From positions 128,001-192,000 of the forward strand of contig CAXXFK010000028.1 in NCBI GenBank assembly GCA_963663965.2: 64,000 bases of DNA. Direction: 5' to 3'. The position numbers were made by a program, and so were the translations under genes. Source of the DNA: Sedimentisphaerales bacterium (GTDB lineage Bacteria > Planctomycetota > Phycisphaerae > Sedimentisphaerales > SM23-30). This document shows, one piece after another, positions 1 through 64,000 of this stretch. The stretch's first letter is position 1, and every line of letters starts with the position of its first letter. The notes under the pieces are model-generated. The model searched no databases. It was not told where the DNA came from and saw only the letters and a program-made list of their open reading frames with translations.

Positions 1-140
1 TATGATGAATGTCTGGTTTAGTTCCGGACTTTATCCAAATATTAATTAGTGTCTTAATTTATATTTATAAATTGTAATTATGTTTAATATAAGAGCCTTG
101 TGAATTAGTTTTGCAGTGTATTTTAATGAGAGGTAGATTG

Positions 141-2864
141 ATGTTAAAAAGATTCGTTTTGTTGTTTGTATTTGTGACTTCTATATTCAGCGGGCAATTT
201 TTGTTTGCTGCTGATAATTGTGAGCTTTCGCGTAAACCATATTTAGATAATGAAGATGCTTTAGTTTTGCGTTCTAAAGATTTTTATAATGGCAACTATA
301 GCTGGCAAATAATTAAAAGTAACCAGTCTGATCAAGAAGGTGCTGTTGTTTCCAGGCCAGGTTATGTAGGTTCAGCTGCATATAATGCAATAGTACCAGG
401 TACAGTATTGAATACCCTTGTTTACAATAAGGTTTATCCTGAGCCATACTACGGCCTTAATAATGCTAAAGAAAAGAATCTTATTCCTGATATTACTGAT
501 GTTGGGGCAGAGTTTTATACCTACTGGTTCAGGACTGAGTTTGAACTGGATGATTCTTTTGTTGGCAAACAGGTAATGATGAGGTTTGACGGCATAAACT
601 ATCGTGCTGAGATCTGGCTTAATGGTCATGAAATTGGCTTAATGGCTGGTATGTTCAACAGGGGATTTTTTAATATAAGTGATTTTGTCAATAGGAATGG
701 CAAAAATGCACTTGCTGTACTTGTTCGCCCAGTTGATGTTCATGGCGGTTTTAAGAATAAATATAAGAAAGCTAGGGCAGTAGGTGAGAATAAAAACGGT
801 GGTGATGGTGAAATTGGCAAAAATGTTACTATGCTTATGTCTGTAGGTTGGGACTTTACATTTTCTGATGGTATCAGAGATCGTAATACCGGTATATGGA
901 AGGATGTTGTTATCTACCCTGTTGATTCTGTCGAACTGCGAGATACATTTGTTAAAAGTGTTCTTTCTATGCCTGATATGAAAAGCAGTGAACAGGAAAT
1001 ATCGGTCGAAATAACTAATTATGAAGATCATGCCGTTACAGGTGCAGTTAAAGCTGAAATTGATGGTATGGGTGTTAGTATCTCAAAAGATGTTGATCTT
1101 AAGGCTAATGAGACTAAGGTTGTTAAACTGTCTTCGGATGAGTACGGCTCTTTGATTTGTCAGAATCCAAAACTATGGTGGCCTATCAATAAAGGGCCGC
1201 AAAACCTGTATGAACTAAAAATGTCATTCGAGTCGCATGGTAATGTTTGTGATACGGCTAAAGCAAGATTTGCCGTCAGGAGTGTGACCAGCGATTGTAA
1301 TACTCCTGATAAGAGCAGGCAGTTTTATGTTAATGGTAAGCCAATATTCCTGCATGGAACTAACTGGATACCGGAAGCTATGTTGCGTAAGACAGATGAG
1401 CGTATGTATGCAGAGATGAGATATACTCAGCAGGCAGGTATTAACTTTATTCGCTTTTGGGCCGGTGGGATTGCTGAGTCTGATTATTTCTTCGATCTTT
1501 GTGATGAAATAGGAATTATGGTTTCTATGGAATTCTGGCTGGCCGGTGACACTGAATTGCCGCTTGACCATAAACTATACCGTAAAAATGCTGCTGATAC
1601 GATCAAGACGATCAGGAATCACCCATCTTTAGTATATTATATTTCTGCTAATGAACGCGGTACTAATAATATTGTCCAGATAAAAGATATTGTTGAAAAG
1701 CTTGACGGCACACGCGGCTATCAGGAAGCGTCTGAAATTAAAGGGATACATGATGGCAGTCCGTACAAATATGTAAATCCTATGTTCTATTATGATGATA
1801 CCGCTTCGCCTCGCGGCAGTCGTATAAATGGACTCTGTCCGGAATATGGTACTTCATGTCTGCCTACCCTTGATTGTCTGGAAGAAATGATGGACAAGAG
1901 TGATATCTGGCCGATAAATGAGAATGTCTGGAATTACCATGATGGTGGTGCTTTCCATGACATTGTCTCCAGGTATGTACCTGCCATGGAAAAATATGGC
2001 AAGATTAAGTCTGCTGAAGATCTGGCCTGGAAAGGGCAGGTTATTGGTGCTGTCGGTTACCGCAGTATCTGGGAATGCTGGACATATAATCGGGGTACAA
2101 ATGGCGATCGTTTTACTACTGGTGTCTGGTTCTGGTATCATAATAGCCCTACAAGGCAGGTTTGTGGACGTATGTGGGACTGGTCATTAGAGCCAACGGC
2201 TGCACTATATTTTTCTCAGGATGCACATGAACCTATCCATGCTCAATATGACTTCATAAAAGATACTGTTTCGCTTAATAATGAATATTATTCTCCATTT
2301 GAAGGATATGTTGCTGTTAAGGTACTTGATTTTGATTTGAATGTAAAGTTTGAGAAAGTTGTTAAGGTTCAGGCAGATGCTGATAGTGTAGCAAATGATG
2401 TATTAAAGGTTAAAATTCCTTCGAATATATCAAACGTGCATTTTATTAAGCTTAATGTTACTGATAGTAAGCACAATGCTGTTTCAGATACCTTCTACTG
2501 GCGTTCTACAGAACAGTATAATGGCAAAGACAGCTGGACCGGCCCGCTATATGGTGGGTTCGAGGAAATGCAGACATTGCCAGTTGTTAAGCTTGATGCC
2601 GTATGTGTGAATACAGGCAGTGGTTATAATGTGAAATTGACAAATAATACTAAGAGTCTTGCCTTTATGAGCAGGGTAAAACTGGCATATAGTGATTCTG
2701 GTAAACCAGTTCGTCCAGCTTTTTATAGTGATAATTATGTTTCACTTTTGCCGGGCGAATCTGTAGAAATTAGTATTGAGCCTTATGAGTCAGTAGTAAA
2801 CCCAGTTATTGTTGTAGATGGCTATAATGTTGTAAAACAGAATTTGTCTGTTCAGGGTAAATGA
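141..2864 (+). CDS. Glycoside hydrolase family 2 (beta-mannosidase / exo-beta-glucosaminidase-like), secreted
   Basis: Signal peptide; GH2 sugar-binding motifs FDGINYRAEIWLNG and LWWP; TIM-barrel motifs VNGKPIFLHGTNW, RNHPSLVYYISANE and PEYG; C-terminal SDNYVSLLPGE. ATG at 141 follows AGGT (ORF track starts at 111). Confidence 0.9.
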   Translation: MLKRFVLLFVFVTSIFSGQFLFAADNCELSRKPYLDNEDALVLRSKDFYNGNYSWQIIKSNQSDQEGAVVSRPGYVGSAAYNAIVPGTVLNTLVYNKVYPEPYYGLNNAKEKNLIPDITDVGAEFYTYWFRTEFELDDSFVGKQVMMRFDGINYRAEIWLNGHEIGLMAGMFNRGFFNISDFVNRNGKNALAVLVRPVDVHGGFKNKYKKARAVGENKNGGDGEIGKNVTMLMSVGWDFTFSDGIRDRNTGIWKDVVIYPVDSVELRDTFVKSVLSMPDMKSSEQEISVEITNYEDHAVTGAVKAEIDGMGVSISKDVDLKANETKVVKLSSDEYGSLICQNPKLWWPINKGPQNLYELKMSFESHGNVCDTAKARFAVRSVTSDCNTPDKSRQFYVNGKPIFLHGTNWIPEAMLRKTDERMYAEMRYTQQAGINFIRFWAGGIAESDYFFDLCDEIGIMVSMEFWLAGDTELPLDHKLYRKNAADTIKTIRNHPSLVYYISANERGTNNIVQIKDIVEKLDGTRGYQEASEIKGIHDGSPYKYVNPMFYYDDTASPRGSRINGLCPEYGTSCLPTLDCLEEMMDKSDIWPINENVWNYHDGGAFHDIVSRYVPAMEKYGKIKSAEDLAWKGQVIGAVGYRSIWECWTYNRGTNGDRFTTGVWFWYHNSPTRQVCGRMWDWSLEPTAALYFSQDAHEPIHAQYDFIKDTVSLNNEYYSPFEGYVAVKVLDFDLNVKFEKVVKVQADADSVANDVLKVKIPSNISNVHFIKLNVTDSKHNAVSDTFYWRSTEQYNGKDSWTGPLYGGFEEMQTLPVVKLDAVCVNTGSGYNVKLTNNTKSLAFMSRVKLAYSDSGKPVRPAFYSDNYVSLLPGESVEISIEPYESVVNPVIVVDGYNVVKQNLSVQGK

Positions 2865-3203
2865 TTAAGCTTTTTTAAGGTGTTTTGCCTATGACGTACT
2901 TCGGGCATCCATAAATGAATTGCCTTCTTTACTAAAGCGTTAAATAGTTTCGCTAGTGTTGGATAGAGTGTCCTTCACTAGCGGACTAGACGCAGAGTTT
3001 TAGTATAATTGTGATATTTGCTTGTATTATAATGAAATTTTGATTTTTTGCCTAAAAATAATATATTTAATTTGTTATAAGAATGTTAGGTATTATCTTT
3101 TATTTATTTTGATATTCTTCTAGTGATCAAATATTTCGAAACAGTTCTAAATCTTTTTAGATAATTGGTATATATGTAAGCATTTTGTAAAATGGAGGTT
3201 ATT

Positions 3204-4109
3204 ATGGAAAAAAGGAAGTCTGGATTCACTTTAATAGAATTGTTAGTTGTTATTACTATTATTGCTTTATTGGTGTCGATTCTTATGCCGTCTTTGAATA
3301 AGGCTAAGCAGCAAGCTACTGCGACTGTTTGTCTGGCTAATCTTAAATCATTATCTACTGCATATATTATGTATTCTGATTCAAATGGAGGGCATATCCC
3401 TGGTGGATTTGTCGCCAGGTCAAATCAAACTGCTTTAATTCATAAGGCTCAATGGGTCTTTGCACCACAAGATGAAAATGGTAATCCTAAAGATATCCCT
3501 AGTGCAACGGCTTATGCAACGCTTGAAGATAGGATAAATGGGATAAAACGGGGATCTCTTTGGAAATATATAAAAAAGCATGAAGTTTATAATTGTCCAG
3601 GTGATAAGAGGATGAAAAAGCCTATTTCAACTAATATGGTGAACCATGAGCTAAACTATATGATCTATAGAAGTTATAGCATTCCTGATTGTTTAAGCGG
3701 TCCGCAGAGTCCGGAAACATATGTTATTAACCCGGTAAAAATGTTTAACAGGGTGAAAACCCCTACAGAGAAGTATTGCTTTATTGAAGTAGCTGATCCA
3801 GGTGATGGCGGTTTTAATTATAATCATGGGGGATGGTCTTTCAATCCGTGGGGGCTTAATCGCCCATGGGATCCGATGGCTCCGTTTCATAATAGTAGCG
3901 GTATATTTGCATTTATGGATGGTCATGCAGAAAGGCATAAATGGGAGCATCAGAATACTGTTGATTTTTGTGAGTCCGGTATGTACGGCAGTAATTGGGG
4001 GGTACCTTATAGTCCAGTTGAAATGGATGCTACTGGTTATCCTAATAAAGATGTGTACTGGCTGGTAAGAGGATGGGCAAGCGACTGGGCTCAGAAAATG
4101 ACTTATTGA
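3204..4109 (+). CDS. Prepilin-type N-terminal cleavage/methylation protein with H-X9-DG motif (planctomycete DUF1559-like)
   Basis: GFTLIELLVVITIIALLVSILMPSL...CLANLK; YNCPGD; HNSSGIFAFMDGH. GGAGG lies upstream of ATG 3204. Confidence 0.9.
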   Translation: MEKRKSGFTLIELLVVITIIALLVSILMPSLNKAKQQATATVCLANLKSLSTAYIMYSDSNGGHIPGGFVARSNQTALIHKAQWVFAPQDENGNPKDIPSATAYATLEDRINGIKRGSLWKYIKKHEVYNCPGDKRMKKPISTNMVNHELNYMIYRSYSIPDCLSGPQSPETYVINPVKMFNRVKTPTEKYCFIEVADPGDGGFNYNHGGWSFNPWGLNRPWDPMAPFHNSSGIFAFMDGHAERHKWEHQNTVDFCESGMYGSNWGVPYSPVEMDATGYPNKDVYWLVRGWASDWAQKMTY

Positions 4110-4235
4110 TCTTGAAGGTGCTATAATGCGATTTATTCTTTTGTTATTTTGTTTTTGTTTATTGGTAAGTTATCAATCCGCTTATGCTGAAGATGGCTTA
4201 TAGTACGTTATTTGTGTTTTTTTGAAAGGTTTTGT

Positions 4236-5300
4236 ATGAAATTTAAGTTTTTGGCTCTTATTGTGATGTGTTTAGCTGCTAGTTTGCAGGCTTCAGCGAT
4301 AAATATTTCAGATAAGGGGTCTGTGGAAAAGTATGGAAAGTTAGTAGTAAAAGAGCTGCTTTCCAGGAAATTCCAGTTTTCTGGCAGGGGTGGTCTCGAT
4401 TATCCTGAAGTTTGTGCGGCATTGGGGGCTTTCAGATTCTCTCAGTGTGTGGATGATAAAGAAAGCATAGATAATCTTATCAAAAGATATGAGGATTTCC
4501 TTGGTAGCGACAATTCATTAATTGATACCTATGAGCACGTGGATCATAATGTTAAGGGGCTAGTTCCGCTACAGATTTTCATTGTAAATCATGATGAGCG
4601 TTATGAAAAAGTTGGGCTTGAATACGCTGACAGGCAGTGGGCTAAAGAGATCGATGGTGGCTTGTCATTTCAGACCCGGTGGTGGATTGATGATATGTAT
4701 ATGGTCGGTAGTTTGCAGATGCAGGCATATCGGGCAACTGGCAATGTTGGATATGCTGATAAGGCAGCCAGGCAGATTCATGCATATGTTGACAGACTAC
4801 AGCAGGCAAACGGCCTCTTTTATCACGGCCCTGAGTTTCCTTTCTATTGGGGGCGTGGGAATGGATGGGTTGCTTCGGCTTTTGCTGAAATACTGAGAGA
4901 TCTGCCTGAAGATAATAAGCACAGGGCGGCTATTGTGGCTAGTTATAAGAAGATGATGGAGTCTTTATTGGAGTATCAGTCTGAAAATGGGCTATGGAGG
5001 CAATTGGTCGATAATAAATATTCCTGGACAGAAACTTCTTGTACTGCCATGTTTGCTTACTCAATGGCTGTTGGGGTTAAGCTGGGCATTCTCGAAAAGG
5101 GCATATATGAGCCAGCAGTTATTAAAGCATGGCAAGGCTTATGCTGGCATGTAAACAGAGATGGCAAGATAAGAGACGTCTGCATGGGGACAAATCAGGT
5201 AAATGATGTTGAGTTTTATCTAAACCGTCCAAGAGCTACGGGTGATCTGCATGGACAGGCACCGTTTTTGTGGTTAGCAGCTGAATTACTTTCTGAGTAA
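4236..5300 (+). CDS. Glycoside hydrolase family 105/88 (unsaturated rhamnogalacturonyl/glucuronyl hydrolase)
   Basis: WWIDDMYM, NGLFYHG, WGRGNGW, GLWRQL, ETSCTAMF, DLHGQAPFL motifs; signal peptide. Confidence 0.9.
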   Translation: MKFKFLALIVMCLAASLQASAINISDKGSVEKYGKLVVKELLSRKFQFSGRGGLDYPEVCAALGAFRFSQCVDDKESIDNLIKRYEDFLGSDNSLIDTYEHVDHNVKGLVPLQIFIVNHDERYEKVGLEYADRQWAKEIDGGLSFQTRWWIDDMYMVGSLQMQAYRATGNVGYADKAARQIHAYVDRLQQANGLFYHGPEFPFYWGRGNGWVASAFAEILRDLPEDNKHRAAIVASYKKMMESLLEYQSENGLWRQLVDNKYSWTETSCTAMFAYSMAVGVKLGILEKGIYEPAVIKAWQGLCWHVNRDGKIRDVCMGTNQVNDVEFYLNRPRATGDLHGQAPFLWLAAELLSE

Positions 5301-5328
5301 AATGCCTTAATGGAAATTCCATTCTGTG

Positions 5329-6414
5329 TTATTCGCTTGCTGGTGTGCCAGATGGTTTTTCTATTTGTTGTGTTATAGATAATGGCATGCCGAAGTCTGG
5401 CATGTCATTACTTTTCCAGTGTATTCTTTGTGCTCGCGGCGAACGGGTATTGCCGCAACCATCATCCGGGTTATTGTTAGCGTGGTATAATATCCAGTCT
5501 TCTGTGTCGTCCGGACTTTTGAAAAAACAGTTATGGCCAGTTCCATATACGCCATTTTCAGGTGATTGGTAAAAAACGGGAACTTCTGATTTAGTCCATG
5601 ATTCCGGATTTAATGGGGCGCTGTTTATGTCAGCTGTCAGCATCCCTAATGCATAATAAGGAGTCCAGCAGCCGCTGCAGGAGTAGATTAAATGCATTTT
5701 GCTGCCATGTGTCAGGAATTGTGGTCCCTCATTGACATATATGGGGAATTCCAGTTTGGCTGTCTGCTGGTAGTCCCACTTGCGTTCCCAGTCATATTCT
5801 GGTTCGTTTAGTTGTACACGCTCGGTTGCAACAGTCCAGGGATTTGCCATTTTTGCTATATAAATTCTCTGGGTTTCAATGTCAACTTTTGGTTCTCTCC
5901 AGCCAGACCATAGAAGGTATAGCTCTCCATTTAGTTCAAACACTGTTCCATCAATTGCCCAGTTATCAGCCTTGTCAGTCTTGAGTCTTGCTTTCATCGT
6001 GAAGTTGCCTTCGAATGGATCACTGTTTTGGTTCTCCAGGACAAATAGTCTGTGGTTGTGATGGTTGCCGTCATCCGCCGCATAATAAACATACCAAGCG
6101 CCTTGAAGGTAGTGGATTTCAGGTGCCCAAAGATCATGTGAATGGTCGGTATTGTCTGGAGCCTGCCATATTATTTTTTGGTCAGCATTTGCCAGTTTTG
6201 TTATGTCAGGTGTTTTAAGTAGTATAAGGCTTTTGTTTTGGGATTTTATGTAATAATAATTGCCATCTAAAAAGAATACCCATGGGTCTGGCCCGGATTG
6301 TAGAAGCGGGTTGGTGAAGGTTTCAGTGGTTTCTATCTTGTGGTATTTGCAGCCATTTATGGCAAATAGACAAAATATCAATATAGCTGTTGTAGAGAAT
6401 AAAGTTTTGTTCAT
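5329..6414 (-). CDS. Glycoside hydrolase family 43 (alpha-L-arabinofuranosidase-like), probable lipoprotein
   Basis: GPDPW, LWAPEIH, WAIDGT, VNEGPQ, GTGHNCF and ILYHA motifs; lipobox-like INGC. Confidence 0.9.
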   Translation of the reverse strand: MNKTLFSTTAILIFCLFAINGCKYHKIETTETFTNPLLQSGPDPWVFFLDGNYYYIKSQNKSLILLKTPDITKLANADQKIIWQAPDNTDHSHDLWAPEIHYLQGAWYVYYAADDGNHHNHRLFVLENQNSDPFEGNFTMKARLKTDKADNWAIDGTVFELNGELYLLWSGWREPKVDIETQRIYIAKMANPWTVATERVQLNEPEYDWERKWDYQQTAKLEFPIYVNEGPQFLTHGSKMHLIYSCSGCWTPYYALGMLTADINSAPLNPESWTKSEVPVFYQSPENGVYGTGHNCFFKSPDDTEDWILYHANNNPDDGCGNTRSPRAQRIHWKSNDMPDFGMPLSITQQIEKPSGTPASE

Positions 6415-7166
6415 GGGTGCAACCTAAGAGCTTGAGTAATGTTATATAATGATTATCTATTGGAGAATGATACTTACAAATTAGCTATTTTTCAAATAAT
6501 AAGATGGGGTTTTGTGTGCTGAGGAACAAGAAAGATTTTTATTCTTTTTTGTTAGAGGTTTTTTGCTCTTGAAAATGCGGGCTGTGTAATAAGTATTTGT
6601 TTTTAAGAATGTTACATGTCGTCCTTTTCTTTGTATTATTGTGGATGTGTCTGTTTTGTTGTTATTTATGTAAATTTACTTTATTGGACTATTTAGTGTA
6701 GTGTGGTGTTAAAAAGTATTACTGGCTGTTTTTACATTATTTTAACAAATAATTGATATTGACTATGTTTTTACGTATGCCTATAATTCAGCGTAACGTA
6801 TATTTGTACGTTGTGTAGCGTTTATTTGTATAAATATTAGACTAGACATCCTTTTTTATAGTTTTATTTATGATTTTTGTAAAGGTGTGTTTTGAGGATG
6901 GTTTTTTACTATTTGATGCTTTAGGTTAAAAATAGTGAAATAATAATCGTATTTTAATACGGTTTAAATGAATCTGTGCTCTAATGTCTGGCGTAGATGA
7001 ATGTGCTACATATAACTGGGAGAATTGTTTTTACGGCAGTTCTATATTATAAGTAAAGATAACTAAGAGATAATATTTTATTTAAGTTATTGCTTTGGGG
7101 TGAAATCAGATAATAGCAGTTCATGGATGAATTTGCGAAATAGTTTTGTTCCGGCAATGATGGATT

Positions 7167-10100
7167 ATGAGGAACTTAGAGATGGTCAGAAAATCTATTC
7201 TGTTATTAGTGTTATTATTTAATGCTATAGCGGTGTTCCCGCTTCTTTCTCAAACTGTCATTCCTGTCTCAGACGCTGTTACTACGTCTGTGCCTATTGT
7301 TGCTGGCGATGGTATTAAGTGTGATATCTTTCTCGGACTAGGTGGTGGAACTGTAGATGAAGCCAGGCAGAACGCTGTAGAAGCCGCAACATATGATGCG
7401 ACTTTGTTGAGCCCATATATCGATTTTCCAAGTACTGGAAATACAGTTACGATAAGTGCTAGTTCTTTTGCTGGATTTTTTAGTAATACGATCTATGCTC
7501 CTGACTCTGTTAGGACTCTACTGCCAAGCGGGTTCATTCTTAGATGTACAGCTCTTTTGAAAGTAACTAAAGACCTTGACATTGATACTTCGACAGATGC
7601 TATCGATTTAAGAATAGATGTTGGTTCTGATGATGGATACAGGCTTGTTGTTGGTGGTAATGTATTGGGTTACTGTGGAGATAGAGGATTTGGCTGGTCT
7701 TACCATTCAGTTTCGTTTGAGAGTGAAGGGTTATATGAGCTATATTTCCTGTTTTCGGCTAATAATTCCAGCTATAGTGGCGTTGACCTAAAATGGTATG
7801 TCAATAATGGTGGAACTTTGGTTCAGCAGTTTATACCGCAGAGTGTGTTATATCAGACTCAGGCAGGCTGCAGCTACCAGGTTGAATTTGATGATCTTGC
7901 TGCCGGAACAGCTCTTTTTGACCAGTATTCCAGCCAGGGTGGAATGTTTTTTGTGTTGGGTGGTAATATTCAAGTAACAGATAGTTATCCAGAAGATTTT
8001 GTGCCGGTAAGTGGTAGTAACGTTCTGGCAGATCCGAATAATCCGCCGACAGAGCCAGGGATCCTTATGGTTAGCTTTGTTGATCCTTCTGATAATGAAC
8101 CGGCGACGGTGAGGTATTTTAGTACGTATGTGATAGATGCAGAGGATGATGGCGCTGTTCTGACAGCATTTGATGTCTCAGGTGATGTGATTGATACTGT
8201 ATCTGTTCAGGGGACTGGCGGAGCTTCACAATATCAGGCAGTATTTGATAATGTCGGTGATATTGCATATGTGATGATCTTCTTAGGTAGTACGACTGAT
8301 GCTTGTGCTTTGGATAAAATGTGCTGGGCAGAGCCGCAGGAAATAATGCTTCCTGATATCTCGATGGATACCCTGACTACCGCAGTAAAAGGCTGGGGAG
8401 CCGGGACAATAGCGACAACTCTGACCGTTAGTAATACAGGGAAGAGTTTGGTCTCTGGCTTTGATGTTTCTTATTACTTATCTGATGATAATGTTTTAGA
8501 TGTAGATGATACCTATTGTGATATTGTCACTATTGGTGCGAGTATCGCCGCTGGTGAGACTGTAGTTGTGCCGGTAGATGTTCAATTGCCGGATGATATA
8601 TCTGGTGATAAATGGTTGATAGCAGTAGCTGATGAAGCCGGAGCTGTGGTGGAGTTTCCTGATAACAGCTCAAATACTGTTGTTTCCAGTTCGTCGTTTG
8701 TAACTGCTACAGATCATGAACCACCTGTGGTATATTCACATAAGCCGGATTCGCTGGTTCACCCTGGTGTTTCTAGTATAGAGTTTGAGCTGTCGGCTGA
8801 TATCGATCCTAATACTGTTGTTGCAGATAATATTTACCTTGCTGATCCTGACGGCATAGAAGTAGAACTTATTAGTGTCTTCGATGATGCGGATTCCTGG
8901 GTAATAACTTTCATAAAACAGAAGACAGAGGGTGCTTATACCTTTATTTTAAGTGCTGGCATTACAGATATGGCAGGTAATCCGTTGGATGGTAACCTGG
9001 ACGGTGTCGGAGGGGATGACTTTATCTCTGGTTTTGAGATTACCTCTGAACCTATTCAAACATCATTACATAACTGGGAACAGCATGGCCCTGTTGGAAA
9101 TGGTAACTGGACAGTGTCTGCTGATGGCAGTACTGTGTATCAATCAATAAATGGCAATCCTACTTTCTTTATTAGTGATTTTGAACTTACAAATTCCAGA
9201 TTTGAAGGTACATTCTCAACCTCAGATGGTGATGATGACTTTATGGGTTTTGTATTTGCATTCAATGATCTTGATGAGGATGTTGTTACACTCGATCAGC
9301 CGTTTTATCTGTTCCAATGGAAACAAAATAATCAGAGTAGCGGAGAGAGAGGGTTTAAGTTAATAAAAGTAATTAACCCTGTTTCGTATGATTACTGGAA
9401 TGCAGAAACAGATGCTAATGCAACTGTTTTACATACTAATTTATCCGTTGGTTGGGTTAGAAATGTTCAATATTACTTCTCATTATCCTATAAGCCGGAA
9501 GAGGGCGAAATGCGAGTAATCGTTAAGCCTGCGGCTGATTCATTGCCAGAAGATTATATTTATGATAGTGGCCTGATCGTTGATACTGATCCATTGGGAA
9601 CAGGCAGGGTAGGTTTCTATAACTATTCACAGGCTAAGGTAACTTACTCAGGCTTTAGCTCATCTGCATTATTGCCGCCAGTAGCTGATGCAGGGGGACC
9701 ATATACTTTTGATGTTAATACTTCTGAGATCACTCTGTCAGCATTGAACAGTAATGACCCGGATGGCACATTTACCGGGTTTGACGGTATTGTCGATGTA
9801 CAGTGGGATTTGGGCAGTGATGGTATTGATGATCTTGATCTTGCACTGGTTAATGGTGAAGAAGCGATTTCAATTGATACCGCTATAGCAAAGGGCTTAA
9901 CTGTTGCTGACTACCTTCCTGTTACCCTAACTATTTACGATGAAGATAATCTTTCATCAACCACGACAACAAGAATTTATTATAGCAGTGTAATGCCTGT
10001 AATAGCAGCAAATGGGCCATATGGTCCGGTTGACCCGGATGGTTCTTTGACTTTGGCTGGTTTCGCTGACGACGATGACCTTTATGTGAGTGTTGGTGAG

Positions 10101-13100
10101 TCGCTGAAGATAGAGTGGGATACATCAGCTGCTGCTTCTGCCAGTGATATAGGAAATGGTTTTGCTTCTACTTTAGATGCTGAAATAAGTTACGCTGATC
10201 TGGTAAATATTTATAAGGCATATGGTGATACAATATATCTGAATGTGGCGGATGCTGCCGGGCTTGTCGCTAGTGTTTCTACTGTATTTTCAATAGCAGC
10301 TCCAGATATTAAAGGTGAGTCTGCCCAGGTTGGTTCATTTGTTGTTGCTGGCGAGTCTATGGATATTAGCTGGTCTGGATTAAATGCCAGCAGTGTGCCA
10401 ACTCCTCAAGGAAAGTGGCGTGATAAGCTCATACTGCATGATAATGCTGTTTATGGCGATGGCAGTGAATATACTGTACTGGCGAATGTTAACCGTATAT
10501 ATGATACAGCCGTAGGCAGATGGGAATCATATCAGAATCTGGCTACAGTAAACTTCCCTTCAACAGGGGTTACAGGGCAGAGATACTTATTCATTGAGCT
10601 TGACAACAATGATAGTCTGTATGAAACTAATGAATCTAATAACATTATGGGACCGTTCCCGATTTTTATACAGCCAGCACCTGTAGCTGATCTTGATGTG
10701 ATAAACTTTGAGTTCCCGGCTACCGTTGTTACTGGCGGCACTGCACTGGCAAGCTGGTCTGTTCTTAACTCTGGAACAGGTGTTACTGCTACTACTGCAG
10801 GTGTCACGGTTGACAGCTGGGTAGATAAGGTGGTCTTAAGTACTGATACTGTAGTTAGTGCAAATGATATTATTCTGGCTAATGCTTCTATTAGCGGGCC
10901 GGTTACACCTGGTGACAGCTACAGTAATAGTACAACTATAATTATTCCGCCTACTCTTGATGCTGGGGATTATTATGTTATTCTATCTGCAGATGTTAAT
11001 AACAATGTTTACGAAGATGGTATTGAAAGTAATAATGTTGCAGTTCTGGATCACCTTGTATCTGTTAGCAAGCCGGAAGGCGATTATATTGGTCCTAAGA
11101 TCATTTCGCAGATTCCATCTGGCACAATTGATACTGAATTCTCTGAAATGGTTCTGGAATTCAATGAACCGATCAATACCGCAACATTAAGTGTTGCTGA
11201 TATGCTTCTGGTTGGCCCTGGCAATGAGACTATTACAGTAAATGATATCTCAGTTGATACTAATGGTTCACTTGTTACGATCAGTTTTGATACACAGGTG
11301 TCAGAAGGTCAATATGCTCTGAGGTTTGGACCATTTGTTGCAGACCTTTCTGGTAACTGGATGGATCAGAATGAAAATCTATATGCTGGTGAACAGCCGG
11401 AAGATATATATGAATCTAAATTCACATTGATATATCCAGAAACTCCGGATACTATACCTCCTCATATTATTTCATATAGTCCTGTTTCTAGCTATGATTC
11501 TATCAGGTATGTCGAGGTGATATTTAGTGAGCTTATGGATGGTTCTTCAATAGACTATGAATCGTTTATAATTAAAAATCCGATTGGCGGACTTATCTCT
11601 GGTATTGGTGCTCAGTATTACGGCAATAACAAATACAGAATTTATATCCCTGAGCAGGATAGTATTAACGGTGAATATACCTTATATATTCAGCCTGAAA
11701 TGACAGATACTTCTGGCAACTTCCTGGACCAGGACGGTAATGGTATCGGCGGTGAAGGCAGCGATGTGTTTTCTGGTACGATAACACTGAGTATTCCACC
11801 GGATGTAACTGGTCCAAGTGTTGAAGGTTATGGTCCTACCTATAGTAACCTTGCAATCAGTTCATTTGATATTGGCTTCTCTGAGCCGATTCTTTTCGAA
11901 TCTGATTTGCTGCATAGTTCATTTACTGAAAGTGATATTACTGTTTGGGGACCATCTGGTGAAGTTATACCTGTGACTGTAACTCAGCAGGATCCTCATG
12001 TTTTCACTATATCATTTAGCGAATGGACTCAGGAAGGTATCTATACTTTTGCTGTTGGTCCTGATATCAAAGACAGGGCAGGCAACCTGATGGATCAGAA
12101 TAAAAATGGTACTAATGGTGAAGCTTCAGATGTGTTCAACGGCAGTGTACAGCTAGAGTTTGTATATGATGTTGTTGGACCTGTTGTTATGTCTGTTTCA
12201 CCTGGCTATGTTTATGAAGAGCTGGATAGTATTGAAGTTCGTTTTTCTGAGGCAGTAAAACAGTCGACTGTTTCAACCGCAGACTTTGAACTTATTGCTC
12301 CAGATGGCAGCTCTGTTACCGGTTTTGCCCTAACTCGTGTAAGTGATACTCGCTACAGATTAGATTTCAGCCCGATCAAGGCACTTGGTGATTATGTTCT
12401 GAACATAGGACCATATATTACGGATGTGTCAGATAACCTGATGAATCAGGATCAGGACTCTATAAATGGAGAGCCGACCGATGACTATTATAGCCGTACG
12501 ATTCAGATTCTAGGTGTTCCAGACTTTGCTATAAGCAGTTTTAATGCTCCTACTATCGGTGATAGCGGTGATGATATTGAAGTGTCTTATACGGTTTCTA
12601 ATATTGGAACTGGGGCTTTGCTCAATGGTTCGTGGAATGACCGTATTGTACTTAGCTCGGACAATATTCTGGGTAATTCTGACGATCAGACATTGCCGGT
12701 TAATCCTTCTGGTGCATATAATGGTGGTTTGAGTAAAGGCCAGAGCTATTCAGCTGACGGCTTGCTTGTGACTATTCCGGAGAGTGCCCATGGTAATTAT
12801 TATCTGTTTGTTCAGACCGATTACTCTGGCAATATTACAGAAACCAACGAAGGTAATAATTATTCAGTAAGATCGATAAATATCCGCAAACAGGATATTG
12901 GTCTGAATGCAGTTGATATCAGCTTTAACCCGGTATCGCCATCTGAAAGTCAGGACTTTACCGTCTCTGTTAAAGTCCATAACTATGGCGATGATGACAT
13001 TGTAACTGATGTTGTTGTTTATGATGGTGCAGTTGCTACAGGCACCATAATTGAAACTATTACAGGGGTACTGGTTGAAGCGGGCTCTGTTAATTCAGTT

Positions 13101-15959
13101 ACAACTGGAGCATATAGTATAGCTACCGCAGGCGGCAGGATCATAACCGCTGTTCTGCAGAATATTACTCCAGATGATGATGTAGCATCTAATAATAAAG
13201 CGGCCAGGAAGATCATTATTGGCCCTCCAGGATATGACCTTGATATCTCATTTAGTGGGTTTGATACCTGGGTTGGTGCTACTTTGGATGTACCTGTTAT
13301 GCTGCTGAACTCCGGTGCAAATCAGATACATGTGACAAATATTGTTTTAAGCGGTGCCGCTGGTTCTTGGTTCACATTCAAGCAGGATGTTACTGATATT
13401 GTATTGAACTCTAATGAAGCAAAAGTCCTGATGGCTGAGCTTAATGTGCCAGACAGCAGTGTTCTGACTATTACGGATTATGAAGCATTTAGTGCTAAAA
13501 TAGATGTTATTACGTTGCAGGGGACATATAGTAAGTCTGCGACATTAAATGTTTACAGCGAAGCGGCCAGTACTCTGAATATTACGGTTGTGGAAAAAGA
13601 TACAAATGTGCCACTGCCGAATACTCTTGTTATGCTTGGTAGTCAGCAGGGTGAGTTCTATACAGACCATAATGGCTTTGTTGCTATACCTGCTAAGCCA
13701 GGTGTCGATGAACTGTTCGCATATAAAGAAGATCATTATCCTAAGGCCGATGTTATCGAACTGGCAGCTGGTGATAATTCATATACCTTTGAGTTAACTG
13801 AAGGTCAGCCGCTGGAGGTTCAGTCTGTAAATGTCAGACCGCTTACCGGCCAGGAAGTGCTGGACAGAGGTGTAGATATTACAGATCCTGTGAATAACTG
13901 GGTATTTGATTTTGAGATCAGGCTGAAGGTTGAAAGTATTGTAGTTCCTAATATAGTTGCTCCTGTTGGTGGTGGTAATGTATCGTTTGTCAGGTATGTA
14001 TCGGGCGGTTACACTGGTGGAGGTGGTTATAGTGGTGGCTACACTGTTATAGGCTCTATCGAATATCATCCGACACCAATAGAGGTTGAAGCTAAGACAG
14101 AAACATATATTATTATTCCTGGTGATGTCAGATTGCTTAAACAGTTCTTTGATGTTACTGCTGTAATTATAAATAATTCAGAGTCTCCGCTACCAGAACT
14201 GATCACTATTGAAGAAACCGAAGCAGAGATCAAGCTTCCAAATGGACTGGCACTGCCAGAGCTGTTTGGCGTTCCTCAGCCGGAAGTTTTACCAGTTGGT
14301 GATGAAGGTGTTTTGCAAGCCGGCGAAGTTGGTCAGGCCTCTTGGGTTGTTCGTGGCGATGTCACAGGTGTTTATCAGGTAACTGTTGATGCTTCTGGTG
14401 AATTGTACTTTAATCCAAGCGGCGGTGACCCGCAGCATATTACGACGCTTGCTGCTACTGGTACCAGTGATGAGTTCGAAGTTGTCGAGCAGACAATTGC
14501 TATGGACTTCAATGGCCCAAGTATGGTTCGCAGCGGTCAGGAATTTGATATTGATATCGTAGTTACCAATACATCTTCGGTTCCGGCTTACTTTGTCAGA
14601 ATGGGACTTGATGCTCGCTATATGCAGAAAGCTCACCTTGCAGATGGTGAAAATGAGGCTAGAAGCCTTGGTGATCTGGAACCTGGTGAGAGTGCTACTG
14701 CTACCTATAGAATGGTAAGTGAAGTAACTGGTATTGTAACTTTTGGTCAGATACTATATGACTCTATTGGTTCAAGTCCGGTTGGCGGCAGCGGTGATTC
14801 TGCAGATAATAATGCTCAGATCATGGCTTATATTACTTCGACTTCAGGCATTGGCCCTGTTATCCCTGAGATACCTGAAGGCAGTATTTTGCCGGGTGAT
14901 GGTGCTGTGGTAAATAGTCCGCAAGTTTCAAGTTCTGTAGGAATATTGGAGTTTGGTGCCGATGTAGCCGATGCTATAGGTGATTCTGAAACAATTGTAC
15001 TGGCCGGTGACGATTCCAGTCTGCAGTTTGGTCAGGAAATAGGGGATGGCCCTTACGGCTATAATGATGTTGATATCTATAAAATAGAGCTGACAATGGG
15101 TACTGTTTTACATGTTGATATAGATGCTCAGGAATATGACAGCACGCTGGTTTCTAAGGTCAGGCTGTTTGATGATAATGGTGTCGAAATAGTAGCTAAT
15201 ACTAATGCACCGGACCCTGAAACAGGTTTTGTTCTTGATCCGGCATTTAGCGAGTTCCTGCCGTCAGGTATATACTATATCTGTGTTAGCAGTGCTGATA
15301 ATGATGTTTATGTTCCAGAAACCGCTGACAGCGGAACAGGTATTAGTGAAGTTGAAGCCAATGTCGGACCATACCTGCTGTATATTAGTAAGGGCCAGGA
15401 GTTGCCTGGTGATCTTGACGGCGATGGTGATATTGATCTGGCTGATAGAGATCTGTTCAATTCGACATTTGGTAAATATGAATCAGAAGCAGGCTATATT
15501 TCCAGGGCAGATCTTGATTCTGATGGGCAAATTACTATGAATGATTATCAGACCTGGCTGGAACTATTTAATCAGTATGATGGTTCGCTAGGGTATATTA
15601 CTGGTGACATAAATAGAGATGGACAGGTTGACTTGACTGATAAAGACTTGTTCATGGCGGCATTTGGCAAGTATGCCGGTCAGGCAGGCTATAATTATCT
15701 GGCAGATGTTTACCCAGATGGTGTGATCTCTGTTAGAGATTATCAGATATGGCTTGATATTTATAATGCTTATGATTCGGATTCTGGAATTGAGGCAATT
15801 GTAATTGATGACATAATTGATATGTCAGAATTTGCAGATATTGCTGCTAATTGGATGGCATCAGATTGCTCTGACAATTGTAATGGCGGAGATTTCTCTG
15901 GTGACCATAGTGTTGATTATGAAGATCTTTATATGCTATTGGATAGCTGGTTAAAATAA
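7167..15959 (+). CDS. Giant secreted multidomain surface protein (PA14-like, CARDB repeats, Ig-like repeats, thrombospondin-C-like lectin, PKD-like, PPC-like, C-terminal dockerins)
   Basis: Signal peptide; GSDDGYRL (PA14-like); several CARDB-type units (ETNESNN, ETNEGNN); five D-x-x-G/D-N-x-x-D/N repeats; DGDDDFMGFVF..FYLFQWKQ (TSP_C-like); NDVDIYKIEL (PPC-like); two GD-x-D/N-x-DG-x-(I/V)D dockerin units. Confidence 0.8.
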   Translation: MRNLEMVRKSILLLVLLFNAIAVFPLLSQTVIPVSDAVTTSVPIVAGDGIKCDIFLGLGGGTVDEARQNAVEAATYDATLLSPYIDFPSTGNTVTISASSFAGFFSNTIYAPDSVRTLLPSGFILRCTALLKVTKDLDIDTSTDAIDLRIDVGSDDGYRLVVGGNVLGYCGDRGFGWSYHSVSFESEGLYELYFLFSANNSSYSGVDLKWYVNNGGTLVQQFIPQSVLYQTQAGCSYQVEFDDLAAGTALFDQYSSQGGMFFVLGGNIQVTDSYPEDFVPVSGSNVLADPNNPPTEPGILMVSFVDPSDNEPATVRYFSTYVIDAEDDGAVLTAFDVSGDVIDTVSVQGTGGASQYQAVFDNVGDIAYVMIFLGSTTDACALDKMCWAEPQEIMLPDISMDTLTTAVKGWGAGTIATTLTVSNTGKSLVSGFDVSYYLSDDNVLDVDDTYCDIVTIGASIAAGETVVVPVDVQLPDDISGDKWLIAVADEAGAVVEFPDNSSNTVVSSSSFVTATDHEPPVVYSHKPDSLVHPGVSSIEFELSADIDPNTVVADNIYLADPDGIEVELISVFDDADSWVITFIKQKTEGAYTFILSAGITDMAGNPLDGNLDGVGGDDFISGFEITSEPIQTSLHNWEQHGPVGNGNWTVSADGSTVYQSINGNPTFFISDFELTNSRFEGTFSTSDGDDDFMGFVFAFNDLDEDVVTLDQPFYLFQWKQNNQSSGERGFKLIKVINPVSYDYWNAETDANATVLHTNLSVGWVRNVQYYFSLSYKPEEGEMRVIVKPAADSLPEDYIYDSGLIVDTDPLGTGRVGFYNYSQAKVTYSGFSSSALLPPVADAGGPYTFDVNTSEITLSALNSNDPDGTFTGFDGIVDVQWDLGSDGIDDLDLALVNGEEAISIDTAIAKGLTVADYLPVTLTIYDEDNLSSTTTTRIYYSSVMPVIAANGPYGPVDPDGSLTLAGFADDDDLYVSVGESLKIEWDTSAAASASDIGNGFASTLDAEISYADLVNIYKAYGDTIYLNVADAAGLVASVSTVFSIAAPDIKGESAQVGSFVVAGESMDISWSGLNASSVPTPQGKWRDKLILHDNAVYGDGSEYTVLANVNRIYDTAVGRWESYQNLATVNFPSTGVTGQRYLFIELDNNDSLYETNESNNIMGPFPIFIQPAPVADLDVINFEFPATVVTGGTALASWSVLNSGTGVTATTAGVTVDSWVDKVVLSTDTVVSANDIILANASISGPVTPGDSYSNSTTIIIPPTLDAGDYYVILSADVNNNVYEDGIESNNVAVLDHLVSVSKPEGDYIGPKIISQIPSGTIDTEFSEMVLEFNEPINTATLSVADMLLVGPGNETITVNDISVDTNGSLVTISFDTQVSEGQYALRFGPFVADLSGNWMDQNENLYAGEQPEDIYESKFTLIYPETPDTIPPHIISYSPVSSYDSIRYVEVIFSELMDGSSIDYESFIIKNPIGGLISGIGAQYYGNNKYRIYIPEQDSINGEYTLYIQPEMTDTSGNFLDQDGNGIGGEGSDVFSGTITLSIPPDVTGPSVEGYGPTYSNLAISSFDIGFSEPILFESDLLHSSFTESDITVWGPSGEVIPVTVTQQDPHVFTISFSEWTQEGIYTFAVGPDIKDRAGNLMDQNKNGTNGEASDVFNGSVQLEFVYDVVGPVVMSVSPGYVYEELDSIEVRFSEAVKQSTVSTADFELIAPDGSSVTGFALTRVSDTRYRLDFSPIKALGDYVLNIGPYITDVSDNLMNQDQDSINGEPTDDYYSRTIQILGVPDFAISSFNAPTIGDSGDDIEVSYTVSNIGTGALLNGSWNDRIVLSSDNILGNSDDQTLPVNPSGAYNGGLSKGQSYSADGLLVTIPESAHGNYYLFVQTDYSGNITETNEGNNYSVRSINIRKQDIGLNAVDISFNPVSPSESQDFTVSVKVHNYGDDDIVTDVVVYDGAVATGTIIETITGVLVEAGSVNSVTTGAYSIATAGGRIITAVLQNITPDDDVASNNKAARKIIIGPPGYDLDISFSGFDTWVGATLDVPVMLLNSGANQIHVTNIVLSGAAGSWFTFKQDVTDIVLNSNEAKVLMAELNVPDSSVLTITDYEAFSAKIDVITLQGTYSKSATLNVYSEAASTLNITVVEKDTNVPLPNTLVMLGSQQGEFYTDHNGFVAIPAKPGVDELFAYKEDHYPKADVIELAAGDNSYTFELTEGQPLEVQSVNVRPLTGQEVLDRGVDITDPVNNWVFDFEIRLKVESIVVPNIVAPVGGGNVSFVRYVSGGYTGGGGYSGGYTVIGSIEYHPTPIEVEAKTETYIIIPGDVRLLKQFFDVTAVIINNSESPLPELITIEETEAEIKLPNGLALPELFGVPQPEVLPVGDEGVLQAGEVGQASWVVRGDVTGVYQVTVDASGELYFNPSGGDPQHITTLAATGTSDEFEVVEQTIAMDFNGPSMVRSGQEFDIDIVVTNTSSVPAYFVRMGLDARYMQKAHLADGENEARSLGDLEPGESATATYRMVSEVTGIVTFGQILYDSIGSSPVGGSGDSADNNAQIMAYITSTSGIGPVIPEIPEGSILPGDGAVVNSPQVSSSVGILEFGADVADAIGDSETIVLAGDDSSLQFGQEIGDGPYGYNDVDIYKIELTMGTVLHVDIDAQEYDSTLVSKVRLFDDNGVEIVANTNAPDPETGFVLDPAFSEFLPSGIYYICVSSADNDVYVPETADSGTGISEVEANVGPYLLYISKGQELPGDLDGDGDIDLADRDLFNSTFGKYESEAGYISRADLDSDGQITMNDYQTWLELFNQYDGSLGYITGDINRDGQVDLTDKDLFMAAFGKYAGQAGYNYLADVYPDGVISVRDYQIWLDIYNAYDSDSGIEAIVIDDIIDMSEFADIAANWMASDCSDNCNGGDFSGDHSVDYEDLYMLLDSWLK

Positions 15960-16010
15960 ATAATAAGGGAAAATAATTAGTTGAAAGATAAAGATGTGAG
16001 GTTGAAAATC

Positions 16011-16565
16011 ATGAATAGATCATTTATTCACAAATTGGTATTAGTTGTTGTGCTTGTTACTGTTCCTGTATTGTATTCAGCATTAATAGATATTACTGTT
16101 AATACTGACGATACAACAATTCCTGAGATTGGCCAGGAATTTCAGATAACTATCGTTGCTGATATTGACGAATCCAGTTCGATCATCAGCTGGGGGTTGG
16201 ATCTGAATATTGATCCGGAGTATCTTGAAATTGTTGGACCTATTGAAACAGGGGACTACTGGCTGAGTGTTAACAGCAGTGTAGGTGATGGTGACGGCTT
16301 AGCCGGCCTGTCATTTCCAAATGCAGTTAGTGGCGATAAGGTCGTTCTTTTTGTTGTTACCCTGAAAGCTATTAAGCAGGGCGTTACAGATATTACTGTT
16401 ACATATGATGACCTGGAATATTTCGAAGGCTTCTGGCTGCAGGGAGCTGGAAATGGTTATGTAACGGATGTTAAACTTAGTGGTCAGGATATGACTATAC
16501 TGCCTGAACCTGCAACAATTGTTCTGCTTGGCTCTGGCTTATTGATCTGTATGAAAAGAAAGTAA
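16011..16565 (+). CDS. Cohesin-domain protein with PEP-CTERM sorting signal
   Basis: Signal peptide; cohesin-like GQEFQITI..WGLDLNIDPEYLEIV..LFVVTLKAIKQG; C-terminal LPEPATIVLLGSGLLICMKRK; GAGGT before ATG 16011. Confidence 0.8.
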   Translation: MNRSFIHKLVLVVVLVTVPVLYSALIDITVNTDDTTIPEIGQEFQITIVADIDESSSIISWGLDLNIDPEYLEIVGPIETGDYWLSVNSSVGDGDGLAGLSFPNAVSGDKVVLFVVTLKAIKQGVTDITVTYDDLEYFEGFWLQGAGNGYVTDVKLSGQDMTILPEPATIVLLGSGLLICMKRK

Positions 16566-16608
16566 GGCATACGGCCTGGTAAAGCTGTATTTTCCTGATA
16601 ATATAATA

Positions 16609-16642
16609 AAGCCAATCACAAGGTTGTTTTTGTGATTGGCTT
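16609..16642. terminator. Bidirectional rho-independent terminator
   Basis: AAGCCAATCACAA ... TTGTGATTGGCTT inverted repeat between convergent genes. Confidence 0.75.
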
Positions 16643-16674
16643 ATTCTTGTTTATATTATATGTGAATAAATAAT

Positions 16675-18183
16675 TCAGCTATTTTTCCACTTTCTTTCTC
16701 CACCGCACTTTATCAGGCCATCAGATTTTTCGGGGCCAAAACTTCCCGGAGTATATGGCTCTGGTGTCTTGTTTTTCAGTTTAATGTTGTCGATCAGTGG
16801 CGAAATAAACTCCCAGGCCGCTTCAGTTTCATCACTGCGAATAAACAGTGTTTGATCGCCTAACAGAGCATCGTGCAGCAGTTTTTCGTATGCCGACGGT
16901 ATTGGGCTAGGGCAGAAGTCAGGGTAGTAGAATGTCAGCTCTCTTGGCTCCAGGCATTGCTGGCCGGTTTTGTGGGTAAAGAAGTTGACAGACACGCCAT
17001 CGTTGGGCTGTACTCTAAGAACTAAACTGTTCATCTGGCCGCAGTTGCAGCTGCAGTCGCGAGCAAATAACTGGTCATCAACTGGTTTGAAATAAACGCA
17101 TATTTCAGTAACCTTTTTTGCCAGTGCCTTACCTGTTCTAATGTAGATTGGCACATCAGTCATTCCAGGCGTATCTACAAACATCTTGAATGCTACAAAT
17201 GTTTCTGTTTTTGAATCAGGAGCTACACCTTCGGCCTGCAGGTAACCATCTATCTGACTGCCTTCAATGGTGCCAGCGGTATATTGGCCGGTGACTACGC
17301 TGCAGCAGCAGTTATTTTCACAGACAGGGCGAATAGACTGTATTACCTTTACTTTTTCGTCTCGAACATCATCGGCCGCCATCGATTTTGGCTTTTCCAT
17401 GGCAACCAGTGACACCAGCTGCATTATATGGTTCTGTACCATATCTCTCAGGGCACCTGACTGGTCGTAGTAGCCGGCACGCTGGCCGACATGAACCGTT
17501 TCGCAAACAGATATCTGGATGTGATCGATATGATCCTTATTCCACACCGATTCAAATATTCTATTGGCAAACCTGAGAGCCAGTATATTCTGTACCGTTT
17601 CCTTGCCCAGGTAGTGATCGATCCTGTATATCTGGCTTTCGTCCAGGGTTTCTTTAAGCTTTATGTTTAATTTCCGGGCAGTATCAAGATCAGTTCCAAA
17701 TGGCTTTTCAAATATGATTCTCCGGAAATAACCTTCCTGGGACTTGTTTAGCCCGCTTTTATTCAGATTGTCGGTTATTTCTCCAAAAAGATCAGGCTTA
17801 ACTGAGCAATAGAATAGGCAATTACCTATTTCCCCTTTGTTAAACTCCTGATTCTGCAGCAATGATATTAAGTTCTCGTATGTATCTATATTATTGCTGT
17901 CACCGCTAAGATAATGGATATGAGATTTGAACTTTTCCCAGTTTTCAACAGTGGCATTGCCGCATCGGTCGGCTTTTTGTACGTCCGGGAATATCTTCTC
18001 ACAGAACTCTGCATCAGACATTTCTCTTCTGGCAATACCAATGATCGAGAAATCCGCAGCCAGCAGGCCGTGGTGGTATAATTCGAATAAGGCAGGAATA
18101 AGTTTAAGGCTTGTAAGGTTGCCGGAAGCACCGAAAATAACTATTGAAAATGGTTCAGTCGTTTTATTGTTTGTCGGCTTCAT
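16675..18183 (-). CDS. zwf: Glucose-6-phosphate 1-dehydrogenase
   Basis: IFGASGNL, EKPFG, RIDHYLGKETVQN, RDMVQNH and RTGK motifs. Confidence 0.97.
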   Translation of the reverse strand: MKPTNNKTTEPFSIVIFGASGNLTSLKLIPALFELYHHGLLAADFSIIGIARREMSDAEFCEKIFPDVQKADRCGNATVENWEKFKSHIHYLSGDSNNIDTYENLISLLQNQEFNKGEIGNCLFYCSVKPDLFGEITDNLNKSGLNKSQEGYFRRIIFEKPFGTDLDTARKLNIKLKETLDESQIYRIDHYLGKETVQNILALRFANRIFESVWNKDHIDHIQISVCETVHVGQRAGYYDQSGALRDMVQNHIMQLVSLVAMEKPKSMAADDVRDEKVKVIQSIRPVCENNCCCSVVTGQYTAGTIEGSQIDGYLQAEGVAPDSKTETFVAFKMFVDTPGMTDVPIYIRTGKALAKKVTEICVYFKPVDDQLFARDCSCNCGQMNSLVLRVQPNDGVSVNFFTHKTGQQCLEPRELTFYYPDFCPSPIPSAYEKLLHDALLGDQTLFIRSDETEAAWEFISPLIDNIKLKNKTPEPYTPGSFGPEKSDGLIKCGGERKWKNS

Positions 18184-18305
18184 TTTTCTGTTCTAAGCTA
18201 GTATATATGTTCTTTGTTTCAATCCATCTGTTCTATTATATGTCTCTTGTAAAGCAATTTACAACTGATTATATCCTTGTTTTTTTACAGACTCAAATTA
18301 ATAAA

Positions 18306-18340
18306 AAAAAGCGGAAGAAGTAATACTTATTCCGCTTTTT
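18306..18340 (-). terminator. Rho-independent terminator
   Basis: AAAAAGCGGAA...TTCCGCTTTTT hairpin downstream of the PEP-CTERM gene. Confidence 0.7.
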
Positions 18341-18374
18341 GAATTTGTGTTAATTTCCAAGAAGTTCGAAAGGC

Positions 18375-19369
18375 TTATGACCTTTTCTTTTTCAATACTA
18401 CCATACACCCTGAAAGCAGCAGTGCTACAGTTGATGGCTCTGGAACAAGCATTGAAGATGCTGTACCGATCTCGACGAGTTCCATTTGTCTGGCAACTAC
18501 TGTTCCAGTCATGTAAGCGTCAACGCTAAATACGTCACTGTTGTAAACCCATAAATTCCTACTCAGTTCAATACCATCAAGTACGATTACGATATTGTCA
18601 ATATCTTTGGTGAATGAAATAATGTCATAGTTATTTATAGCATTACCTTCGTTTGTTATCTGGTCATAAGTGCCAGTTTCTGAGTCATAAGAGTCAGCAT
18701 CTATGATCTTTGCAATATTGCTGTTTGAGATAGCTCCGCCAGTTTTTACTACCAACGCACCGTTTGCCAGACTGTATACATTTATTGCACCTGCAACAAT
18801 GTTTTTGGTAAGTGTTACTACTCTACCGTTTGCAAGAGTTCTTTCAATGGTGTTCTTGAACTGCACCAGGTAGCTGGAAACAAGTCCAACCTGATTAACA
18901 TCATTCTTAGCAATTGAAATATATATAGGAGTATCAACCGAATATTTTGCCTCTATATACGAAGCAACACCGTTGTTATAGCTGTCACTGTTGTCATATG
19001 TTGATCTATATGCTGTGGTATTTTTACCAGGTATGTACTGGCAGCTCCCTTAGTGGAAGAGTAAAATGATGCAGCGGCTACTCTCTGGTTGATATTGACC
19101 CCACCTTTGTTATTGTTTTCTACAATACTGCCAGAAAACAATGCTGTGCTATTGGTAGCTACCTGCTCTGAAACACTGTAGTAGCCGGAATTGTTATCAT
19201 ATGCAGCAGAAGTGCCAGTTTTAAGTACTTGTTTGTTTTTCCAGATAAGATAGTAGTTGCTATAGTCGGTTGGTAGTGCTGACTGGCTGACAACACCAGC
19301 AGAAGCAAAGTTTGAAACCAAAGCCAGCAGAACTACGATAATTCCTGATTTGATCTTCATATTTTTCAT
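18375..19369 (-). pseudogene. PEP-CTERM protein split by one frameshift (or a sequencing error)
   Basis: Signal-peptide ORF 18953-19369 and VPEPSTVALLLSG..KKKRS ORF 18375-18866 join into one open frame if one base is added to the A5 run at 19021-19025 (LVK|NTTAYRS...YLVQFKNTIER). Confidence 0.8.
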
Positions 19370-20076
19370 TTTATCTCTTTCTCTCTAAAGAATATTCAAT
19401 TGTAGAAACTTCTTACGCTGTTGTAACTCAGTCAAAACTGCCAGGCATGGGTGTTTTATTCTTGGTATGTTATGCAGTTTTTTACACATATATCATAACT
19501 GCGTGTGACATAAATATGGAATATGTCCAGGCTATGATATATAATGTCAGGCTGAGTATTGGAACAGGCAGGAAGCAGTCAAGTCTCTCTGTCTCGACAT
19601 TCCTAACTCATTATGTTTTTAATTTTAACGCTGCTTACTGAAAAAGAACAATAAGTAACATATGTTATTATATACTATGTGGCAGTTAGCTGCAAATTCG
19701 ACATTCTAGATTGGTGTGATAATGTTCATAATTAACCTGTTTTATTGTATTTTATTTTTTGTAAGTCATTATATTGCAATGTGATATGTGATGTATGGTT
19801 TTTGGTTATGACTTTAATAAAAAATAGTTTAATTTAGAAAAAAGTTTAAATTTATTTTCATATTTCAATTTAATTATTTTTGCGAAAATGCGGTATTTTG
19901 TAGCTTAAGTATTTGTATTGTAAGTAGATATGTTGGTTTTTGTTTACTGAAGCGTCTGCTTTTAATCTATGTATGATCAAGATTATATTTTTGATTTTTT
20001 ATACTTTTATTCTGGCAAAATAGCTAAGATAGTTGTTTTGAACTATAGTGTGAAAATTGTTAAGGTTTATTGATTG

Positions 20077-22510
20077 TGAGAGTTAAAACGATTGTATTAG
20101 TTATGCTGATCATTTGGTCTTCAGAGGTTGCGAAGTATTTTTGGAATTTTTTTCTGGCTCAGGTAATAAAAAATGATGGATCAAGCCTTTTCAGGATACT
20201 GTGCTTAAGTATTATGCCGATGTAAGCCGTCCTTACGGCGAGCAAGGATCTGCCGGAATCAGTTCGAACATATTTTTCCTGCGGCAATATCTCTGAAATT
20301 GAATCTGTTATCAGTGTCATAAGAGAAAACTTGCTCTTTTAGACTGCATGATATGGCAGAAATATTGCTTCTGCTGCCGGAAGATGTGGTAGTCAGGGAT
20401 TATTATTCCAATCAGTTTGGAAACATTAAAACTGAACTAAATGAAATTGTATATCTTATTTGGGATTATTATGATTATATCGATAAATACCGGATGATAT
20501 CAGTTGGCACCGGATCTATGGCTCCAGTGGAGTCTATAGCAAGATCGTATCTTTCCAGCGTGAGATAAAGCTCCTGACTGCGGCTGCTATGTATTATGAT
20601 ATGGTCTTATCGGTCTCAGGCAGCGGAAAAAGTTTCTGATAAAAAAATATTAGATTCTCTTTTGGCTTGAATATATAACAGATAATAATCCTGCTTTTTT
20701 GATATGGTATATTCGTTTTGGCTGGAGTTGAAGTTGTAAAAGCTATGCTGATATCCTCAAAGCAATGGTAAACCTCGACCCTGTTGACAGTCTGGAAATT
20801 AAATATATAGAGTTAAAAGAAAAGTTTTACAGTCACGCAGACATAGGGGACTTGCTTGGTGAAGTAAATACTTTGATTGAAAGGTTTTGAAGTACTACCT
20901 TCTGATTTAAAGGAGGGCAGTATAAGCTTCTGGAAGAGTTTGTTATCTTCGAATCTGTTTTGTGTGAGAGCTATATTTCTTCAACATCAAATGAAGATAT
21001 TGGCATTTCTGATGGATGCCTGTTGTCAGCGTTCTCTAGATTAAAGATAATTCAAATTTATATCCTGACCTCAAGCTGTTATTTGCCTATAAAGTTTATG
21101 TGTCATTGAATAAAATCAATGAGTCAGGATGGCCTGAACTTCTGAAATCATATGATGGCAATTTGTTGTTAGAAACAGCCAGATTCATACAATATTCAAA
21201 GCCAGAAGAAAGTTCAAAAGCACTTGTCTTGTATGATACGATTTTAGCTGATAAGCTTGCCGGAGAAGACCTGGATTATGAAGTTTATAGCCTGAGATCG
21301 TTATTGTATCAAGAGCGAGCAGAGAGTGATAAAAGTAAAGATAGTATAGTTCAGGCCTCTTCTGATATCGTTATGTTATTATTGAATGATATATCTTCTG
21401 CTTTACAGACAGCAAGTGTAAAGTTGAACATAAGCCGGTTGTTAAGTGTTGTTTCATTGTACGAACAGGCTGGTTATGATGACAATAAAGTTATCATTAA
21501 CATATTGGATCCGTTGATAGCTAAACTAGAGGCTTTCGGTTCCGGAAATGTTCTGTTGGCTGTTGGCAATGAGGCAGAATCGTTATTTTATATATATGCT
21601 ATCTATCTCGAAAAAGATGAGAATTATTCTTCTGCAATAAAATATTTTGATGCTATTGAAAGCGATAAATATAGCCGTCAAGCCAGGTTTCAGGCAGTAT
21701 TATGCAGGTACAGGATCGTCTCGGCGAATGGTAGTCACTCTGGTAATCATCAGGTTCTTATCGATCAGCTGAAAAAGATCATAACTTATACTGATGGGTT
21801 AGATCAAATAGATATTCAGGCAGCTGAACTACTACTTGCTATTGCCTTGGAAAGCGGTCAGGACAATGTCTTTATGGACAGCATTTCACTTATACTGGAA
21901 AAGGTTCAATCTGACACGGCGGGCCCTTTTGTTGGATTAGCATGTTCTTTTATTAGCAGGCAGACCGGCAAAATGCAGAATTGTGCTGTTATGGGGCGGG
22001 TTGGCGATAACAGCGATTATTTCGGTAGTCTTATCAGTATTGCGGAAAAGTGCGCAGGCAGTGACGGAGGGGCAGATAATTCTGTTGCTCTGGATGCACT
22101 ATTGTCTGTCTATTCTTTCAAATACAGTGGCAGCATAGGTCAGCTTGCAGAAAATGTATCGGGCATAGAACTGCTTGGCTATTATAAAAATAACAGGGAG
22201 CTTTTTGAACAAAAGTCTATAATCTCTGTCAGGTTAAAGGCAATGGCTCTGGCATTTGAAGGTCAATATCTGGAATCCAGGAAAATATGGCAGCAGGTCA
22301 GGAATACCACCAAAGCTGATGGCGGGTATTACTATTGGGAAGCCAGGTTCTGGGGGATATTACTGCTTATTTGCTGATGATCAACGAGAAAGGGCTGTTC
22401 ATGCGATAGATGTTCTGGCTGCTGAGCTAGAGGCTGCAGGTAATAAGCCTGATGATATGGAGAGTTTATGGCTGGAAAGAATCAGACTTTTGCAATATAA
22501 TACCCATTGA
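20077..22510 (+). pseudogene. Large alpha-helical/TPR-like exported protein, multiply frameshifted
   Basis: Signal-peptide-like start (VRVKTIVLVMLIIW), fragmentary ORFs 20353-20568, 21100-22377 and 22256-22510; helical C-terminus ...YYWEARFW. Start position uncertain. Confidence 0.45.
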
Positions 22511-22562
22511 TTAACGTAACTACATGGTATTTTACATATTAAACGATAAGGACAGGTTGTAA

Positions 22563-22985
22563 ATGAGCGATAAGGACAGACTTGCTCAGCTGTTTGAGTG
22601 GCAGGCTGAATTGAATAAGAGAATTGGTTTTGATGCTGAAGCTTTACGTAAGGATTATGATCCTAAACTTGGTGGTGAGTGGGTAAACAATTACCTGGCT
22701 GCTATGAGTAATGAGCTGGAAGAGCTAAGGGACTGTATGTTCTGGAAACATTGGTGTAAAGAAGCAAAAGAAGGACGTAGATTTGAGATTCACGACCTGC
22801 AGAATGCCAGGGTGGAAGTGACTGATATGTTGTTCTTCTGGATTTCGCTGGCTCTTTCGCTTGGATTGAACGCTGATGATGCATTTCGCTTATATGAGCA
22901 GAAATTAGGTGTGAACCATAATCGTCAGGATAATAATTATTCTATGGCGAATAAGACAGAGGATGATAATAAAGATATAGCATAA
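22563..22985 (+). CDS. Dimeric dUTPase (all-alpha NTP pyrophosphatase family)
   Basis: ELEEL..WKHW, EVTDMLFF and K..VNHNRQ motifs. Confidence 0.85.
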   Translation: MSDKDRLAQLFEWQAELNKRIGFDAEALRKDYDPKLGGEWVNNYLAAMSNELEELRDCMFWKHWCKEAKEGRRFEIHDLQNARVEVTDMLFFWISLALSLGLNADDAFRLYEQKLGVNHNRQDNNYSMANKTEDDNKDIA

Positions 22986-23250
22986 TCTAATGGGTTTTGC
23001 TGGCAAGGATAAGTTGTGCGGCTATTTGGCAGTACCATCTTGTTCTGTTTTTTTCTGAATATAAATTTGAGGTCTATAACTGGAAGTGTTCGGTTATGGA
23101 CCTTTGTTTTTTCTGTCTTAAACACACATGTTTGCGGTTGTAAGAAGTTGTTGACTGATATATTTAATTTTACAGGTTAAAAAAGTCGATAACTAGTTAC
23201 CGGATAATGAAGTACAAATAATGTCCTATAGCATTGATTTTGAGGTTAAA

Positions 23251-24759
23251 ATGGCTAATAGTCGTATTAGAATTTCGGATATGAAAGATTTTGTAGGCCA
23301 GACTGTTGATATCAGCGGTTGGCTGTATAACTCCAGATCGGGCGGAAAGGTTCTGTTTCTGATCCTGAGAGATGGCTCAGGTTTGTGTCAGGCGATTCTG
23401 GAAAAGAACGATGATACTGCAGAGGCTTTTCAGCAGGTAAAACACCTGGGGCAGGAATCTTCTATTGTGGTAACTGGTCAGGTTCGTCAGGAGCCTCGTA
23501 GTGTTGGCGGCTATGAACTGGCTGTTTCAGGTGTAAAGGTTGTTCATTGTACGGAAGATTACCCTATTACCCATAAAAGTCATGGAATTGATTTTCTAAT
23601 GAAAAATCGCCATTTGCACCTGCGCAGCCAACGTCAGTGGGCGATTGCCCGTGTCAGGCATACTATAATTGATGCTATTAGGAATTATTTTAACGGTAAT
23701 GGCTTCATACTTGTAGATACTCCTATTTTTTCACCGGCCGCCGGTGAAGGTGAACAGAATTTATTCAATGTTGATTATTTTGGCGAAGAGGTAGCTTTAA
23801 GCCAAACAGGGCAGCTTTACCTTGAGGCAGCGGCTATGAGTCTTGGTAAAGCGTATTGTTTTGGACCTACCTTTAGGGCTGAAAAGAGTAAGACCAGAAG
23901 ACATCTTACCGAATTCTGGATGGTAGAGCCAGAAATGTGCTATATTGACCTGAATGATCTTATGGCTGTTGGAGAAGGCTTGCTGTGTGCTATTGTTAAT
24001 GCTTCACTGGAAAATTGTAAGCATGAGCTGGATATTTTAGGTAGGGATGTAACTGATCTGGAAAAGATCAAGCCGCCATTTAACCGGTTAAGCTATAAAG
24101 AAGCGGTTGATATGCTGCATAGCGATAAAGTTGCACAATGGATGGATTCGCAATTAGAGGAAAAGCAGAAAGAAGCCCAAAAGCTGCGTGAAGATCTGGA
24201 TTCATGGGATAAGGAACTTCAGCAGGGCGGAAAGCAGTGGAAGATCGATAATCTTACCAGACAGATAGCTGAAGGAAAAGAGCTACTGACTGATATTGAA
24301 GAGCAGCTTGTAAATATACCAAAGCATAAAGAACTTGCGGCTAATTTTAGATGGGGTAAGGACTTAGGAGGGTCAGATGAAACTATTATATCAATGCAGT
24401 TTGAGAATCCTGTATTTGTGCACAGGTACCCTAAAGAGGTAAAGGCATTCTACATGAAGCCGGATCCAGAAGATCCATCTGTGGTACTGAATTATGATTG
24501 CCTCGCACCTCAAGGGTATGGTGAGATCATTGGCGGTTCGATGCGAGAAGAAAGTTATGATTCTCTTTTAGCTAGAGTTAAGTCCCTTGGATATAATGTC
24601 GATGACTATCAATGGTACCTTGACCTGAGAAAGTACGGATCTGTGCCTCACGGCGGATTCGGTCTGGGAATAGAGAGAACTGTTGCCTGGATTACAGGTG
24701 TCAAGCATATCAGGGAATGTATTGCTTATCCAAGAATGATGGGCAGAATATATCCTTAA
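23251..24759 (+). CDS. asnS: Asparagine--tRNA ligase
   Basis: OB-fold FLILRDGSG; SQTGQLYLE, FGPTFRAEKSKTRRHLTEFWMVEPE, GEIIGGSMRE, YGSVPHGGFGLGIER. Confidence 0.96.
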   Translation: MANSRIRISDMKDFVGQTVDISGWLYNSRSGGKVLFLILRDGSGLCQAILEKNDDTAEAFQQVKHLGQESSIVVTGQVRQEPRSVGGYELAVSGVKVVHCTEDYPITHKSHGIDFLMKNRHLHLRSQRQWAIARVRHTIIDAIRNYFNGNGFILVDTPIFSPAAGEGEQNLFNVDYFGEEVALSQTGQLYLEAAAMSLGKAYCFGPTFRAEKSKTRRHLTEFWMVEPEMCYIDLNDLMAVGEGLLCAIVNASLENCKHELDILGRDVTDLEKIKPPFNRLSYKEAVDMLHSDKVAQWMDSQLEEKQKEAQKLREDLDSWDKELQQGGKQWKIDNLTRQIAEGKELLTDIEEQLVNIPKHKELAANFRWGKDLGGSDETIISMQFENPVFVHRYPKEVKAFYMKPDPEDPSVVLNYDCLAPQGYGEIIGGSMREESYDSLLARVKSLGYNVDDYQWYLDLRKYGSVPHGGFGLGIERTVAWITGVKHIRECIAYPRMMGRIYP

Positions 24760-25111
24760 TTTTGAGTTTAGGTTCCGGTATTCGTCCATATTTTTTTTGA
24801 CGATAATGTTGTAATATGGGTAAACTTTGATAAAAATAAGTGTTAATTTACTGTACAACGTGAAAAAAATATCAAAAATGTAGTTTATATGTTCTTGATT
24901 TATAATAGGTTATAATGTGTTTTTCTTTTTTTGCAGATTAATGTTTTATTAATTTGGATTTAGAGGTGAAATACCCTATTATTAAAGTATAAGATCTATA
25001 ACAGAAATTGCTTAGTCGTTCGTAAGTATTAAATAATATTGGGAGATTACTTGTGATAGCAAGTGACTTTTCAGTAAAGTAATTCTAAAGTAAGGAAAAT
25101 GGAGATTCAAT

Positions 25112-25552
25112 ATGAGATTACTTTCACTTGTAACAGTTTTACTTTTAGCAATAAGCTCCGGCTTAAATGCTGCAGCTATTACAGGGTCTAGCGACTCTGC
25201 CACAGGAAATTACAGCAGTTGTGAAACTTATACAAATTACGGCTCAGATAGCTGGATTGGATTTACTCTGACCCTAGATTCTGACGGTGCATTTGTAGAG
25301 TCTTCAATTACTGTAGCAGGCGATGTATTCACTGTGACTAGCTTCTCTGATACTGAAATAGTATTCGGTTCAGGCGTATTGTCACAGTATGAAACACTTC
25401 AGTTCTGCTATACAATTGGAGATGTACCGTTAACTAGTTATGGTACAACTTCTAGACCTGATGTAGTATTCACTCCTATGGTTCCAGAACCAGCCACTGT
25501 TTCTATTCTGGCTTTTGGTGCTCTAGGCTTGGCAAGAAGAAGATTCTGCTAA
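25112..25552 (+). CDS. PEP-CTERM sorting domain protein
   Basis: Signal peptide; C-terminal VPEPATVSILAFGALGLARRR. Confidence 0.9.
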   Translation: MRLLSLVTVLLLAISSGLNAAAITGSSDSATGNYSSCETYTNYGSDSWIGFTLTLDSDGAFVESSITVAGDVFTVTSFSDTEIVFGSGVLSQYETLQFCYTIGDVPLTSYGTTSRPDVVFTPMVPEPATVSILAFGALGLARRRFC

Positions 25553-25574
25553 TAGCGAGTAATTCAAGAAAAAT

Positions 25575-25604
25575 GGCCAGGTGACTTTCATCTGGCTTTT
25601 TTTT
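25575..25604 (+). terminator. Rho-independent terminator
   Basis: GGCCAGGTGA-ctt-TCATCTGGCT followed by a T-run. Confidence 0.7.
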
Positions 25605-25658
25605 ATGCGCATTTAGGTTAGGTGAATTGTTTTCTCTGTACCGGAGATGTAGGATAAT

Positions 25659-27008
25659 TTACTTATCTTTTTGTCTTTTAGACTGACTGATATACTCTTC
25701 CAGTTTCTGCAGATATTCTGCTATTTTGCTCTCTCTGCCATTTTGCGATGGAATATAGTATTTCTGATTGACATTGTCAGGCAGATACTGCTGTACTACA
25801 TAGTTTCCAGGGTAAGAGTGAGGGTATTTGTAATCCAGACCCCGGCCGAGTTTTTTTGCACCACTATAATGGGAATCTTTAAGGTGGGCTGGTACCTGTC
25901 CGGTTCTGCCTTTTTGTACATCTTGGACCGCAGTCATAATAGCACTGCTGCTGGCATTGCTTTTCGGGGCGCAGGCTATATATATGGCTGCTTGAGCCAG
26001 CGGGAGTTGTGCTTCCGGGAAACCGACAAAGTCGGCTATCTGGGCGGCTGAGGCTGCGAGAATTGTAGCGGTTGGGTCGGCATTGCCAACATCTTCAGCG
26101 GCACATACGCAGATCCTGCGGGCAATGAAACGAGGGTCTTCGCCGCCTGCAATAAGTCTGGCAAGCCAGTATACTGTGGCATCAGGGTCGCTGCCACGCA
26201 TTGATTTTTGCAGGGCACTTGCCAGGTCGTAATGGCTGTCACCGCTTCGGTCAGAGATAAGTGATTTTTTCTGGATAGATTCAGCTGCCATCTCAAGGTC
26301 GATTGTGATCTTTTTGTCAGGTTCAAATGCACTCTGACTTATAACTGCAACTTCCAGTGCGTTGAGAGCCTTACGAGCATCACCATCGCAGCGAATTGCG
26401 AAAAACTCCAGGGCTTCATCTGTTATCTCAGCGTTATACTTACCTAATCCTCTATCTTTATCAGATAGGGAATTTTTGAGAATGTTCTTTATATCATTTT
26501 CATTTAGCAGCTCAAACTCAAAAAGAGTGCTCCTGCTTACAAGAGCAGAATTAACAGAGAAAAATGGGTTTTCAGTTGTGGCACCAATAAGGATTATTGT
26601 GCCATTTTCAACGTCGGCCAGCAGTACATCCTGACGAGCTCTATTGAATCTATGGATCTCATCCAGAAGTAGTACAGTTCTTTTTCCTTCTGCCGCAAGC
26701 CTGTCGTGAGCTTCTCTGCAGACTGCTCTTATTTCTTCCACAGTAGCCGAGATTGCATTTTTGGCGACAAATTCAGCTGAGCTTTGCCTGGCTATTACAT
26801 ATGCCAGGGTGGTCTTACCGGTACCGGGCGGTCCATAGAAGATAAGGCTGCTTAGCCGGTCTGCTTTCAGCATTCTCCAAAGCAGTTTGCCGGGAGCCAG
26901 GAAATGGCTTTGGCCTGAAATCTGCTCAATTGTTTCTGGACGCATTCTTACCGACAAGGGCATGGCTGCGTTTATATTCTTTTGTTCAGCGTTATTAAAT
27001 AGGTCCAT
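25659..27008 (-). CDS. rarA: Replication-associated recombination protein A (MgsA/RarA AAA+ ATPase)
   Basis: PLSVRMRP, GPPGTGKTT, DEIHRFN, GATTENPFF, KSMRGSDPDA, YKYPH. Confidence 0.95.
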   Translation of the reverse strand: MDLFNNAEQKNINAAMPLSVRMRPETIEQISGQSHFLAPGKLLWRMLKADRLSSLIFYGPPGTGKTTLAYVIARQSSAEFVAKNAISATVEEIRAVCREAHDRLAAEGKRTVLLLDEIHRFNRARQDVLLADVENGTIILIGATTENPFFSVNSALVSRSTLFEFELLNENDIKNILKNSLSDKDRGLGKYNAEITDEALEFFAIRCDGDARKALNALEVAVISQSAFEPDKKITIDLEMAAESIQKKSLISDRSGDSHYDLASALQKSMRGSDPDATVYWLARLIAGGEDPRFIARRICVCAAEDVGNADPTATILAASAAQIADFVGFPEAQLPLAQAAIYIACAPKSNASSSAIMTAVQDVQKGRTGQVPAHLKDSHYSGAKKLGRGLDYKYPHSYPGNYVVQQYLPDNVNQKYYIPSQNGRESKIAEYLQKLEEYISQSKRQKDK

Positions 27009-27080
27009 CGGGTATAATGATATAATGAATTGCCGTATATCTCAACATTTGTATTAAGAATCTGTGAATATCGGCATTAT

Positions 27081-28178
27081 TTATTCAGAAATGACTATTC
27101 TAAAGCCGATGGTTTTGTCTCTTAGTATTGGGCTGGCATTGCTTCTATAATCAGATGTGCATTGTTCTGGACCACTTTGCCAGCTTCCGCCTTTGATAAC
27201 TCTGCTACCACCCACTTCAGGTCCGGCCGGGTCTTGGATAATGCTAATAGGGGGCCATGGCTCGGCTTTATACCAGTCTTTGCACCATTCCCAGGCATTG
27301 CCATACATGTCATACAGGCCATATAGGTTTGGCTTTTTGCTGCCAACCTTTTGTGAACTCAGCATATATCTATTGTTATACCAGGCGAAATCCTGCAGCA
27401 TGGTTTGCTCTGTCCCAAAGAACCATTTATCGAATTCAGAGGCTCCTCTGGAGGCTATTTCCCATTGTAGTTCAGTTGGCAAGCTATATCTGATACCATC
27501 AAAGTCGCTAAGCCATTTACAGAACTTCAATATATCGTCATAGTTGACCATTACCACAGGTTTATCAAGGTCATTAAATGTATAATCTTCACTTAATTGG
27601 TAGCAATTGTAATTGTCTAAGATCAATGGTCTGGTTTCAGGCTCAATTTCCGATATATTAGTAACTTTAGGGTTAAAGTTCTTAGTGTTGTTCAGATAAT
27701 CAAGATATTGTCCCAGTGTTATCTCTGTCCTGCTTATCCAGAATCCTTTGGAGAGGACAAGGGTTACCTGTTTGTTCCTTGGCATCATTCCAGTTCTATC
27801 AACTACAGTTTTTTCAATTTGACCGTTGGGGACCCAGTTAAAAACAATGCCAGACTTTGCTGTGATTGATATTTCAATGCCATTGTTATAGAGTGTAACA
27901 GCTGTATCTTTGTCAACTTTTGGAATATGGTTAAGCATGTATTGAACGTTACGGCTTTTGTCTTCCAGAAGGCTTTTACAGTAATCTATTGTTGCCAGAT
28001 CGCCGGGAGTGCTGTTTAGTTTATCTGCCTGGTATTTCAATAGTATTTCTAATGGTGGTTGAGATACCTGCCCGAAACAGATATTAAATGAGAGAAATAA
28101 CATAAGGTAAAATGATAGCTGGAAACAGCTGGTTGATAATGTTTTTTTTAATATATGGTCCATAATATTACACCGCAA
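27081..28178 (-). CDS. Formylglycine-generating enzyme (SUMF1/FGE-sulfatase) domain protein
   Basis: LPTELQWE..SRG, PNLYGLYDMYGNAWEWC, RVIKGGSW, IGFR. Confidence 0.88.
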   Translation of the reverse strand: MRCNIMDHILKKTLSTSCFQLSFYLMLFLSFNICFGQVSQPPLEILLKYQADKLNSTPGDLATIDYCKSLLEDKSRNVQYMLNHIPKVDKDTAVTLYNNGIEISITAKSGIVFNWVPNGQIEKTVVDRTGMMPRNKQVTLVLSKGFWISRTEITLGQYLDYLNNTKNFNPKVTNISEIEPETRPLILDNYNCYQLSEDYTFNDLDKPVVMVNYDDILKFCKWLSDFDGIRYSLPTELQWEIASRGASEFDKWFFGTEQTMLQDFAWYNNRYMLSSQKVGSKKPNLYGLYDMYGNAWEWCKDWYKAEPWPPISIIQDPAGPEVGGSRVIKGGSWQSGPEQCTSDYRSNASPILRDKTIGFRIVISE

Positions 28179-28405
28179 TCCTTTTAGTGGTTAATATACC
28201 TGATATTATATTTTATCTATATTTCAAATCAAGGTTTATAGCAGTTTTATGTAGTTTAAGTTGAATACTGAACCTGACCGATACTAATTAAGTAGAAATA
28301 TAAGATATATGATTATACAAAACGGTATGGTACGGTATTTGCTTTAAGTATAATTATGAATGTGTGCTAGTGTAAGTTATTTATTTCTAATTATTTATAT
28401 ATATT

Positions 28406-31135
28406 ATGGCTGAAAAGAAAACACAAAAACGTATAAAAAAGAAAGAACAACCTGCGGAAAAGTCAGAAATAGAAGTATCTGATGCGACTGAACCTGCCAT
28501 TGAGGCAGATGCCGCTAAGAAAGATTCTGAAACTAACCAGGGATCTGTGAAAAAAGAACCAGATTTTGATATTTTTAATATGACATGTCAGGTTGACACT
28601 TCAGATAGTGATATTGAAGATGTTGATATTTCTAAAAATGTTATCGAAAATGGTAATATCACTGCAGTTGTAGTGAAAAAAGATATGTCTCTTGCTGCAA
28701 AGAAAAACGAAGATAAAGAAAATGCAGAAAGCGGCGTAGATGATCATATAGATGATATCCACAGATATGTTATTCCATCTCGAATTGGTATTATGGCATT
28801 GCGAAATGTTGTTCTGTTTCCGGGCATAGTCGTGCCGTTGGGGGTAGGCAGGCCGCAAAGTCAGGCATTGCTCAAAGAACTTGATGCACAACCTGGTACC
28901 GATAAGGTTTTTGCTGTCGTTACTCAGGTTGATCCTGATATTGACAATCCCGGCTTTGATGATGTCTATGCTGTTGGTACAATTGTGGCTGTATTAAAAA
29001 CTATCAATATGCCGGATGGTAATAAGACAGTAGTAGTTCATGGTCTGATGAGATTCAGGGTCAAAAACTGGATTACCAGCGAGCCTTATCTTCAGGCTGA
29101 AATTGAACCATTGCCGCCAAAGAGAAATGATAAGTCATTGGAACTGGAAGCCCAGATAAATAATGTCAATAATATGGCTGAGAGAATTCTGCAGCTATCG
29201 CCTAATATTCCGGAAGAAGTTCAGGTTATTATGCAGAATATTGATGATCCAGGGCCATTGGCCGATTTTCTGGCGGGTAATATCCATTTCTCTCAGGAAG
29301 AGAAACAGGGGGTATTGGAAGCAATCGAAATCAAGTCCAGGCTTAATAAACTTTCTGTCGCTATGGCAAACCAGCTGGAGATGCTGGAACTGAGTGAGAA
29401 GATCCAGAGCAAGGTTCATCAGGCGATCGACAAGAACCAGCGTGAATATTATCTGCAGGAGCAGTTAAAAGCTATTCAGAAAGAGCTGGGACAGGATGAT
29501 GGCAGCTCTTCAGAGGTTATTGAGCTGGAAGAAAAGATCCGTACTGCCTGTATGCCTCAGAAGGTTGAACAGGAAGCAGAACGTGAGCTTCAGAGATTAC
29601 GCCAGATACCGGTGATGAGCCCAGAGTTCAGCGTTTTAAGTAATTATTTGGAATGGCTGTGTGAATTGCCTTGGTCAGAGAGCACCGAAGATAATTTGAA
29701 TATTACCAGGGCCAGACGTGTTCTGAATGCCGACCATTTTGGACTGCATAAGGTAAAGAAACGTATCTTAGAATTTCTGGCCGTGCGCAAGCTTAATCCG
29801 GAAGGAAGAAGTCCTATTCTTTGTTTTGCCGGCCCTCCAGGTGTTGGTAAAACATCTCTTGGCCAGAGTATTGCCAAGAGTATGGGGCGAAAATTCATTA
29901 GAATGTCGCTTGGCGGCATAAGAGATGAAGCAGATATTCGTGGACATAGAAGGACATATATTGGTTCTCTGCCGGGCAGGATAATGCAGGAGATTCGTAA
30001 GTGCGGTAGTAATAATCCGGTATTTATGCTGGATGAGCTGGATAAGATCGGAGCTGATTTCAGGGGTGACCCGGCATCTGCTCTGCTGGAGGTACTCGAC
30101 CCGCAGCAGAATAATACATTTACAGATCACTTTATCGATCAGCCTTTTGACCTGTCGCGTGTTATGTTCATTGGAACAGCAAACTATATGGAAGCTGTTC
30201 CGCACGCTCTAAAGGACAGGCTTGAAGTTATTTATATACCTGGCTATACAGCACAGGAAAAACTTAATATCGCCAGAAAGTATCTGGTTCCTCGTCAGAT
30301 GAAGGAAAATGGTCTGAATGACAAGACCTTTGACATTAAGGATGAGGCTCTTGAGAAAGTTATTGATAAGTATACCAGGGAGTCTGGTGTGCGTAACCTT
30401 GAGAGAGAGATTGCGACCGTCTGTCGTTCGGTTGCTGCTGAGATAGCTGAAGAGAAGAGAAAGTCTGCTAAGATCGGCATACGCCATATTGCAGATATTC
30501 TTGGCCCGGAACGCTACGAATCAGAAGTTGCCCTGCGTACCAGTACTCCTGGTGTTTGTACCGGGCTTGCATACACTCCGGTTGGTGGTGAGATATTATT
30601 TATCGAGTCTACCTTGTTGCCGGGTAAAGGTCAGCTGATACTTACCGGACAGCTTGGCGATGTCATGAAAGAGTCTGCTCGTGCAGCTTTGAGTTTCCTT
30701 AAGAGTATGGCACTGGATGCCAAGGCCAGAAGAGTTGAGCCATTTGCTACACTTAAGGATATTCTATGCGATACAGAGACAATGGACCGTAGAGACATCC
30801 ATGTGCATGTGCCGGCTGGCGCGGTGCCAAAGGATGGGCCATCGGCTGGTTTAGCTATGTTTACTTCTATTGCTTCTTTGCTTACCGGAATACCTGTTCG
30901 CAGCGATGTTGCCATGACAGGTGAGATAACACTACGAGGACTTGCTATGCCAATCGGCGGCTTAAAGGAAAAACTGCTGGCCGCTAAAGAAGCTGGTATC
31001 AAAACTGTGATCTTGCCAGAGCGGAATAAAAAGGACCTGGCTGAAGTGCCGAAAGAGGTCACTAAGTCCCTGATCTTCCATTTTGTGAAAAATGCAGACC
31101 AGGTACTGAAGCTTGCTTTAGATATGGATAAGTAG
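28406..31135 (+). CDS. lon: ATP-dependent Lon protease
   Basis: LON_N VLFPG; GPPGVGKTS; RGHRRTYIG; LDELDK; catalytic PKDGPSAG and GGLKEK. Confidence 0.97.
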   Translation: MAEKKTQKRIKKKEQPAEKSEIEVSDATEPAIEADAAKKDSETNQGSVKKEPDFDIFNMTCQVDTSDSDIEDVDISKNVIENGNITAVVVKKDMSLAAKKNEDKENAESGVDDHIDDIHRYVIPSRIGIMALRNVVLFPGIVVPLGVGRPQSQALLKELDAQPGTDKVFAVVTQVDPDIDNPGFDDVYAVGTIVAVLKTINMPDGNKTVVVHGLMRFRVKNWITSEPYLQAEIEPLPPKRNDKSLELEAQINNVNNMAERILQLSPNIPEEVQVIMQNIDDPGPLADFLAGNIHFSQEEKQGVLEAIEIKSRLNKLSVAMANQLEMLELSEKIQSKVHQAIDKNQREYYLQEQLKAIQKELGQDDGSSSEVIELEEKIRTACMPQKVEQEAERELQRLRQIPVMSPEFSVLSNYLEWLCELPWSESTEDNLNITRARRVLNADHFGLHKVKKRILEFLAVRKLNPEGRSPILCFAGPPGVGKTSLGQSIAKSMGRKFIRMSLGGIRDEADIRGHRRTYIGSLPGRIMQEIRKCGSNNPVFMLDELDKIGADFRGDPASALLEVLDPQQNNTFTDHFIDQPFDLSRVMFIGTANYMEAVPHALKDRLEVIYIPGYTAQEKLNIARKYLVPRQMKENGLNDKTFDIKDEALEKVIDKYTRESGVRNLEREIATVCRSVAAEIAEEKRKSAKIGIRHIADILGPERYESEVALRTSTPGVCTGLAYTPVGGEILFIESTLLPGKGQLILTGQLGDVMKESARAALSFLKSMALDAKARRVEPFATLKDILCDTETMDRRDIHVHVPAGAVPKDGPSAGLAMFTSIASLLTGIPVRSDVAMTGEITLRGLAMPIGGLKEKLLAAKEAGIKTVILPERNKKDLAEVPKEVTKSLIFHFVKNADQVLKLALDMDK

Positions 31136-31190
31136 GCATACTAACATCTGCTAATTTCTGGCAATTTAACTAGTTTATAGCTTTAAAATG

Positions 31191-31224
31191 AAAAAGTCCC
31201 TGTTTTTGGCAGGGACTTTTTTTT
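31191..31224. terminator. Bidirectional rho-independent terminator
   Basis: AAAAAGTCCCTG...CAGGGACTTTTT between convergent lon and the glycyl radical gene. Confidence 0.85.
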
Positions 31225-31244
31225 GTAGTAATAAAGATGCAGTT

Positions 31245-33608
31245 TTAAAGTGTCTGTTGTTCTGTTCTCATGATGATCTCATTTTGCAGACCTTCGCCAA
31301 GTCCGACAAAGTAGTCACTATAGCCGGCAACTCTGACAATCAGATCGCGATACTGGTCTGGACTTTTTTGTGCCTTTCTTAGTGTTTCTGCATTGATCAC
31401 ATTAAATTGAATATGGTGACCTTTCATCTGGAAATAGCTTCTGATCAAAGGCATAAGTTTTTCGATATTGCCATTTTCAAATATCTGTGGACTGAACTTC
31501 ATATTCAGCAGGGTGCCGCCAGTTCTACAGTGGTCAATCCTGGCCGCTGATTTAATTACAGCTGTAGGTCCTTGCCTGTCAGATCCCTGGGTTGGCGATA
31601 TGCCGTCAGAAAGTGCTACGCCAGCCTTACGGCCATTTGGCAGGGCACCGGTAACTTCGCCAAAGTAGATGTGACAGGTTGTTGGCAGCAGGTTAACGCC
31701 GTATTTGCCGCCTTTTGTATTAGGCCTGCCATTGAAGGCATTGTAATAAACTTCAAACAGGTCCTGGGTAATAGAATCTGCTTCCGCATCATCATTACCA
31801 TAGCAAGGAGTTTTATTGAGCAGCGTCTGTCTCATGATCTCGTTACCTTCGAAATCCTCTGAGAGTGCTTTTCTCAGTTCAGCCATAGTCCATTTTTTGT
31901 CTTCAAAGATATGAGTCTTAATGGCACTGAAGCAGTCAGTTGCAATGCCAAGTCCAACACCCTGAATATAAGACATATTATAGCGAGGGCCACCATTATG
32001 GTAGTCAAGCCCTTTATCAATACAGTCATCCACCAGCAGTGACATATATGGTACCGGGTAGTTTTCTGCATATATTCTTTCAATGGTGCTGTTGCCTTCT
32101 ATCTTTACATCAACGAAAAACTGCATTTGCTTTTTATATGCTTCAAGCAGTTGTTCATAGCTGGTGAAGTTGTCAGGATCACCTGTCTGTAAGCCAAGCT
32201 GAATACCTGTATTTGGATCTACACCATTGTTGAGTACCAGTTCCAGTATCTTGGGCCAGTTCATATAGCCGGTTAGAGTACAGCTTTCTTTACCAAAGGC
32301 ACTTGTTTCAACACAGCCGCTTGGCCCGCCGTCACGAGCATCTTCAATTGTTTTACCGTGATTGAGCTGTTCCTGAACAATTGTTTCAGAGTTAAAGCAT
32401 GATGGCTGGCCGATACCTATTTTGATAACTTCACATGCCCGTTTAAGGAAGCTATCCGGGTTGAGCTTGCTAAGCTGGATACATGAGCTAGGCTGGGTAA
32501 GCTTCATTTCCTTGACGGTATCGAGTACCATAAATGATATATCGTTTACGCAATCGTTTCCCTCTTTGTCCAGACCTCCGACATTAATAAGGGAGAAGTC
32601 GGTATAGGTAGCGCTTTGTTCTTCGGTAACACCTACTTTTGGTGGGGAAGGGTGATTGTTAAATTTAACCCAGAAACACTGCAGAAGTTCGCGTGCTTTT
32701 TCTTCAGTAAGTATGCCGCTTTCAATATCCGACTTGTAGAATGGGTATAAATGGCGATCCAGACGGCCTGGGTTGTATGAGTCCCATGGATTGGTTTCTG
32801 AGATCACACCCAGGTGGATAAACCAGTACATCTGCAGGGCTTCATGAAAATTTCTTGGTGGGTTAGCCGGCACATGAGCACATATTTCAGCTATTTTCTG
32901 GAGTTCATCTTTACGCTGAGGGTCGGTTTCGGCCGTCGCCAACTCAGCAGCTTTCTGTGAGTATCTGCTGGCAAATGTCATGATAGCATCTGCTGAGATA
33001 TCCATAGCCTGCAGTTCAATATCCTTTTCTTTGTCTGCCGGATCGTTGATGTCTAGCTTTTCACGAGCTGCCGCGATCTTATTTTTAAGGTCCAGCATCC
33101 CCAGTCTGTAAATCTTATCGTCAGAAATAGCGTGTCCTGGGCTGCGTTGCTCCATAAACTCTGTATAGATGCCGGCTTCGAAAGCTTCTTTCCATTTTGG
33201 AGTCATAGCGGCAAAAACTTTTTCACGGATGGTTTTGCCTTTATCTGCCCAGAAAGGGATTATTGTGTCCTGATAAATGCTAATAGTATCAGTATTAACT
33301 CTGAATGGATTCTTAATTCTTGTATTAAGTACTTCCAGATCTGCTATATCGTGGCAACAGAGTTCCGGGTAAGTTGAAACTGCTCTCGGTGCGCTGCCTC
33401 TTTCACCAACGATCAATTCATATTCACCAATACAGACTGTCTTTTTCTGCATAAGATTCAGGAAGTTTCCAGCTCTTAGCAGGGCAGGAGGAAGCGTTCC
33501 TTCGTGCTCTTTGTAATATTCTGTAACTATTTGAGCACGCTCAGGACAGATATATGGCTCAGTTTCAACTGATTGGGTACGAAGTCTATCTACTCTTTCA
33601 TTTATCAT
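31245..33608 (-). CDS. hypD: Glycyl radical enzyme, trans-4-hydroxy-L-proline dehydratase-like
   Basis: Gly loop RVAGYSDYF; Cys loop SGCVE; HypD-type motifs EFMEQRSPGH, WDSYNPGR, S-x-TYTDF, LTGY and LPTTCH, compared from memory with C. difficile HypD. GGAG before ATG 33608. Confidence 0.82.
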   Translation of the reverse strand: MINERVDRLRTQSVETEPYICPERAQIVTEYYKEHEGTLPPALLRAGNFLNLMQKKTVCIGEYELIVGERGSAPRAVSTYPELCCHDIADLEVLNTRIKNPFRVNTDTISIYQDTIIPFWADKGKTIREKVFAAMTPKWKEAFEAGIYTEFMEQRSPGHAISDDKIYRLGMLDLKNKIAAAREKLDINDPADKEKDIELQAMDISADAIMTFASRYSQKAAELATAETDPQRKDELQKIAEICAHVPANPPRNFHEALQMYWFIHLGVISETNPWDSYNPGRLDRHLYPFYKSDIESGILTEEKARELLQCFWVKFNNHPSPPKVGVTEEQSATYTDFSLINVGGLDKEGNDCVNDISFMVLDTVKEMKLTQPSSCIQLSKLNPDSFLKRACEVIKIGIGQPSCFNSETIVQEQLNHGKTIEDARDGGPSGCVETSAFGKESCTLTGYMNWPKILELVLNNGVDPNTGIQLGLQTGDPDNFTSYEQLLEAYKKQMQFFVDVKIEGNSTIERIYAENYPVPYMSLLVDDCIDKGLDYHNGGPRYNMSYIQGVGLGIATDCFSAIKTHIFEDKKWTMAELRKALSEDFEGNEIMRQTLLNKTPCYGNDDAEADSITQDLFEVYYNAFNGRPNTKGGKYGVNLLPTTCHIYFGEVTGALPNGRKAGVALSDGISPTQGSDRQGPTAVIKSAARIDHCRTGGTLLNMKFSPQIFENGNIEKLMPLIRSYFQMKGHHIQFNVINAETLRKAQKSPDQYRDLIVRVAGYSDYFVGLGEGLQNEIIMRTEQQTL

Positions 33609-33638
33609 AACAATACTCCACACGTACAAATTCTTTTT

Positions 33639-34502
33639 TTATATCAATATTGCTTTTTTTTCCTGACCGCCCGAATTATAAGGTAGGAAATCGATACCTA
33701 TCAGGGTCTTTATTGAGCTGGCAAATTCCTTTGTCTTTTCAATATTGTCCTGATCATCGTTTATACCTGGAATCAGGGGAGTCCGGATTATTATAGGCTT
33801 GCCGGCATTTGAAATTGTGGAAATATTTTCGAAAATAATTTTATTTTCCACGCCGGTTACTTTTTTATGTATTTCGCTGTTCATATGCTTTACATCGCAT
33901 AGGAACAGGTCGGCAAGTGGTATAATTTCGGCGATCACTTCAGCTGTTGTATAACATGAAGTATCTACCGTACAGTGAATACCTTTATCTTTTAACGCTG
34001 ACAAACAGCTGGCAAGAAATTTGGGTTGGGCCAGCGGTTCTCCGCCGGAAAATGTCACACCTCCGCCAGAGTTATCGTAGAACATTTTATCCTTTTCTGC
34101 TTCAAACAAAACATCATCAACAGAAACTTTTCTACCTGTAATAGCCAGAGCCTGTGTAGGACAGATATCTGCACAATTGCCACAGGCAGTACAGGTCTCT
34201 TTTATATATTCAAAAGGCTTGGCATCGTGTACTGAATCTGTCATACTTTCAGATGGGCATATAGATGCACAGCTTTTGCAATTTATGCAAAAGCCTTTAC
34301 GAAAAGTCAGTTCCGGCTTAAAGCTGATGCTCTCAGGGTTGTGACACCACTGGCAATTTAATGGACATCCTTTTAGAAAAAAAGTTGTCCTTATCCCCGG
34401 TCCATCGTTGATTGCATATCTTTTAATATCAAATATGGTTCCGGTTGTTTTTTTATTAGCGTCTGACTTATTTATACCTTTCTCATTTTCAATGCTGCTC
34501 AT
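33639..34502 (-). CDS. Glycyl-radical enzyme activating protein (radical SAM with ferredoxin-like insert)
   Basis: DGPGIRTTFFLKGCPLNCQWCHNPE; CxxCxxCxxxCP twice; GGVTFSGGEP. Confidence 0.95.
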   Translation of the reverse strand: MSSIENEKGINKSDANKKTTGTIFDIKRYAINDGPGIRTTFFLKGCPLNCQWCHNPESISFKPELTFRKGFCINCKSCASICPSESMTDSVHDAKPFEYIKETCTACGNCADICPTQALAITGRKVSVDDVLFEAEKDKMFYDNSGGGVTFSGGEPLAQPKFLASCLSALKDKGIHCTVDTSCYTTAEVIAEIIPLADLFLCDVKHMNSEIHKKVTGVENKIIFENISTISNAGKPIIIRTPLIPGINDDQDNIEKTKEFASSIKTLIGIDFLPYNSGGQEKKAILI

Positions 34503-34677
34503 CCGCTAGATTATAATGGTTTGATATATTGAAATGCAAATGATAAATAGCTTTGGGAAATGGAGTTACGAGGAATTGACTTCAAGGTAATAAAAAACTG
34601 CCGAAACAGTCAAATGTTTCGGCAGTTGTGGAATATTTTTTATTCATATTTGGGGAATGTGGTTTCTTATTTGAACT

Positions 34678-35184
34678 CTAAAAGTCTACTCCTAGTCCAA
34701 GTATATGTTTTGTATCGGTTGAACCGCTTCCTTCTGCAGGTGACGCATCGTAATCGAATATTGTTTTGAAACTGCCATATATCATCTCGTTGAAACGATA
34801 ACGAAATTCAGAATTAGCTGTCAGATAATAATCTGAGAATTCATTAGAGCTAGGGTAGTACTCAAGTGAGTTCTTGAAGCTTAGTTTGGTATTGATTTGC
34901 CATTTAAGGTTATATGCAAGCCTTAATGATAGTTCATCACTTGTCTCTGCAACATCTTCTACAACATATTTCTCATGTAGTTCTGATATACCAAGGTCTC
35001 CATTTAGAGTAAAATCTTTCTTTTTGTAGAATCTTTTACCTAAACCTAATGTACCTATAATTCTTTGATCAAGATCAGCTATATGGTCAGTTTTATAATT
35101 TGCATCTGCCACTCCATAGACTGTATCTGTGAAGTTATATTCTCGTTTAACACCTGCTGTAAAATATTCTTCAGTTGTAGCATC
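34678..35184 (-). pseudogene. DUF481-like outer-membrane beta-barrel, 5'-truncated at the junction
   Basis: Amphipathic strands ending LGLGVDF; frame stays open to ~35184 (DATTEEYFTAG...) and then runs into unrelated GC-rich sequence with a stop and no start or signal peptide. Confidence 0.7.
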
Positions 35185-35337
35185 ATGCGGCGGCGGATGG
35201 GGGAAGCATCATCGCGGATCAGCGAGGAGTGGTGTCTGGCGGCGGATGTGGCGGGCGTGGAGCAGGCTGTCGCTTATATCCAGAACGGCAGGAAACAACA
35301 AACAAAATCCGGGCATGAGCTAAGGGACCGTCAATAA
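35185..35337 (+). pseudogene. 3' fragment of a probable GT4 glycosyltransferase
   Basis: MRRRMGEASSRISEEW resembles the GT4 C-terminal helix; lies at the head of a polysaccharide locus. Confidence 0.45.
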
Positions 35338-35505
35338 ATAAATACTGCATTTCTCATCCCATCTTGCCGCCATCTTCAGCCGCTTCTCAATCGCAAAATC
35401 CTCGACATAGAACAGCTATGCCTGCGGTTTTGCTCAATCGGCGCGACTGAATCTGACGACAAGCTGGGCGATAAATTGCAGCATTTATTTATTTACAGCC
35501 CCTAA
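35321..35505. mobile_element. MITE-like palindromic element (~185 bp)
   Basis: Imperfect ~60-bp terminal inverted repeats (TAAGGGACCGTCAATAAATAAATACTGCA.. / ..TGCAGCATTTATTTATTTACAGCCCCTAA), an internal hairpin, and TA at both ends. Confidence 0.7.
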
Positions 35506-35526
35506 TCGATCATGCGGGAGACAATT

Positions 35527-36342
35527 ATGGCAGTGGTATCAACCAGGCAGAATCATGGCGGAGAGGTCCGCGAAGTTACTCGAGATAGCTCAAGTACCAC
35601 GGAGGCAACCGGCGCTGCCTCGTATTATACCGATGGCGGCTGGTGGTCCCAGCGGCGTGGCTATCGATCAACCTATAAAGTGCGCTTGGTTATGGAGATG
35701 CTGGGCGATGTCCAGGCGTTTTTCCAGCCGGGTTTTAAGGGCGCTGAGATCGGATGCGGCAATGGTTCGTTTCTGCTGCCATTAGCGGAGGAACTGGATC
35801 GAAATGGTTGTGATTATCAGTTGACCGGTTATGATATCGCCCCGAACGCGATTGCCATGGCCCGGGAGGACAGCGCTGATAACCCGCGTCTTCAGTTTGA
35901 ACTGGGTTCTGCCGACGCGCCGGCGGAGCGATTGGATGCGGTTTTTTTGCTGGATGTCCTGGAGCATGTGGAAAATCCTTATGAATTTTTGCGTCAGGTA
36001 TGCGAAAAGGCGGAGCGGGTGATCGTGCATCTGCCGTTGGAGCAGAGCTGGGCTCATTTGCTTATGAAGCGGCCCAGCCGGTCATTCGAACGGTTCCGTC
36101 ATATTCACTTCTTTTCGTGGACGACGGCAAGGATTTTGTTTGAGGTATGCGGATGCCGGATCGAGCGGTATCAATTTACCGGGGCGACCAGGGAGAGTGT
36201 ACGAATGGCCGGGGGGTGGCATCACCGGTTGATGCGGCGGGTGCGGTATTGGCTGTTTAAATGTCTGCCGGAGTTGACGGTGATGCTGGCGGGCGGGAGT
36301 GTGCTGGCAGAATTAAAACCGAAAGTTAAAAATGATACATAG
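35527..36342 (+). CDS. Class I SAM-dependent methyltransferase
   Basis: AEIGCGNG, GYDIA, DVLEHVENP, HIHFFS. Confidence 0.85.
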   Translation: MAVVSTRQNHGGEVREVTRDSSSTTEATGAASYYTDGGWWSQRRGYRSTYKVRLVMEMLGDVQAFFQPGFKGAEIGCGNGSFLLPLAEELDRNGCDYQLTGYDIAPNAIAMAREDSADNPRLQFELGSADAPAERLDAVFLLDVLEHVENPYEFLRQVCEKAERVIVHLPLEQSWAHLLMKRPSRSFERFRHIHFFSWTTARILFEVCGCRIERYQFTGATRESVRMAGGWHHRLMRRVRYWLFKCLPELTVMLAGGSVLAELKPKVKNDT

Positions 36343-36351
36343 GAGCCAATC

Positions 36352-37186
36352 ATGAATTACTATGATCAGTACCGGGTGAAACCGGATAGCAAGGTGGATT
36401 TATCGCAGTGGGATCCGGGCGACACGCGGGATCTTAAAGATAAGAAGGGGGCGAAAGAAGCCGTAGAAAAAAACGCCAAACGGCTGGCTGAGTTGCAGTA
36501 TCTGTTGTATGCCGAGAATAAGCGGTCGCTGTTGGTTATTTTACAGGCGATGGACGCGGGCGGTAAGGATGGCACGATCCGGCATGTGATGGGGATGCTG
36601 AACCCGCAAGGGTGTCGGGTGTCATCGTTTAAGGCGCCGAACGAGGTGGAGGCAAGTCATGACTTTTTATGGCGGATCCATCACAATGTCCCGAAGCGGG
36701 GCGAAATCGGTATTTTTAACCGGTCGCATTATGAAGATGTGCTGATTGTCCGGGTGCATGATCTGGTCGAGAAAGAGGTCTGGTCGAAGCGGTACGATCA
36801 GATCAATGATTTTGAAAAAACTTTGACTGAGAGTGGTGTGCCATCTATTGAAATTCTATCTGCATATCAGTCCGGAAGAGCAGTTGAAGCGGTTTCGGGA
36901 TCGGGTGGATCAGCCGGAGAAACACTGGAAACTGTCGCCGGGCGATTTTCAGGAGCATCAATACTGGAAGGATTACATGAAAGCATTCGAGGCGGCGCTG
37001 GAAAAATGTTCGACAAAACACGCACCGTGGTTTATTGTGCCGGCGAATAAGAAATGGTATCGCAACCTGGTGGTATCGGAGATTATTAAAGAGACACTGG
37101 AAGGGCTGGATATGCGGTATCCGCAGCCGAAGCATGATGTTGAAGGGTTGCGGAAGGAACTGGACGCATTGGAAGCGGCGTTGTAG
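36352..37186 (+). pseudogene. ppk2: Polyphosphate kinase 2 family protein, frameshift near 36840
   Basis: QAMDAGGKDG, HDFLWR and FNRSHYEDV in one frame; LKFYLHIS..WKLSPGD..APWFIVPANKKWYR in the next. Confidence 0.88.
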
Positions 37187-37328
37187 GGACTTCTTCTTGT
37201 ATTTTTCAGGTAGACCCATCGGGTAATGAAATGCCTGATCGCCGGCAAGCTGAGTTTTTACTCGTAAAAAGTTATTTCACGGCTAAGCCGTCGGTATTAA
37301 TCGTTTATGGTATATTCAAGAGGTGTTG

Positions 37329-38578
37329 TTAAGGTTTGATAAATATATCCCAGGGGATCGCATAGTCATTTTCTGATAGTGGCAAAATTTTGTCAGTAGG
37401 AGCGATGACTATCCCTTTGGCGATATTTAATTGAGGATACGTATTTCTGAAAGCGGTAAGGCCGCTGGTGTCCTGACGAGTCAGCCGGCTTTTTGACTTG
37501 ATTTCAATTGGATAAAAAACTCCGTCTCTTTCCAGGATTATATCCACTTCGGCTTGTCGAATCGTTCGCCAATGGTACATGATTGGCGGCATGGACATTG
37601 TGGAACACTGTTTACGAATTTCGCTGACGACAGCGGTTTCGAATAACGCTCCCCAGAGCGGATGGGATGGGACTGCTTGCGGAGATGATATAGCCTGAGC
37701 TGAACAGGCAATGCCGGTATCGGCAATAAAGCCTTTGGGCTTGCCGGTGATTCGCTTGATAGTATTGCCGGAGTACGCCGGTATTTCAAACCACTGGAAA
37801 GTGGCCCGTCAGCATATTAAGCCAGCGTTTTTGAGGTTTGGGGATTCAAACCCAATTCGCGTCCCAGTTGACTGTAATTGATTTCCTGGGCCGTGAGTGC
37901 AGCGGTTAAACGGACGAAACGGCCAAATTGCTGCCAGTCCGAGACATCAGCTAGAAGCCGGACATCCCGTTCGATATAAGTTCGAAGATAGGCATAATGA
38001 AATTCACCTATTGTTTCCAAAGGGAGAAAGCGCGCTTCAGGCAAAAAACCCCGCCAGATGATTTCATAAAGAGGTATGTCATTATTCAGGCGTTCTGGTT
38101 TGGCTTCTAATAATTTGTTCAGGCTGAGTCAACCAGAGTTCCAGCCAGGATTTCTCGATATGGGTTTGGTGTCATTTCGGAAAGACTGAAACCTTCCAGA
38201 TCGATAAAAACTGCCCGGCCTGCCAGACTTTCGGCAATTGATTTCAGGACACTCCATTGTTGTGAACCGGTTTAAAATATATTGCCCGGAAATTCTATTC
38301 TGATCGATACGCCGTTTGAGAGCCGGGACCAACTCTGGGGCGTATTGAATTTCATCGAGGATTAATGGCTTTTTAAGGTGATTATCCAGAAAGAGTTCAG
38401 GATCCTGTCTGGCGTTTTCAATATCGATGACCGGATCGAAAACCAACATGTCGGCATCAGGAAATGAGTTTCGAACCAGGGTGCTTTTTCCGACCTGTCT
38501 TGCGCCTGTAATGACTACGGCCGGGAAGGTCTTAACTAGTTTAAGCAGTTTATTTGTTATCATTCTTCTGATATACAT
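37329..38578 (-). pseudogene. AAA_14 ATPase with DUF4143 domain, several frameshifts
   Basis: ITGARQVGKST, LDEIQYAP, YLRTYIERDV and EVDIILE..PIEIKS spread over several frames. Confidence 0.85.
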
Positions 38579-38800
38579 ATGTAGTATTTTAGTGATGTCG
38601 TCATTAAAATACTACATAAATCAATCTGTTTTGTTAAAATAGGGAAAATTTGCCAAGAAAAATCATCAAGATTGGTTATTGGACGTAAATATTCAGTGGT
38701 TTTACCATTTTTTTCTTAATTATTTGTAAATAAAATAGATATGTTGTATTGAATGTTTCGATGGTTGAAAAAACTTTTAAGATGAAAATGTATCAGTAAT

Positions 38801-40192
38801 ATGGCAGATAAGAGATCGTTTGAGATGTTTTGTTGTCATAAGACGCAGAATTTTGCGTCTTATAGTCAATGTGTGTCGGTGGAAAGCCCGGCGGTGTTGG
38901 CGGAGGGGGTGCGTGAGGTGTTTTCGGACGCGGGGGCCGATGCGGCATTTTTTTGGTTATTATGACAAATCGCCGATCGGGGCGGATGGCCGGTCGCTGT
39001 TGTGTCACCGGGTGGATTTTGACGGGCGGCTGCCGGGGGTGGAGGATCGGGCGGAAATAGGCCGGTATGACCCTGGATACGGGAGAGTATACGGCGCTGG
39101 CCGAGACGCGGTGTTTTACACTGGCAGCAGGGGGCCATGCTGCAATGGCTGGGGCCGGATTTCGCGGAGGCGGATTATTTATAATGATCTGGTGGATGGG
39201 GAGTACCGGGCGGTGGTCCTGGATCTGGTTGATGGCAGTCGGCGGGTACTTTGCCGGCCGGTGTATCATGTACGGGGGGGATGGTAAGGCGGCGGTGACG
39301 CTGGATTTCCGGCGGTTGTACTGGGCGCGGGCGAGCTATGCTTATAGCCAGATTGAAGATGAATCCCGGAAAGGGCAGGCGCCGGAAGGAGATGGGATTG
39401 AGTGGGTGGATCTGGAAAGCGACCAGAGCCGGATGCTGATATCGACCCGGGACTTGATGGCGTTTGGGCCGATGGCGAGTATGCCGGAAGGGGATCATTA
39501 TCTTGAGCATCTGATGTTCAGTCCGGATGGGAAGCGGGTGGCGTTTTATCATCGCTGGACGCGGCCGGGCGGCGGGTGGTGGACACGGTTATTTACCATG
39601 GACAGCGAGGGCGGCGGGTTGTATTTGTATCCGGATTCGGGGTGTTATTCGCATGGCTGCTGGCGGAACGATCACCAGGTATTGTACTGGTGCCGGCAGC
39701 AGAACACCTGGTCAAAACTGCGGGCGCGGGATGGCTGGATACGCAGGCTGTTGACACCGGTGTTGCTGTTGAATCGTAAGTTGGGGAGAGTGGGTTATGG
39801 TGCGGCAGGCGCGGTCGAGTGTGAGCGGGTTTGGCTATACCCTGTTTAACGACACAGATCGCAACAAAGCGGTTGAGATGACGATCCCGTTGAATGAGGA
39901 TGGTCATTGTACGTTTCGGCCGGGCGATGAGAATCTGTTTGTGACAGATACTTATCCGAAAAAGGGGGTCGGACAGAAACTGCTGCTGGGTGATTTGCGG
40001 ACCAGACGACTGGTTGAACTGGGAACGTTTTATTGTCCGGAAGCATTTATGGAAAAAGGGTATCGATGCGATTTGCATCCGAGATGGGATCTGGCGGGGA
40101 ACCGGATCTGTATCGATACGTTGATGGATGGGACGAGGCAAATTGTGGTTTATGATGTGTCGGAGGTTGTAAAGCGAATCAGACATCAATAA
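38801..40192 (+). pseudogene. Beta-propeller (TolB/oligogalacturonate-lyase-like) protein of a polysaccharide locus, frameshifted
   Basis: HFFGYYDKSP, HLMFSPDGKR, DGHCTF, TDTYP and RCDLHPRW across three or more frames. Confidence 0.65.
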
Positions 40193-40267
40193 GGGATGGA
40201 GAGAAATGGAGGTCGTGACAACATGATTGGCATTCTTGAATGATAACACGAAAGCAAGGAGTTTAAG

Positions 40268-41466
40268 ATGAAAGTACTGGCGATCTTTCCGGGATATGAA
40301 CCGGCCTGGGCCTTTGGCGGGGTGGCGCGATCAGGCGGGCGGTTGTGCCGGGCATTGGCGAGTGAAGGAGTGGATGTGACGGTCTATACGACGAATCTGA
40401 ATGGCGCCGGCGGGACGCTGGATATGGCTGTGCGTCAGCCGGTGGATCGAGGGGGGGGTGACGGTGTGGTATTTTCCGGCCTTGTTCGACCAGGTGTTTC
40501 ACGCGCCGGCATTGACGGAACATTTGCAACGAACGGTGGGTGAGTTCGATCTGATTTATATCGCGGCGGCGTGGCAATGGCTGGGGATCGAGGCGGCGCG
40601 GATCGCGCGCCGGGCGGGTGTGCCCTATGTGGTGGCGCCGCGCGGGTCGCTGCACCCTTCGACACTGTCGGAGCGGCCGTTACGAAAATGGCTGTTTCGC
40701 AAGCTGTTTTTTAATGACTGTTTGCGGTACGCGGCGACGATCCATTATACCACGGATTATGAGCAGCGGCTGGCCGGCCGGACGTTGGGGCCGCATCGGT
40801 CGTATGTGGTGGCGAATCCGCTGGATGAGACGCTGTTTGAGGTGGATGAGACGCGACAGGAGGCGTTGCGTCAGACGGCGCGGCAACGCTGGCGACTGGA
40901 AGATGATATGCCGGTGGTGCTGACAGTGGTGCGGCCGGATCCGGTGAAGCGGTTGGATATTTTATTGGACGCGCTGGAGGCGGTGGTGCGGACCTGGGGT
41001 GAGGTTGTCTCTGGTTGTGGTTGGTGATGACCAGGCGGACTATCTGCTGGAGATGAAAGGGTATGCGGCCAGGATCGGCGTGGCGGAGCAGGTGATCTGG
41101 TCCGGGATACGCACGGAAGAGGATTTGCTGGCGGAATATTTCGGCGCGGACCTGTTTGTGATGACCAGCGCGCATGAGAATTTTTCAAACGCAACGGCTG
41201 AAGCGATGGCGCTGGGATTGCCGGTAGTGGTGTCGGGACGATGCGGAATCGCGCGTGATGTGCGGCGGCGGCATGCCGGGCGGGTTGTGCCGCTGGATGG
41301 CATGGCAACGGCGCAGGCGATCCGGTCGATTTTCAGTGAGCCGGCGGTCTATGAACAATTGAGCGAAAACGCGGAAGAAGCGGCGATTGAGTTGTATCGG
41401 CCGGAGGAGATTGCGGGGCGGACGATGGATGAATTTGAAGAGGTGATTGGTTATAAGAGGAGATAA
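40268..41466 (+). pseudogene. GT4 glycosyltransferase, frameshifted
   Basis: GGVAR, VPYVVAPRGSL, KRLDILL, ENFSNATAEAMALGLPVV across three frames. Confidence 0.85.
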
Positions 41467-41467
41467 A

Positions 41468-42403
41468 ATGGCACTGGATGAAGAAAGTGATAAGGCAATA
41501 AAACCACATTGGCTGGTCTTATGTAATGGCGTGATCGTAATGGTTTTGTGCGGGATTCTGGTCTGGGGAAGTGCTTATGAATCCGGGAAGATGAGTAATG
41601 TATTTGTTCTTTGCGGATCTTTAATTATTATCCCGGTGATGATTATTCTGGCCACGAAACAGTTTGACAGTATTCATCGGCGCAATCCTGACCCGGCTCG
41701 ATTTGCTAACCGGATTTATATTATTATTGCGGTCTTTAGTATTTTTGCTTTTGTTTCTAATTTGATTGAGGGCATTCGTGATGAAGGGTTCAGTATTGAT
41801 TACCTGATATACTACTTAAGGAACATTGGTTTATGGTTTATCGGGGTCTTTGCTTATGCTTTATTTTGTATTATTGTCAATTTGAGGTGGACAGTTAAAC
41901 TTGAGCAGGGTGATGGTGTTCGTGATTGCGCATATTCGATCATCTGTAAACCCAGAAGATATCGATTGATCTGGGCGTTCTATGCTGTTTTAGCTTTTTC
42001 GGGTTTTCTTGCCGGTCATCTTGTGGGTGAGGATATTCGGTTTGCCGAACATGTGGATCGGGTAAACTGGTTGCCTGAGACGGCTTCAAATATTTCCTAT
42101 CATTTTATTCGAGATATGACTGCCTATGAATTTGATATTCAGAAAGAGGACTTTCTGGAATTAGCCAAAAGCAGATTCTGGAAGGTGTCTGAAATTACGG
42201 AGCCATTCACGATAAAACGGTATACTTGGGTAGGGAATCTAATCAACCAATCGGAAATTGATTTATCAGTGATCGATCAGGAAAATTGCTGGGTTGTGTT
42301 GGATCAGGGTTATTATTATGAGAAACAAAGTGGAGCTGACTTCACTGCTGTTGGCTATGATTTTCTGAAAGGGCGAGCTTATTACTGTGGGTGGCATGAG
42401 TAG
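41468..42403 (+). CDS. Hypothetical membrane protein (about 5 TM helices plus a soluble C-terminal domain)
   Basis: Intact ORF with several hydrophobic segments; visibly more AT-rich than its neighbours. Confidence 0.7.
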   Translation: MALDEESDKAIKPHWLVLCNGVIVMVLCGILVWGSAYESGKMSNVFVLCGSLIIIPVMIILATKQFDSIHRRNPDPARFANRIYIIIAVFSIFAFVSNLIEGIRDEGFSIDYLIYYLRNIGLWFIGVFAYALFCIIVNLRWTVKLEQGDGVRDCAYSIICKPRRYRLIWAFYAVLAFSGFLAGHLVGEDIRFAEHVDRVNWLPETASNISYHFIRDMTAYEFDIQKEDFLELAKSRFWKVSEITEPFTIKRYTWVGNLINQSEIDLSVIDQENCWVVLDQGYYYEKQSGADFTAVGYDFLKGRAYYCGWHE

Positions 42404-43138
42404 TATGAATGGAGTAGTGTCGCCGTATCTGCCGAGGCGGCGAAGTGGGTTCGTACAGTGGGTACTGGACTGCAAATACGCGTTGGTGTATCGGGTATGG
42501 AAGCAGTGGATTGTGCGGTATTGCCGGGAACGCGGGATTGATGTGAGGCAGTTGAAACTGTTGGAGGTGGGGTGCGGACCGGGGAATCTGGTGGTGTGGC
42601 TGGCGCGCTGGTTTCGGGGGGCTGAGATCAAGGCCGTGGATGCGGATCCACATTTGCTGGCATATGCGGCCGGGCGGGTGCGCGGGGTGAAATTTGAGAA
42701 GGCGGACGCGTGCGGTCTGGAGGAATGGGATAACAGTTATGATATTGTGGTGTGTTTGCAGGTGATTGAGCATCTGGTTGAGCCGGGACGCGTTTTTTAC
42801 GGCGGGCGGTGGATTGTTTGAAGCCGGGTGGGATGCTGTTGATGGCAACGCCCAATCCGGAGGGCTGGGCGGCGCAGCGGTTGGAAGAAGCGGTGGCAGG
42901 GGATACGGCCAGACCATATTTCAGTGTATGGGCCGGGGCAATGGCGGGAGATGCTGGCAGGGGTTGGATTTGAGATGGTGGATGAGGGGGACTACGTTGT
43001 TTAACGGGATGCCGGTGATTGGGCGGTTTCCGCTGGGATTGCCGTTTTTACTGGCGCAGGCGGCGTTCGGGTATTTTCACTGGTGGCGGGGGTGAGAGTT
43101 ATATGGCGGTGGCGCGCAAGCCGGTTGGGTCGGATTGA
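42396..43138 (+). pseudogene. Class I SAM-dependent methyltransferase, frameshifted
   Basis: LLEVGCGPG, AVDAD and QVIEHL, then LKPGG..ATPN..PDHIS in shifted frames. Confidence 0.8.
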
Positions 43139-44278
43139 TGGCGATGAAGCAGTGTGTGATTGTCAGTTTGAAATACGCACCGGGTTTGTTTAAAGAGTTT
43201 CGATTGTTGGGGAAGAAGCTGGCGGAGTTGGGGTGCCAGGTGCGCTATCTGCTGGCGGAAGGGTATCGAGAGCAGACTGACAGAGCTGGGTGAAGGGGCG
43301 TGCGAATTTTTTTTGCGGGGGGCGGACAATGGGGGATCTGGTCTGGGAGGCGAGTTGGGTTGGGGAGAGGGCGAGCCGGTATCTGTGGTGCCGGGGGCTG
43401 TTTCTGGAAGCGGCGCCCGGATTTTGTGTGCTGCCTATAATACCCATCCAGCTGAACGCGATGGTGTCGCGGTTGGCGTCTGAGGCACGGCCGGATGGGG
43501 TGGCGGGCGATTTTTTTGCATGAGCCGGCCAAGCCGGGCCACGCCGCGTATGGCTGGAGGCAGCGGGCGTTGTTTGGGGCGGTGGCATGGATGCAGCGGC
43601 GGGCGTTGCGGTATGCGAGTGATGTCATCGTGCCGTCGCAGGTGGCGCGGGAACGGTTGGAGGCTGGCGGTATTCGGTTTAGTGGACGGGTGCATGAATG
43701 CCGGTTGCTGCTGGAAGATATCGAGGTGACGGAAGCGGGGCCGCGGCGATACTTCAGTATGGTGGGGCGGTTTTAACGCGACCAAGCCGCTGGATGCGTT
43801 TATCCGAGTGATTAACGAGTCAGCCAGGCGGGGATTTGGTTATGAATTTCAGATTGTGACGGCGAGCGAGATTGGGCGTTGGGTGGGGGAGTTGACGCCT
43901 GATGGGCGGGCGCGGACACGGATTGTTAATCCGGCGGTGTTGAGCGATGAGGCCATTGCCCGGGCGTTGAAGGAAAGTGTAGCGGTGCTGTGTCTGCATG
44001 CGAATGTGACCCAGAGCGGGGTGATTCCGATGGCGCTGATGCAGGGAACGCCGGTGATGGTGCGGGATGAGGCGGGCTTGACACAGCATGTGCTGGAGGG
44101 CGAGACGGGGAAGGTGGTTGGTGGAGAGTTGGAGCCGGAGGAATTACTTGCGGCGATGGCAGCGGTGGAGGGGAATCAACCGGCGATGTCAGCGGCGGCG
44201 CGGCGGGTGTATGAGGCGGAATTTGATGCGGGTTGCTGGGCAGGCCAGTATGGATGGCTGATTGATTTGTTGGGGTAA
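43138..44278 (+). pseudogene. Glycosyltransferase (GT-B/GT4-like), frameshifted
   Basis: FLHEP, VIVPS and TQSGVIPMALMQGTPVMV across frames. Confidence 0.7.
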
Positions 44279-44417
44279 TAGGTGGAAATTACACGTTTAT
44301 CTGGGATGTCAATATTCAGTCATATTACTGTAAAGACTTATTTAAGAATGAGATATGTATTTTTAATGTTAGGAGTGTCTGGCAGTTTGGAAAATTCGAA
44401 TTTTTAGATAAATCGCC

Positions 44418-44445
44418 TTGACAAATAGTGCGATTGTATTAATAT
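44418..44445 (+). promoter_or_regulatory. Sigma70-type promoter for tRNA-Asn
   Basis: TTGACA (44418-44423), 16-nt spacer, TAATAT (44440-44445), about 40 nt upstream of the tRNA. Confidence 0.55.
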
Positions 44446-44487
44446 ATTGGTTCTCTGAACAAAATTTCAGAGCGAAAAAGTAAATAT

Positions 44488-44560
44488 TCCCTGATAGCTC
44501 AATTGGTAGAGCGAGCGGCTGTTAACCGCTAGGTTCCAGGTTCGAGCCCTGGTCGGGGAG
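44488..44560 (+). tRNA. tRNA-Asn (GTT), CCA not encoded
   Basis: Acceptor TCCCTGA/TCGGGGA plus G; D-arm GCTC..GAGC; anticodon arm AGCGG-CTGTTAA-CCGCT; T-loop GGTTCGAGCC. Confidence 0.97.
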
Positions 44561-44567
44561 TTTTTAT

Positions 44568-44605
44568 AAGGCCTTGTAAAAAAGTGTTTTACGAGGCCTT
44601 TTTTT
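44568..44605 (+). terminator. Terminator hairpin after tRNA-Asn
   Basis: AAGGCCTTGTAAAA...TTTTACGAGGCCTT plus a T-run. Confidence 0.8.
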
Positions 44606-44761
44606 GTATCTTTATTACTAATGGATCTGCTAGAAACAGCTGCAAACCGCTGTTAAACGCTCTATTCTGCTGCAAAATCTGCTGCAAGTTTAATCTTCAC
44701 TTTTTACCCATAGACAGGTTTTAGAACAATTAAAGTTTTCTGATAGACTTTGTTTGTATGG

Positions 44762-45041
44762 CTTAGGGTGCAAAAATTATTATCCTATAATTTACTTATA
44801 AGCAGACACTTAAAGAACGTTCGGATGAACATAATTGCGGTTTTTTTGCTGATTTGATAGACTTTTGGGACTATGAAACAGCGGATATGGATCACCCTTG
44901 CGACGTATATTGCCTACTGCATCAATAAAGAACTCTATCAGGCGATTGAGTATCTCAAAACTCAGGTGGAAGTCTTGATTGAACAACAAGAGCAACAGAA
45001 CAAACGCATTCTGTTGACCAATCCTCAACGGACAAGAATGG
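44762..45041 (+). mobile_element. Truncated 5' end of an integrase-core (IS481-like) element
   Basis: MKQRIWITLATYIAYCINKELYQAIEYL.. is paralogous to the N-terminus of 45252-46331, and the upstream non-coding DNA also aligns; cut off by the next element. Confidence 0.8.
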
Positions 45042-45042
45042 C

Positions 45043-46442
45043 CGTACCGTACATTTATTCATACATAGTTAAATCTTTGCTCATTAACATGTTAATACTC
45101 AGAAGTTGGGCCGAAAAAAACTTAACTATACCGAACTTGTTTTAAATGATTTGCCCATAGTAATTCAAATCGATTCATTTACTGTAAAGATTGGTTTGCT
45201 CCGAAGACACTACCTGTGTCTTATTCCAATGTTGAATCCACCCTGCTGCTCTTATGCAGCCAACCTGTGATAAGACTTCAACAGCCCACCCAAACGCTCA
45301 ATGCAAACAATCTCAGAGGTCTTATCAGTCTCATGTTTGGGCGCAATGATTCGACCTAACGATTGATGAATTCTTTCGTGATGATAATATTTTTGGAATT
45401 CGCTAAGAACATAATCAAGCTGTTTAACCGATGACAGTATCAGGTAATTCAAACACTCATATTTGACTGTTTTCACGAATCTTTCCGCGATGGCATTCAA
45501 GTCTGGGCTTTTTGCTGGAAGCTGGATCGGTTCGATGCCAGAGCTTCTCAGCATTTCATGAAAACCTTCTGATCGATACAATGGATCACGATCATGGATG
45601 AGATAGCGTTTCCCTTTTAGAAAACCATCCTCGCAGTCAGTAAGGATTCGTGCAACCTGTTTCATATACTGACCATCAGGCTGAAGTTGAATAGGAGCGA
45701 AGAATACTCTTCTGCTGGAAAATTCAATGGCAAAGAAGACCGTGCAACGAATCAGTTTACGCCCGACCAGAAGCTCAATGGTGAAAAAGTCGCATGCGGC
45801 CATGACCTCCCAATGGCTTTTTAAGAATTCATGCCAGGTTGATCTAACGATCAGATCAGGTTCCGGATCATAGCCGTTTTCAATGAGAATATTTTTGACC
45901 GATGATTTGCTAATCTCAAAACCAAGATACTCCATTTGATCTTTGATTTTCTCATAACCCCATCGAGGATTTTCCTTCTTGAATCTGATGACCAGATTGA
46001 CTATTTCAGTTGTTATCGGTGGTCTGCCTACTTTGCCCCGTTTGGAAGAACCATCGTACTTTTCAGCGATGAGTTTGTTAAACCACCGAATCACCGTGTC
46101 TGCTGTAAACAACTCGGTGCATTGCTCAAGCACTTTCCGGCTGAGCCGTTTCGCTTTAGCAGCAATTCGCATTCGTTGAGTATTCGTCAAAATAATTCGC
46201 TTGTTCTGCTTTTCCTGGAGCTCAATCAGAACTCGAACCTGTTCTCGAAGATAGTCTATTGCTTGGTAAAGCTCCTTGTCTATACAATACGCTACGCAGG
46301 TAATCATTGTGAGCCAAAGATTGTTTTTCATCGTAGCCAGATGCTAACAAATCGATAGTAATTCTGCAATAACGTTCATACGAACGCATTTTATGTCCAT
46401 GTTTTAAAAGAGGTTATGGAAAGTAAATTTATGTACCCCACG
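45043..46442 (-). mobile_element. Integrase-core (rve, IS481-like) insertion sequence
   Basis: Ends CGTACCGTACAT / CGTGGGGTACAT (inverted) enclose the transposase; no target duplication seen. Confidence 0.75.
45252..46331 (-). CDS. DDE transposase, integrase core domain
   Basis: ENPRWGY HTH; ACDFFT, LIHDRD, NAIAERFVKTVKYECL, HHERIHQSL, LGGLLKSY. Confidence 0.92.
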   Translation of the reverse strand: MKNNLWLTMITCVAYCIDKELYQAIDYLREQVRVLIELQEKQNKRIILTNTQRMRIAAKAKRLSRKVLEQCTELFTADTVIRWFNKLIAEKYDGSSKRGKVGRPPITTEIVNLVIRFKKENPRWGYEKIKDQMEYLGFEISKSSVKNILIENGYDPEPDLIVRSTWHEFLKSHWEVMAACDFFTIELLVGRKLIRCTVFFAIEFSSRRVFFAPIQLQPDGQYMKQVARILTDCEDGFLKGKRYLIHDRDPLYRSEGFHEMLRSSGIEPIQLPAKSPDLNAIAERFVKTVKYECLNYLILSSVKQLDYVLSEFQKYYHHERIHQSLGRIIAPKHETDKTSEIVCIERLGGLLKSYHRLAA

Positions 46443-46646
46443 GGTAAAATCTCTGGCATAGGTGTGTTCCCTTTTTTAAGGAAAAATGATTCGCAAAACA
46501 TTTTATAACACACCTATTTTACGGTTTTGACCCAAAATAGCACGCTATAACTCCGACTCTTTTACATAATCTTTTGAAATCTATAGGGTTAAAGCTACGG
46601 ACAGGCTCTAGGTAACTTTAACAGACCAATTAGCCTTTCTTCAACA

Positions 46647-46727
46647 TGGTCGATTTTAAACTGCCCCCTCGTGGTCGATTTTAACCGCCCCTTGACACCC
46701 CGCCGCACTTTTGCTCCGGCGTTTACA
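46647..46727. mobile_element. Orphan IS21-like terminal sequences
   Basis: Two TGGTCGATTTTAA..GCCCC repeats ending in TTGACA (46697), then a second end-like ..CCGGCGTTTACA (46727); no istAB genes. Confidence 0.55.
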
Positions 46728-46874
46728 ACCTGACCCAGTCCGAGAAAGAAAAGGGCAGACATAGAACTGTAGAAGCCTCTTGCCTAAGGTCATGCTGATA
46801 GCAAAATATATGGATGGTATCAAGCAATTACCGTATGATCAAATTGCCACCCACAATTTTTAAAAATAGCTCGT

Positions 46875-47057
46875 TTATGCCCCTGAACAGTCTTTGGAAA
46901 CATCCTTTTGATCATTAGATGTCTGATTTTTGTACACATTCACTACTGTGTCAACATGTTCTGCTTCAGTGCTACACTTAGGATAACCACAAACGCAGGA
47001 ATCGCATTGAAGTGAATTTTCCAGATTTTCATGTGATTTTATCTTTTTAATAATCAT
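46875..47057 (-). CDS. Cys-rich small peptide, candidate RiPP precursor
   Basis: 60 aa; GAGGT RBS; Lys-rich leader then CDSCVCGYPKC; divergent from a radical SAM cluster. Confidence 0.7.
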   Translation of the reverse strand: MIIKKIKSHENLENSLQCDSCVCGYPKCSTEAEHVDTVVNVYKNQTSNDQKDVSKDCSGA

Positions 47058-47589
47058 ATCTTACCTCTGTGATATTAAGTGTTTATATTTGAGTCTGCCC
47101 AGACAGCAAATTCATATAATTCAACGGTATAGTCTATAAAGGGTATTTCAATTAATAAAAATCAACTTGATAAGTCCAAAACATCTAGGTGATATAAGTT
47201 TATTTTAAATTGTTTTGATGGTATGAATTTTTAAGCGCCTTAACTTATTATCTACTAATAACACATATACCCAAAAGAAAATCAAAAAATACACAAAAAA
47301 ATCAAATAATTATTATGAAGATACTCTAGCAATTCTTATAATTAGATTGTTATCTGATCAATGTCAAGTAATATTTTTACAAAAGTGTCAACATTCTACG
47401 TTCACGTTGAGTAATAATAAACTTGTTATAAAACCATAGAATTGGTAAAAAATTGTATATTTATAGCCGTGAAAAACAATAGATAATAGTTATAAGAAAA
47501 TTAGACTATCGATAGTCTATATTACAACTTAAATAGATGTAGGGCATATCCCAAGAGTGCAAATATAGCGATTAAGCAATTTACAGAAG

Positions 47590-48744
47590 ATGAAAAAGAA
47601 AATTTTTATGAAAACGGTAGGCTGTAACAGAAGGGAGGCAGATAGTCAACGATTAAAGAACTACTTCATTGCAAACAATTGCCAACTTGTTACAAGGGAA
47701 GAGAGGGCAGATGTCATTGTGCTTATAGCATGCGCCTTTACAAAAGCTTTTGAAGATCAGTGTTTCAACCTGATTGAAGAATATCAGAGGCTCAATGCTG
47801 AATTAATTGTGGCAGGTTGTCTTCCAGCAATTGCGCGGGAAAGACTCAATAGAATTTTTTTAGGAAAATCGTTATCGACAAAGAAACTATACTTAATCGA
47901 CAGGCTCTTTCCAGAATTTTCAATAGAATTCCAGAGTATACCAGATCTTGCCGTCCCGTTTACTTTTAGGCACAAGGCATCAATTAGGCTACCCATCTGG
48001 TTAGCTAGTAGGCTGAATAAAAAATGGCACGCCAATAGTATAGTAAATTTCAGAATCAGCAGTGGTTGCCTCGGAAATTGCGCGTATTGTGGCATTCGAG
48101 AGGCCATCGGACCACTCCGGAGCAAACCTCTAAAAAAATGCATGCAAGAACTCGATTTTTTGTTGAAACTAGGATATCGAAGAATTTACCTCATTGGTGA
48201 TGACGTTGGGGCTTATGGGCAAGATATAAATACAGACTTGAATGATTTCTTTCAAGAATGCCGAAGGAATGCCATTAGATATGGTATAACTTGGGAGGGC
48301 ATAAGCGATATGCATCCGCAATGGTACATTAAATATGAAGGCATACTTATGGAAGAAATTCGGAGCGGTCGCATAAAAAGCATGGTATGTGCTATCCAAT
48401 CGGGGAGCGCCCGAATACTAGAAAAAATGAACAGACCTGGTAATATAAAAGAAATCGAGAGAATTTTATCTCGATTCAGAAACGAAAATAAAAAATTAAA
48501 GATAAGTGGGCATGTTATTATTGGATTTCCGGGAGAAACAAAGGACGATTTTATGGAAACGTTTTATTTCTTGAAGCGCATTCGCTTTGACCATGTGGCG
48601 ATAATTCCGTATTCTGACAGAGATGGTAGCTTATGTCGAAATTGGGAAGAAAAAATACTTGCGTCAACTATTCAAAAAAGGATCCAATTTGTTGAAAAGA
48701 ACTTGGCTCAGGAGAACCTCAAGTTCGAAATCTTGCCAAACTAA
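47590..48744 (+). CDS. Methylthiotransferase-like (MiaB/RimO family) radical SAM enzyme lacking a TRAM domain
   Basis: UPF0004 domain with three Cys (VGC, IAC, AGC); GCLGNCAYC; IQSGS; IIGFPGET; ends right after the rSAM domain. Confidence 0.85.
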   Translation: MKKKIFMKTVGCNRREADSQRLKNYFIANNCQLVTREERADVIVLIACAFTKAFEDQCFNLIEEYQRLNAELIVAGCLPAIARERLNRIFLGKSLSTKKLYLIDRLFPEFSIEFQSIPDLAVPFTFRHKASIRLPIWLASRLNKKWHANSIVNFRISSGCLGNCAYCGIREAIGPLRSKPLKKCMQELDFLLKLGYRRIYLIGDDVGAYGQDINTDLNDFFQECRRNAIRYGITWEGISDMHPQWYIKYEGILMEEIRSGRIKSMVCAIQSGSARILEKMNRPGNIKEIERILSRFRNENKKLKISGHVIIGFPGETKDDFMETFYFLKRIRFDHVAIIPYSDRDGSLCRNWEEKILASTIQKRIQFVEKNLAQENLKFEILPN

Positions 48745-49492
48745 GCCAAGAGATAGCAAGGGTTTCGTCGATAATTAGGCAGCCCTATTATGTCGCATTC
48801 TGACTTTTTACGATACCTTGACCGCCTTTAAGAATATAGACGAGTATAATATACCATTCTTATTTTATTATAAAGATGGCAAATGACAGGTTGTATTCAA
48901 CCTGTTCTAATGAAAATATATACAATTAAATTAGATTCGCTAACGGTTTTTAATAACCCACAAATGAATAATAATCTCTTTAGTATGAAATCAAAAAACA
49001 GCAGGTTATATAAGCGCTCAATCTTGACATTTTGTTTGACATATTAATGCAAAGCAGTGTATGTCTATTAACAGTTGCATTAAATTTTCGTTTTTCTGAG
49101 CAGGATTAGTTCTTGAGAAGGATTTTTGCTTTAGCTGAGTTTTATTTGGTAGCGATAACAAATCCGAATTAGGAAATCACGAAATCTGAAAAGAAGAATA
49201 TGATTGATAAAAAAGAAGCTTATTCTGTAGGCGAATAAAAAGCCCTAAAATAATAAGAAGTCATCCTAAAATCCCTGATTTTAGTGTTATTCGCACTGAA
49301 AACGCAGTTAGGTATAGGTATTGGGATAGATTTTAGAAAGATTTAAGAAACACAAAAGGTATGTTTTTTCGGAAAGCAGTGGCCTTATGCTTTACAAGGT
49401 ATATTGACATATGTTTAAAATGAATAATATAGCATAAATAATGCAATTCTTCTAAATATAAACCACGGAGTCATAACTGGAGATAAAATACT

Positions 49493-50800
49493 ATGCTTTC
49501 GAAATATGCTAAACAGATTGAAATATGTAAAGGTGTATTTGCTATATTTAATTCCCTGATTTGTGAACCAGTTTATGTTAATGAAGAGGAACTTCAATTG
49601 GTTTTGAGTGGAGATACATCATCATTTCAAAAATCAGAAATTCAAAAACTATATGAATTAGGAATATATGCAAAAGACTCTGAGATTGATAAATTAGCTC
49701 TTAATACTTTACAAAAAATTTACCAGAAGACAACACAGAATATTGCTTTGATGTATATAATGCCAACGACTGCATGTAATCTTGCATGTAAATATTGTTT
49801 CATTGGGGCGCTTGACGATCAATCAAATTTTGTCAATATTAAATGGGAAACTATTAAAATCGCAGTTAATAAATTCTTCGACCACTTGAAAGATCATAAA
49901 ATTGAAGAGGGGAAAATCATGTTTTATGGTGGTGAGCCAACTATTGCTTGGGATTTGATTATTCAAACAGCTCAATATATACAGGATTGTGGTTTAAATA
50001 TAAAGATTGCCATGGTTACAAATGGTACACTGTTGACTGAAAAAGAAGTGCTCCAGATAAAAAAATATGGTATAAATTTCGGTATTTCCGTTGATGGTCC
50101 AAAAGATGTTACCGATTCTAACCGCGTTTTTAAAGGAAGCGCTAAAAGTGTTTACGATAAAGTGATGGAAACAGTTAGTCTTTTAATTAAATATGACTTA
50201 CCTGTATCATTGTCTGTTACCATATCACACCATGTATTAAAATATCAGGAAGAAATAATCCAATGGTTGATCACCACAAATGCGTCTGTTTGGTTCAATC
50301 TATTGCACTTTACTGAGGAAATTGACAGTTGGGAAAATTATTACAATCAAGCATCAATATTTTTGCTAATTGCACATGAAGCTTTCGCTAAACATGGAAA
50401 AAATGAAGGGCGAATAGATCGTAAGATTGATTCTTTTCACAATAGAAAGTTTAAGTTTGCAGACTGTGCAGCAATTGGCGGTAATCAGATCACGATTTGT
50501 CCAAATGGCGATATGTGTATTTGTCACGGATATTGGAATTCAAACCACTACAAATGTGGCAATATACATACATCCGATTTTAAAGATGTTTTTAAAACCA
50601 ACGAATATATACATTGGCTGGAAAATGCAACAATTAATAAAGAAGATTGTTTAAATTGTGAAGCAATATTTATTTGTGGTGGCGGCTGCGCAATGCAGGC
50701 TGAAGCCTTATTTGGTGAACGTCAGAAGATTGACCGAAGTTTTTGTATCCACACAAAATCTGCATTGAAATGGCTATTACTTAATCATTATAAAAGCTGA
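49493..50800 (+). CDS. Radical SAM/SPASM peptide maturase with RRE-like N-terminus
   Basis: CNLACKYC; FYGGEP; ISVDGP; SPASM C..ICH..CLNC...ICGGGC...FC; ~70-aa N-terminal segment ending KLYELGI. Confidence 0.9.
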   Translation: MLSKYAKQIEICKGVFAIFNSLICEPVYVNEEELQLVLSGDTSSFQKSEIQKLYELGIYAKDSEIDKLALNTLQKIYQKTTQNIALMYIMPTTACNLACKYCFIGALDDQSNFVNIKWETIKIAVNKFFDHLKDHKIEEGKIMFYGGEPTIAWDLIIQTAQYIQDCGLNIKIAMVTNGTLLTEKEVLQIKKYGINFGISVDGPKDVTDSNRVFKGSAKSVYDKVMETVSLLIKYDLPVSLSVTISHHVLKYQEEIIQWLITTNASVWFNLLHFTEEIDSWENYYNQASIFLLIAHEAFAKHGKNEGRIDRKIDSFHNRKFKFADCAAIGGNQITICPNGDMCICHGYWNSNHYKCGNIHTSDFKDVFKTNEYIHWLENATINKEDCLNCEAIFICGGGCAMQAEALFGERQKIDRSFCIHTKSALKWLLLNHYKS

Positions 50801-50835
50801 CAACATTTTATTGGTCACTATTACGATAAATTAAT

Positions 50836-52095
50836 ATGAAGATTAAAACTATAATCATAGTTGCCATTAACTGTCCGGGGTATTACTCTCTTGCAGTCCA
50901 TTATTTAAAGCTATATTCAGACTCCGATCGCTATCTAAGAAAAAGATGCAAAATTCTTACAGCAGAATACAATACTAATACGGATAATAATTTCATTATA
51001 AATGAACTTACCAAGCTAAAACCTGATTTGGTCGCTTTTTCATGTAATATTTGGAATATTCAAAAAATTATTCCCATCTCAAAGATAATGAAAGAGTCGT
51101 TTCATAACTTAAAAATCATCTTTGGTGGACAGGAAGTTTCAAATTCATCCATCGATTACCTTGCACTTCATTCATTTATCGACATTGTAGTTGAGGGAGA
51201 AGGCGAAAAAACGTTCAAAGAAATAGTTTATTCAATGATCGAGGATAATTATGATTCTTTAAATACAATTAGTGGGACACACTACAGACATCAGGATGAA
51301 CTATTTTATAATCCGAAATCAAATAATTTAGTTGATCTTAACCTATTGCCTTCTCCATATCTAGAGGGAAGGATAATTAATCCTGATAATAGACACTTGG
51401 GAGTAATGATTGAACATGTTAGAGGGTGCCCTAATCAATGTGCATTCTGTTTTGAGTCAAAACGATATCAAAAACCAAGAGCATTCCCATTAGAACGAGT
51501 AAGCGAGGAACTGTCGTGGGCTAGATCAAGGGGATATAAAAATTATCATATCATGGATCCCACACTTTGCTTGAACAATACTAAAAAGATGTGGGAACTG
51601 AATAATATAATAAAAGAAGTATTTTTTAACTATGATTATATGATGTCTGTTGAAATTTACGCCGAAGGTATAACAGAGAAAAATTACCATTATCTTGACT
51701 GTTATAGTCATTTTGACATTGGGCTACAGACAATAACATCACAAACCAATAATAATATAAATCGTAGGTTAAATCTAGACAAGTTTATCGAAGGATTTAA
51801 TCTGGTACGAAAACTAAAAAAACAAACAAATATCTTTCTTATTTATGGATTTCCGGGCGATAATCATGATAGATTTTTAAAAGGAGTTTATTTTGTTGAA
51901 TCTTTAAAACCTTCAATTATTACCCTGAATAAATTATTAGTATTAAATGGAACACCCTTGCGGCATCATGCTGCTCAGTTTGATTTGCTATTTGAAACCA
52001 AACCTCCATATGAAGTTATTTCAAATTGTACTTATTCTGCTAGTGATATCAAAAAATCAGAATCCTTTGCTTATAAGTATTTAAAAGCAAGGTAA
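50836..52095 (+). CDS. Cobalamin-binding radical SAM enzyme (class B methyltransferase-like)
   Basis: PDLVAFSCNIWN..IIFGGQEVS..GEGE B12 domain; RGCPNQCAFC; IGLQT; LIYGFPGD. Confidence 0.9.
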   Translation: MKIKTIIIVAINCPGYYSLAVHYLKLYSDSDRYLRKRCKILTAEYNTNTDNNFIINELTKLKPDLVAFSCNIWNIQKIIPISKIMKESFHNLKIIFGGQEVSNSSIDYLALHSFIDIVVEGEGEKTFKEIVYSMIEDNYDSLNTISGTHYRHQDELFYNPKSNNLVDLNLLPSPYLEGRIINPDNRHLGVMIEHVRGCPNQCAFCFESKRYQKPRAFPLERVSEELSWARSRGYKNYHIMDPTLCLNNTKKMWELNNIIKEVFFNYDYMMSVEIYAEGITEKNYHYLDCYSHFDIGLQTITSQTNNNINRRLNLDKFIEGFNLVRKLKKQTNIFLIYGFPGDNHDRFLKGVYFVESLKPSIITLNKLLVLNGTPLRHHAAQFDLLFETKPPYEVISNCTYSASDIKKSESFAYKYLKAR

Positions 52096-52118
52096 AACTT
52101 TAATTATATGGTAACTAT

Positions 52119-53213
52119 ATGTTTTCCACATTAGATATTGAGGCGTTTGATATAAACTCTTTCCCATTTACACGAGGGCCAATATTCCTAGAAATACACC
52201 CGACTAATATATGCAATTCAGTTTGTGTATTCTGCAACCAACGTCATTTTAGAACTCAACACAACCAAATTGATTACGCATTTTTAATATCACTTTTAGA
52301 TGAACTCACAGACAAAGGTCTAAGGGTTCTAAGAATATCAGGAGGTGGAGAACCTACTATTTATCCACATATTTTAGATTTATTGGATTATATTCGACAA
52401 AAAAAAATTATTTTGTCTATGTTTAATACTAATGGTATTCTACTAAACAAAGAGTTAATAGTCGAGCTAACCAGAGTACCAACAAAAACCTTGTATCTTT
52501 CATTACAAGCACCTAATTCTCAAAGTTGGAATAAAATCACGGGCCAACCTTCGTATATTTATGATAGAATCATAAATAGTATACAGATGAATGTTGAATT
52601 TTTCAAAGAAACAAGCTTATTGGTTAGCTATGTATTACATGAGGATACTTACGAGGATCTCGAAAGCGGTATATTGCTTTGCAAAAAAAACAATTGGGAT
52701 GTAAATATCGTAGATTTAAATAATTATTCTTATAGCTCAGCCTTTCTTAGTAATATAGATAAGGTAGTAGAAAAATTAAAGACACTGAAGCAACTATACA
52801 ATAAAATATTTTACGGATTTGAAAATATACCAGAATTATTACCTATCTCAGATTGTGGTCCCCAGCAAAGCTGTATTCGCCAGACAAACACATTATCTGA
52901 TCAACAGATTTGTCTTGCACCTTGGTTTTCATCGTTAATAAGGCCTAATGGCGAAGTTTTCACCTGCTGTGCTTTGGGTGGAAAGAATAATTGTATTGGA
53001 AATATATACAATACTGATTTTACATATGTATGGAATTCTCAAAAATCTAAAGCCATAAAATTAGAAGCTATATCTCTTTTCTTCAATCAATCCAAAGATT
53101 ACTATCACGAATACATGTATTTATCAAATCAATGTTTGAGTTGTTGCCCAGTCCAGATAGGTTGTTTTTCGAATCCAGAAATAGTATCGCTTATAAGAGA
53201 GAAGATTAGATGA
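52119..53213 (+). CDS. Radical SAM enzyme with SPASM/twitch domain
   Basis: TNICNSVCVFC; SGGGEP; CLAPW..IRPNGEVFTCC..IGNI..W..CLSCC. Confidence 0.9.
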   Translation: MFSTLDIEAFDINSFPFTRGPIFLEIHPTNICNSVCVFCNQRHFRTQHNQIDYAFLISLLDELTDKGLRVLRISGGGEPTIYPHILDLLDYIRQKKIILSMFNTNGILLNKELIVELTRVPTKTLYLSLQAPNSQSWNKITGQPSYIYDRIINSIQMNVEFFKETSLLVSYVLHEDTYEDLESGILLCKKNNWDVNIVDLNNYSYSSAFLSNIDKVVEKLKTLKQLYNKIFYGFENIPELLPISDCGPQQSCIRQTNTLSDQQICLAPWFSSLIRPNGEVFTCCALGGKNNCIGNIYNTDFTYVWNSQKSKAIKLEAISLFFNQSKDYYHEYMYLSNQCLSCCPVQIGCFSNPEIVSLIREKIR

Positions 53214-53458
53214 CGAAAATCTTTTTGTACATTTACATTTATGATTATTCTTCCCTCGAAAGCTTCTGAATTAGACCAAGATCACAATACAAATTCTGAT
53301 AAAAAATATGCTTTATCCACTGCCTGAAATATCGAACAGTGACAACTATAAATAAGCCTATGAATGAACTTCTGATCAGAACAGAATTTCACTAGCTTTA
53401 TAGCCACCCCTGATCTCTTTTAACTTTTAGAAAATTTTCCCAAGAGCCTATCTTATCC

Positions 53459-53963
53459 CGTACCGTACATTTATTCATACATAGTTAAATCTTTGCTCAT
53501 TAACCAGTTAATACTTAGAAGTTGGGCCGAAAAAAAACTTAACTATACCGAACTTGTTTTAAACGATTGGCCCATAGTAATTCAAATAGATTCATTTACT
53601 GTAAAGATTGGTTTGCTCCGAAGACACGACACGTGTCTTATTCAAATGTGGAATCCACCCTGCTATTCTTATGCAGCCAACCGGTGATAAGACTTCAACA
53701 ACCCACCCAAACGCTCAATGCAAACAATCTCAGAGGTCTCATCAGTCTCATGCTTGGGCGCAATGATTCGACCTAACGATTGATGAATTCTTTCGTGATG
53801 ATATTATTTTTGGAATTCGCTAAGAACATAATCAAGCGGTTTAACCGATGACAGTATCAGGTAATTCAAACACTCATATTTGACTGTTTTCACGAATCTC
53901 TCCGCGATGGAATTCAAGTCTGGACTTTTTGCAGGAAGCTTTATTGGTTCTATTCCTGAACTT
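53459..53963 (-). mobile_element. Partial second copy of the IS481-like element (3' end of transposase plus terminus)
   Basis: Near-identical direct repeat of 45043-~45543; a TAT>TAA stop near 53802 breaks the transposase remnant. Confidence 0.9.
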
Positions 53964-54080
53964 TTGCTTTTTTAATAATCTACTAATTTCAGTTTTTATT
54001 CAGATCCTGCCCAGATCAGGCATCAGCCCCCTCTTTCCTTTGAAATGTTCTCTATCACCCTTTTTAAATTATCCTGAAAA

Positions 54081-54288
54081 TTAACGGGTATTGAGCCAAT
54101 GATTGACCAATATAAGCAAGTCATTGCTGTCAACGATCAAATCGCTCGTTAAGTCTGCCCGTTCGCACAAGCCGCAGTCGGACATCAGCCAGTGATTGGC
54201 AAATTGGGCGAAATCAATCAGATCAACCTGGCCATCGAGCTGCAAATCGCCGGGCAGAGGCAGCATGGTAAGATAGGCTTCAGCAAAA
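54081..54288 (-). pseudogene. 3' remnant of a secreted protein ending in a planctomycete dockerin-like module
   Basis: PGDLQLDGQVDLIDFAQFANHWL..C..ADLTSD..VDSNDL...HWL; 5' part lost at the IS256 end. Confidence 0.75.
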
Positions 54289-54309
54289 GGTAGCGTCAAG
54301 AATCTTTCG

Positions 54310-56245
54310 GTAGCGCCAGGTAACTGGCAAGGAGTAGCGGATGCAAGAGCCGTACAATGAAGGTTTAGCAAACCACATTGGCCCCGAGTCATGTGGGCAT
54401 ACCGGTAACGGTATGCTTGAAGCGTTGACAGGGGAAGATGCGGGCTGGGTATTGAGCCGCGTAAGTTTGTACATTATAGAACGGAGTGCCGACGCTGTCG
54501 AAAATGTCGGAAGGCAACACCGGATGTCTTATTATCGCGAGAGACATTCCGGACTCCGCGCGGTCGAAGACCCCAGGCACGCATGGACACTTCTTGCACA
54601 GGAACTGGGAGATCCCTTGTTTGGCCTCAGGACACATTATCCTGTGGTCCGCACAGAAAATCCAATTGGAGTACTGCTGTGATGAACGAACAGGGGAAGT
54701 CGGACAGGCCCATAGTACCTAAGAAGTTCTCGAACAAAGAGGCTGGTTGCCATGCCTTGGCGGAGAGGATAGAGGGAAGGGGCCTGACCAAGGGCAATTC
54801 GTCTCTACTGCACAAGTGCCGGACACCGGGCCGGGAAAGCTTGCCAAACGCATTAGAACGAATACGACAGGCAGCCACCCGGGATAAACAGCTAAAGTTT
54901 ACTTCCCTGTGGCATCATGTCTATCATGTCGACCACCTGAGAGAAGAATTCTATCGCATTAAGCGGCAGGCTTCCCCGGGTGTGGACGACCAGACATGGC
55001 AAGAGTATGAGGCCGGGTTAGAGAACAATCTCAATAGCCTGGCAGAACGACTGAGAAAGGGGGCATATCGGGCAAAACCGGTAAGGCGGGTATTCATCCC
55101 CAAACCGGATGGACGCCAGCGTCCCATTGGTATTACTACCATTGAGGATAAAATCGTCCAGCGTAGCACGACTACGGTATTGAACGCTATTTATGAGGCT
55201 GACTTCAAAGGCTTCTCCTATGGCTTTCGTCCCGGTCGCAGTGCTCACAACGCCTTAGATGCTCTCTATGTCGGCATACTCAAGCGTAAGATAAACTGGG
55301 TACTCGACGCTGACATCAGCGGCTTCTTTGATGCCATCGATCACGATTGGCTGATTAGATTCGTCGAGCACCGAATCGGAGACCCGCGAGTAGTACGGCA
55401 TATCAAGAAATGGTTGAATGCTGGAGTCGTGGAAGAAGACAAACTTCTGCAGATCAAGGAAGGCACCCCGCAAGGTGGGAGCATATCGCCATTGCTGGCG
55501 AATATCTACCTTCATTATGTATTTGATCTGTGGGCTGACCAATGGCGAAAGCGTAACGCCAAAGGGCATATGATTATCGTTCGATATGCTGACGATATCG
55601 TTGTCGGATTCCAATATCAATCGGATGCCAATAGATTTCATACGGACCTGCAGAATCGATTTGGCAAGTTCAAGTTGAAGCTTCATCCGGCCAAAACCCG
55701 GCTCATTCAGTTCGGCCGCTATGCGACAGAACGAAGGACTACTCAAGGTAAAGGCAAGCCTGAGACATTCGACTTTCTTGGCTTTACGCACATCTGTTCC
55801 AAGTCAAGTAAAGGTCGGTTTATGTTGCTCCGGTTGCCGATGAGAAAGCGGGTGCAGGCCAAGCTAAAGGAAATCAAGGAACAGCTCAAATACCGGCGCT
55901 ATACCTCGATTCCGGAGATGGGCCAGTGGCTTCACTCTGTTATCAGCGGCTGGTACCGATACTACGCCGTTCCTAATACATCTCGCTATCTTGGCACCTT
56001 TCGCCGTAGGGTCGCCTGGCTTTGGTTCAGAGCGTTAAGAAGACGCAGTCAACGAAGCCGCATGACCTGGAGGCGAATGTACCAACTGATAGCAAGATGG
56101 CTTCCGCAGCCTAAAATTCTGCATCCGTACCCCCAGGCACGCTTACAAGCTGCTCGTTATGACCCGAGGTAGGAGCCGTATGCGGTAGTTCCGCTCGTAC
56201 GGATCTGTGCGGGGGGCTGGGAGTAATCCCAGTCCCTACCGCGAC
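54310..56245 (+). mobile_element. Group II intron
   Basis: Domain V GAGCCGTATGCGGTAGTTCCGCTCGTACGGATC (from ~56173); domain VI ending ..CCCTACCGCGAC; RT ORF inside; boundaries defined by restoring the IS256 TIR. Confidence 0.9.
54682..56172 (+). CDS. ltrA: Group II intron reverse transcriptase/maturase, no endonuclease domain
   Basis: IPKPDGRQRPIGI, SYGFRPGR, DADISGFFD, GTPQGGSISPLLANIYL, RYADD, FDFLGF, GWYRYY; no HNH. Likely start MNEQGKSD. Confidence 0.95.
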   Translation: MNEQGKSDRPIVPKKFSNKEAGCHALAERIEGRGLTKGNSSLLHKCRTPGRESLPNALERIRQAATRDKQLKFTSLWHHVYHVDHLREEFYRIKRQASPGVDDQTWQEYEAGLENNLNSLAERLRKGAYRAKPVRRVFIPKPDGRQRPIGITTIEDKIVQRSTTTVLNAIYEADFKGFSYGFRPGRSAHNALDALYVGILKRKINWVLDADISGFFDAIDHDWLIRFVEHRIGDPRVVRHIKKWLNAGVVEEDKLLQIKEGTPQGGSISPLLANIYLHYVFDLWADQWRKRNAKGHMIIVRYADDIVVGFQYQSDANRFHTDLQNRFGKFKLKLHPAKTRLIQFGRYATERRTTQGKGKPETFDFLGFTHICSKSSKGRFMLLRLPMRKRVQAKLKEIKEQLKYRRYTSIPEMGQWLHSVISGWYRYYAVPNTSRYLGTFRRRVAWLWFRALRRRSQRSRMTWRRMYQLIARWLPQPKILHPYPQARLQAARYDPR

Positions 56246-56349
56246 CACATTTTTTATTAGTCTTTCATCTGGTAGAGTCTTTCAATGGAGGAGGGAGGGA
56301 CAACTCCCTGCCCTGCCTCCCCGAGGGGAGGCAAAAATTTATCGGACGA

Positions 56350-57591
56350 TCATGCCATGACCACCTCCTCTTTTTCAGCTTTTTTCTCCTTCTCCAACTC
56401 ATACAAATGATCCATATTCAAATAACGCCTCGTACCCCATTGGGTGCCGGCAATATGTCTCAGGCGGGCCGTGGCCAGCATCAGGGCCGAGTGACCATCC
56501 GGGAAATTGCCCACCACGCGCGTACGACGACGAATCTCACGCATGATCCGCTCCAGTGGATTATTGGTTCGCAACTGCCGCCAGTGCTTGTCGGGATATT
56601 GATAGTAAGTGAGTGTTTCGAGATAGCTTTCCTGGACCAATTCAGCGGCCTTGCCCAGTTTCATCTCCCGCAATTTGACAATCACTTGCTCGGCCTTCTG
56701 GATCGCCGCCTGGCGGTCTTCCTGGGCATGGATGGCCTTGAGCATGGCCGCGACCTCTCGCACCTTCTTGCGCGGCACATGACTGAACACGTTGCGATAC
56801 CAGTGGACCGTGCAGCGCTGCCAGTCGGCCTCCGGAAAAACCTCGGCCAGCGCGTCCACCAGACCCAGGCATTTGTCGGAAACAAACAGGCGAACACCCT
56901 GCAGGCCGCGGCGCTTTAAATCGCGTAAGAAACCGCCCCAACCGGCTTTATCCTCTTTGGCGCCCTCGCAGGAACCCAGCACTTCGCGATAGCCCTCCTG
57001 ATCGACGGCAATGGCCACCAGAATCGAAACATTCTTGACTTCGCCGCCCCAGCAACGTTTCAAAACGATGCCGTCCAGATAGACATAGGGATACGACCCT
57101 TCCAGTTTGCGGTTGCGCCATTGGTCGATCTGTTGATAGACTTTCTGATTCAGATTGCTGATGGTGCCCGCACTGACACGGGCGCCCCACAGGCTTTCGG
57201 CGATGTCTTCGATACGCCGGACCGAAACGCCGGCCAGATACATCTCGATCAGGGCCTCTTCTACCGAAGACTCCCGGCGTTTATAGCGCTCGATGATGGC
57301 GGTTTCAAAGGTCGTTTTTCGCAGCTTGGGCATCTTCAAATTCACTTCGCCGGTCGTCGTATGAAACTTACGCGGATAATAGCCCGCCCGGGTATCGGTG
57401 CGGGCCTGGGTATGTTCATAACGCTGGGCGTTGCAGAGCTGGTCCGCCTCGGCGTCCAGCAGGGCATTGAGCGTGTCTTCCACACTCTGGCGCACCATCT
57501 GGCCCAACTGATCCTTCATCTGGGATTGGTCGATTTTTAAAATTTGGTTCAAGTTCCTAACGTCACTGGTCGATTCTTCTGTTTGACTCAT
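56350..57591 (-). CDS. IS256-family (Mutator) transposase
   Basis: EMYLAGVSVRR, YVYLDG, FVSDKCLGL, WQRCTVH, TNNPLERIMREIRRRT. Confidence 0.96.
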   Translation of the reverse strand: MSQTEESTSDVRNLNQILKIDQSQMKDQLGQMVRQSVEDTLNALLDAEADQLCNAQRYEHTQARTDTRAGYYPRKFHTTTGEVNLKMPKLRKTTFETAIIERYKRRESSVEEALIEMYLAGVSVRRIEDIAESLWGARVSAGTISNLNQKVYQQIDQWRNRKLEGSYPYVYLDGIVLKRCWGGEVKNVSILVAIAVDQEGYREVLGSCEGAKEDKAGWGGFLRDLKRRGLQGVRLFVSDKCLGLVDALAEVFPEADWQRCTVHWYRNVFSHVPRKKVREVAAMLKAIHAQEDRQAAIQKAEQVIVKLREMKLGKAAELVQESYLETLTYYQYPDKHWRQLRTNNPLERIMREIRRRTRVVGNFPDGHSALMLATARLRHIAGTQWGTRRYLNMDHLYELEKEKKAEKEEVVMA

Positions 57592-57697
57592 AGTCAGTCC
57601 TTTCATTTGGTGGTAGGTTTCGGTTTCAAAAACTTCATCGACCAGATGAAGGACTGTTTTTACGGTGTCCTATAATATGTGCGAAAAATATTTTACC

Positions 57698-59359
57698 TTA
57701 TCCGAATATCTGCTGCATGTCATGTCCATTCTCGGTGTTTGTCGGATTCCAGGCGTTGAGTGTGCGGGCATTGTCTCTAAGCCGGTAAATATCCTCACTG
57801 TTTAGCCCCTTGGGATCTGCTAACAGGATATCGATTTGAGAAATAAGTGAGGGGATCTGGAGGGTCAGTTTTTGGTATTGCGACCAGGCTTGAAGCTTCT
57901 CCTGCATAAAGGTGATCTGGTTGGGGCTCAGTCCAAAGGGATACTTCACTGTTATAGCTGTGGTCTTTTTAGTATTAAGATCTTCTGCCTTCACATTGAT
58001 AATCATGCTGGCATCGATATCGAATGTTACCTCGATCTGAGGAGTGCCTCTTGGGGCGGGGGGAATGTCATTGAGAGTCAGGGTGCCCAAATACAGGTTA
58101 TCTTTAACAAATTCGCTTTCTCCCTGGTAAACATTCACATCGACCTTGGTTTGATCCATCGTTGCAGTAGTGAAGGTTTCGGAATTAGAAGTTGGTACGG
58201 TTGTATTCTTTTGGATAATACGATTAAAAACCCCGCCTTGAGTTTCCACGCCGTAAGTTGCAGGGACGATATCCAAGATAAGGGAATGCTCTTGTCCCAA
58301 TAGAATTTCAGCCTGAATAATGGCCCCCTCAGCCACACAGGTTATAATGTCAACACCGGTAAAGGGTTTAACCGATAGTTGTTCAGCGATATTCCGACGG
58401 AGCATTGGCATGTTACTGGCACCACCGATAAGTAATAATGCGTTCAGCTCTTCATACTGATGCTTGGTGCTTTTGAGTGCCTTTTTCAGTATAGTCACGG
58501 CGCGATTCATGAGGGATTCAGCATTTTTTTCGAATGCATCCCTTTCGATGACGACATCCAGAGCCTGAATTTCGTTGTTAATGGTCACGAAACCGGGGAG
58601 ATAAATCCTGGACGAAGGGGCGGTGCTCAGTTCAATTTTTGCCCGTTCAGCAGCCTCTCTGATAATTAGTTTTTGAGTGTGATCCAGGTTGGGTAATGAA
58701 CCACAGGTCAACTTGAGCTGATCGTGAATCATATCGACGATAACCTGATCGAAGTCATCGCCTCCTAGGGATGAGTCTCCTTCGATACATATAACGTCGT
58801 AACAATCTTCATCGACACTGACAACCGAGACATCCAGAGTGCCTGCTCCCATGTCACATACAAGTATGTTCCCGCAGATATCTTTATCGTGTCCGTATGC
58901 CAGAGCGGCGGCAGTAGCTTCATTCATCAGCCGATGAACATTTAAGCCGGCAATCTTAGCAGCTTCAATCGTTGCGCGTCGCTGGCTTTCACTGAAGTGG
59001 GAAGGAATAGCAATAACCACATCGTGGGCCTCCTGTCCCAGATACGCCTCCGCACGGAGTTTTAATTCCATAAGGATGTATGCCAGAATTTCTTGCGGAT
59101 AAGCCTTCCAGCCATCCCAGTCGGTCTCACTCATACGGCCAACCGACCGTTTGGCGGAACTAACCGTGATATGCGTTCCACGGTAACGGTCCGGGTGGCG
59201 CACGGCATTGTTGCCGGCAAAAATACCTCCATTTGGATTTACCAGAATCTGTGAGGGGATACTGTATACACCGTTTTTATCGGGTATAATCACAGGTTTG
59301 CCGTTTTCATAGAAGCCTACGACGGACTTTGATGTTCCCAAGTCGATACCTAAAATCAT
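57698..59359 (-). CDS. Hsp70-family protein (DnaK paralogue), 3' end probably truncated by IS256
   Basis: GIDLGTS, NEATAAALAYG, DMGAGTLDVS, LGGDDFD, GGASNMP, VYQGE, PPAPRGTPQIEVTFDID; stop codon lies inside the IS256 TIR. Confidence 0.9.
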   Translation of the reverse strand: MILGIDLGTSKSVVGFYENGKPVIIPDKNGVYSIPSQILVNPNGGIFAGNNAVRHPDRYRGTHITVSSAKRSVGRMSETDWDGWKAYPQEILAYILMELKLRAEAYLGQEAHDVVIAIPSHFSESQRRATIEAAKIAGLNVHRLMNEATAAALAYGHDKDICGNILVCDMGAGTLDVSVVSVDEDCYDVICIEGDSSLGGDDFDQVIVDMIHDQLKLTCGSLPNLDHTQKLIIREAAERAKIELSTAPSSRIYLPGFVTINNEIQALDVVIERDAFEKNAESLMNRAVTILKKALKSTKHQYEELNALLLIGGASNMPMLRRNIAEQLSVKPFTGVDIITCVAEGAIIQAEILLGQEHSLILDIVPATYGVETQGGVFNRIIQKNTTVPTSNSETFTTATMDQTKVDVNVYQGESEFVKDNLYLGTLTLNDIPPAPRGTPQIEVTFDIDASMIINVKAEDLNTKKTTAITVKYPFGLSPNQITFMQEKLQAWSQYQKLTLQIPSLISQIDILLADPKGLNSEDIYRLRDNARTLNAWNPTNTENGHDMQQIFG

Positions 59360-59454
59360 GTCGAATCTCCTAACAATGTCATCGTGGCAGGGGGAATTGC
59401 GGTTATCTTATAGGAATAATTCAATTTTGTTAAGTCTTTTTTGTTTTTTGACGT

Positions 59455-59913
59455 CTATGGTCTGCAATGGCCCCATTGTGAGCCAAAATGTGATTCCAGG
59501 CTCTTCCCAAAATTGTCGGGCCATAGATAATCCTTGACCTTGATGCCAATTGACGCCAGCAATTTCTGTACGAAATCCGTACAGTCCATATACGCAATTG
59601 TCCAGTCGGGGCCGTTGAGTCTCCAATCTTCAACAGCTTTCCTGATTTTACGGTATTCTAAACCGGAAATGGGAATTACAATAGAGCGCGTATAAAGATG
59701 CAGATTGTTCTGGAGTAACTCATTACGGATACCGTCTGGATAGAGTCCCCAGGCTTCAAGGCAGCATGACTTTTGGATGCCCGTGCATCGGTTGTTGCCA
59801 ATGGCGATCATGGCGTGGCCGAGTGTTCGGTTTCCAATGTTGGCGGGTCTGGTCATAACCATTAACTGGTAAGGAGCGTTTGCCGATGAAGGATTGGACG
59901 GATTGTTCATCAC
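59455..59913 (-). CDS. Small permuted papain-like (His...Cys) cysteine hydrolase, putative effector
   Basis: GHAMIAI..WGLYP..MDCTDFV..L; AGGAG RBS. Confidence 0.55.
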   Translation of the reverse strand: MMNNPSNPSSANAPYQLMVMTRPANIGNRTLGHAMIAIGNNRCTGIQKSCCLEAWGLYPDGIRNELLQNNLHLYTRSIVIPISGLEYRKIRKAVEDWRLNGPDWTIAYMDCTDFVQKLLASIGIKVKDYLWPDNFGKSLESHFGSQWGHCRP

Positions 59914-59929
59914 GGAATCTCCTGAATAT

Positions 59930-60994
59930 TTAATTTAATGTATAGTAGGCAAGCAGGACATGCTTTGACTCCTGTTGTCTGCACCTTAAAGTTACATTTT
60001 TATCTGAAAGCAGGTCTTTTTGCACATAACTATCGCCAGGCGATAAAACTGCAATCTGGTCACGACCGTTCTGATGGATTTCCACTGTAATTTTGACATT
60101 ATCGGGAATATCACTGGTCAGTCGCATAAACAAGGCATGCTTCCGGCCATTGTTGAAAGCAATTGGTATTTGTGCCTGTGGGGAAGCACAAATACCCGGC
60201 CAGATCCATTGCCTGCGTTTCCACTGGCCAAGGGTATCAGCTTGGGATGGGATATACAGTGGCAGTCCTTTCCAGACATCCAGGCATCTGATCAAGTGTT
60301 TAACGCAGTGTCCGGGATTGTCTTGTTGCCAAGCGGTTTTGAAATATTCCTGTTCGCAGATTTTGGTTTGTGAGGATCCGGATAGGCTTTCATATACAAA
60401 TCGTAGAAATGTCGACCAGTTCATATTGGGATCTCGCAAACATATCCTGGGAATATCAACCATTTCAGTAAGGTGATTCATGAGCTGGTCAAAAATTTGT
60501 CTGGAACGATGGCAAGCATGAATGGAATACAAGGGTGGCAGAAAATAGGGATCGATAATCAGGCGGCCATTATCGGACAGAATTGACACCAGCGGCATAT
60601 CGTATTCATTGTTATTTGAATCGGCAATGAGTTGTATATCCACAGCAGGCAAATCGATACTAATCCGTTCGGTTGGATTTGTGGCTGGTTTCGCTCTGGC
60701 GCGGATACCGATTATGCCGGAGGTATCCACTTGCAGATGCAGGCTGTCAGTGTTGATCCAATGACCGTTAACCAGCGCGGTCAAACCTGAGACAGTAAGG
60801 CAATGGCCCTCCATCTCGATACGGTCCATGGCTAATACTGTGTTGTGACTATTAAGCAGCCGGGCGAGCAGGTAGCAGGGATTGACCGAACCGGTCTGGC
60901 GCAAAAGAAGCTTGAGACTGTCGGCATCCAGGATGCCTCCTTGTTCGACTTGGCCACTTAAATACAGGCTGTGTTGGTCGTGGTTCAAGTTCAT
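59930..60994 (-). CDS. Hypothetical protein, divergent TssK-like baseplate subunit
   Basis: MPLVSIL..GRLIIDPYFLPPLYSI..QLMNHL recalls the TssK D-x-x-F-x-P-P segment; ATGA overlap with the upstream gene. Confidence 0.45.
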   Translation of the reverse strand: MNLNHDQHSLYLSGQVEQGGILDADSLKLLLRQTGSVNPCYLLARLLNSHNTVLAMDRIEMEGHCLTVSGLTALVNGHWINTDSLHLQVDTSGIIGIRARAKPATNPTERISIDLPAVDIQLIADSNNNEYDMPLVSILSDNGRLIIDPYFLPPLYSIHACHRSRQIFDQLMNHLTEMVDIPRICLRDPNMNWSTFLRFVYESLSGSSQTKICEQEYFKTAWQQDNPGHCVKHLIRCLDVWKGLPLYIPSQADTLGQWKRRQWIWPGICASPQAQIPIAFNNGRKHALFMRLTSDIPDNVKITVEIHQNGRDQIAVLSPGDSYVQKDLLSDKNVTLRCRQQESKHVLLAYYTLN

Positions 60995-62097
60995 CTGGTA
61001 TTCTCCTTAGCGGTTGTGTGGTATATGTTCAGGGACGGCAAGGTATTGACCAGTAACTTTGTTGCTGCCTGACGAAGTTGACGGGTATCGGTATCCTCGG
61101 GCCAGGTCAATTCAATCGCCCATATGAACCGGGTAGCGTACAGGCATGCCAGACGTTGGATAGATAAAGGCGCCTGGCCAAGAATTTCCCTTAACAGGGA
61201 CTTGATGGCTCCGGCATGGCCTCCGGTAACCGGAAGGCCGGCATCGACGACGCGGTGTTTTAAACTCAACCGCCTGGCAATGGATCTGGATCCGTGGGGG
61301 CCAACGACAGTCCAAGAGTGGCTTCTGGTCGGAATCGACCGGTTGGAATCTGTGAAGATATGGACATTGGAAACAATGTCAGGGCAAGGTGCCCTCTCAG
61401 AAGTGATCACAATTTTGTCATCTGGCTGTACATTTCGGGCAAACCTGAGTATGGACAGCCCATTCCAGATTCTTGAGGAATGGATCCGAACCGGAACCGT
61501 TGAAGATGCCACCTGCAGCGGCCGGTTAGCTCGGCGCTGATACAACAGACAGTGACTGGTGGGCCCACCAGGGGATAGTGTAATACCGTTTGGGCTTTTT
61601 TCCTGTTTCCAGTCCGATCCCGTTACTGCGCTCACATTTATCATGACGGCGTCAAGGTTGTCATCGATCACTTGAAGACTTCGCGGGGGATACAGAGGGA
61701 GCGGTCCTGATTGACTGACTTTAAAAAGAGCAAAATAACTTGGATTTTCATATGGAAGTGCTACTTTGACAGGTTCAACGATGGTTTTATCAAAGGTCGC
61801 AGTGCAATCGTCAATACCTGTCCATTCAGGGGCGGCAACTGGCAACCAGTCTGCCAACAGGCTTTGAACGATGTTCTTGTATTTGTCTAAGTTAATGTGG
61901 CTGTTAAGCGGGCTAAAAGTCACCTGGGCTTGCCGTCGAGGTGGTCGAATACACCAAAGGCAATGCCTGCTGCATAGTTTCACCGGCAGACTTCCAGCGT
62001 GTGTCAGATTAAGATCCATAGCACGCAGGGGAAGCTGCCGGGTAGCAAGGAATGCATTGAGCGAGTCAATATAAGTTTGGGTGTCGGTTATTGTCAT
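60991..62097 (-). CDS. Hypothetical protein, possibly a TssF/baseplate-wedge-like subunit
   Basis: Coupled by ATGA overlaps; weak likeness to TssF (SLLADWLPVAAP, MINVSAV); called mainly from context. Confidence 0.3.
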   Translation of the reverse strand: MTITDTQTYIDSLNAFLATRQLPLRAMDLNLTHAGSLPVKLCSRHCLWCIRPPRRQAQVTFSPLNSHINLDKYKNIVQSLLADWLPVAAPEWTGIDDCTATFDKTIVEPVKVALPYENPSYFALFKVSQSGPLPLYPPRSLQVIDDNLDAVMINVSAVTGSDWKQEKSPNGITLSPGGPTSHCLLYQRRANRPLQVASSTVPVRIHSSRIWNGLSILRFARNVQPDDKIVITSERAPCPDIVSNVHIFTDSNRSIPTRSHSWTVVGPHGSRSIARRLSLKHRVVDAGLPVTGGHAGAIKSLLREILGQAPLSIQRLACLYATRFIWAIELTWPEDTDTRQLRQAATKLLVNTLPSLNIYHTTAKENTR

Positions 62098-63230
62098 GCT
62101 TTGATCCTGACTTTATCTGAGCCGGGATCCAGGTGGATCCCATTGCCCATGATACTGATTTCCTTTTTACATGAACACATGGATGTCTTGTGGAATCGGG
62201 CCTGGATTTGCTCAAAATCCATATGGAAAGCTGCGGTTTTCAGTGCAAGCTGTTCTACCGGTTCTGACAGTTGACCGGGCAAGACGGCTACCGGACCAAT
62301 ATGTACTCCCTGGCAGGGTAACAGTGCTGTTAACCGGTCACCTGCTTCCAGGGGCAAGTCAAGTTTGTAAGCCTTCAAACCGGTCTGAATCAATTTGCCC
62401 AGAATGATCTGGCCTTGTCCATTACCTGAGATGATTTTAAGGAGGCAACCGCTGGGATCGATCACCTCCGCTTGAACCGGATGTACGCCTGAGGCATATA
62501 TAGCCACCGGGGGGGCCGGATTCATGCAGAATCCGGCATATGTTTCAAGTGAATTATTGCTATACTTAAGTTCGAACCGGTCGGCAGTACCTTCAATGTT
62601 TTTAACTTTGACCGTTTGTCCAGGAGTCGGCCAGGTACCGCTATTGATGCGAGACCAACAATAACTGTCATCAACGGATTCCATCCAGACGGGATCGAGA
62701 TAGAGCGGCTCAGTGCGATCCGTATTGCCAATCCGCAAGGTGCCTTTGGTATCTCTCCAAAACGCGGTATTGGTATAACTACAGATTGTGCTGATGATGT
62801 CGCAAGGATAGATTCCGTCAATCCAGACACCGGGCACCTTCTGGCGGTCCAGCACCGAGTCGATATCGGCATCGGATATATAGGTGGCGAGCACTTCGCT
62901 AAGAGGCATATCCTGCGTATCAGAAAAGCCAGCATATTGACGGTCTAGTGTTGTGATCGGATCGGAAAGTTGGAGAGTAACCGGAGCGTTACCTATGATA
63001 GGTTTATTAACACCTGTCACTTCGAGGTCCATGCAGATTGACTGAAATGTCAGTTTCAGTCTTGAGCCTTTCCTTATACTCAGAGCCGTTTCAGTCGGAA
63101 CGAGATGGGCTATACCCCTCGTCCAGATATTCACACCCCAGGTAAGGTTCAGTTGTTTAAGAATACAGATTTCACTTTCCTTTTTCAGGATGGGCGGTTT
63201 GAATGGTTGAAAGGCGTTGTTTTCAGTCAT
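62094..63230 (-). CDS. Divergent VgrG/baseplate hub-like protein
   Basis: Hub-like DMPLSEVL..DIISTIC..FWRD..GTLRIG, PGQTVKV, then OB-like VQAEVIDP..LPLEAGDRL and a short beta-rich tail; GGAGG before ATG 63230. Confidence 0.55.
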   Translation of the reverse strand: MTENNAFQPFKPPILKKESEICILKQLNLTWGVNIWTRGIAHLVPTETALSIRKGSRLKLTFQSICMDLEVTGVNKPIIGNAPVTLQLSDPITTLDRQYAGFSDTQDMPLSEVLATYISDADIDSVLDRQKVPGVWIDGIYPCDIISTICSYTNTAFWRDTKGTLRIGNTDRTEPLYLDPVWMESVDDSYCWSRINSGTWPTPGQTVKVKNIEGTADRFELKYSNNSLETYAGFCMNPAPPVAIYASGVHPVQAEVIDPSGCLLKIISGNGQGQIILGKLIQTGLKAYKLDLPLEAGDRLTALLPCQGVHIGPVAVLPGQLSEPVEQLALKTAAFHMDFEQIQARFHKTSMCSCKKEISIMGNGIHLDPGSDKVRIKA

Positions 63231-63280
63231 GTCAGTACGGGCCTCCAGATCAGGAACTCCGGTTATCTCCAAATCTTAAG

Positions 63281-63679
63281 CTATTTTTTTACAACAGTGT
63301 ATGTTGGGCGTGTCTTTGTTTGACCGCGGACCCAGAAATAGCCGTGCTCGTCCTCAGGTAAATCCCCACTGAACAGGACATCCTGAAATTCAACTTCACG
63401 GATACGGATAAGCTGTTCCTCACCATCAGCCGTCTGGGTCACATGGAATGTTTCAAACTTGACGGTGAGGCCATCATTTCCCACCCAATCTTCCAGGCCT
63501 GAACCGACCGGGGATCCCAGCAGGAAAACACAGGGCATCAACACTCCCTTGGAGTGAAGCACTCCTCCAGCGTCTTCTTCAGTGTCGTCTTCATTCCAGT
63601 TAAACTTGAACACGCAATAATTGACCTCTTCTGAACCAATATGAATGACGGTTTTTTTGAATTGTTTTTTATTAGCCAT
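63281..63679 (-). CDS. Hcp/TssD- or tail-tube-like protein
   Basis: 132 aa, beta-rich; EVNYCVFKF..LEDW..IREVEFQDVLF recalls TssD/tube proteins; sits between sheath-like and VgrG-like genes. Confidence 0.45.
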   Translation of the reverse strand: MANKKQFKKTVIHIGSEEVNYCVFKFNWNEDDTEEDAGGVLHSKGVLMPCVFLLGSPVGSGLEDWVGNDGLTVKFETFHVTQTADGEEQLIRIREVEFQDVLFSGDLPEDEHGYFWVRGQTKTRPTYTVVKK

Positions 63680-63695
63680 TGTTCATGGTCTCCTG

Positions 63696-64000
63696 TTAAT
63701 TGTTTGAAAGGTTTACAATACGAGAAATTGAGCGTATCATTTTAATGTGTTCGACAGCTTCAACGATGCCGATATCAAGTTTCAGTCTCATCTCACGAGT
63801 GGTTTTCGTCAGCAGCGGCTGGTAGGTTACTCTGAAATGCGGGCACTCGGCATAGTCTCCCAGGCCTTCCTTGACCAGGCGTTTGATGATGGCCTCTCGT
63901 TCAATTTCGGACACGCATCCAATCACTGAACGAAGGCTATTCAGGAAAAATGTACCAACGATATCGCTGAGCCGGGCGCTCCACAATTGCTCCAGCCCTT
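63696..64000 (-). CDS. C-terminal part of a putative contractile sheath (TssC/tail sheath-like) protein, runs off the window
   Basis: Frame open to 64000; helix-helix-FRV..LKLDIGI..VEHIKM pattern typical of sheath C-termini. Confidence 0.4.
   Translation of the reverse strand, partial: GLEQLWSARLSDIVGTFFLNSLRSVIGCVSEIEREAIIKRLVKEGLGDYAECPHFRVTYQPLLTKTTREMRLKLDIGIVEAVEHIKMIRSISRIVNLSNN

Follow-up and report, generated by a model that had tools for sequence, protein, structure and literature searches.

A cysteine-rich peptide and four radical SAM enzymes in mobile DNA of a Sedimentisphaerales bacterium: a very probable RiPP precursor-maturase pair and its neighbours

Do four different radical SAM (rSAM) enzymes encoded beside a single small peptide gene act on one product, or were some of them brought together by mobile DNA? 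The question is raised by a 6.8-kb stretch of mobile DNA, here termed the cassette, with open reading frames (ORFs) for one small Cys-rich peptide and four rSAM enzymes, located in the window analysed here (the whole 64,000-nucleotide stretch of a Sedimentisphaerales contig). A preliminary description had proposed a new RiPP system, whose peptide would be cross-linked, C-methylated and perhaps methylthiolated.

Organization of the cassette and its borders

The ORF list and domain searches confirmed the five genes, with the positions, order and divergent peptide gene first described. P0001 (positions 46875-47057, reverse strand) encodes a peptide of 60 aa with 5 Cys and diverges from four genes of the forward strand: P0002 (47590-48744; 384 aa, UPF0004 and rSAM domains), P0003 (49493-50800; 435 aa, rSAM and SPASM), P0004 (50836-52095; 419 aa, B12-binding and rSAM) and P0005 (52119-53213; 364 aa, rSAM and a short SPASM domain, or twitch). 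All five frames are intact with every cluster cysteine present, and the CxxxCxxC motif is kept in all four rSAM enzymes. The ORF coordinates also reproduced the short gaps between the last three genes, namely 35 bp from P0003 to P0004 and 23 bp from P0004 to P0005. These three genes share an operon and codon bias (GC3 of 0.26 each, compared with 0.28 for the P0001 gene), which the P0002 gene does not (GC3 of 0.38); it is separated from them by 748 bp (48745-49492) without a credible gene. Both this distance and the deviating GC3 had been overlooked in the preliminary description. The two intergenic gaps of the cassette yielded no second peptide gene, and promoter and terminator scans stayed at chance level (35 vs 34.4 and 2 vs 3.7, respectively). 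As previously noted, no peptidase or exporter gene is visible in the vicinity: among 18 nearby ORFs scanned, no exporter was detected and the only protease domains (CHAT, trypsin-like) were more than 14 kb away.

The AT-rich, IS-flanked setting downstream of a tRNA was likewise borne out. The GC content is 0.328 across 46740-53457, against 0.42-0.52 for contig values, and a 506-bp direct repeat of IS 3' ends occurs with one copy on each side of the cassette (93.9% identity). The left copy (45042-45546) covers the 3' end of an integrase gene of the IS together with flanking sequence, and the right copy (53458-53963) is a truncated IS end. The IS transposase/integrase (45252-46331, reverse strand; 359 aa, Pfam rve_3 and HTH_32) has further copies in the same genome at 70-88%, and blastn against this genome revealed two short multi-copy mobile-element ends at 46440-46698, one of 171 bp with 8 further copies and one of 89 bp with 3, the latter resembling an IS21-type end. 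The tRNA-Asn(GTT) identified by ARAGORN (44487-44561, forward strand) is the probable integration site of an island of about 42 kb whose other end would lie outside the window; its 3' end is repeated, at 85%, at C28:214727-214823 beside a phage-type integrase. A 6,820-bp Logan contig covers positions 46668-53487 with all five genes and 0 differences, and occurs in the two runs of a single sample, which is probably the source. No Logan contig with a joint skipping the cassette was listed, such contigs dropping rare forms, and no RNA dataset with the cassette was listed, which says nothing on expression.

The maturase and its sister clade

In its AlphaFold model, the N-terminus of P0003 displays three strands followed by three helices, the order by which an RRE is defined (PMC12710340), and its SPASM region contains seven invariant Cys (325, 344, 386, 389, 395, 399 and 418). 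Judged by this model, P0003 belongs with the RRE-containing rSAM-SPASM/twitch enzymes, the criterion for ranthipeptide and sactipeptide maturases. Its best fold matches are the RiPP maturases TigE and CteB (TM 0.68-0.75); since TigE is listed in its paper as a cyclopropyl synthase, the fold of P0003 does not fix its chemistry. CteB (PDB 5WGG), PapB (NF047865) and SkfB resemble the pair formed by P0003 and P0001 in combining a Cys-rich substrate with an RRE, rSAM and SPASM fold. The similarity is nevertheless distant, with a TM of 0.68-0.70 to CteB, 16-20% identity to ranthipeptide and sactipeptide synthases, and 130.7 bits against the PapB model (cut-off 340). The C-x3-D motif characteristic of PapB substrates is absent from P0001.

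The best family match of P0003, over its whole length, is TIGR04136 (216.7 bits, cut-off 400), and its clade scores 190-252 bits with this model vs 663-795 for true members. In a quick tree, P0003 nests in a 29-row clade (SH-aLRT 89) neighbouring that of the FibroRumin system (TIGR04136/TIGR04135), and in a 16-row subclade that also takes in L003 and L004 (SH-aLRT 94). A Cys-rich peptide of 50-62 aa is found in 12 of 16 sister loci of the P0003 clade and, as in P0001, most of these peptides end in a C-terminal Y-K/R segment. Among the four peptide-less loci, the sequence upstream of the first cassette gene extends no further than 400 bp in L249 and L259, and the maturase of L265 is truncated. 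The layout of a divergent peptide, one accessory gene and the maturase is repeated in L003, L004 and L260. Accessory genes encode an RlmA-like methyltransferase (MTase; 11/16), a second MTase (6/16) or a GNAT protein (3/16), and in the Y-K-clade cassettes read, no peptidase or exporter was, by eye, conserved as a partner.

P0001 and P0003 look like members of a Y-K-follower sister clade of the FibroRumin system, without a name so far. Both systems associate a small Cys-rich peptide with an RRE/SPASM enzyme. FibroRumin peptides, however, show Trp where P0001 ends in a Y-K/R follower, and FibroRumin has a UvrA-like ABC partner that the cassette lacks, whereas the cassette has three extra rSAM enzymes. 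As the sister of a curated system, the core of P0001 and P0003 is less novel than first suggested. A full-text literature search found no paper for the name FibroRumin. Related peptide-maturase cassettes are common; queries with P0003 found no match in 40 close relatives of the host, nor in 300 genomes of its own phylum. A single-sequence scan of genome contigs returned nothing, and an alignment-based scan gave matches.

The peptide and its pairing with the maturase

P0001 can be divided into a Lys-rich leader (1-17), a Cys core (C18, C21, C23 and C28), a follower (about V38-K43) and a 17-aa C-terminal tail carrying C57. The spacing of the four core Cys is unlike that of its relatives, most of which are devoid of the tail. 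No direct homologue was found among 5.8 billion proteins, the single candidate being P0001 itself, and TIGR04135 (cut-off 45 bits) gave no match to P0001 at E 10 and none at the locus in a genome scan, while the L007 peptides used as a positive control scored 62-69 bits. When P0001 was left out of the training set, profile HMMs still aligned with its leader, core and follower. The peptide HMM was trained on 11 of the 12 peptide-bearing sister loci, the held-out L258 scoring 48 bits. With such held-out HMMs, P0001 ranked 6th, then 3rd, of 122,171 short genome segments; the match is weak (9-11 bits, genome-wide E 1.2-6.7), and its score was equalled by 8 of 2,000 and 2-3 of 3,000 shuffles. A Cys...[ILV]Y[KR] motif occurs in 3 of 18,285 ORFs and 13 of 33 family members; having been drawn up after P0001 was seen, it is not counted as independent support.

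The notion that the 60-aa frame is spurious and P0003 an orphan whose peptide has been lost would explain the non-significant E-value and the missing homologues, but is highly improbable given the ribosome-binding site (GAGG before the ATG), the matching GC3, the full-length alignment with the family, at the place expected, and the score of the modelled complex.

The P0001-P0003 complex model scored 0.82, compared with 0.00 for the best control; 116 of 157 solved pairs reached the mark applied, as did 2 of 215 mismatched ones. At least 59% of contacts agree between runs, with a partner pLDDT of at least 60. The best contacts are those of P0001 37-43 with P0003 20-76, and core Cys are absent from the confident contacts. 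The high score may stem from solved RRE-leader complexes already learned by the predictor, and close cousins pass too. Together, the 12 of 16 loci, the tree and the complex model uphold the proposal that the peptide and the RRE/SPASM enzyme are a RiPP precursor-maturase pair, which is very probably real. By analogy, P0003 is predicted to install thioethers in P0001, a chemistry that we consider probable.

The three other radical SAM enzymes

P0002 carries the auxiliary-cluster triad Cys12/48/77 and the rSAM triad Cys160/164/167, which at least 90% of the 30 rows aligned retain. Its best sequence and fold matches are RimO, MiaB and MtaB (19-25% identity), with which it shares the UPF0004 and rSAM domains and both Cys triads. 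These enzymes bind RNA or uS12 through a TRAM domain, which P0002 lacks: Pfam detected none in it, its family lacks it too, the profile match stops at RimO residue 353 of 438, and the modelled C-terminus consists of a helix and one short strand. P0002 scored 216 bits against TIGR00089 (cut-off 251) and below every cut-off. At least 149 proteins make up the environmental family, distinct from these enzymes, of which it is a member, and its own genome encodes other full-length paralogues. A profile search with P0002 gave no match in 5 genomes, nor in 151 genomes. In 11 loci, members of this family were found with sugar genes, alone or, once, in a lasso-peptide cluster (L378). Sugar or glycosyltransferase genes occurred in 3 of the 5 loci scanned with Pfam, and adjacent B12 rSAM genes in 2 of the 5. 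A 'twitch' label given to a neighbour in L381 was dropped, as this protein had no Pfam match at 1e-8. Full-text literature searches found no paper on TRAM-less methylthiotransferases in biosynthetic gene clusters, nor on a methylthiotransferase acting in RiPP biosynthesis.

The closest solved relatives of P0004 are the C-methyltransferases CysS and TokK. P0004 lacks their C-terminal third and keeps the B12-binding domain and the CxxxCxxC motif; since clusters of B12 rSAM proteins of 420-436 aa exist, it need not be truncated, and this candidate explanation was dropped. It scored 139.9 bits against NF033712 (KedN5-family B12 C-methyltransferases), not reaching the cut-off of 700, and 55.9 bits against the ApyD model (cut-off 750). 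Short flanks of P0004 relatives (28-30%) contained no peptide or SPASM gene. As described in PMC11002830 and in a work cited in PMC8326336, ApyD, TmoD and PoyC are B12 rSAM enzymes that methylate carbons of ribosomal peptides, and the apy, tmo and polytheonamide systems place such an enzyme among other tailoring enzymes, as P0004 may be in the cassette. The partners in these systems are a P450 (ApyO; PMC11002830), MNIO, PEARLs or an epimerase, in contrast to the Cys-thioether SPASM, twitch and methylthiotransferase-like enzymes of the cassette.

No close relative of P0005 was found, with no match in 200 genomes of the phylum, nor in plasmids at E 1e-12. Neither P0004 nor P0005 has an N-terminal extension fit to be an RRE, and protein-atlas searches with both returned generic rSAM clusters only.

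Do the enzymes share one substrate?

The proposal that all four enzymes act on one peptide found no backing in co-occurrence. Relatives of P0002 or P0004 were absent from all 16 sister loci, where the matches of P0005 were the SPASM maturases themselves, and relatives of P0003 were absent from all 11 loci of the P0002 family; these counts leave out P0006-P0010, the closest relatives of P0003 (44-53%). Homologues that never co-occur, which the preliminary description had named as evidence against its reading, are thus what the sample holds for P0002, P0004 and P0005, while P0003 and the peptide do co-occur. The five-gene combination was seen once and was absent from every other locus examined, and a literature search found no paper joining cobalamin, SPASM and twitch rSAM enzymes.

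The reading that we favour, with about even confidence, is that P0003 cross-links P0001, that P0004 and P0005 likely tailor the same product and that P0002 is likely a later addition of uncertain substrate. Counted towards a shared product were the spacing and identical GC3 of P0003, P0004 and P0005, the variable accessory enzymes of sister loci, the P0002 relative in the lasso cluster and the lack of a sugar gene in the cassette. In the modelled complex, the N-terminal RRE of P0003 would grip both the leader (1-9) and the follower (37-43) of P0001, so that its Cys18-28 loop would stay accessible to the active site. By analogy with ranthipeptides and sactipeptides, the 5'-deoxyadenosyl radical would take a hydrogen from an acceptor residue, which the Cys sulfur would join (-2 Da per ring). 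With a confidence slightly short of even, P0004 might add C-methyl groups as CysS and TokK do, and P0005 might catalyse an additional redox reaction or epimerisation of the peptide. Methylthiolation of the peptide by P0002 is rather doubtful. To remove the leader and export the product, the host would have to supply the functions, unless the genes concerned were lost at the IS boundary.

The strongest alternative, possible though unlikely, restricts the RiPP unit to P0001 and P0003, with P0002, P0004 and P0005 brought together in the same stretch of IS-bounded DNA and acting on a sugar, glycan or small molecule. Consistent with it are the lack of co-occurrence in either direction (0/16, 0/11), the glycosyltransferase, WbqC/DegT and B12 rSAM genes beside P0002 relatives, the nucleotide-sugar cluster in which P0005 has its best match among plasmids (23%), the distinct GC3 and 748-bp separation of P0002, and glycosyltransferase-like genes upstream of the tRNA, as read from the ORFs. 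Against it, no sugar gene was detected within the cassette itself (ORFs and Pfam), P0004 and P0005 match P0003 in spacing and GC3, sister cassettes regularly take up accessory enzymes, and the relatives of P0004 and P0005 are just 20-30% identical, too distant for their gene context to be transferable.

The full four-enzyme version, in which thioether rings, C-methylation, a twitch step and methylthiolation are all installed on P0001, a single RRE holding leader and follower, appears improbable. Less probable still is that the cassette survives from a larger peptide or glycopeptide cluster cut by IS elements, and is perhaps inactive or incomplete; the genes lost would be a peptidase, an exporter and perhaps glycosyltransferases. 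IS ends at both edges, the absence of a nearby exporter or dedicated peptidase and the UvrA-like ABC gene that follows the maturase in true FibroRumin loci would fit such a remnant, but none of the five frames is broken, every cluster cysteine is in place, and the sister cassettes read likewise showed no conserved peptidase or exporter.

A self-protection role, in which the product of the gene lying between those for peptide and maturase would modify the translation machinery to shield the producer from a ribosome-targeting peptide, is very improbable. An RlmA-like protein (Zn_ribbon_RlmA and MTase) does occupy the slot of P0002 in L003, L004 and L260, its gene recurs in 11 of 16 sister loci, and RimO, MiaB and MtaB are the nearest matches of P0002; however, P0002 and its family are TRAM-less, and nothing ties the peptide to the ribosome.

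Implications

The locus, encoding a single short peptide together with four enzymes of small size, is a self-contained test kit. On the modest reading, it would reveal what chemistry an uncharacterised FibroRumin-like maturase clade performs, and predicts two-ended recognition, of leader and follower, by one RRE. The four-enzyme reading, if true, would provide a peptide substrate for a large and widespread orphan family of TRAM-less methylthiotransferases, and would add a new RiPP modification, with a methylthiotransferase acting in RiPP biosynthesis.

Genetic organization and genomic setting of the cassette

The cassette is real. Its combination of one peptide with four radical SAM (rSAM) enzymes, proposed as a new RiPP system in the preliminary description, is known from one occurrence, and the core formed by the candidate precursor P0001 and the maturase P0003 is predicted to resemble known ranthipeptide/sactipeptide clusters. 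Five ORFs occupy the positions first described: the peptide gene P0001 (46875-47057, minus strand), the TRAM-less methylthiotransferase-like P0002 (47590-48744; Pfam UPF0004 and rSAM), P0003 (49493-50800; rSAM and SPASM), the B12-binding P0004 (50836-52095; B12-binding and rSAM), and the twitch-type P0005 (52119-53213; rSAM and a short SPASM), with gaps of 35 bp between P0003 and P0004 and 23 bp between P0004 and P0005. The AT-rich, IS-flanked setting after a tRNA was also borne out: the GC content of 46740-53457 is 0.328, both sides are bordered by copies, 93.9% alike, of a 506-bp repeat that includes an IS gene's 3' end, and a tRNA-Asn lies 2.3 kb upstream. A 6,820-bp contig found in two runs of one sample matches 46668-53487 with 0 differences, which is an assembly check and not an independent occurrence of the cassette. 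The gaps contain no second peptide gene and, as had been claimed for exporters and peptidases, the 18 nearby ORFs scanned included no exporter and only two protease domains, both more than 14 kb off. Because GC3 is 0.26 in each of P0003, P0004 and P0005 and 0.28 in the peptide gene vs 0.38 in P0002, which 748 bp separate from P0003-P0005, we infer an old four-gene unit (peptide, P0003, P0004, P0005) that P0002 would have joined later in an accessory slot.

Since the tRNA 3' end recurs ca. 42 kb downstream, adjoining a phage-type integrase, the cassette is probably cargo near one end of an integrated island. This probable island of ca. 42 kb, from the tRNA-Asn to the repeated tRNA 3' end, comprises window positions 44487-64000 and the loci L370 and L371, with a further, shorter att-like copy ca. 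4.6 kb past the first repeat; its cargo includes genes for a TPR-CHAT protein, a trypsin-like protein and TOTE primase, and an AbiEii pair. At 57698-63272 (minus strand), an Hsp70-like gene followed by ORFs of 152, 354, 368 and 392 aa, and by more past the window end, looks like an operon; at the 1e-4 level, Pfam matched none of the ORFs after the Hsp70-like gene. Within 54081-57606, a reverse transcriptase element (54302-56256), group II intron-like in our reading, splits a short, presumably dockerin-like ORF and abuts a Mutator-family IS, near-identical copies of both occurring on several contigs.

The maturase P0003

Of 4,317 candidates from database searches, 213 were related to P0003 with an E-value of 1e-40 or lower; the 120 matches listed, P0003 itself aside, had identities of 38-53%. 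The best curated family was the FibroRumin maturase TIGR04136, but the score of 216.7 bits did not reach the 400-bit cut-off; seven clade members scanned scored 190-252, vs 663-795 for three true members and 368 for the intermediate L091. As P0001 was also unmatched by the FibroRumin peptide model TIGR04135, vs a match for the peptides of locus L007, the cassette is not a FibroRumin member by curated tests. In a quick tree of 43 rows, P0003 and its close relative P0006 fell in a 16-row subclade (SH-aLRT 94) within a 29-row clade (SH-aLRT 89), outside of which were the FibroRumin and CPR-type rows. The clade was detected in 12 of 401 genomes, all from one order of gut Bacilli; its absence from the 40 close relatives and 300 genomes of the organism's own phylum that were searched, together with the low GC, points to a horizontal arrival.

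The predicted model of P0003 (pLDDT 92) has an N-terminus of three strands and then three helices, the order described for the RRE (PMC12710340), and its top fold matches were TigE and CteB. Seven SPASM cysteines, invariant across 40 sequences, may leave one coordination site of an iron free to bind a thiol of the substrate, by analogy with CteB-type enzymes.

The candidate precursor and its probable family

Twelve of the 16 distinct sister loci read for the P0003 clade encode a peptide of 50-62 aa that begins with many Lys residues and has a core rich in CxC; most of these peptides also have a C-terminal [IVL]-Y-[KR] segment. Of the other four loci, L249 and L259 lie on contigs with less than 400 bp of sequence ahead of the first cassette gene, the maturase of L265 is truncated, and no peptide was found in L083. 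The peptide lies downstream of the maturase in nine loci, while L003, L004 and L260 combine a divergent peptide with a single accessory gene before the maturase, a layout identical to that in the window. Six uncharacterised precursor groups have been reported (PMC10288494), and the supplementary data of that study could include this clade.

The family profile was trained on 11 of the 12 peptides, with L258 held out. A profile search that included P0001 gave 29 hits in 1.84 billion proteins: P0001, whose self-match is circular, 27 short peptides and one 867-aa protein, which was discarded. Profiles from which P0001 was left out still align with all three of its parts (leader, core, follower). 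Against the 11-seed profile P0001 scored 9.2 bits and ranked 6 of 122,171 genome segments (only 96 of them inside the cassette), a score equalled by 8 of 2,000 shuffles; with 32-33 seeds (five near-duplicates removed, the added seeds coming from the search that had included P0001) it scored 10.7-11.4 bits and ranked 3, with 2-3 of 3,000 shuffles as high. The genome-wide E of 1.2-6.7 is not significant alone. P0001 would be a divergent member of this family, since its core contains four Cys and its tail is 17 aa long.

Accessory genes in the 16 sister loci included an RlmA-like methyltransferase (11), a second methyltransferase (6) and GNAT (3). The RlmA-like zinc-ribbon enzyme accompanies the Y-K-follower cassette in L003, L004, L005, L249 and L259-L265, in two subclades and often near genes that we read as recombinase-like, and may serve either in tailoring or to protect the producer. 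ORFs that we read as transposase-like lie between peptide and maturase in L264 (7378-9133) and cut the maturase short in L265 (437-2549), which shows that these cassettes are frequent IS targets. Two FibroRumin-related loci encode CxxxCxxC proteins: two with a short peptide in L009 (6406-10297), and five with a short peptide ending Trp-rich on the viral-collection contig L168 (4128-10174).

Proposed maturation and the role of the other enzymes

A complex model of P0003 with P0001(1-48) scored 0.82 vs 0.00 for the best control, passing a mark that 116 of 157 solved pairs attained, as did 2 of 215 mismatched ones (counts only approximate for the alignments used); contact agreement between runs was at least 59% and partner pLDDT at least 60. 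The best contacts placed the conserved follower (37-43) on P0003 residues 20-76, leader residues 1-9 were also at the interface (Ile2 with residue 28), and no core Cys was in confident contacts. Because solved RRE-leader complexes exist, this pass may partly reflect memory. On this model, the P0003 RRE would most likely clamp leader and follower, and the enzyme would most likely close thioether rings on Cys within core residues 18-28, by analogy with ranthi/sactipeptide synthases (PMC8326336, PMC11002830), whose clusters the cassette is predicted to resemble in its working. As TigE, the top fold match, is reported to make cyclopropylglycine (PMC10878394), a chemistry other than thioether formation is possible.

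P0004 would C-methylate the peptide and P0005 add a further radical step, although that both act on P0001 seems to us slightly short of an even chance; methylthiolation of P0001 by P0002 we consider unlikely. The main rival, a mosaic in which these three enzymes serve sugars or small molecules, seems to us less likely. The expected co-occurrence of the three with the peptide and P0003 was not seen: P0002 or P0004 relatives were absent from the 16 sister loci, where P0005 matched the maturases only, and P0003 relatives from 11 P0002-family loci. The closest solved relatives of P0004 were CysS and TokK. Among 200 genomes of the phylum, 7 contained proteins related to P0004 (28-30% identity); these are longer (577-779 aa open frames) and have no peptide or SPASM gene in their 1.5-kb flanks. 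B12 rSAMs acting on ribosomal peptides are already known, as ApyD and TmoD (PMC11002830). P0005 had no relative in 200 phylum genomes and matched 15 plasmid records (20-28% identity), and of the three records read, one placed the gene in a nucleotide-sugar cluster, one in isolation and one next to a MATE gene.

The P0002 family comprises 149 proteins at E 1e-30 or better from 2,492 candidates (29-41% identity among the matches listed), with both Cys triads and no TRAM domain; the nearest structures were MtaB, RimO and MiaB. The 11 family loci read came from genome searches (positives in 1/150, 3/250, 0/5, 0/151, 3/151 and 1/121 genomes) plus the best two viral loci. A Pfam scan of 22 of 67 ORFs in the five richest loci revealed glycosyltransferase or nucleotide-sugar genes in three and adjacent B12 rSAMs in two. 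Viral-collection contigs carry TRAM-less methylthiotransferase-like genes (L273, 8001-9065; L274, 7860-9062).

Titles and abstract openings in the openly accessible literature searched yielded no methylthiotransferase in RiPP biosynthesis. In L378 (G1077:C52, 6818-15164), one of the five richest loci, a P0002-family gene and a GT2 glycosyltransferase gene are flanked by a PqqD-like ORF (6818-7099) and a lasso-type precursor-like ORF of 48 aa with a C-terminal Asp-Ser (7215-7361), both by our reading, and by genes for an Asn-synthase-like cyclase, a Transglut_core3 peptidase and NTP_transf_5, with an ABC transporter upstream. This apparent lasso-peptide cluster would provide a second, independent RiPP context for the TRAM-less methylthiotransferase family.

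Follow-up and report, generated by a model that had tools for sequence, protein, structure and literature searches.

Group II introns of a class-E-like clade occupy one position in the terminal inverted repeats of an IS256-family element

Some group II introns use insertion sequences (IS) as homing sites, as the original prediction for the locus described here stated. RmInt2, a class D intron of Sinorhizobium meliloti GR4, is reported to home into both inverted repeats of ISRm17 (PMC4615759), an ISNCY-family element (PMC10194956); its authors point out that two repeats double the targets and that one of them falls on the lagging-strand template (PMC4615759). RmInt1 in ISRm2011-2 (PMC1802570) and E.c.I4 in IS3-family transposases (PMC3522654) also have an IS as homing site, and a lagging-template bias is reported for RmInt1 (PMC1802570) and RmInt2 (PMC4615759), both endonuclease-less. 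E.c.I4 is described as interrupting a transposase gene, which splicing could in principle restore (PMC3522654). In the element analysed here, by contrast, the gene is intact and it is a DNA end that is split. Like E.c.I4, RmInt1 reportedly interrupts the transposase gene. IS4321 and IS5075, found in the terminal inverted repeats (TIRs) of the Tn21 family, offer a further parallel, in that a mobile element has the terminal repeat of another as its fixed target, although they use an IS1111-family DNA recombinase and are not RNA retroelements (PMC8269217). With RmInt2, the concept of homing into IS ends is already published; the intron described here is an independent lineage. A search of the openly accessible literature returned no description of an intron in IS256 TIRs.

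The intron lies in a 64,000-nucleotide stretch of contig C28 of a Sedimentisphaerales genome (the window), within one end of an IS256-family element. The features of the locus are as follows.

54081..54287, minus strand: last 68 codons of the right-flank gene, 5' part missing; its C-terminal domain, presumably dockerin-like, is repeated many times in the genome
54289..54309, plus strand: outer 21 bp of the right TIR, the 5' exon, with IBS1 at 54304-54309 (bp 16-21)
54294-54299, minus strand: outward -35-like TTGACG, which reads TTGACA in 3 of 6 IS copies
54295-54301, plus strand: candidate IBS2, right TIR bp 7-13
54310..56245, plus strand: class-E-like group II intron, 5' GTAGCG (one base more than GTGCG), 3' AC
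54466..54472, plus strand: candidate EBS2; matches exon positions -9 to -15 (TIR bp 7-13) at 5/7 for either TIR
54499..54504, plus strand: EBS1 CGAAAA, identified by covariation, with an invariant U54498 (delta position) just before it
54566, plus strand: EBS3 G, pairing with the first 3'-exon base, C56246
54682..56172, plus strand: intron-encoded RT/maturase, 496 aa from the start common to homologues; open from 54583
56171..56245, plus strand: domain V, with AGC triad and 5-nt loop, and domain VI, with bulged A
56246..56251, plus strand: inner remainder of the right TIR, the start of the 3' exon; IBS3 is C56246
56350..57606, minus strand: intact IS256-family transposase, 418 aa, 99.8-100% identical across 6 copies
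57676..57702, minus strand: left TIR, unoccupied in the window copy, with the homing site between 57682 and 57681
57695-57690, minus strand: -10-like TAAAAT, left TIR bp 8-13
57698..59359, minus strand: Hsp70-like ORF of the left flank, stop codon within the left TIR; apparently cut by the IS

The source genome carries 6 copies of the 1,478-bp host IS and 5 near-identical introns of 1,936 nt each. Homing into an IS256 TIR, the central claim of the original prediction, is borne out by the occupancy of these copies: 5 of the 6 hold an intron, each at TIR bp 21/22, in the right TIR on C28 (the window copy), C25 and C6 and in the left TIR on C2 and C21, while C13 is empty. The boundaries proposed for the window copy, 54310-56245, proved exact when set against intron-free versions of that IS end on C13, C2 and C21, and neither junction can be slid by even one base. 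Contigs from two runs (two studies; DNA or unlabelled) jump exactly over the intron. Empty IS copies explain these skips, which are thus not evidence of splicing. A decayed intron 5' fragment also lies on C2, behind left-TIR-like sequence. Inversion of the IS core between the TIRs was considered for the left-end insertions and is excluded, because in these the sequence flanking the intron is of the left type at either junction.

The host element has imperfect TIRs and an 8-bp target duplication, both features of the IS256 family, and encodes a Mutator-type DDE transposase (NF033543, 366.6 bits, cut-off 150; PF00872). The rebuilt right end matches the left end (57676-57702) at 19 of 27 positions, a figure claimed earlier that we reproduced by hand count. 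Duplications of 8 bp directly flank 5 of the 6 copies just outside the repeats, so these TIRs are the true IS ends. The window copy, unlike the other five, lacks a target duplication; its flanks are two different cut genes, probably the outcome of a deletion.

Intron domains I-IV match the Rfam model group-II-D1D4-6 (182.7 bits), and Intron_gpII matches at 38 bits, slightly below its cut-off of 40 (E 4.8e-5). The domain V loop is UAGUU, 5 nt long, alpha-prime sits at a stem-loop tip (a trait common to classes E and F), and 54370-54536 covaries, with 95% of 125 sequences paired and A-C in the window copy itself. The open reading frame lies in domain IV. Its product carries a YADD motif and matches TIGR04416 at 375.7 bits (cut-off 300); all its Pfam matches are of the RT type, with no endonuclease (En) domain detected among them, and its C-terminus extends about 95 aa beyond the RT domain. 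The protein is 51% identical to that of a class E intron locus on pRmeGR4b and 32% identical to the other RT there, and the intron and this locus match the same Rfam model; the class E intron S.me.I4 has been placed on pRmeGR4b (PMC5894124). Bacterial class E (IIE) introns are described as having a domain V loop of 5 nt, an alpha-prime that lies in a terminal loop, a dominant EBS1 and a weak EBS2 (PMC3753933). The present intron shares these traits and differs from class IIE in its 6-nt 5' end (GTAGCG, GAAGCG or GATGCG) and its fixed TIR target. A quick protein tree held one reference only and drew long-branch warnings. Judged by these sequence features, the intron is endonuclease-less and appears to be class-E-like.

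Like RmInt2, as the available accounts portray it (PMC4615759, PMC5894124), the intron is endonuclease-less and multi-copy, uses both inverted repeats of an IS, and shows imperfect EBS2 pairing and a 2-nt linker. The use of both ends is an RmInt2-type feature; the orientation expected of that strategy is seen at 5/5 insertions in the source genome and in 7/11 regions elsewhere by GC skew. The intron is class-E-like rather than class D and its target is an IS256-family element rather than the ISNCY-family ISRm17, which places it outside the RmInt2 lineage. RmInt2 was found in one strain, whereas the present habit occurs in at least 10 genomes of several families. We regard it as a second, independently evolved use of IS ends by an intron, conserved in several bacterial families.

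Target recognition was assessed over 131 of 136 distinct related insertions; the five set aside were 4 intron-in-intron cases and 1 insertion whose start could not be called. Pairing between EBS1 and the exon averages 5.49 of 6 positions, compared with 2.51 +/- 0.10 in 2,000 shuffles, and reaches at least 5 in 117 of the 131 insertions (shuffled maximum, 20). Because these relatives have 86 different EBS1 sequences that still pair, the EBS1-IBS1 covariation is real, and the proposal that CGAAAA at 54499-54504 is EBS1 is upheld by it. The small hairpin proposed to display it (54489-54510) fared less well, being present in the MFE fold and missing from the centroid; Rfam draws the stem otherwise, with EBS1 still in the loop. 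EBS1 pairs at 5 of 6 positions in the window copy (A-C mismatch at -6) and at 6 of 6 with the left TIR. A compensatory change is seen in genome G069, where EBS1 is CGAAAC and the exon GTTTCG. Over 68 insertions, EBS3 covaries with exon position +1, the limit of the covariation scan, at a mutual information of 1.58 bits and with 97% Watson-Crick pairs; the positional scan, which drew on the 117 records that pair best, is circular for -1 to -6. The intron is inserted at bp 21/22 in left as well as right TIRs; EBS1 reads bp 16-21, and EBS3 reads bp 22.

A weaker covariation signal near 54466-54468 points to the candidate EBS2, from which we infer that TIR bp 7-13 are also read. This register is the best of 8, with 42 of 56 pairs over 8 targets as against 17-31 in the seven others; compensation is not significant (p=0.11, guides permuted among 6 genomes). 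By RNA pairing alone, 535 sites in the source genome would qualify. A post hoc rule, devised after seeing the data, that also requires the site to be followed by CAC and two A/T bases reduces these to 28, of which the 7 with IBS2 pairing of at least 5 are exactly the empty TIRs. This suggests that the protein also reads the 3' exon, namely the first bases CAC plus A/T; distal exon base recognition has been reported for RmInt1 and RmInt2 (PMC4615759).

Of 401 genomes of the order searched at the DNA level, 19 gave a match. Recognised by its 5' stem together with the 6-nt start, the clade has 12 records in 8 other genomes, and the domain-I sequences of this group, which is defined by intron sequence, form one branch with 100/100 support. 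On a profile of TIR bp 1-15, built on 32 distinct ends without an intron, part of them taken from genomes that also supplied scored exons, 16 of 18 clade 5' exons score at least 5 bits (10 of 12 outside the source genome, in 8 genomes). None of 123 non-clade insertions passes (maximum -3.2), and random sites pass at 0.12%. The two exons that do not score as TIRs are G069_c and G303; the third G069 copy lies in a truncated IS relic whose tip is no longer TIR-like and in which IBS1 and IBS2 still pair. Full-length introns lie beside an IS256 transposase at two left ends in G069 and one right end in G162, the 3' junction in G284 falls within a left TIR, and G034, G156 and G325 have left-TIR-like 5' exons. 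The bp 21/22 position is shared by close relatives in 9 other genomes and not by the 123 distant insertions, and introns in other families, at 65-77% protein identity, are inserted at the same base. When the best IS copy of each of 29 other genomes was examined, an intron was present at 3 of the 49 ends that could be read, and TTCGC stands at bp 18-22 in every one of the 46 that were empty.

Homologues in unrelated flanks, a possibility raised in the original prediction, do occur in the wider family, at 55-63% protein identity, and not in the close clade, so TIR homing is a trait of one clade. No IS256 transposase lies at the intron boundary in any of 78 genome loci drawn from the best 80 of 154 protein matches. 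At one of the loci, L003, a 29% IS256 transposase match lies about 2.3 kb from the intron. Metagenome relatives are 53-62% identical among the matches listed, plasmid matches are all below 60%, the viral contigs searched contained no related intron, and homologues of 71-80% identity were examined as proteins. A class-wide pattern search returned no TIR-clade locus outside the order; matches with 2 mismatches were rejected as chance, except for one non-clade intron. An endonuclease-less, class-E-like intron clade specialised on the TIRs of one IS256 subgroup is, with high confidence, the best explanation of the whole.

The position of the intron bears on the fate of its host. The transposase of ISCth4, another IS256 member, is reported to contact bp 7-11 and 14-25, and donor ends shorter than 25 bp to integrate poorly (PMC7780238). 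The subterminal TGTAAA motif of ISCth4 and other IS256 members is absent from these ends, which have TTCGCAC instead, so the ISCth4 footprint transfers by position only. By position, the intron cuts the equivalent of bp 14-25. Since splicing cannot repair a DNA site, the split end should fail as a donor, and insertion may cripple it by dividing the subterminal transposase-binding site. The intact transposase gene could still act in trans. An ISCth4 junction with 14 bp of one TIR was described as integrating both ends in vitro, the recipient end being weakly bound (PMC7780238), so occupancy of one end may damp the IS without disabling it. Immobilisation of the element, as the original prediction proposed, is plausible; by analogy with ISCth4, insertion more likely than not lowers transposition of the occupied copy. 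The IS can hardly change the target, because its own transposase would need that sequence. With its site within the region bound by an IS256-family transposase, the system is a clean natural test of DNA-level braking between mobile elements, and of whether one intact end suffices for copy-out/paste-in transposition in vivo.

Which end is filled appears to depend on the replication fork. All 5 introns of the source genome are on the G-rich strand, with positive GC skew on the intron strand at every scale tested (p=1/32, one-sided), weakly so on C6 (0.02-0.03 at fourfold sites). The 11 regions examined in other genomes, many of which are short contigs bearing old fragments, comprise 7 with positive skew, 2 with negative skew and 2 close to zero. 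In G069, which carries two dnaA genes, the skew is patchy and changes sign many times, so that GC skew is only a rough proxy for fork direction. The 5/5 agreement indicates that replication direction probably selects the end. By analogy with RmInt1 and RmInt2, the RNP would reverse-splice into the lagging-strand template at the fork; since the TIRs are inverted, each IS copy would present one end in the favoured orientation, giving one intron per IS and a choice of end. The free second site forecast at 57681/57682 is accordingly a mixed case: left TIRs are used as targets, with two insertions in this genome and more elsewhere, and the left TIR of the window copy is probably the disfavoured site. 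The replication-bias model predicts the right TIR of C13 as the remaining favoured site. Transcription could instead choose the end, with introns persisting or homing where host read-through crosses the 5' exon. Gene direction near the introns does agree with the intron strand in 5/5 copies, and an IS promoter would hardly fit into the 21 bp of exon ahead of the intron. We consider this reading rather unlikely, as the skew at fourfold sites is likewise positive in 5/5 copies when genes of both directions are averaged, and a lagging-template bias is on record for the endonuclease-less RmInt1 and RmInt2 (PMC1802570, PMC4615759).

The identity of several insertions implies that the intron may have been mobile recently. 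Among the three right-end copies, 6 IS positions and 0 intron positions differ (p ~0.007 under joint copying), and between two G069 copies 8 IS columns (7 events) and 0 intron positions differ (p ~0.003). Identical introns in differing IS hosts suggest that homing came after the IS copies had spread. Signs of IS recombination (columns 147, 1473) weaken this dating, which is also open to gene conversion and assembly polishing. If, on the other hand, an IS with one split end transposed through its intact TIR, the intron would spread as DNA cargo. The in vitro integration of an ISCth4 junction with a 14-bp TIR (PMC7780238) would allow this, the split end here retaining 21 bp; in two G069 copies the intron occupies the same end and the 8-bp target duplications differ, and none of 9 IS copies readable at both ends has both occupied, an absence also expected by chance (p=0.24). 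We hold such transport to be improbable: each occupied copy has an IS haplotype of its own, in both genomes tested the introns differ less than the IS copies around them, the copy nearest to C28 is a left-occupied one and that nearest to C6 is the empty one, and strand agreement of 5/5 is unexpected after random DNA transposition. We found no sign of joint transposition of IS and intron, and no IS circle joint among the 15 joints listed of 23, although contigs cannot show its absence. Chance, or one ancestral insertion copied by IS duplication, inter-TIR inversion or misassembly, is scarcely credible. Near-identical repeats are liable to assembly homogenisation and the window copy has no target duplication, but independent insertions at both ends in several genomes, left-type sequence on both sides of left-end introns, and the shared insertion base of introns at 65-77% protein identity in other families all contradict it.

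Homing into TIRs, our preferred reading, leaves room for a closer interplay with IS mobility. The ISCth4 circle junction is reported to form a promoter from a -35 half at right bp 6-11 and a -10 half at left bp 8-13 (PMC7780238). It is conceivable, though we doubt it, that the three guides overlay both the transposase-binding site and these promoter halves, and that replication bias, by filling one end, would leave the other competent as a donor and so yield a stable, damped composite carrying the intron by copy-out/paste-in. A left-end intron would then lie directly behind the junction promoter, and the retroelement would spread by RNA homing and DNA hitchhiking while tuning its host IS. In the present element, the two promoter-like halves occupy the same positions, with the -35 at right bp 6-11 and the -10 at left bp 8-13.

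The last exon base and first intron bases of the group II intron (window 54309-54320) are identical to the right tip of its host IS256-family element (54289-54300) at 10 of 12 positions; this resemblance stops short of the subterminal site. Because other members of the clade that homes into terminal inverted repeats (TIRs) start at their 5' ends with GATGCG or GAAGCG, the resemblance may be due to chance. Our tally of class-E-like introns (n=131, drawn from loci L001-L078 and L126-L205) shows that 5' ends vary, with GTGCG (52), GAAAGCG (44) and GAGCG (14) accompanied by the rarer GATGCG (9), GAAGCG (7) and GTAGCG (5). EBS1 pairing stays in register across these differing ends.

Some related IS ends (L278, L281, L284 and L286) read CTT or CTC, not CAC, 3' of the homing site. 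Given that all 10 of the 10 intron 3' exons seen start with CAC, these ends may represent escape variants. In another genome of the same order (G069), an intron-bearing IS has inserted into a left-end fragment of the same IS (L208, G069:C1:2342500-2348500). The host fragment lies in the opposite orientation and its TIR is empty, in line with a strand rule, an inferred replication-direction bias in which IS end is occupied.

The genome that holds the window, G000, carries further copies. An older, decayed intron copy (G000:C2:53420-56190) stands behind left-TIR-like sequence, 3 kb from an intact copy; other repeated DNA, some 2.6 kb long, splits it in two. On contig C21, another element, roughly 1.3 kb long and present in seven near-identical copies genome-wide, lies between the left end and the transposase of the IS; the intron there has a 1-base insertion close to the end of its ORF.

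G000:C21:26465-27789 and 27852-29788, IS copy with second element and intron

Within the window intron, a sigma-70-like promoter sequence (54501-54473, minus strand; 11/12 match, from a search that found 8 sites overall against 5.2 expected) covers part of EBS1 and of the candidate EBS2 loop, and is directed outward through the intron 5' end. Elsewhere in the window, a 500-bp duplication (45042-45546 and 53458-53963) is 94% identical, and a tRNA gene (44488-44560) precedes its first copy by about 500 bp. Together, the duplication and tRNA gene suggest an integrated island around the run of radical-SAM genes.
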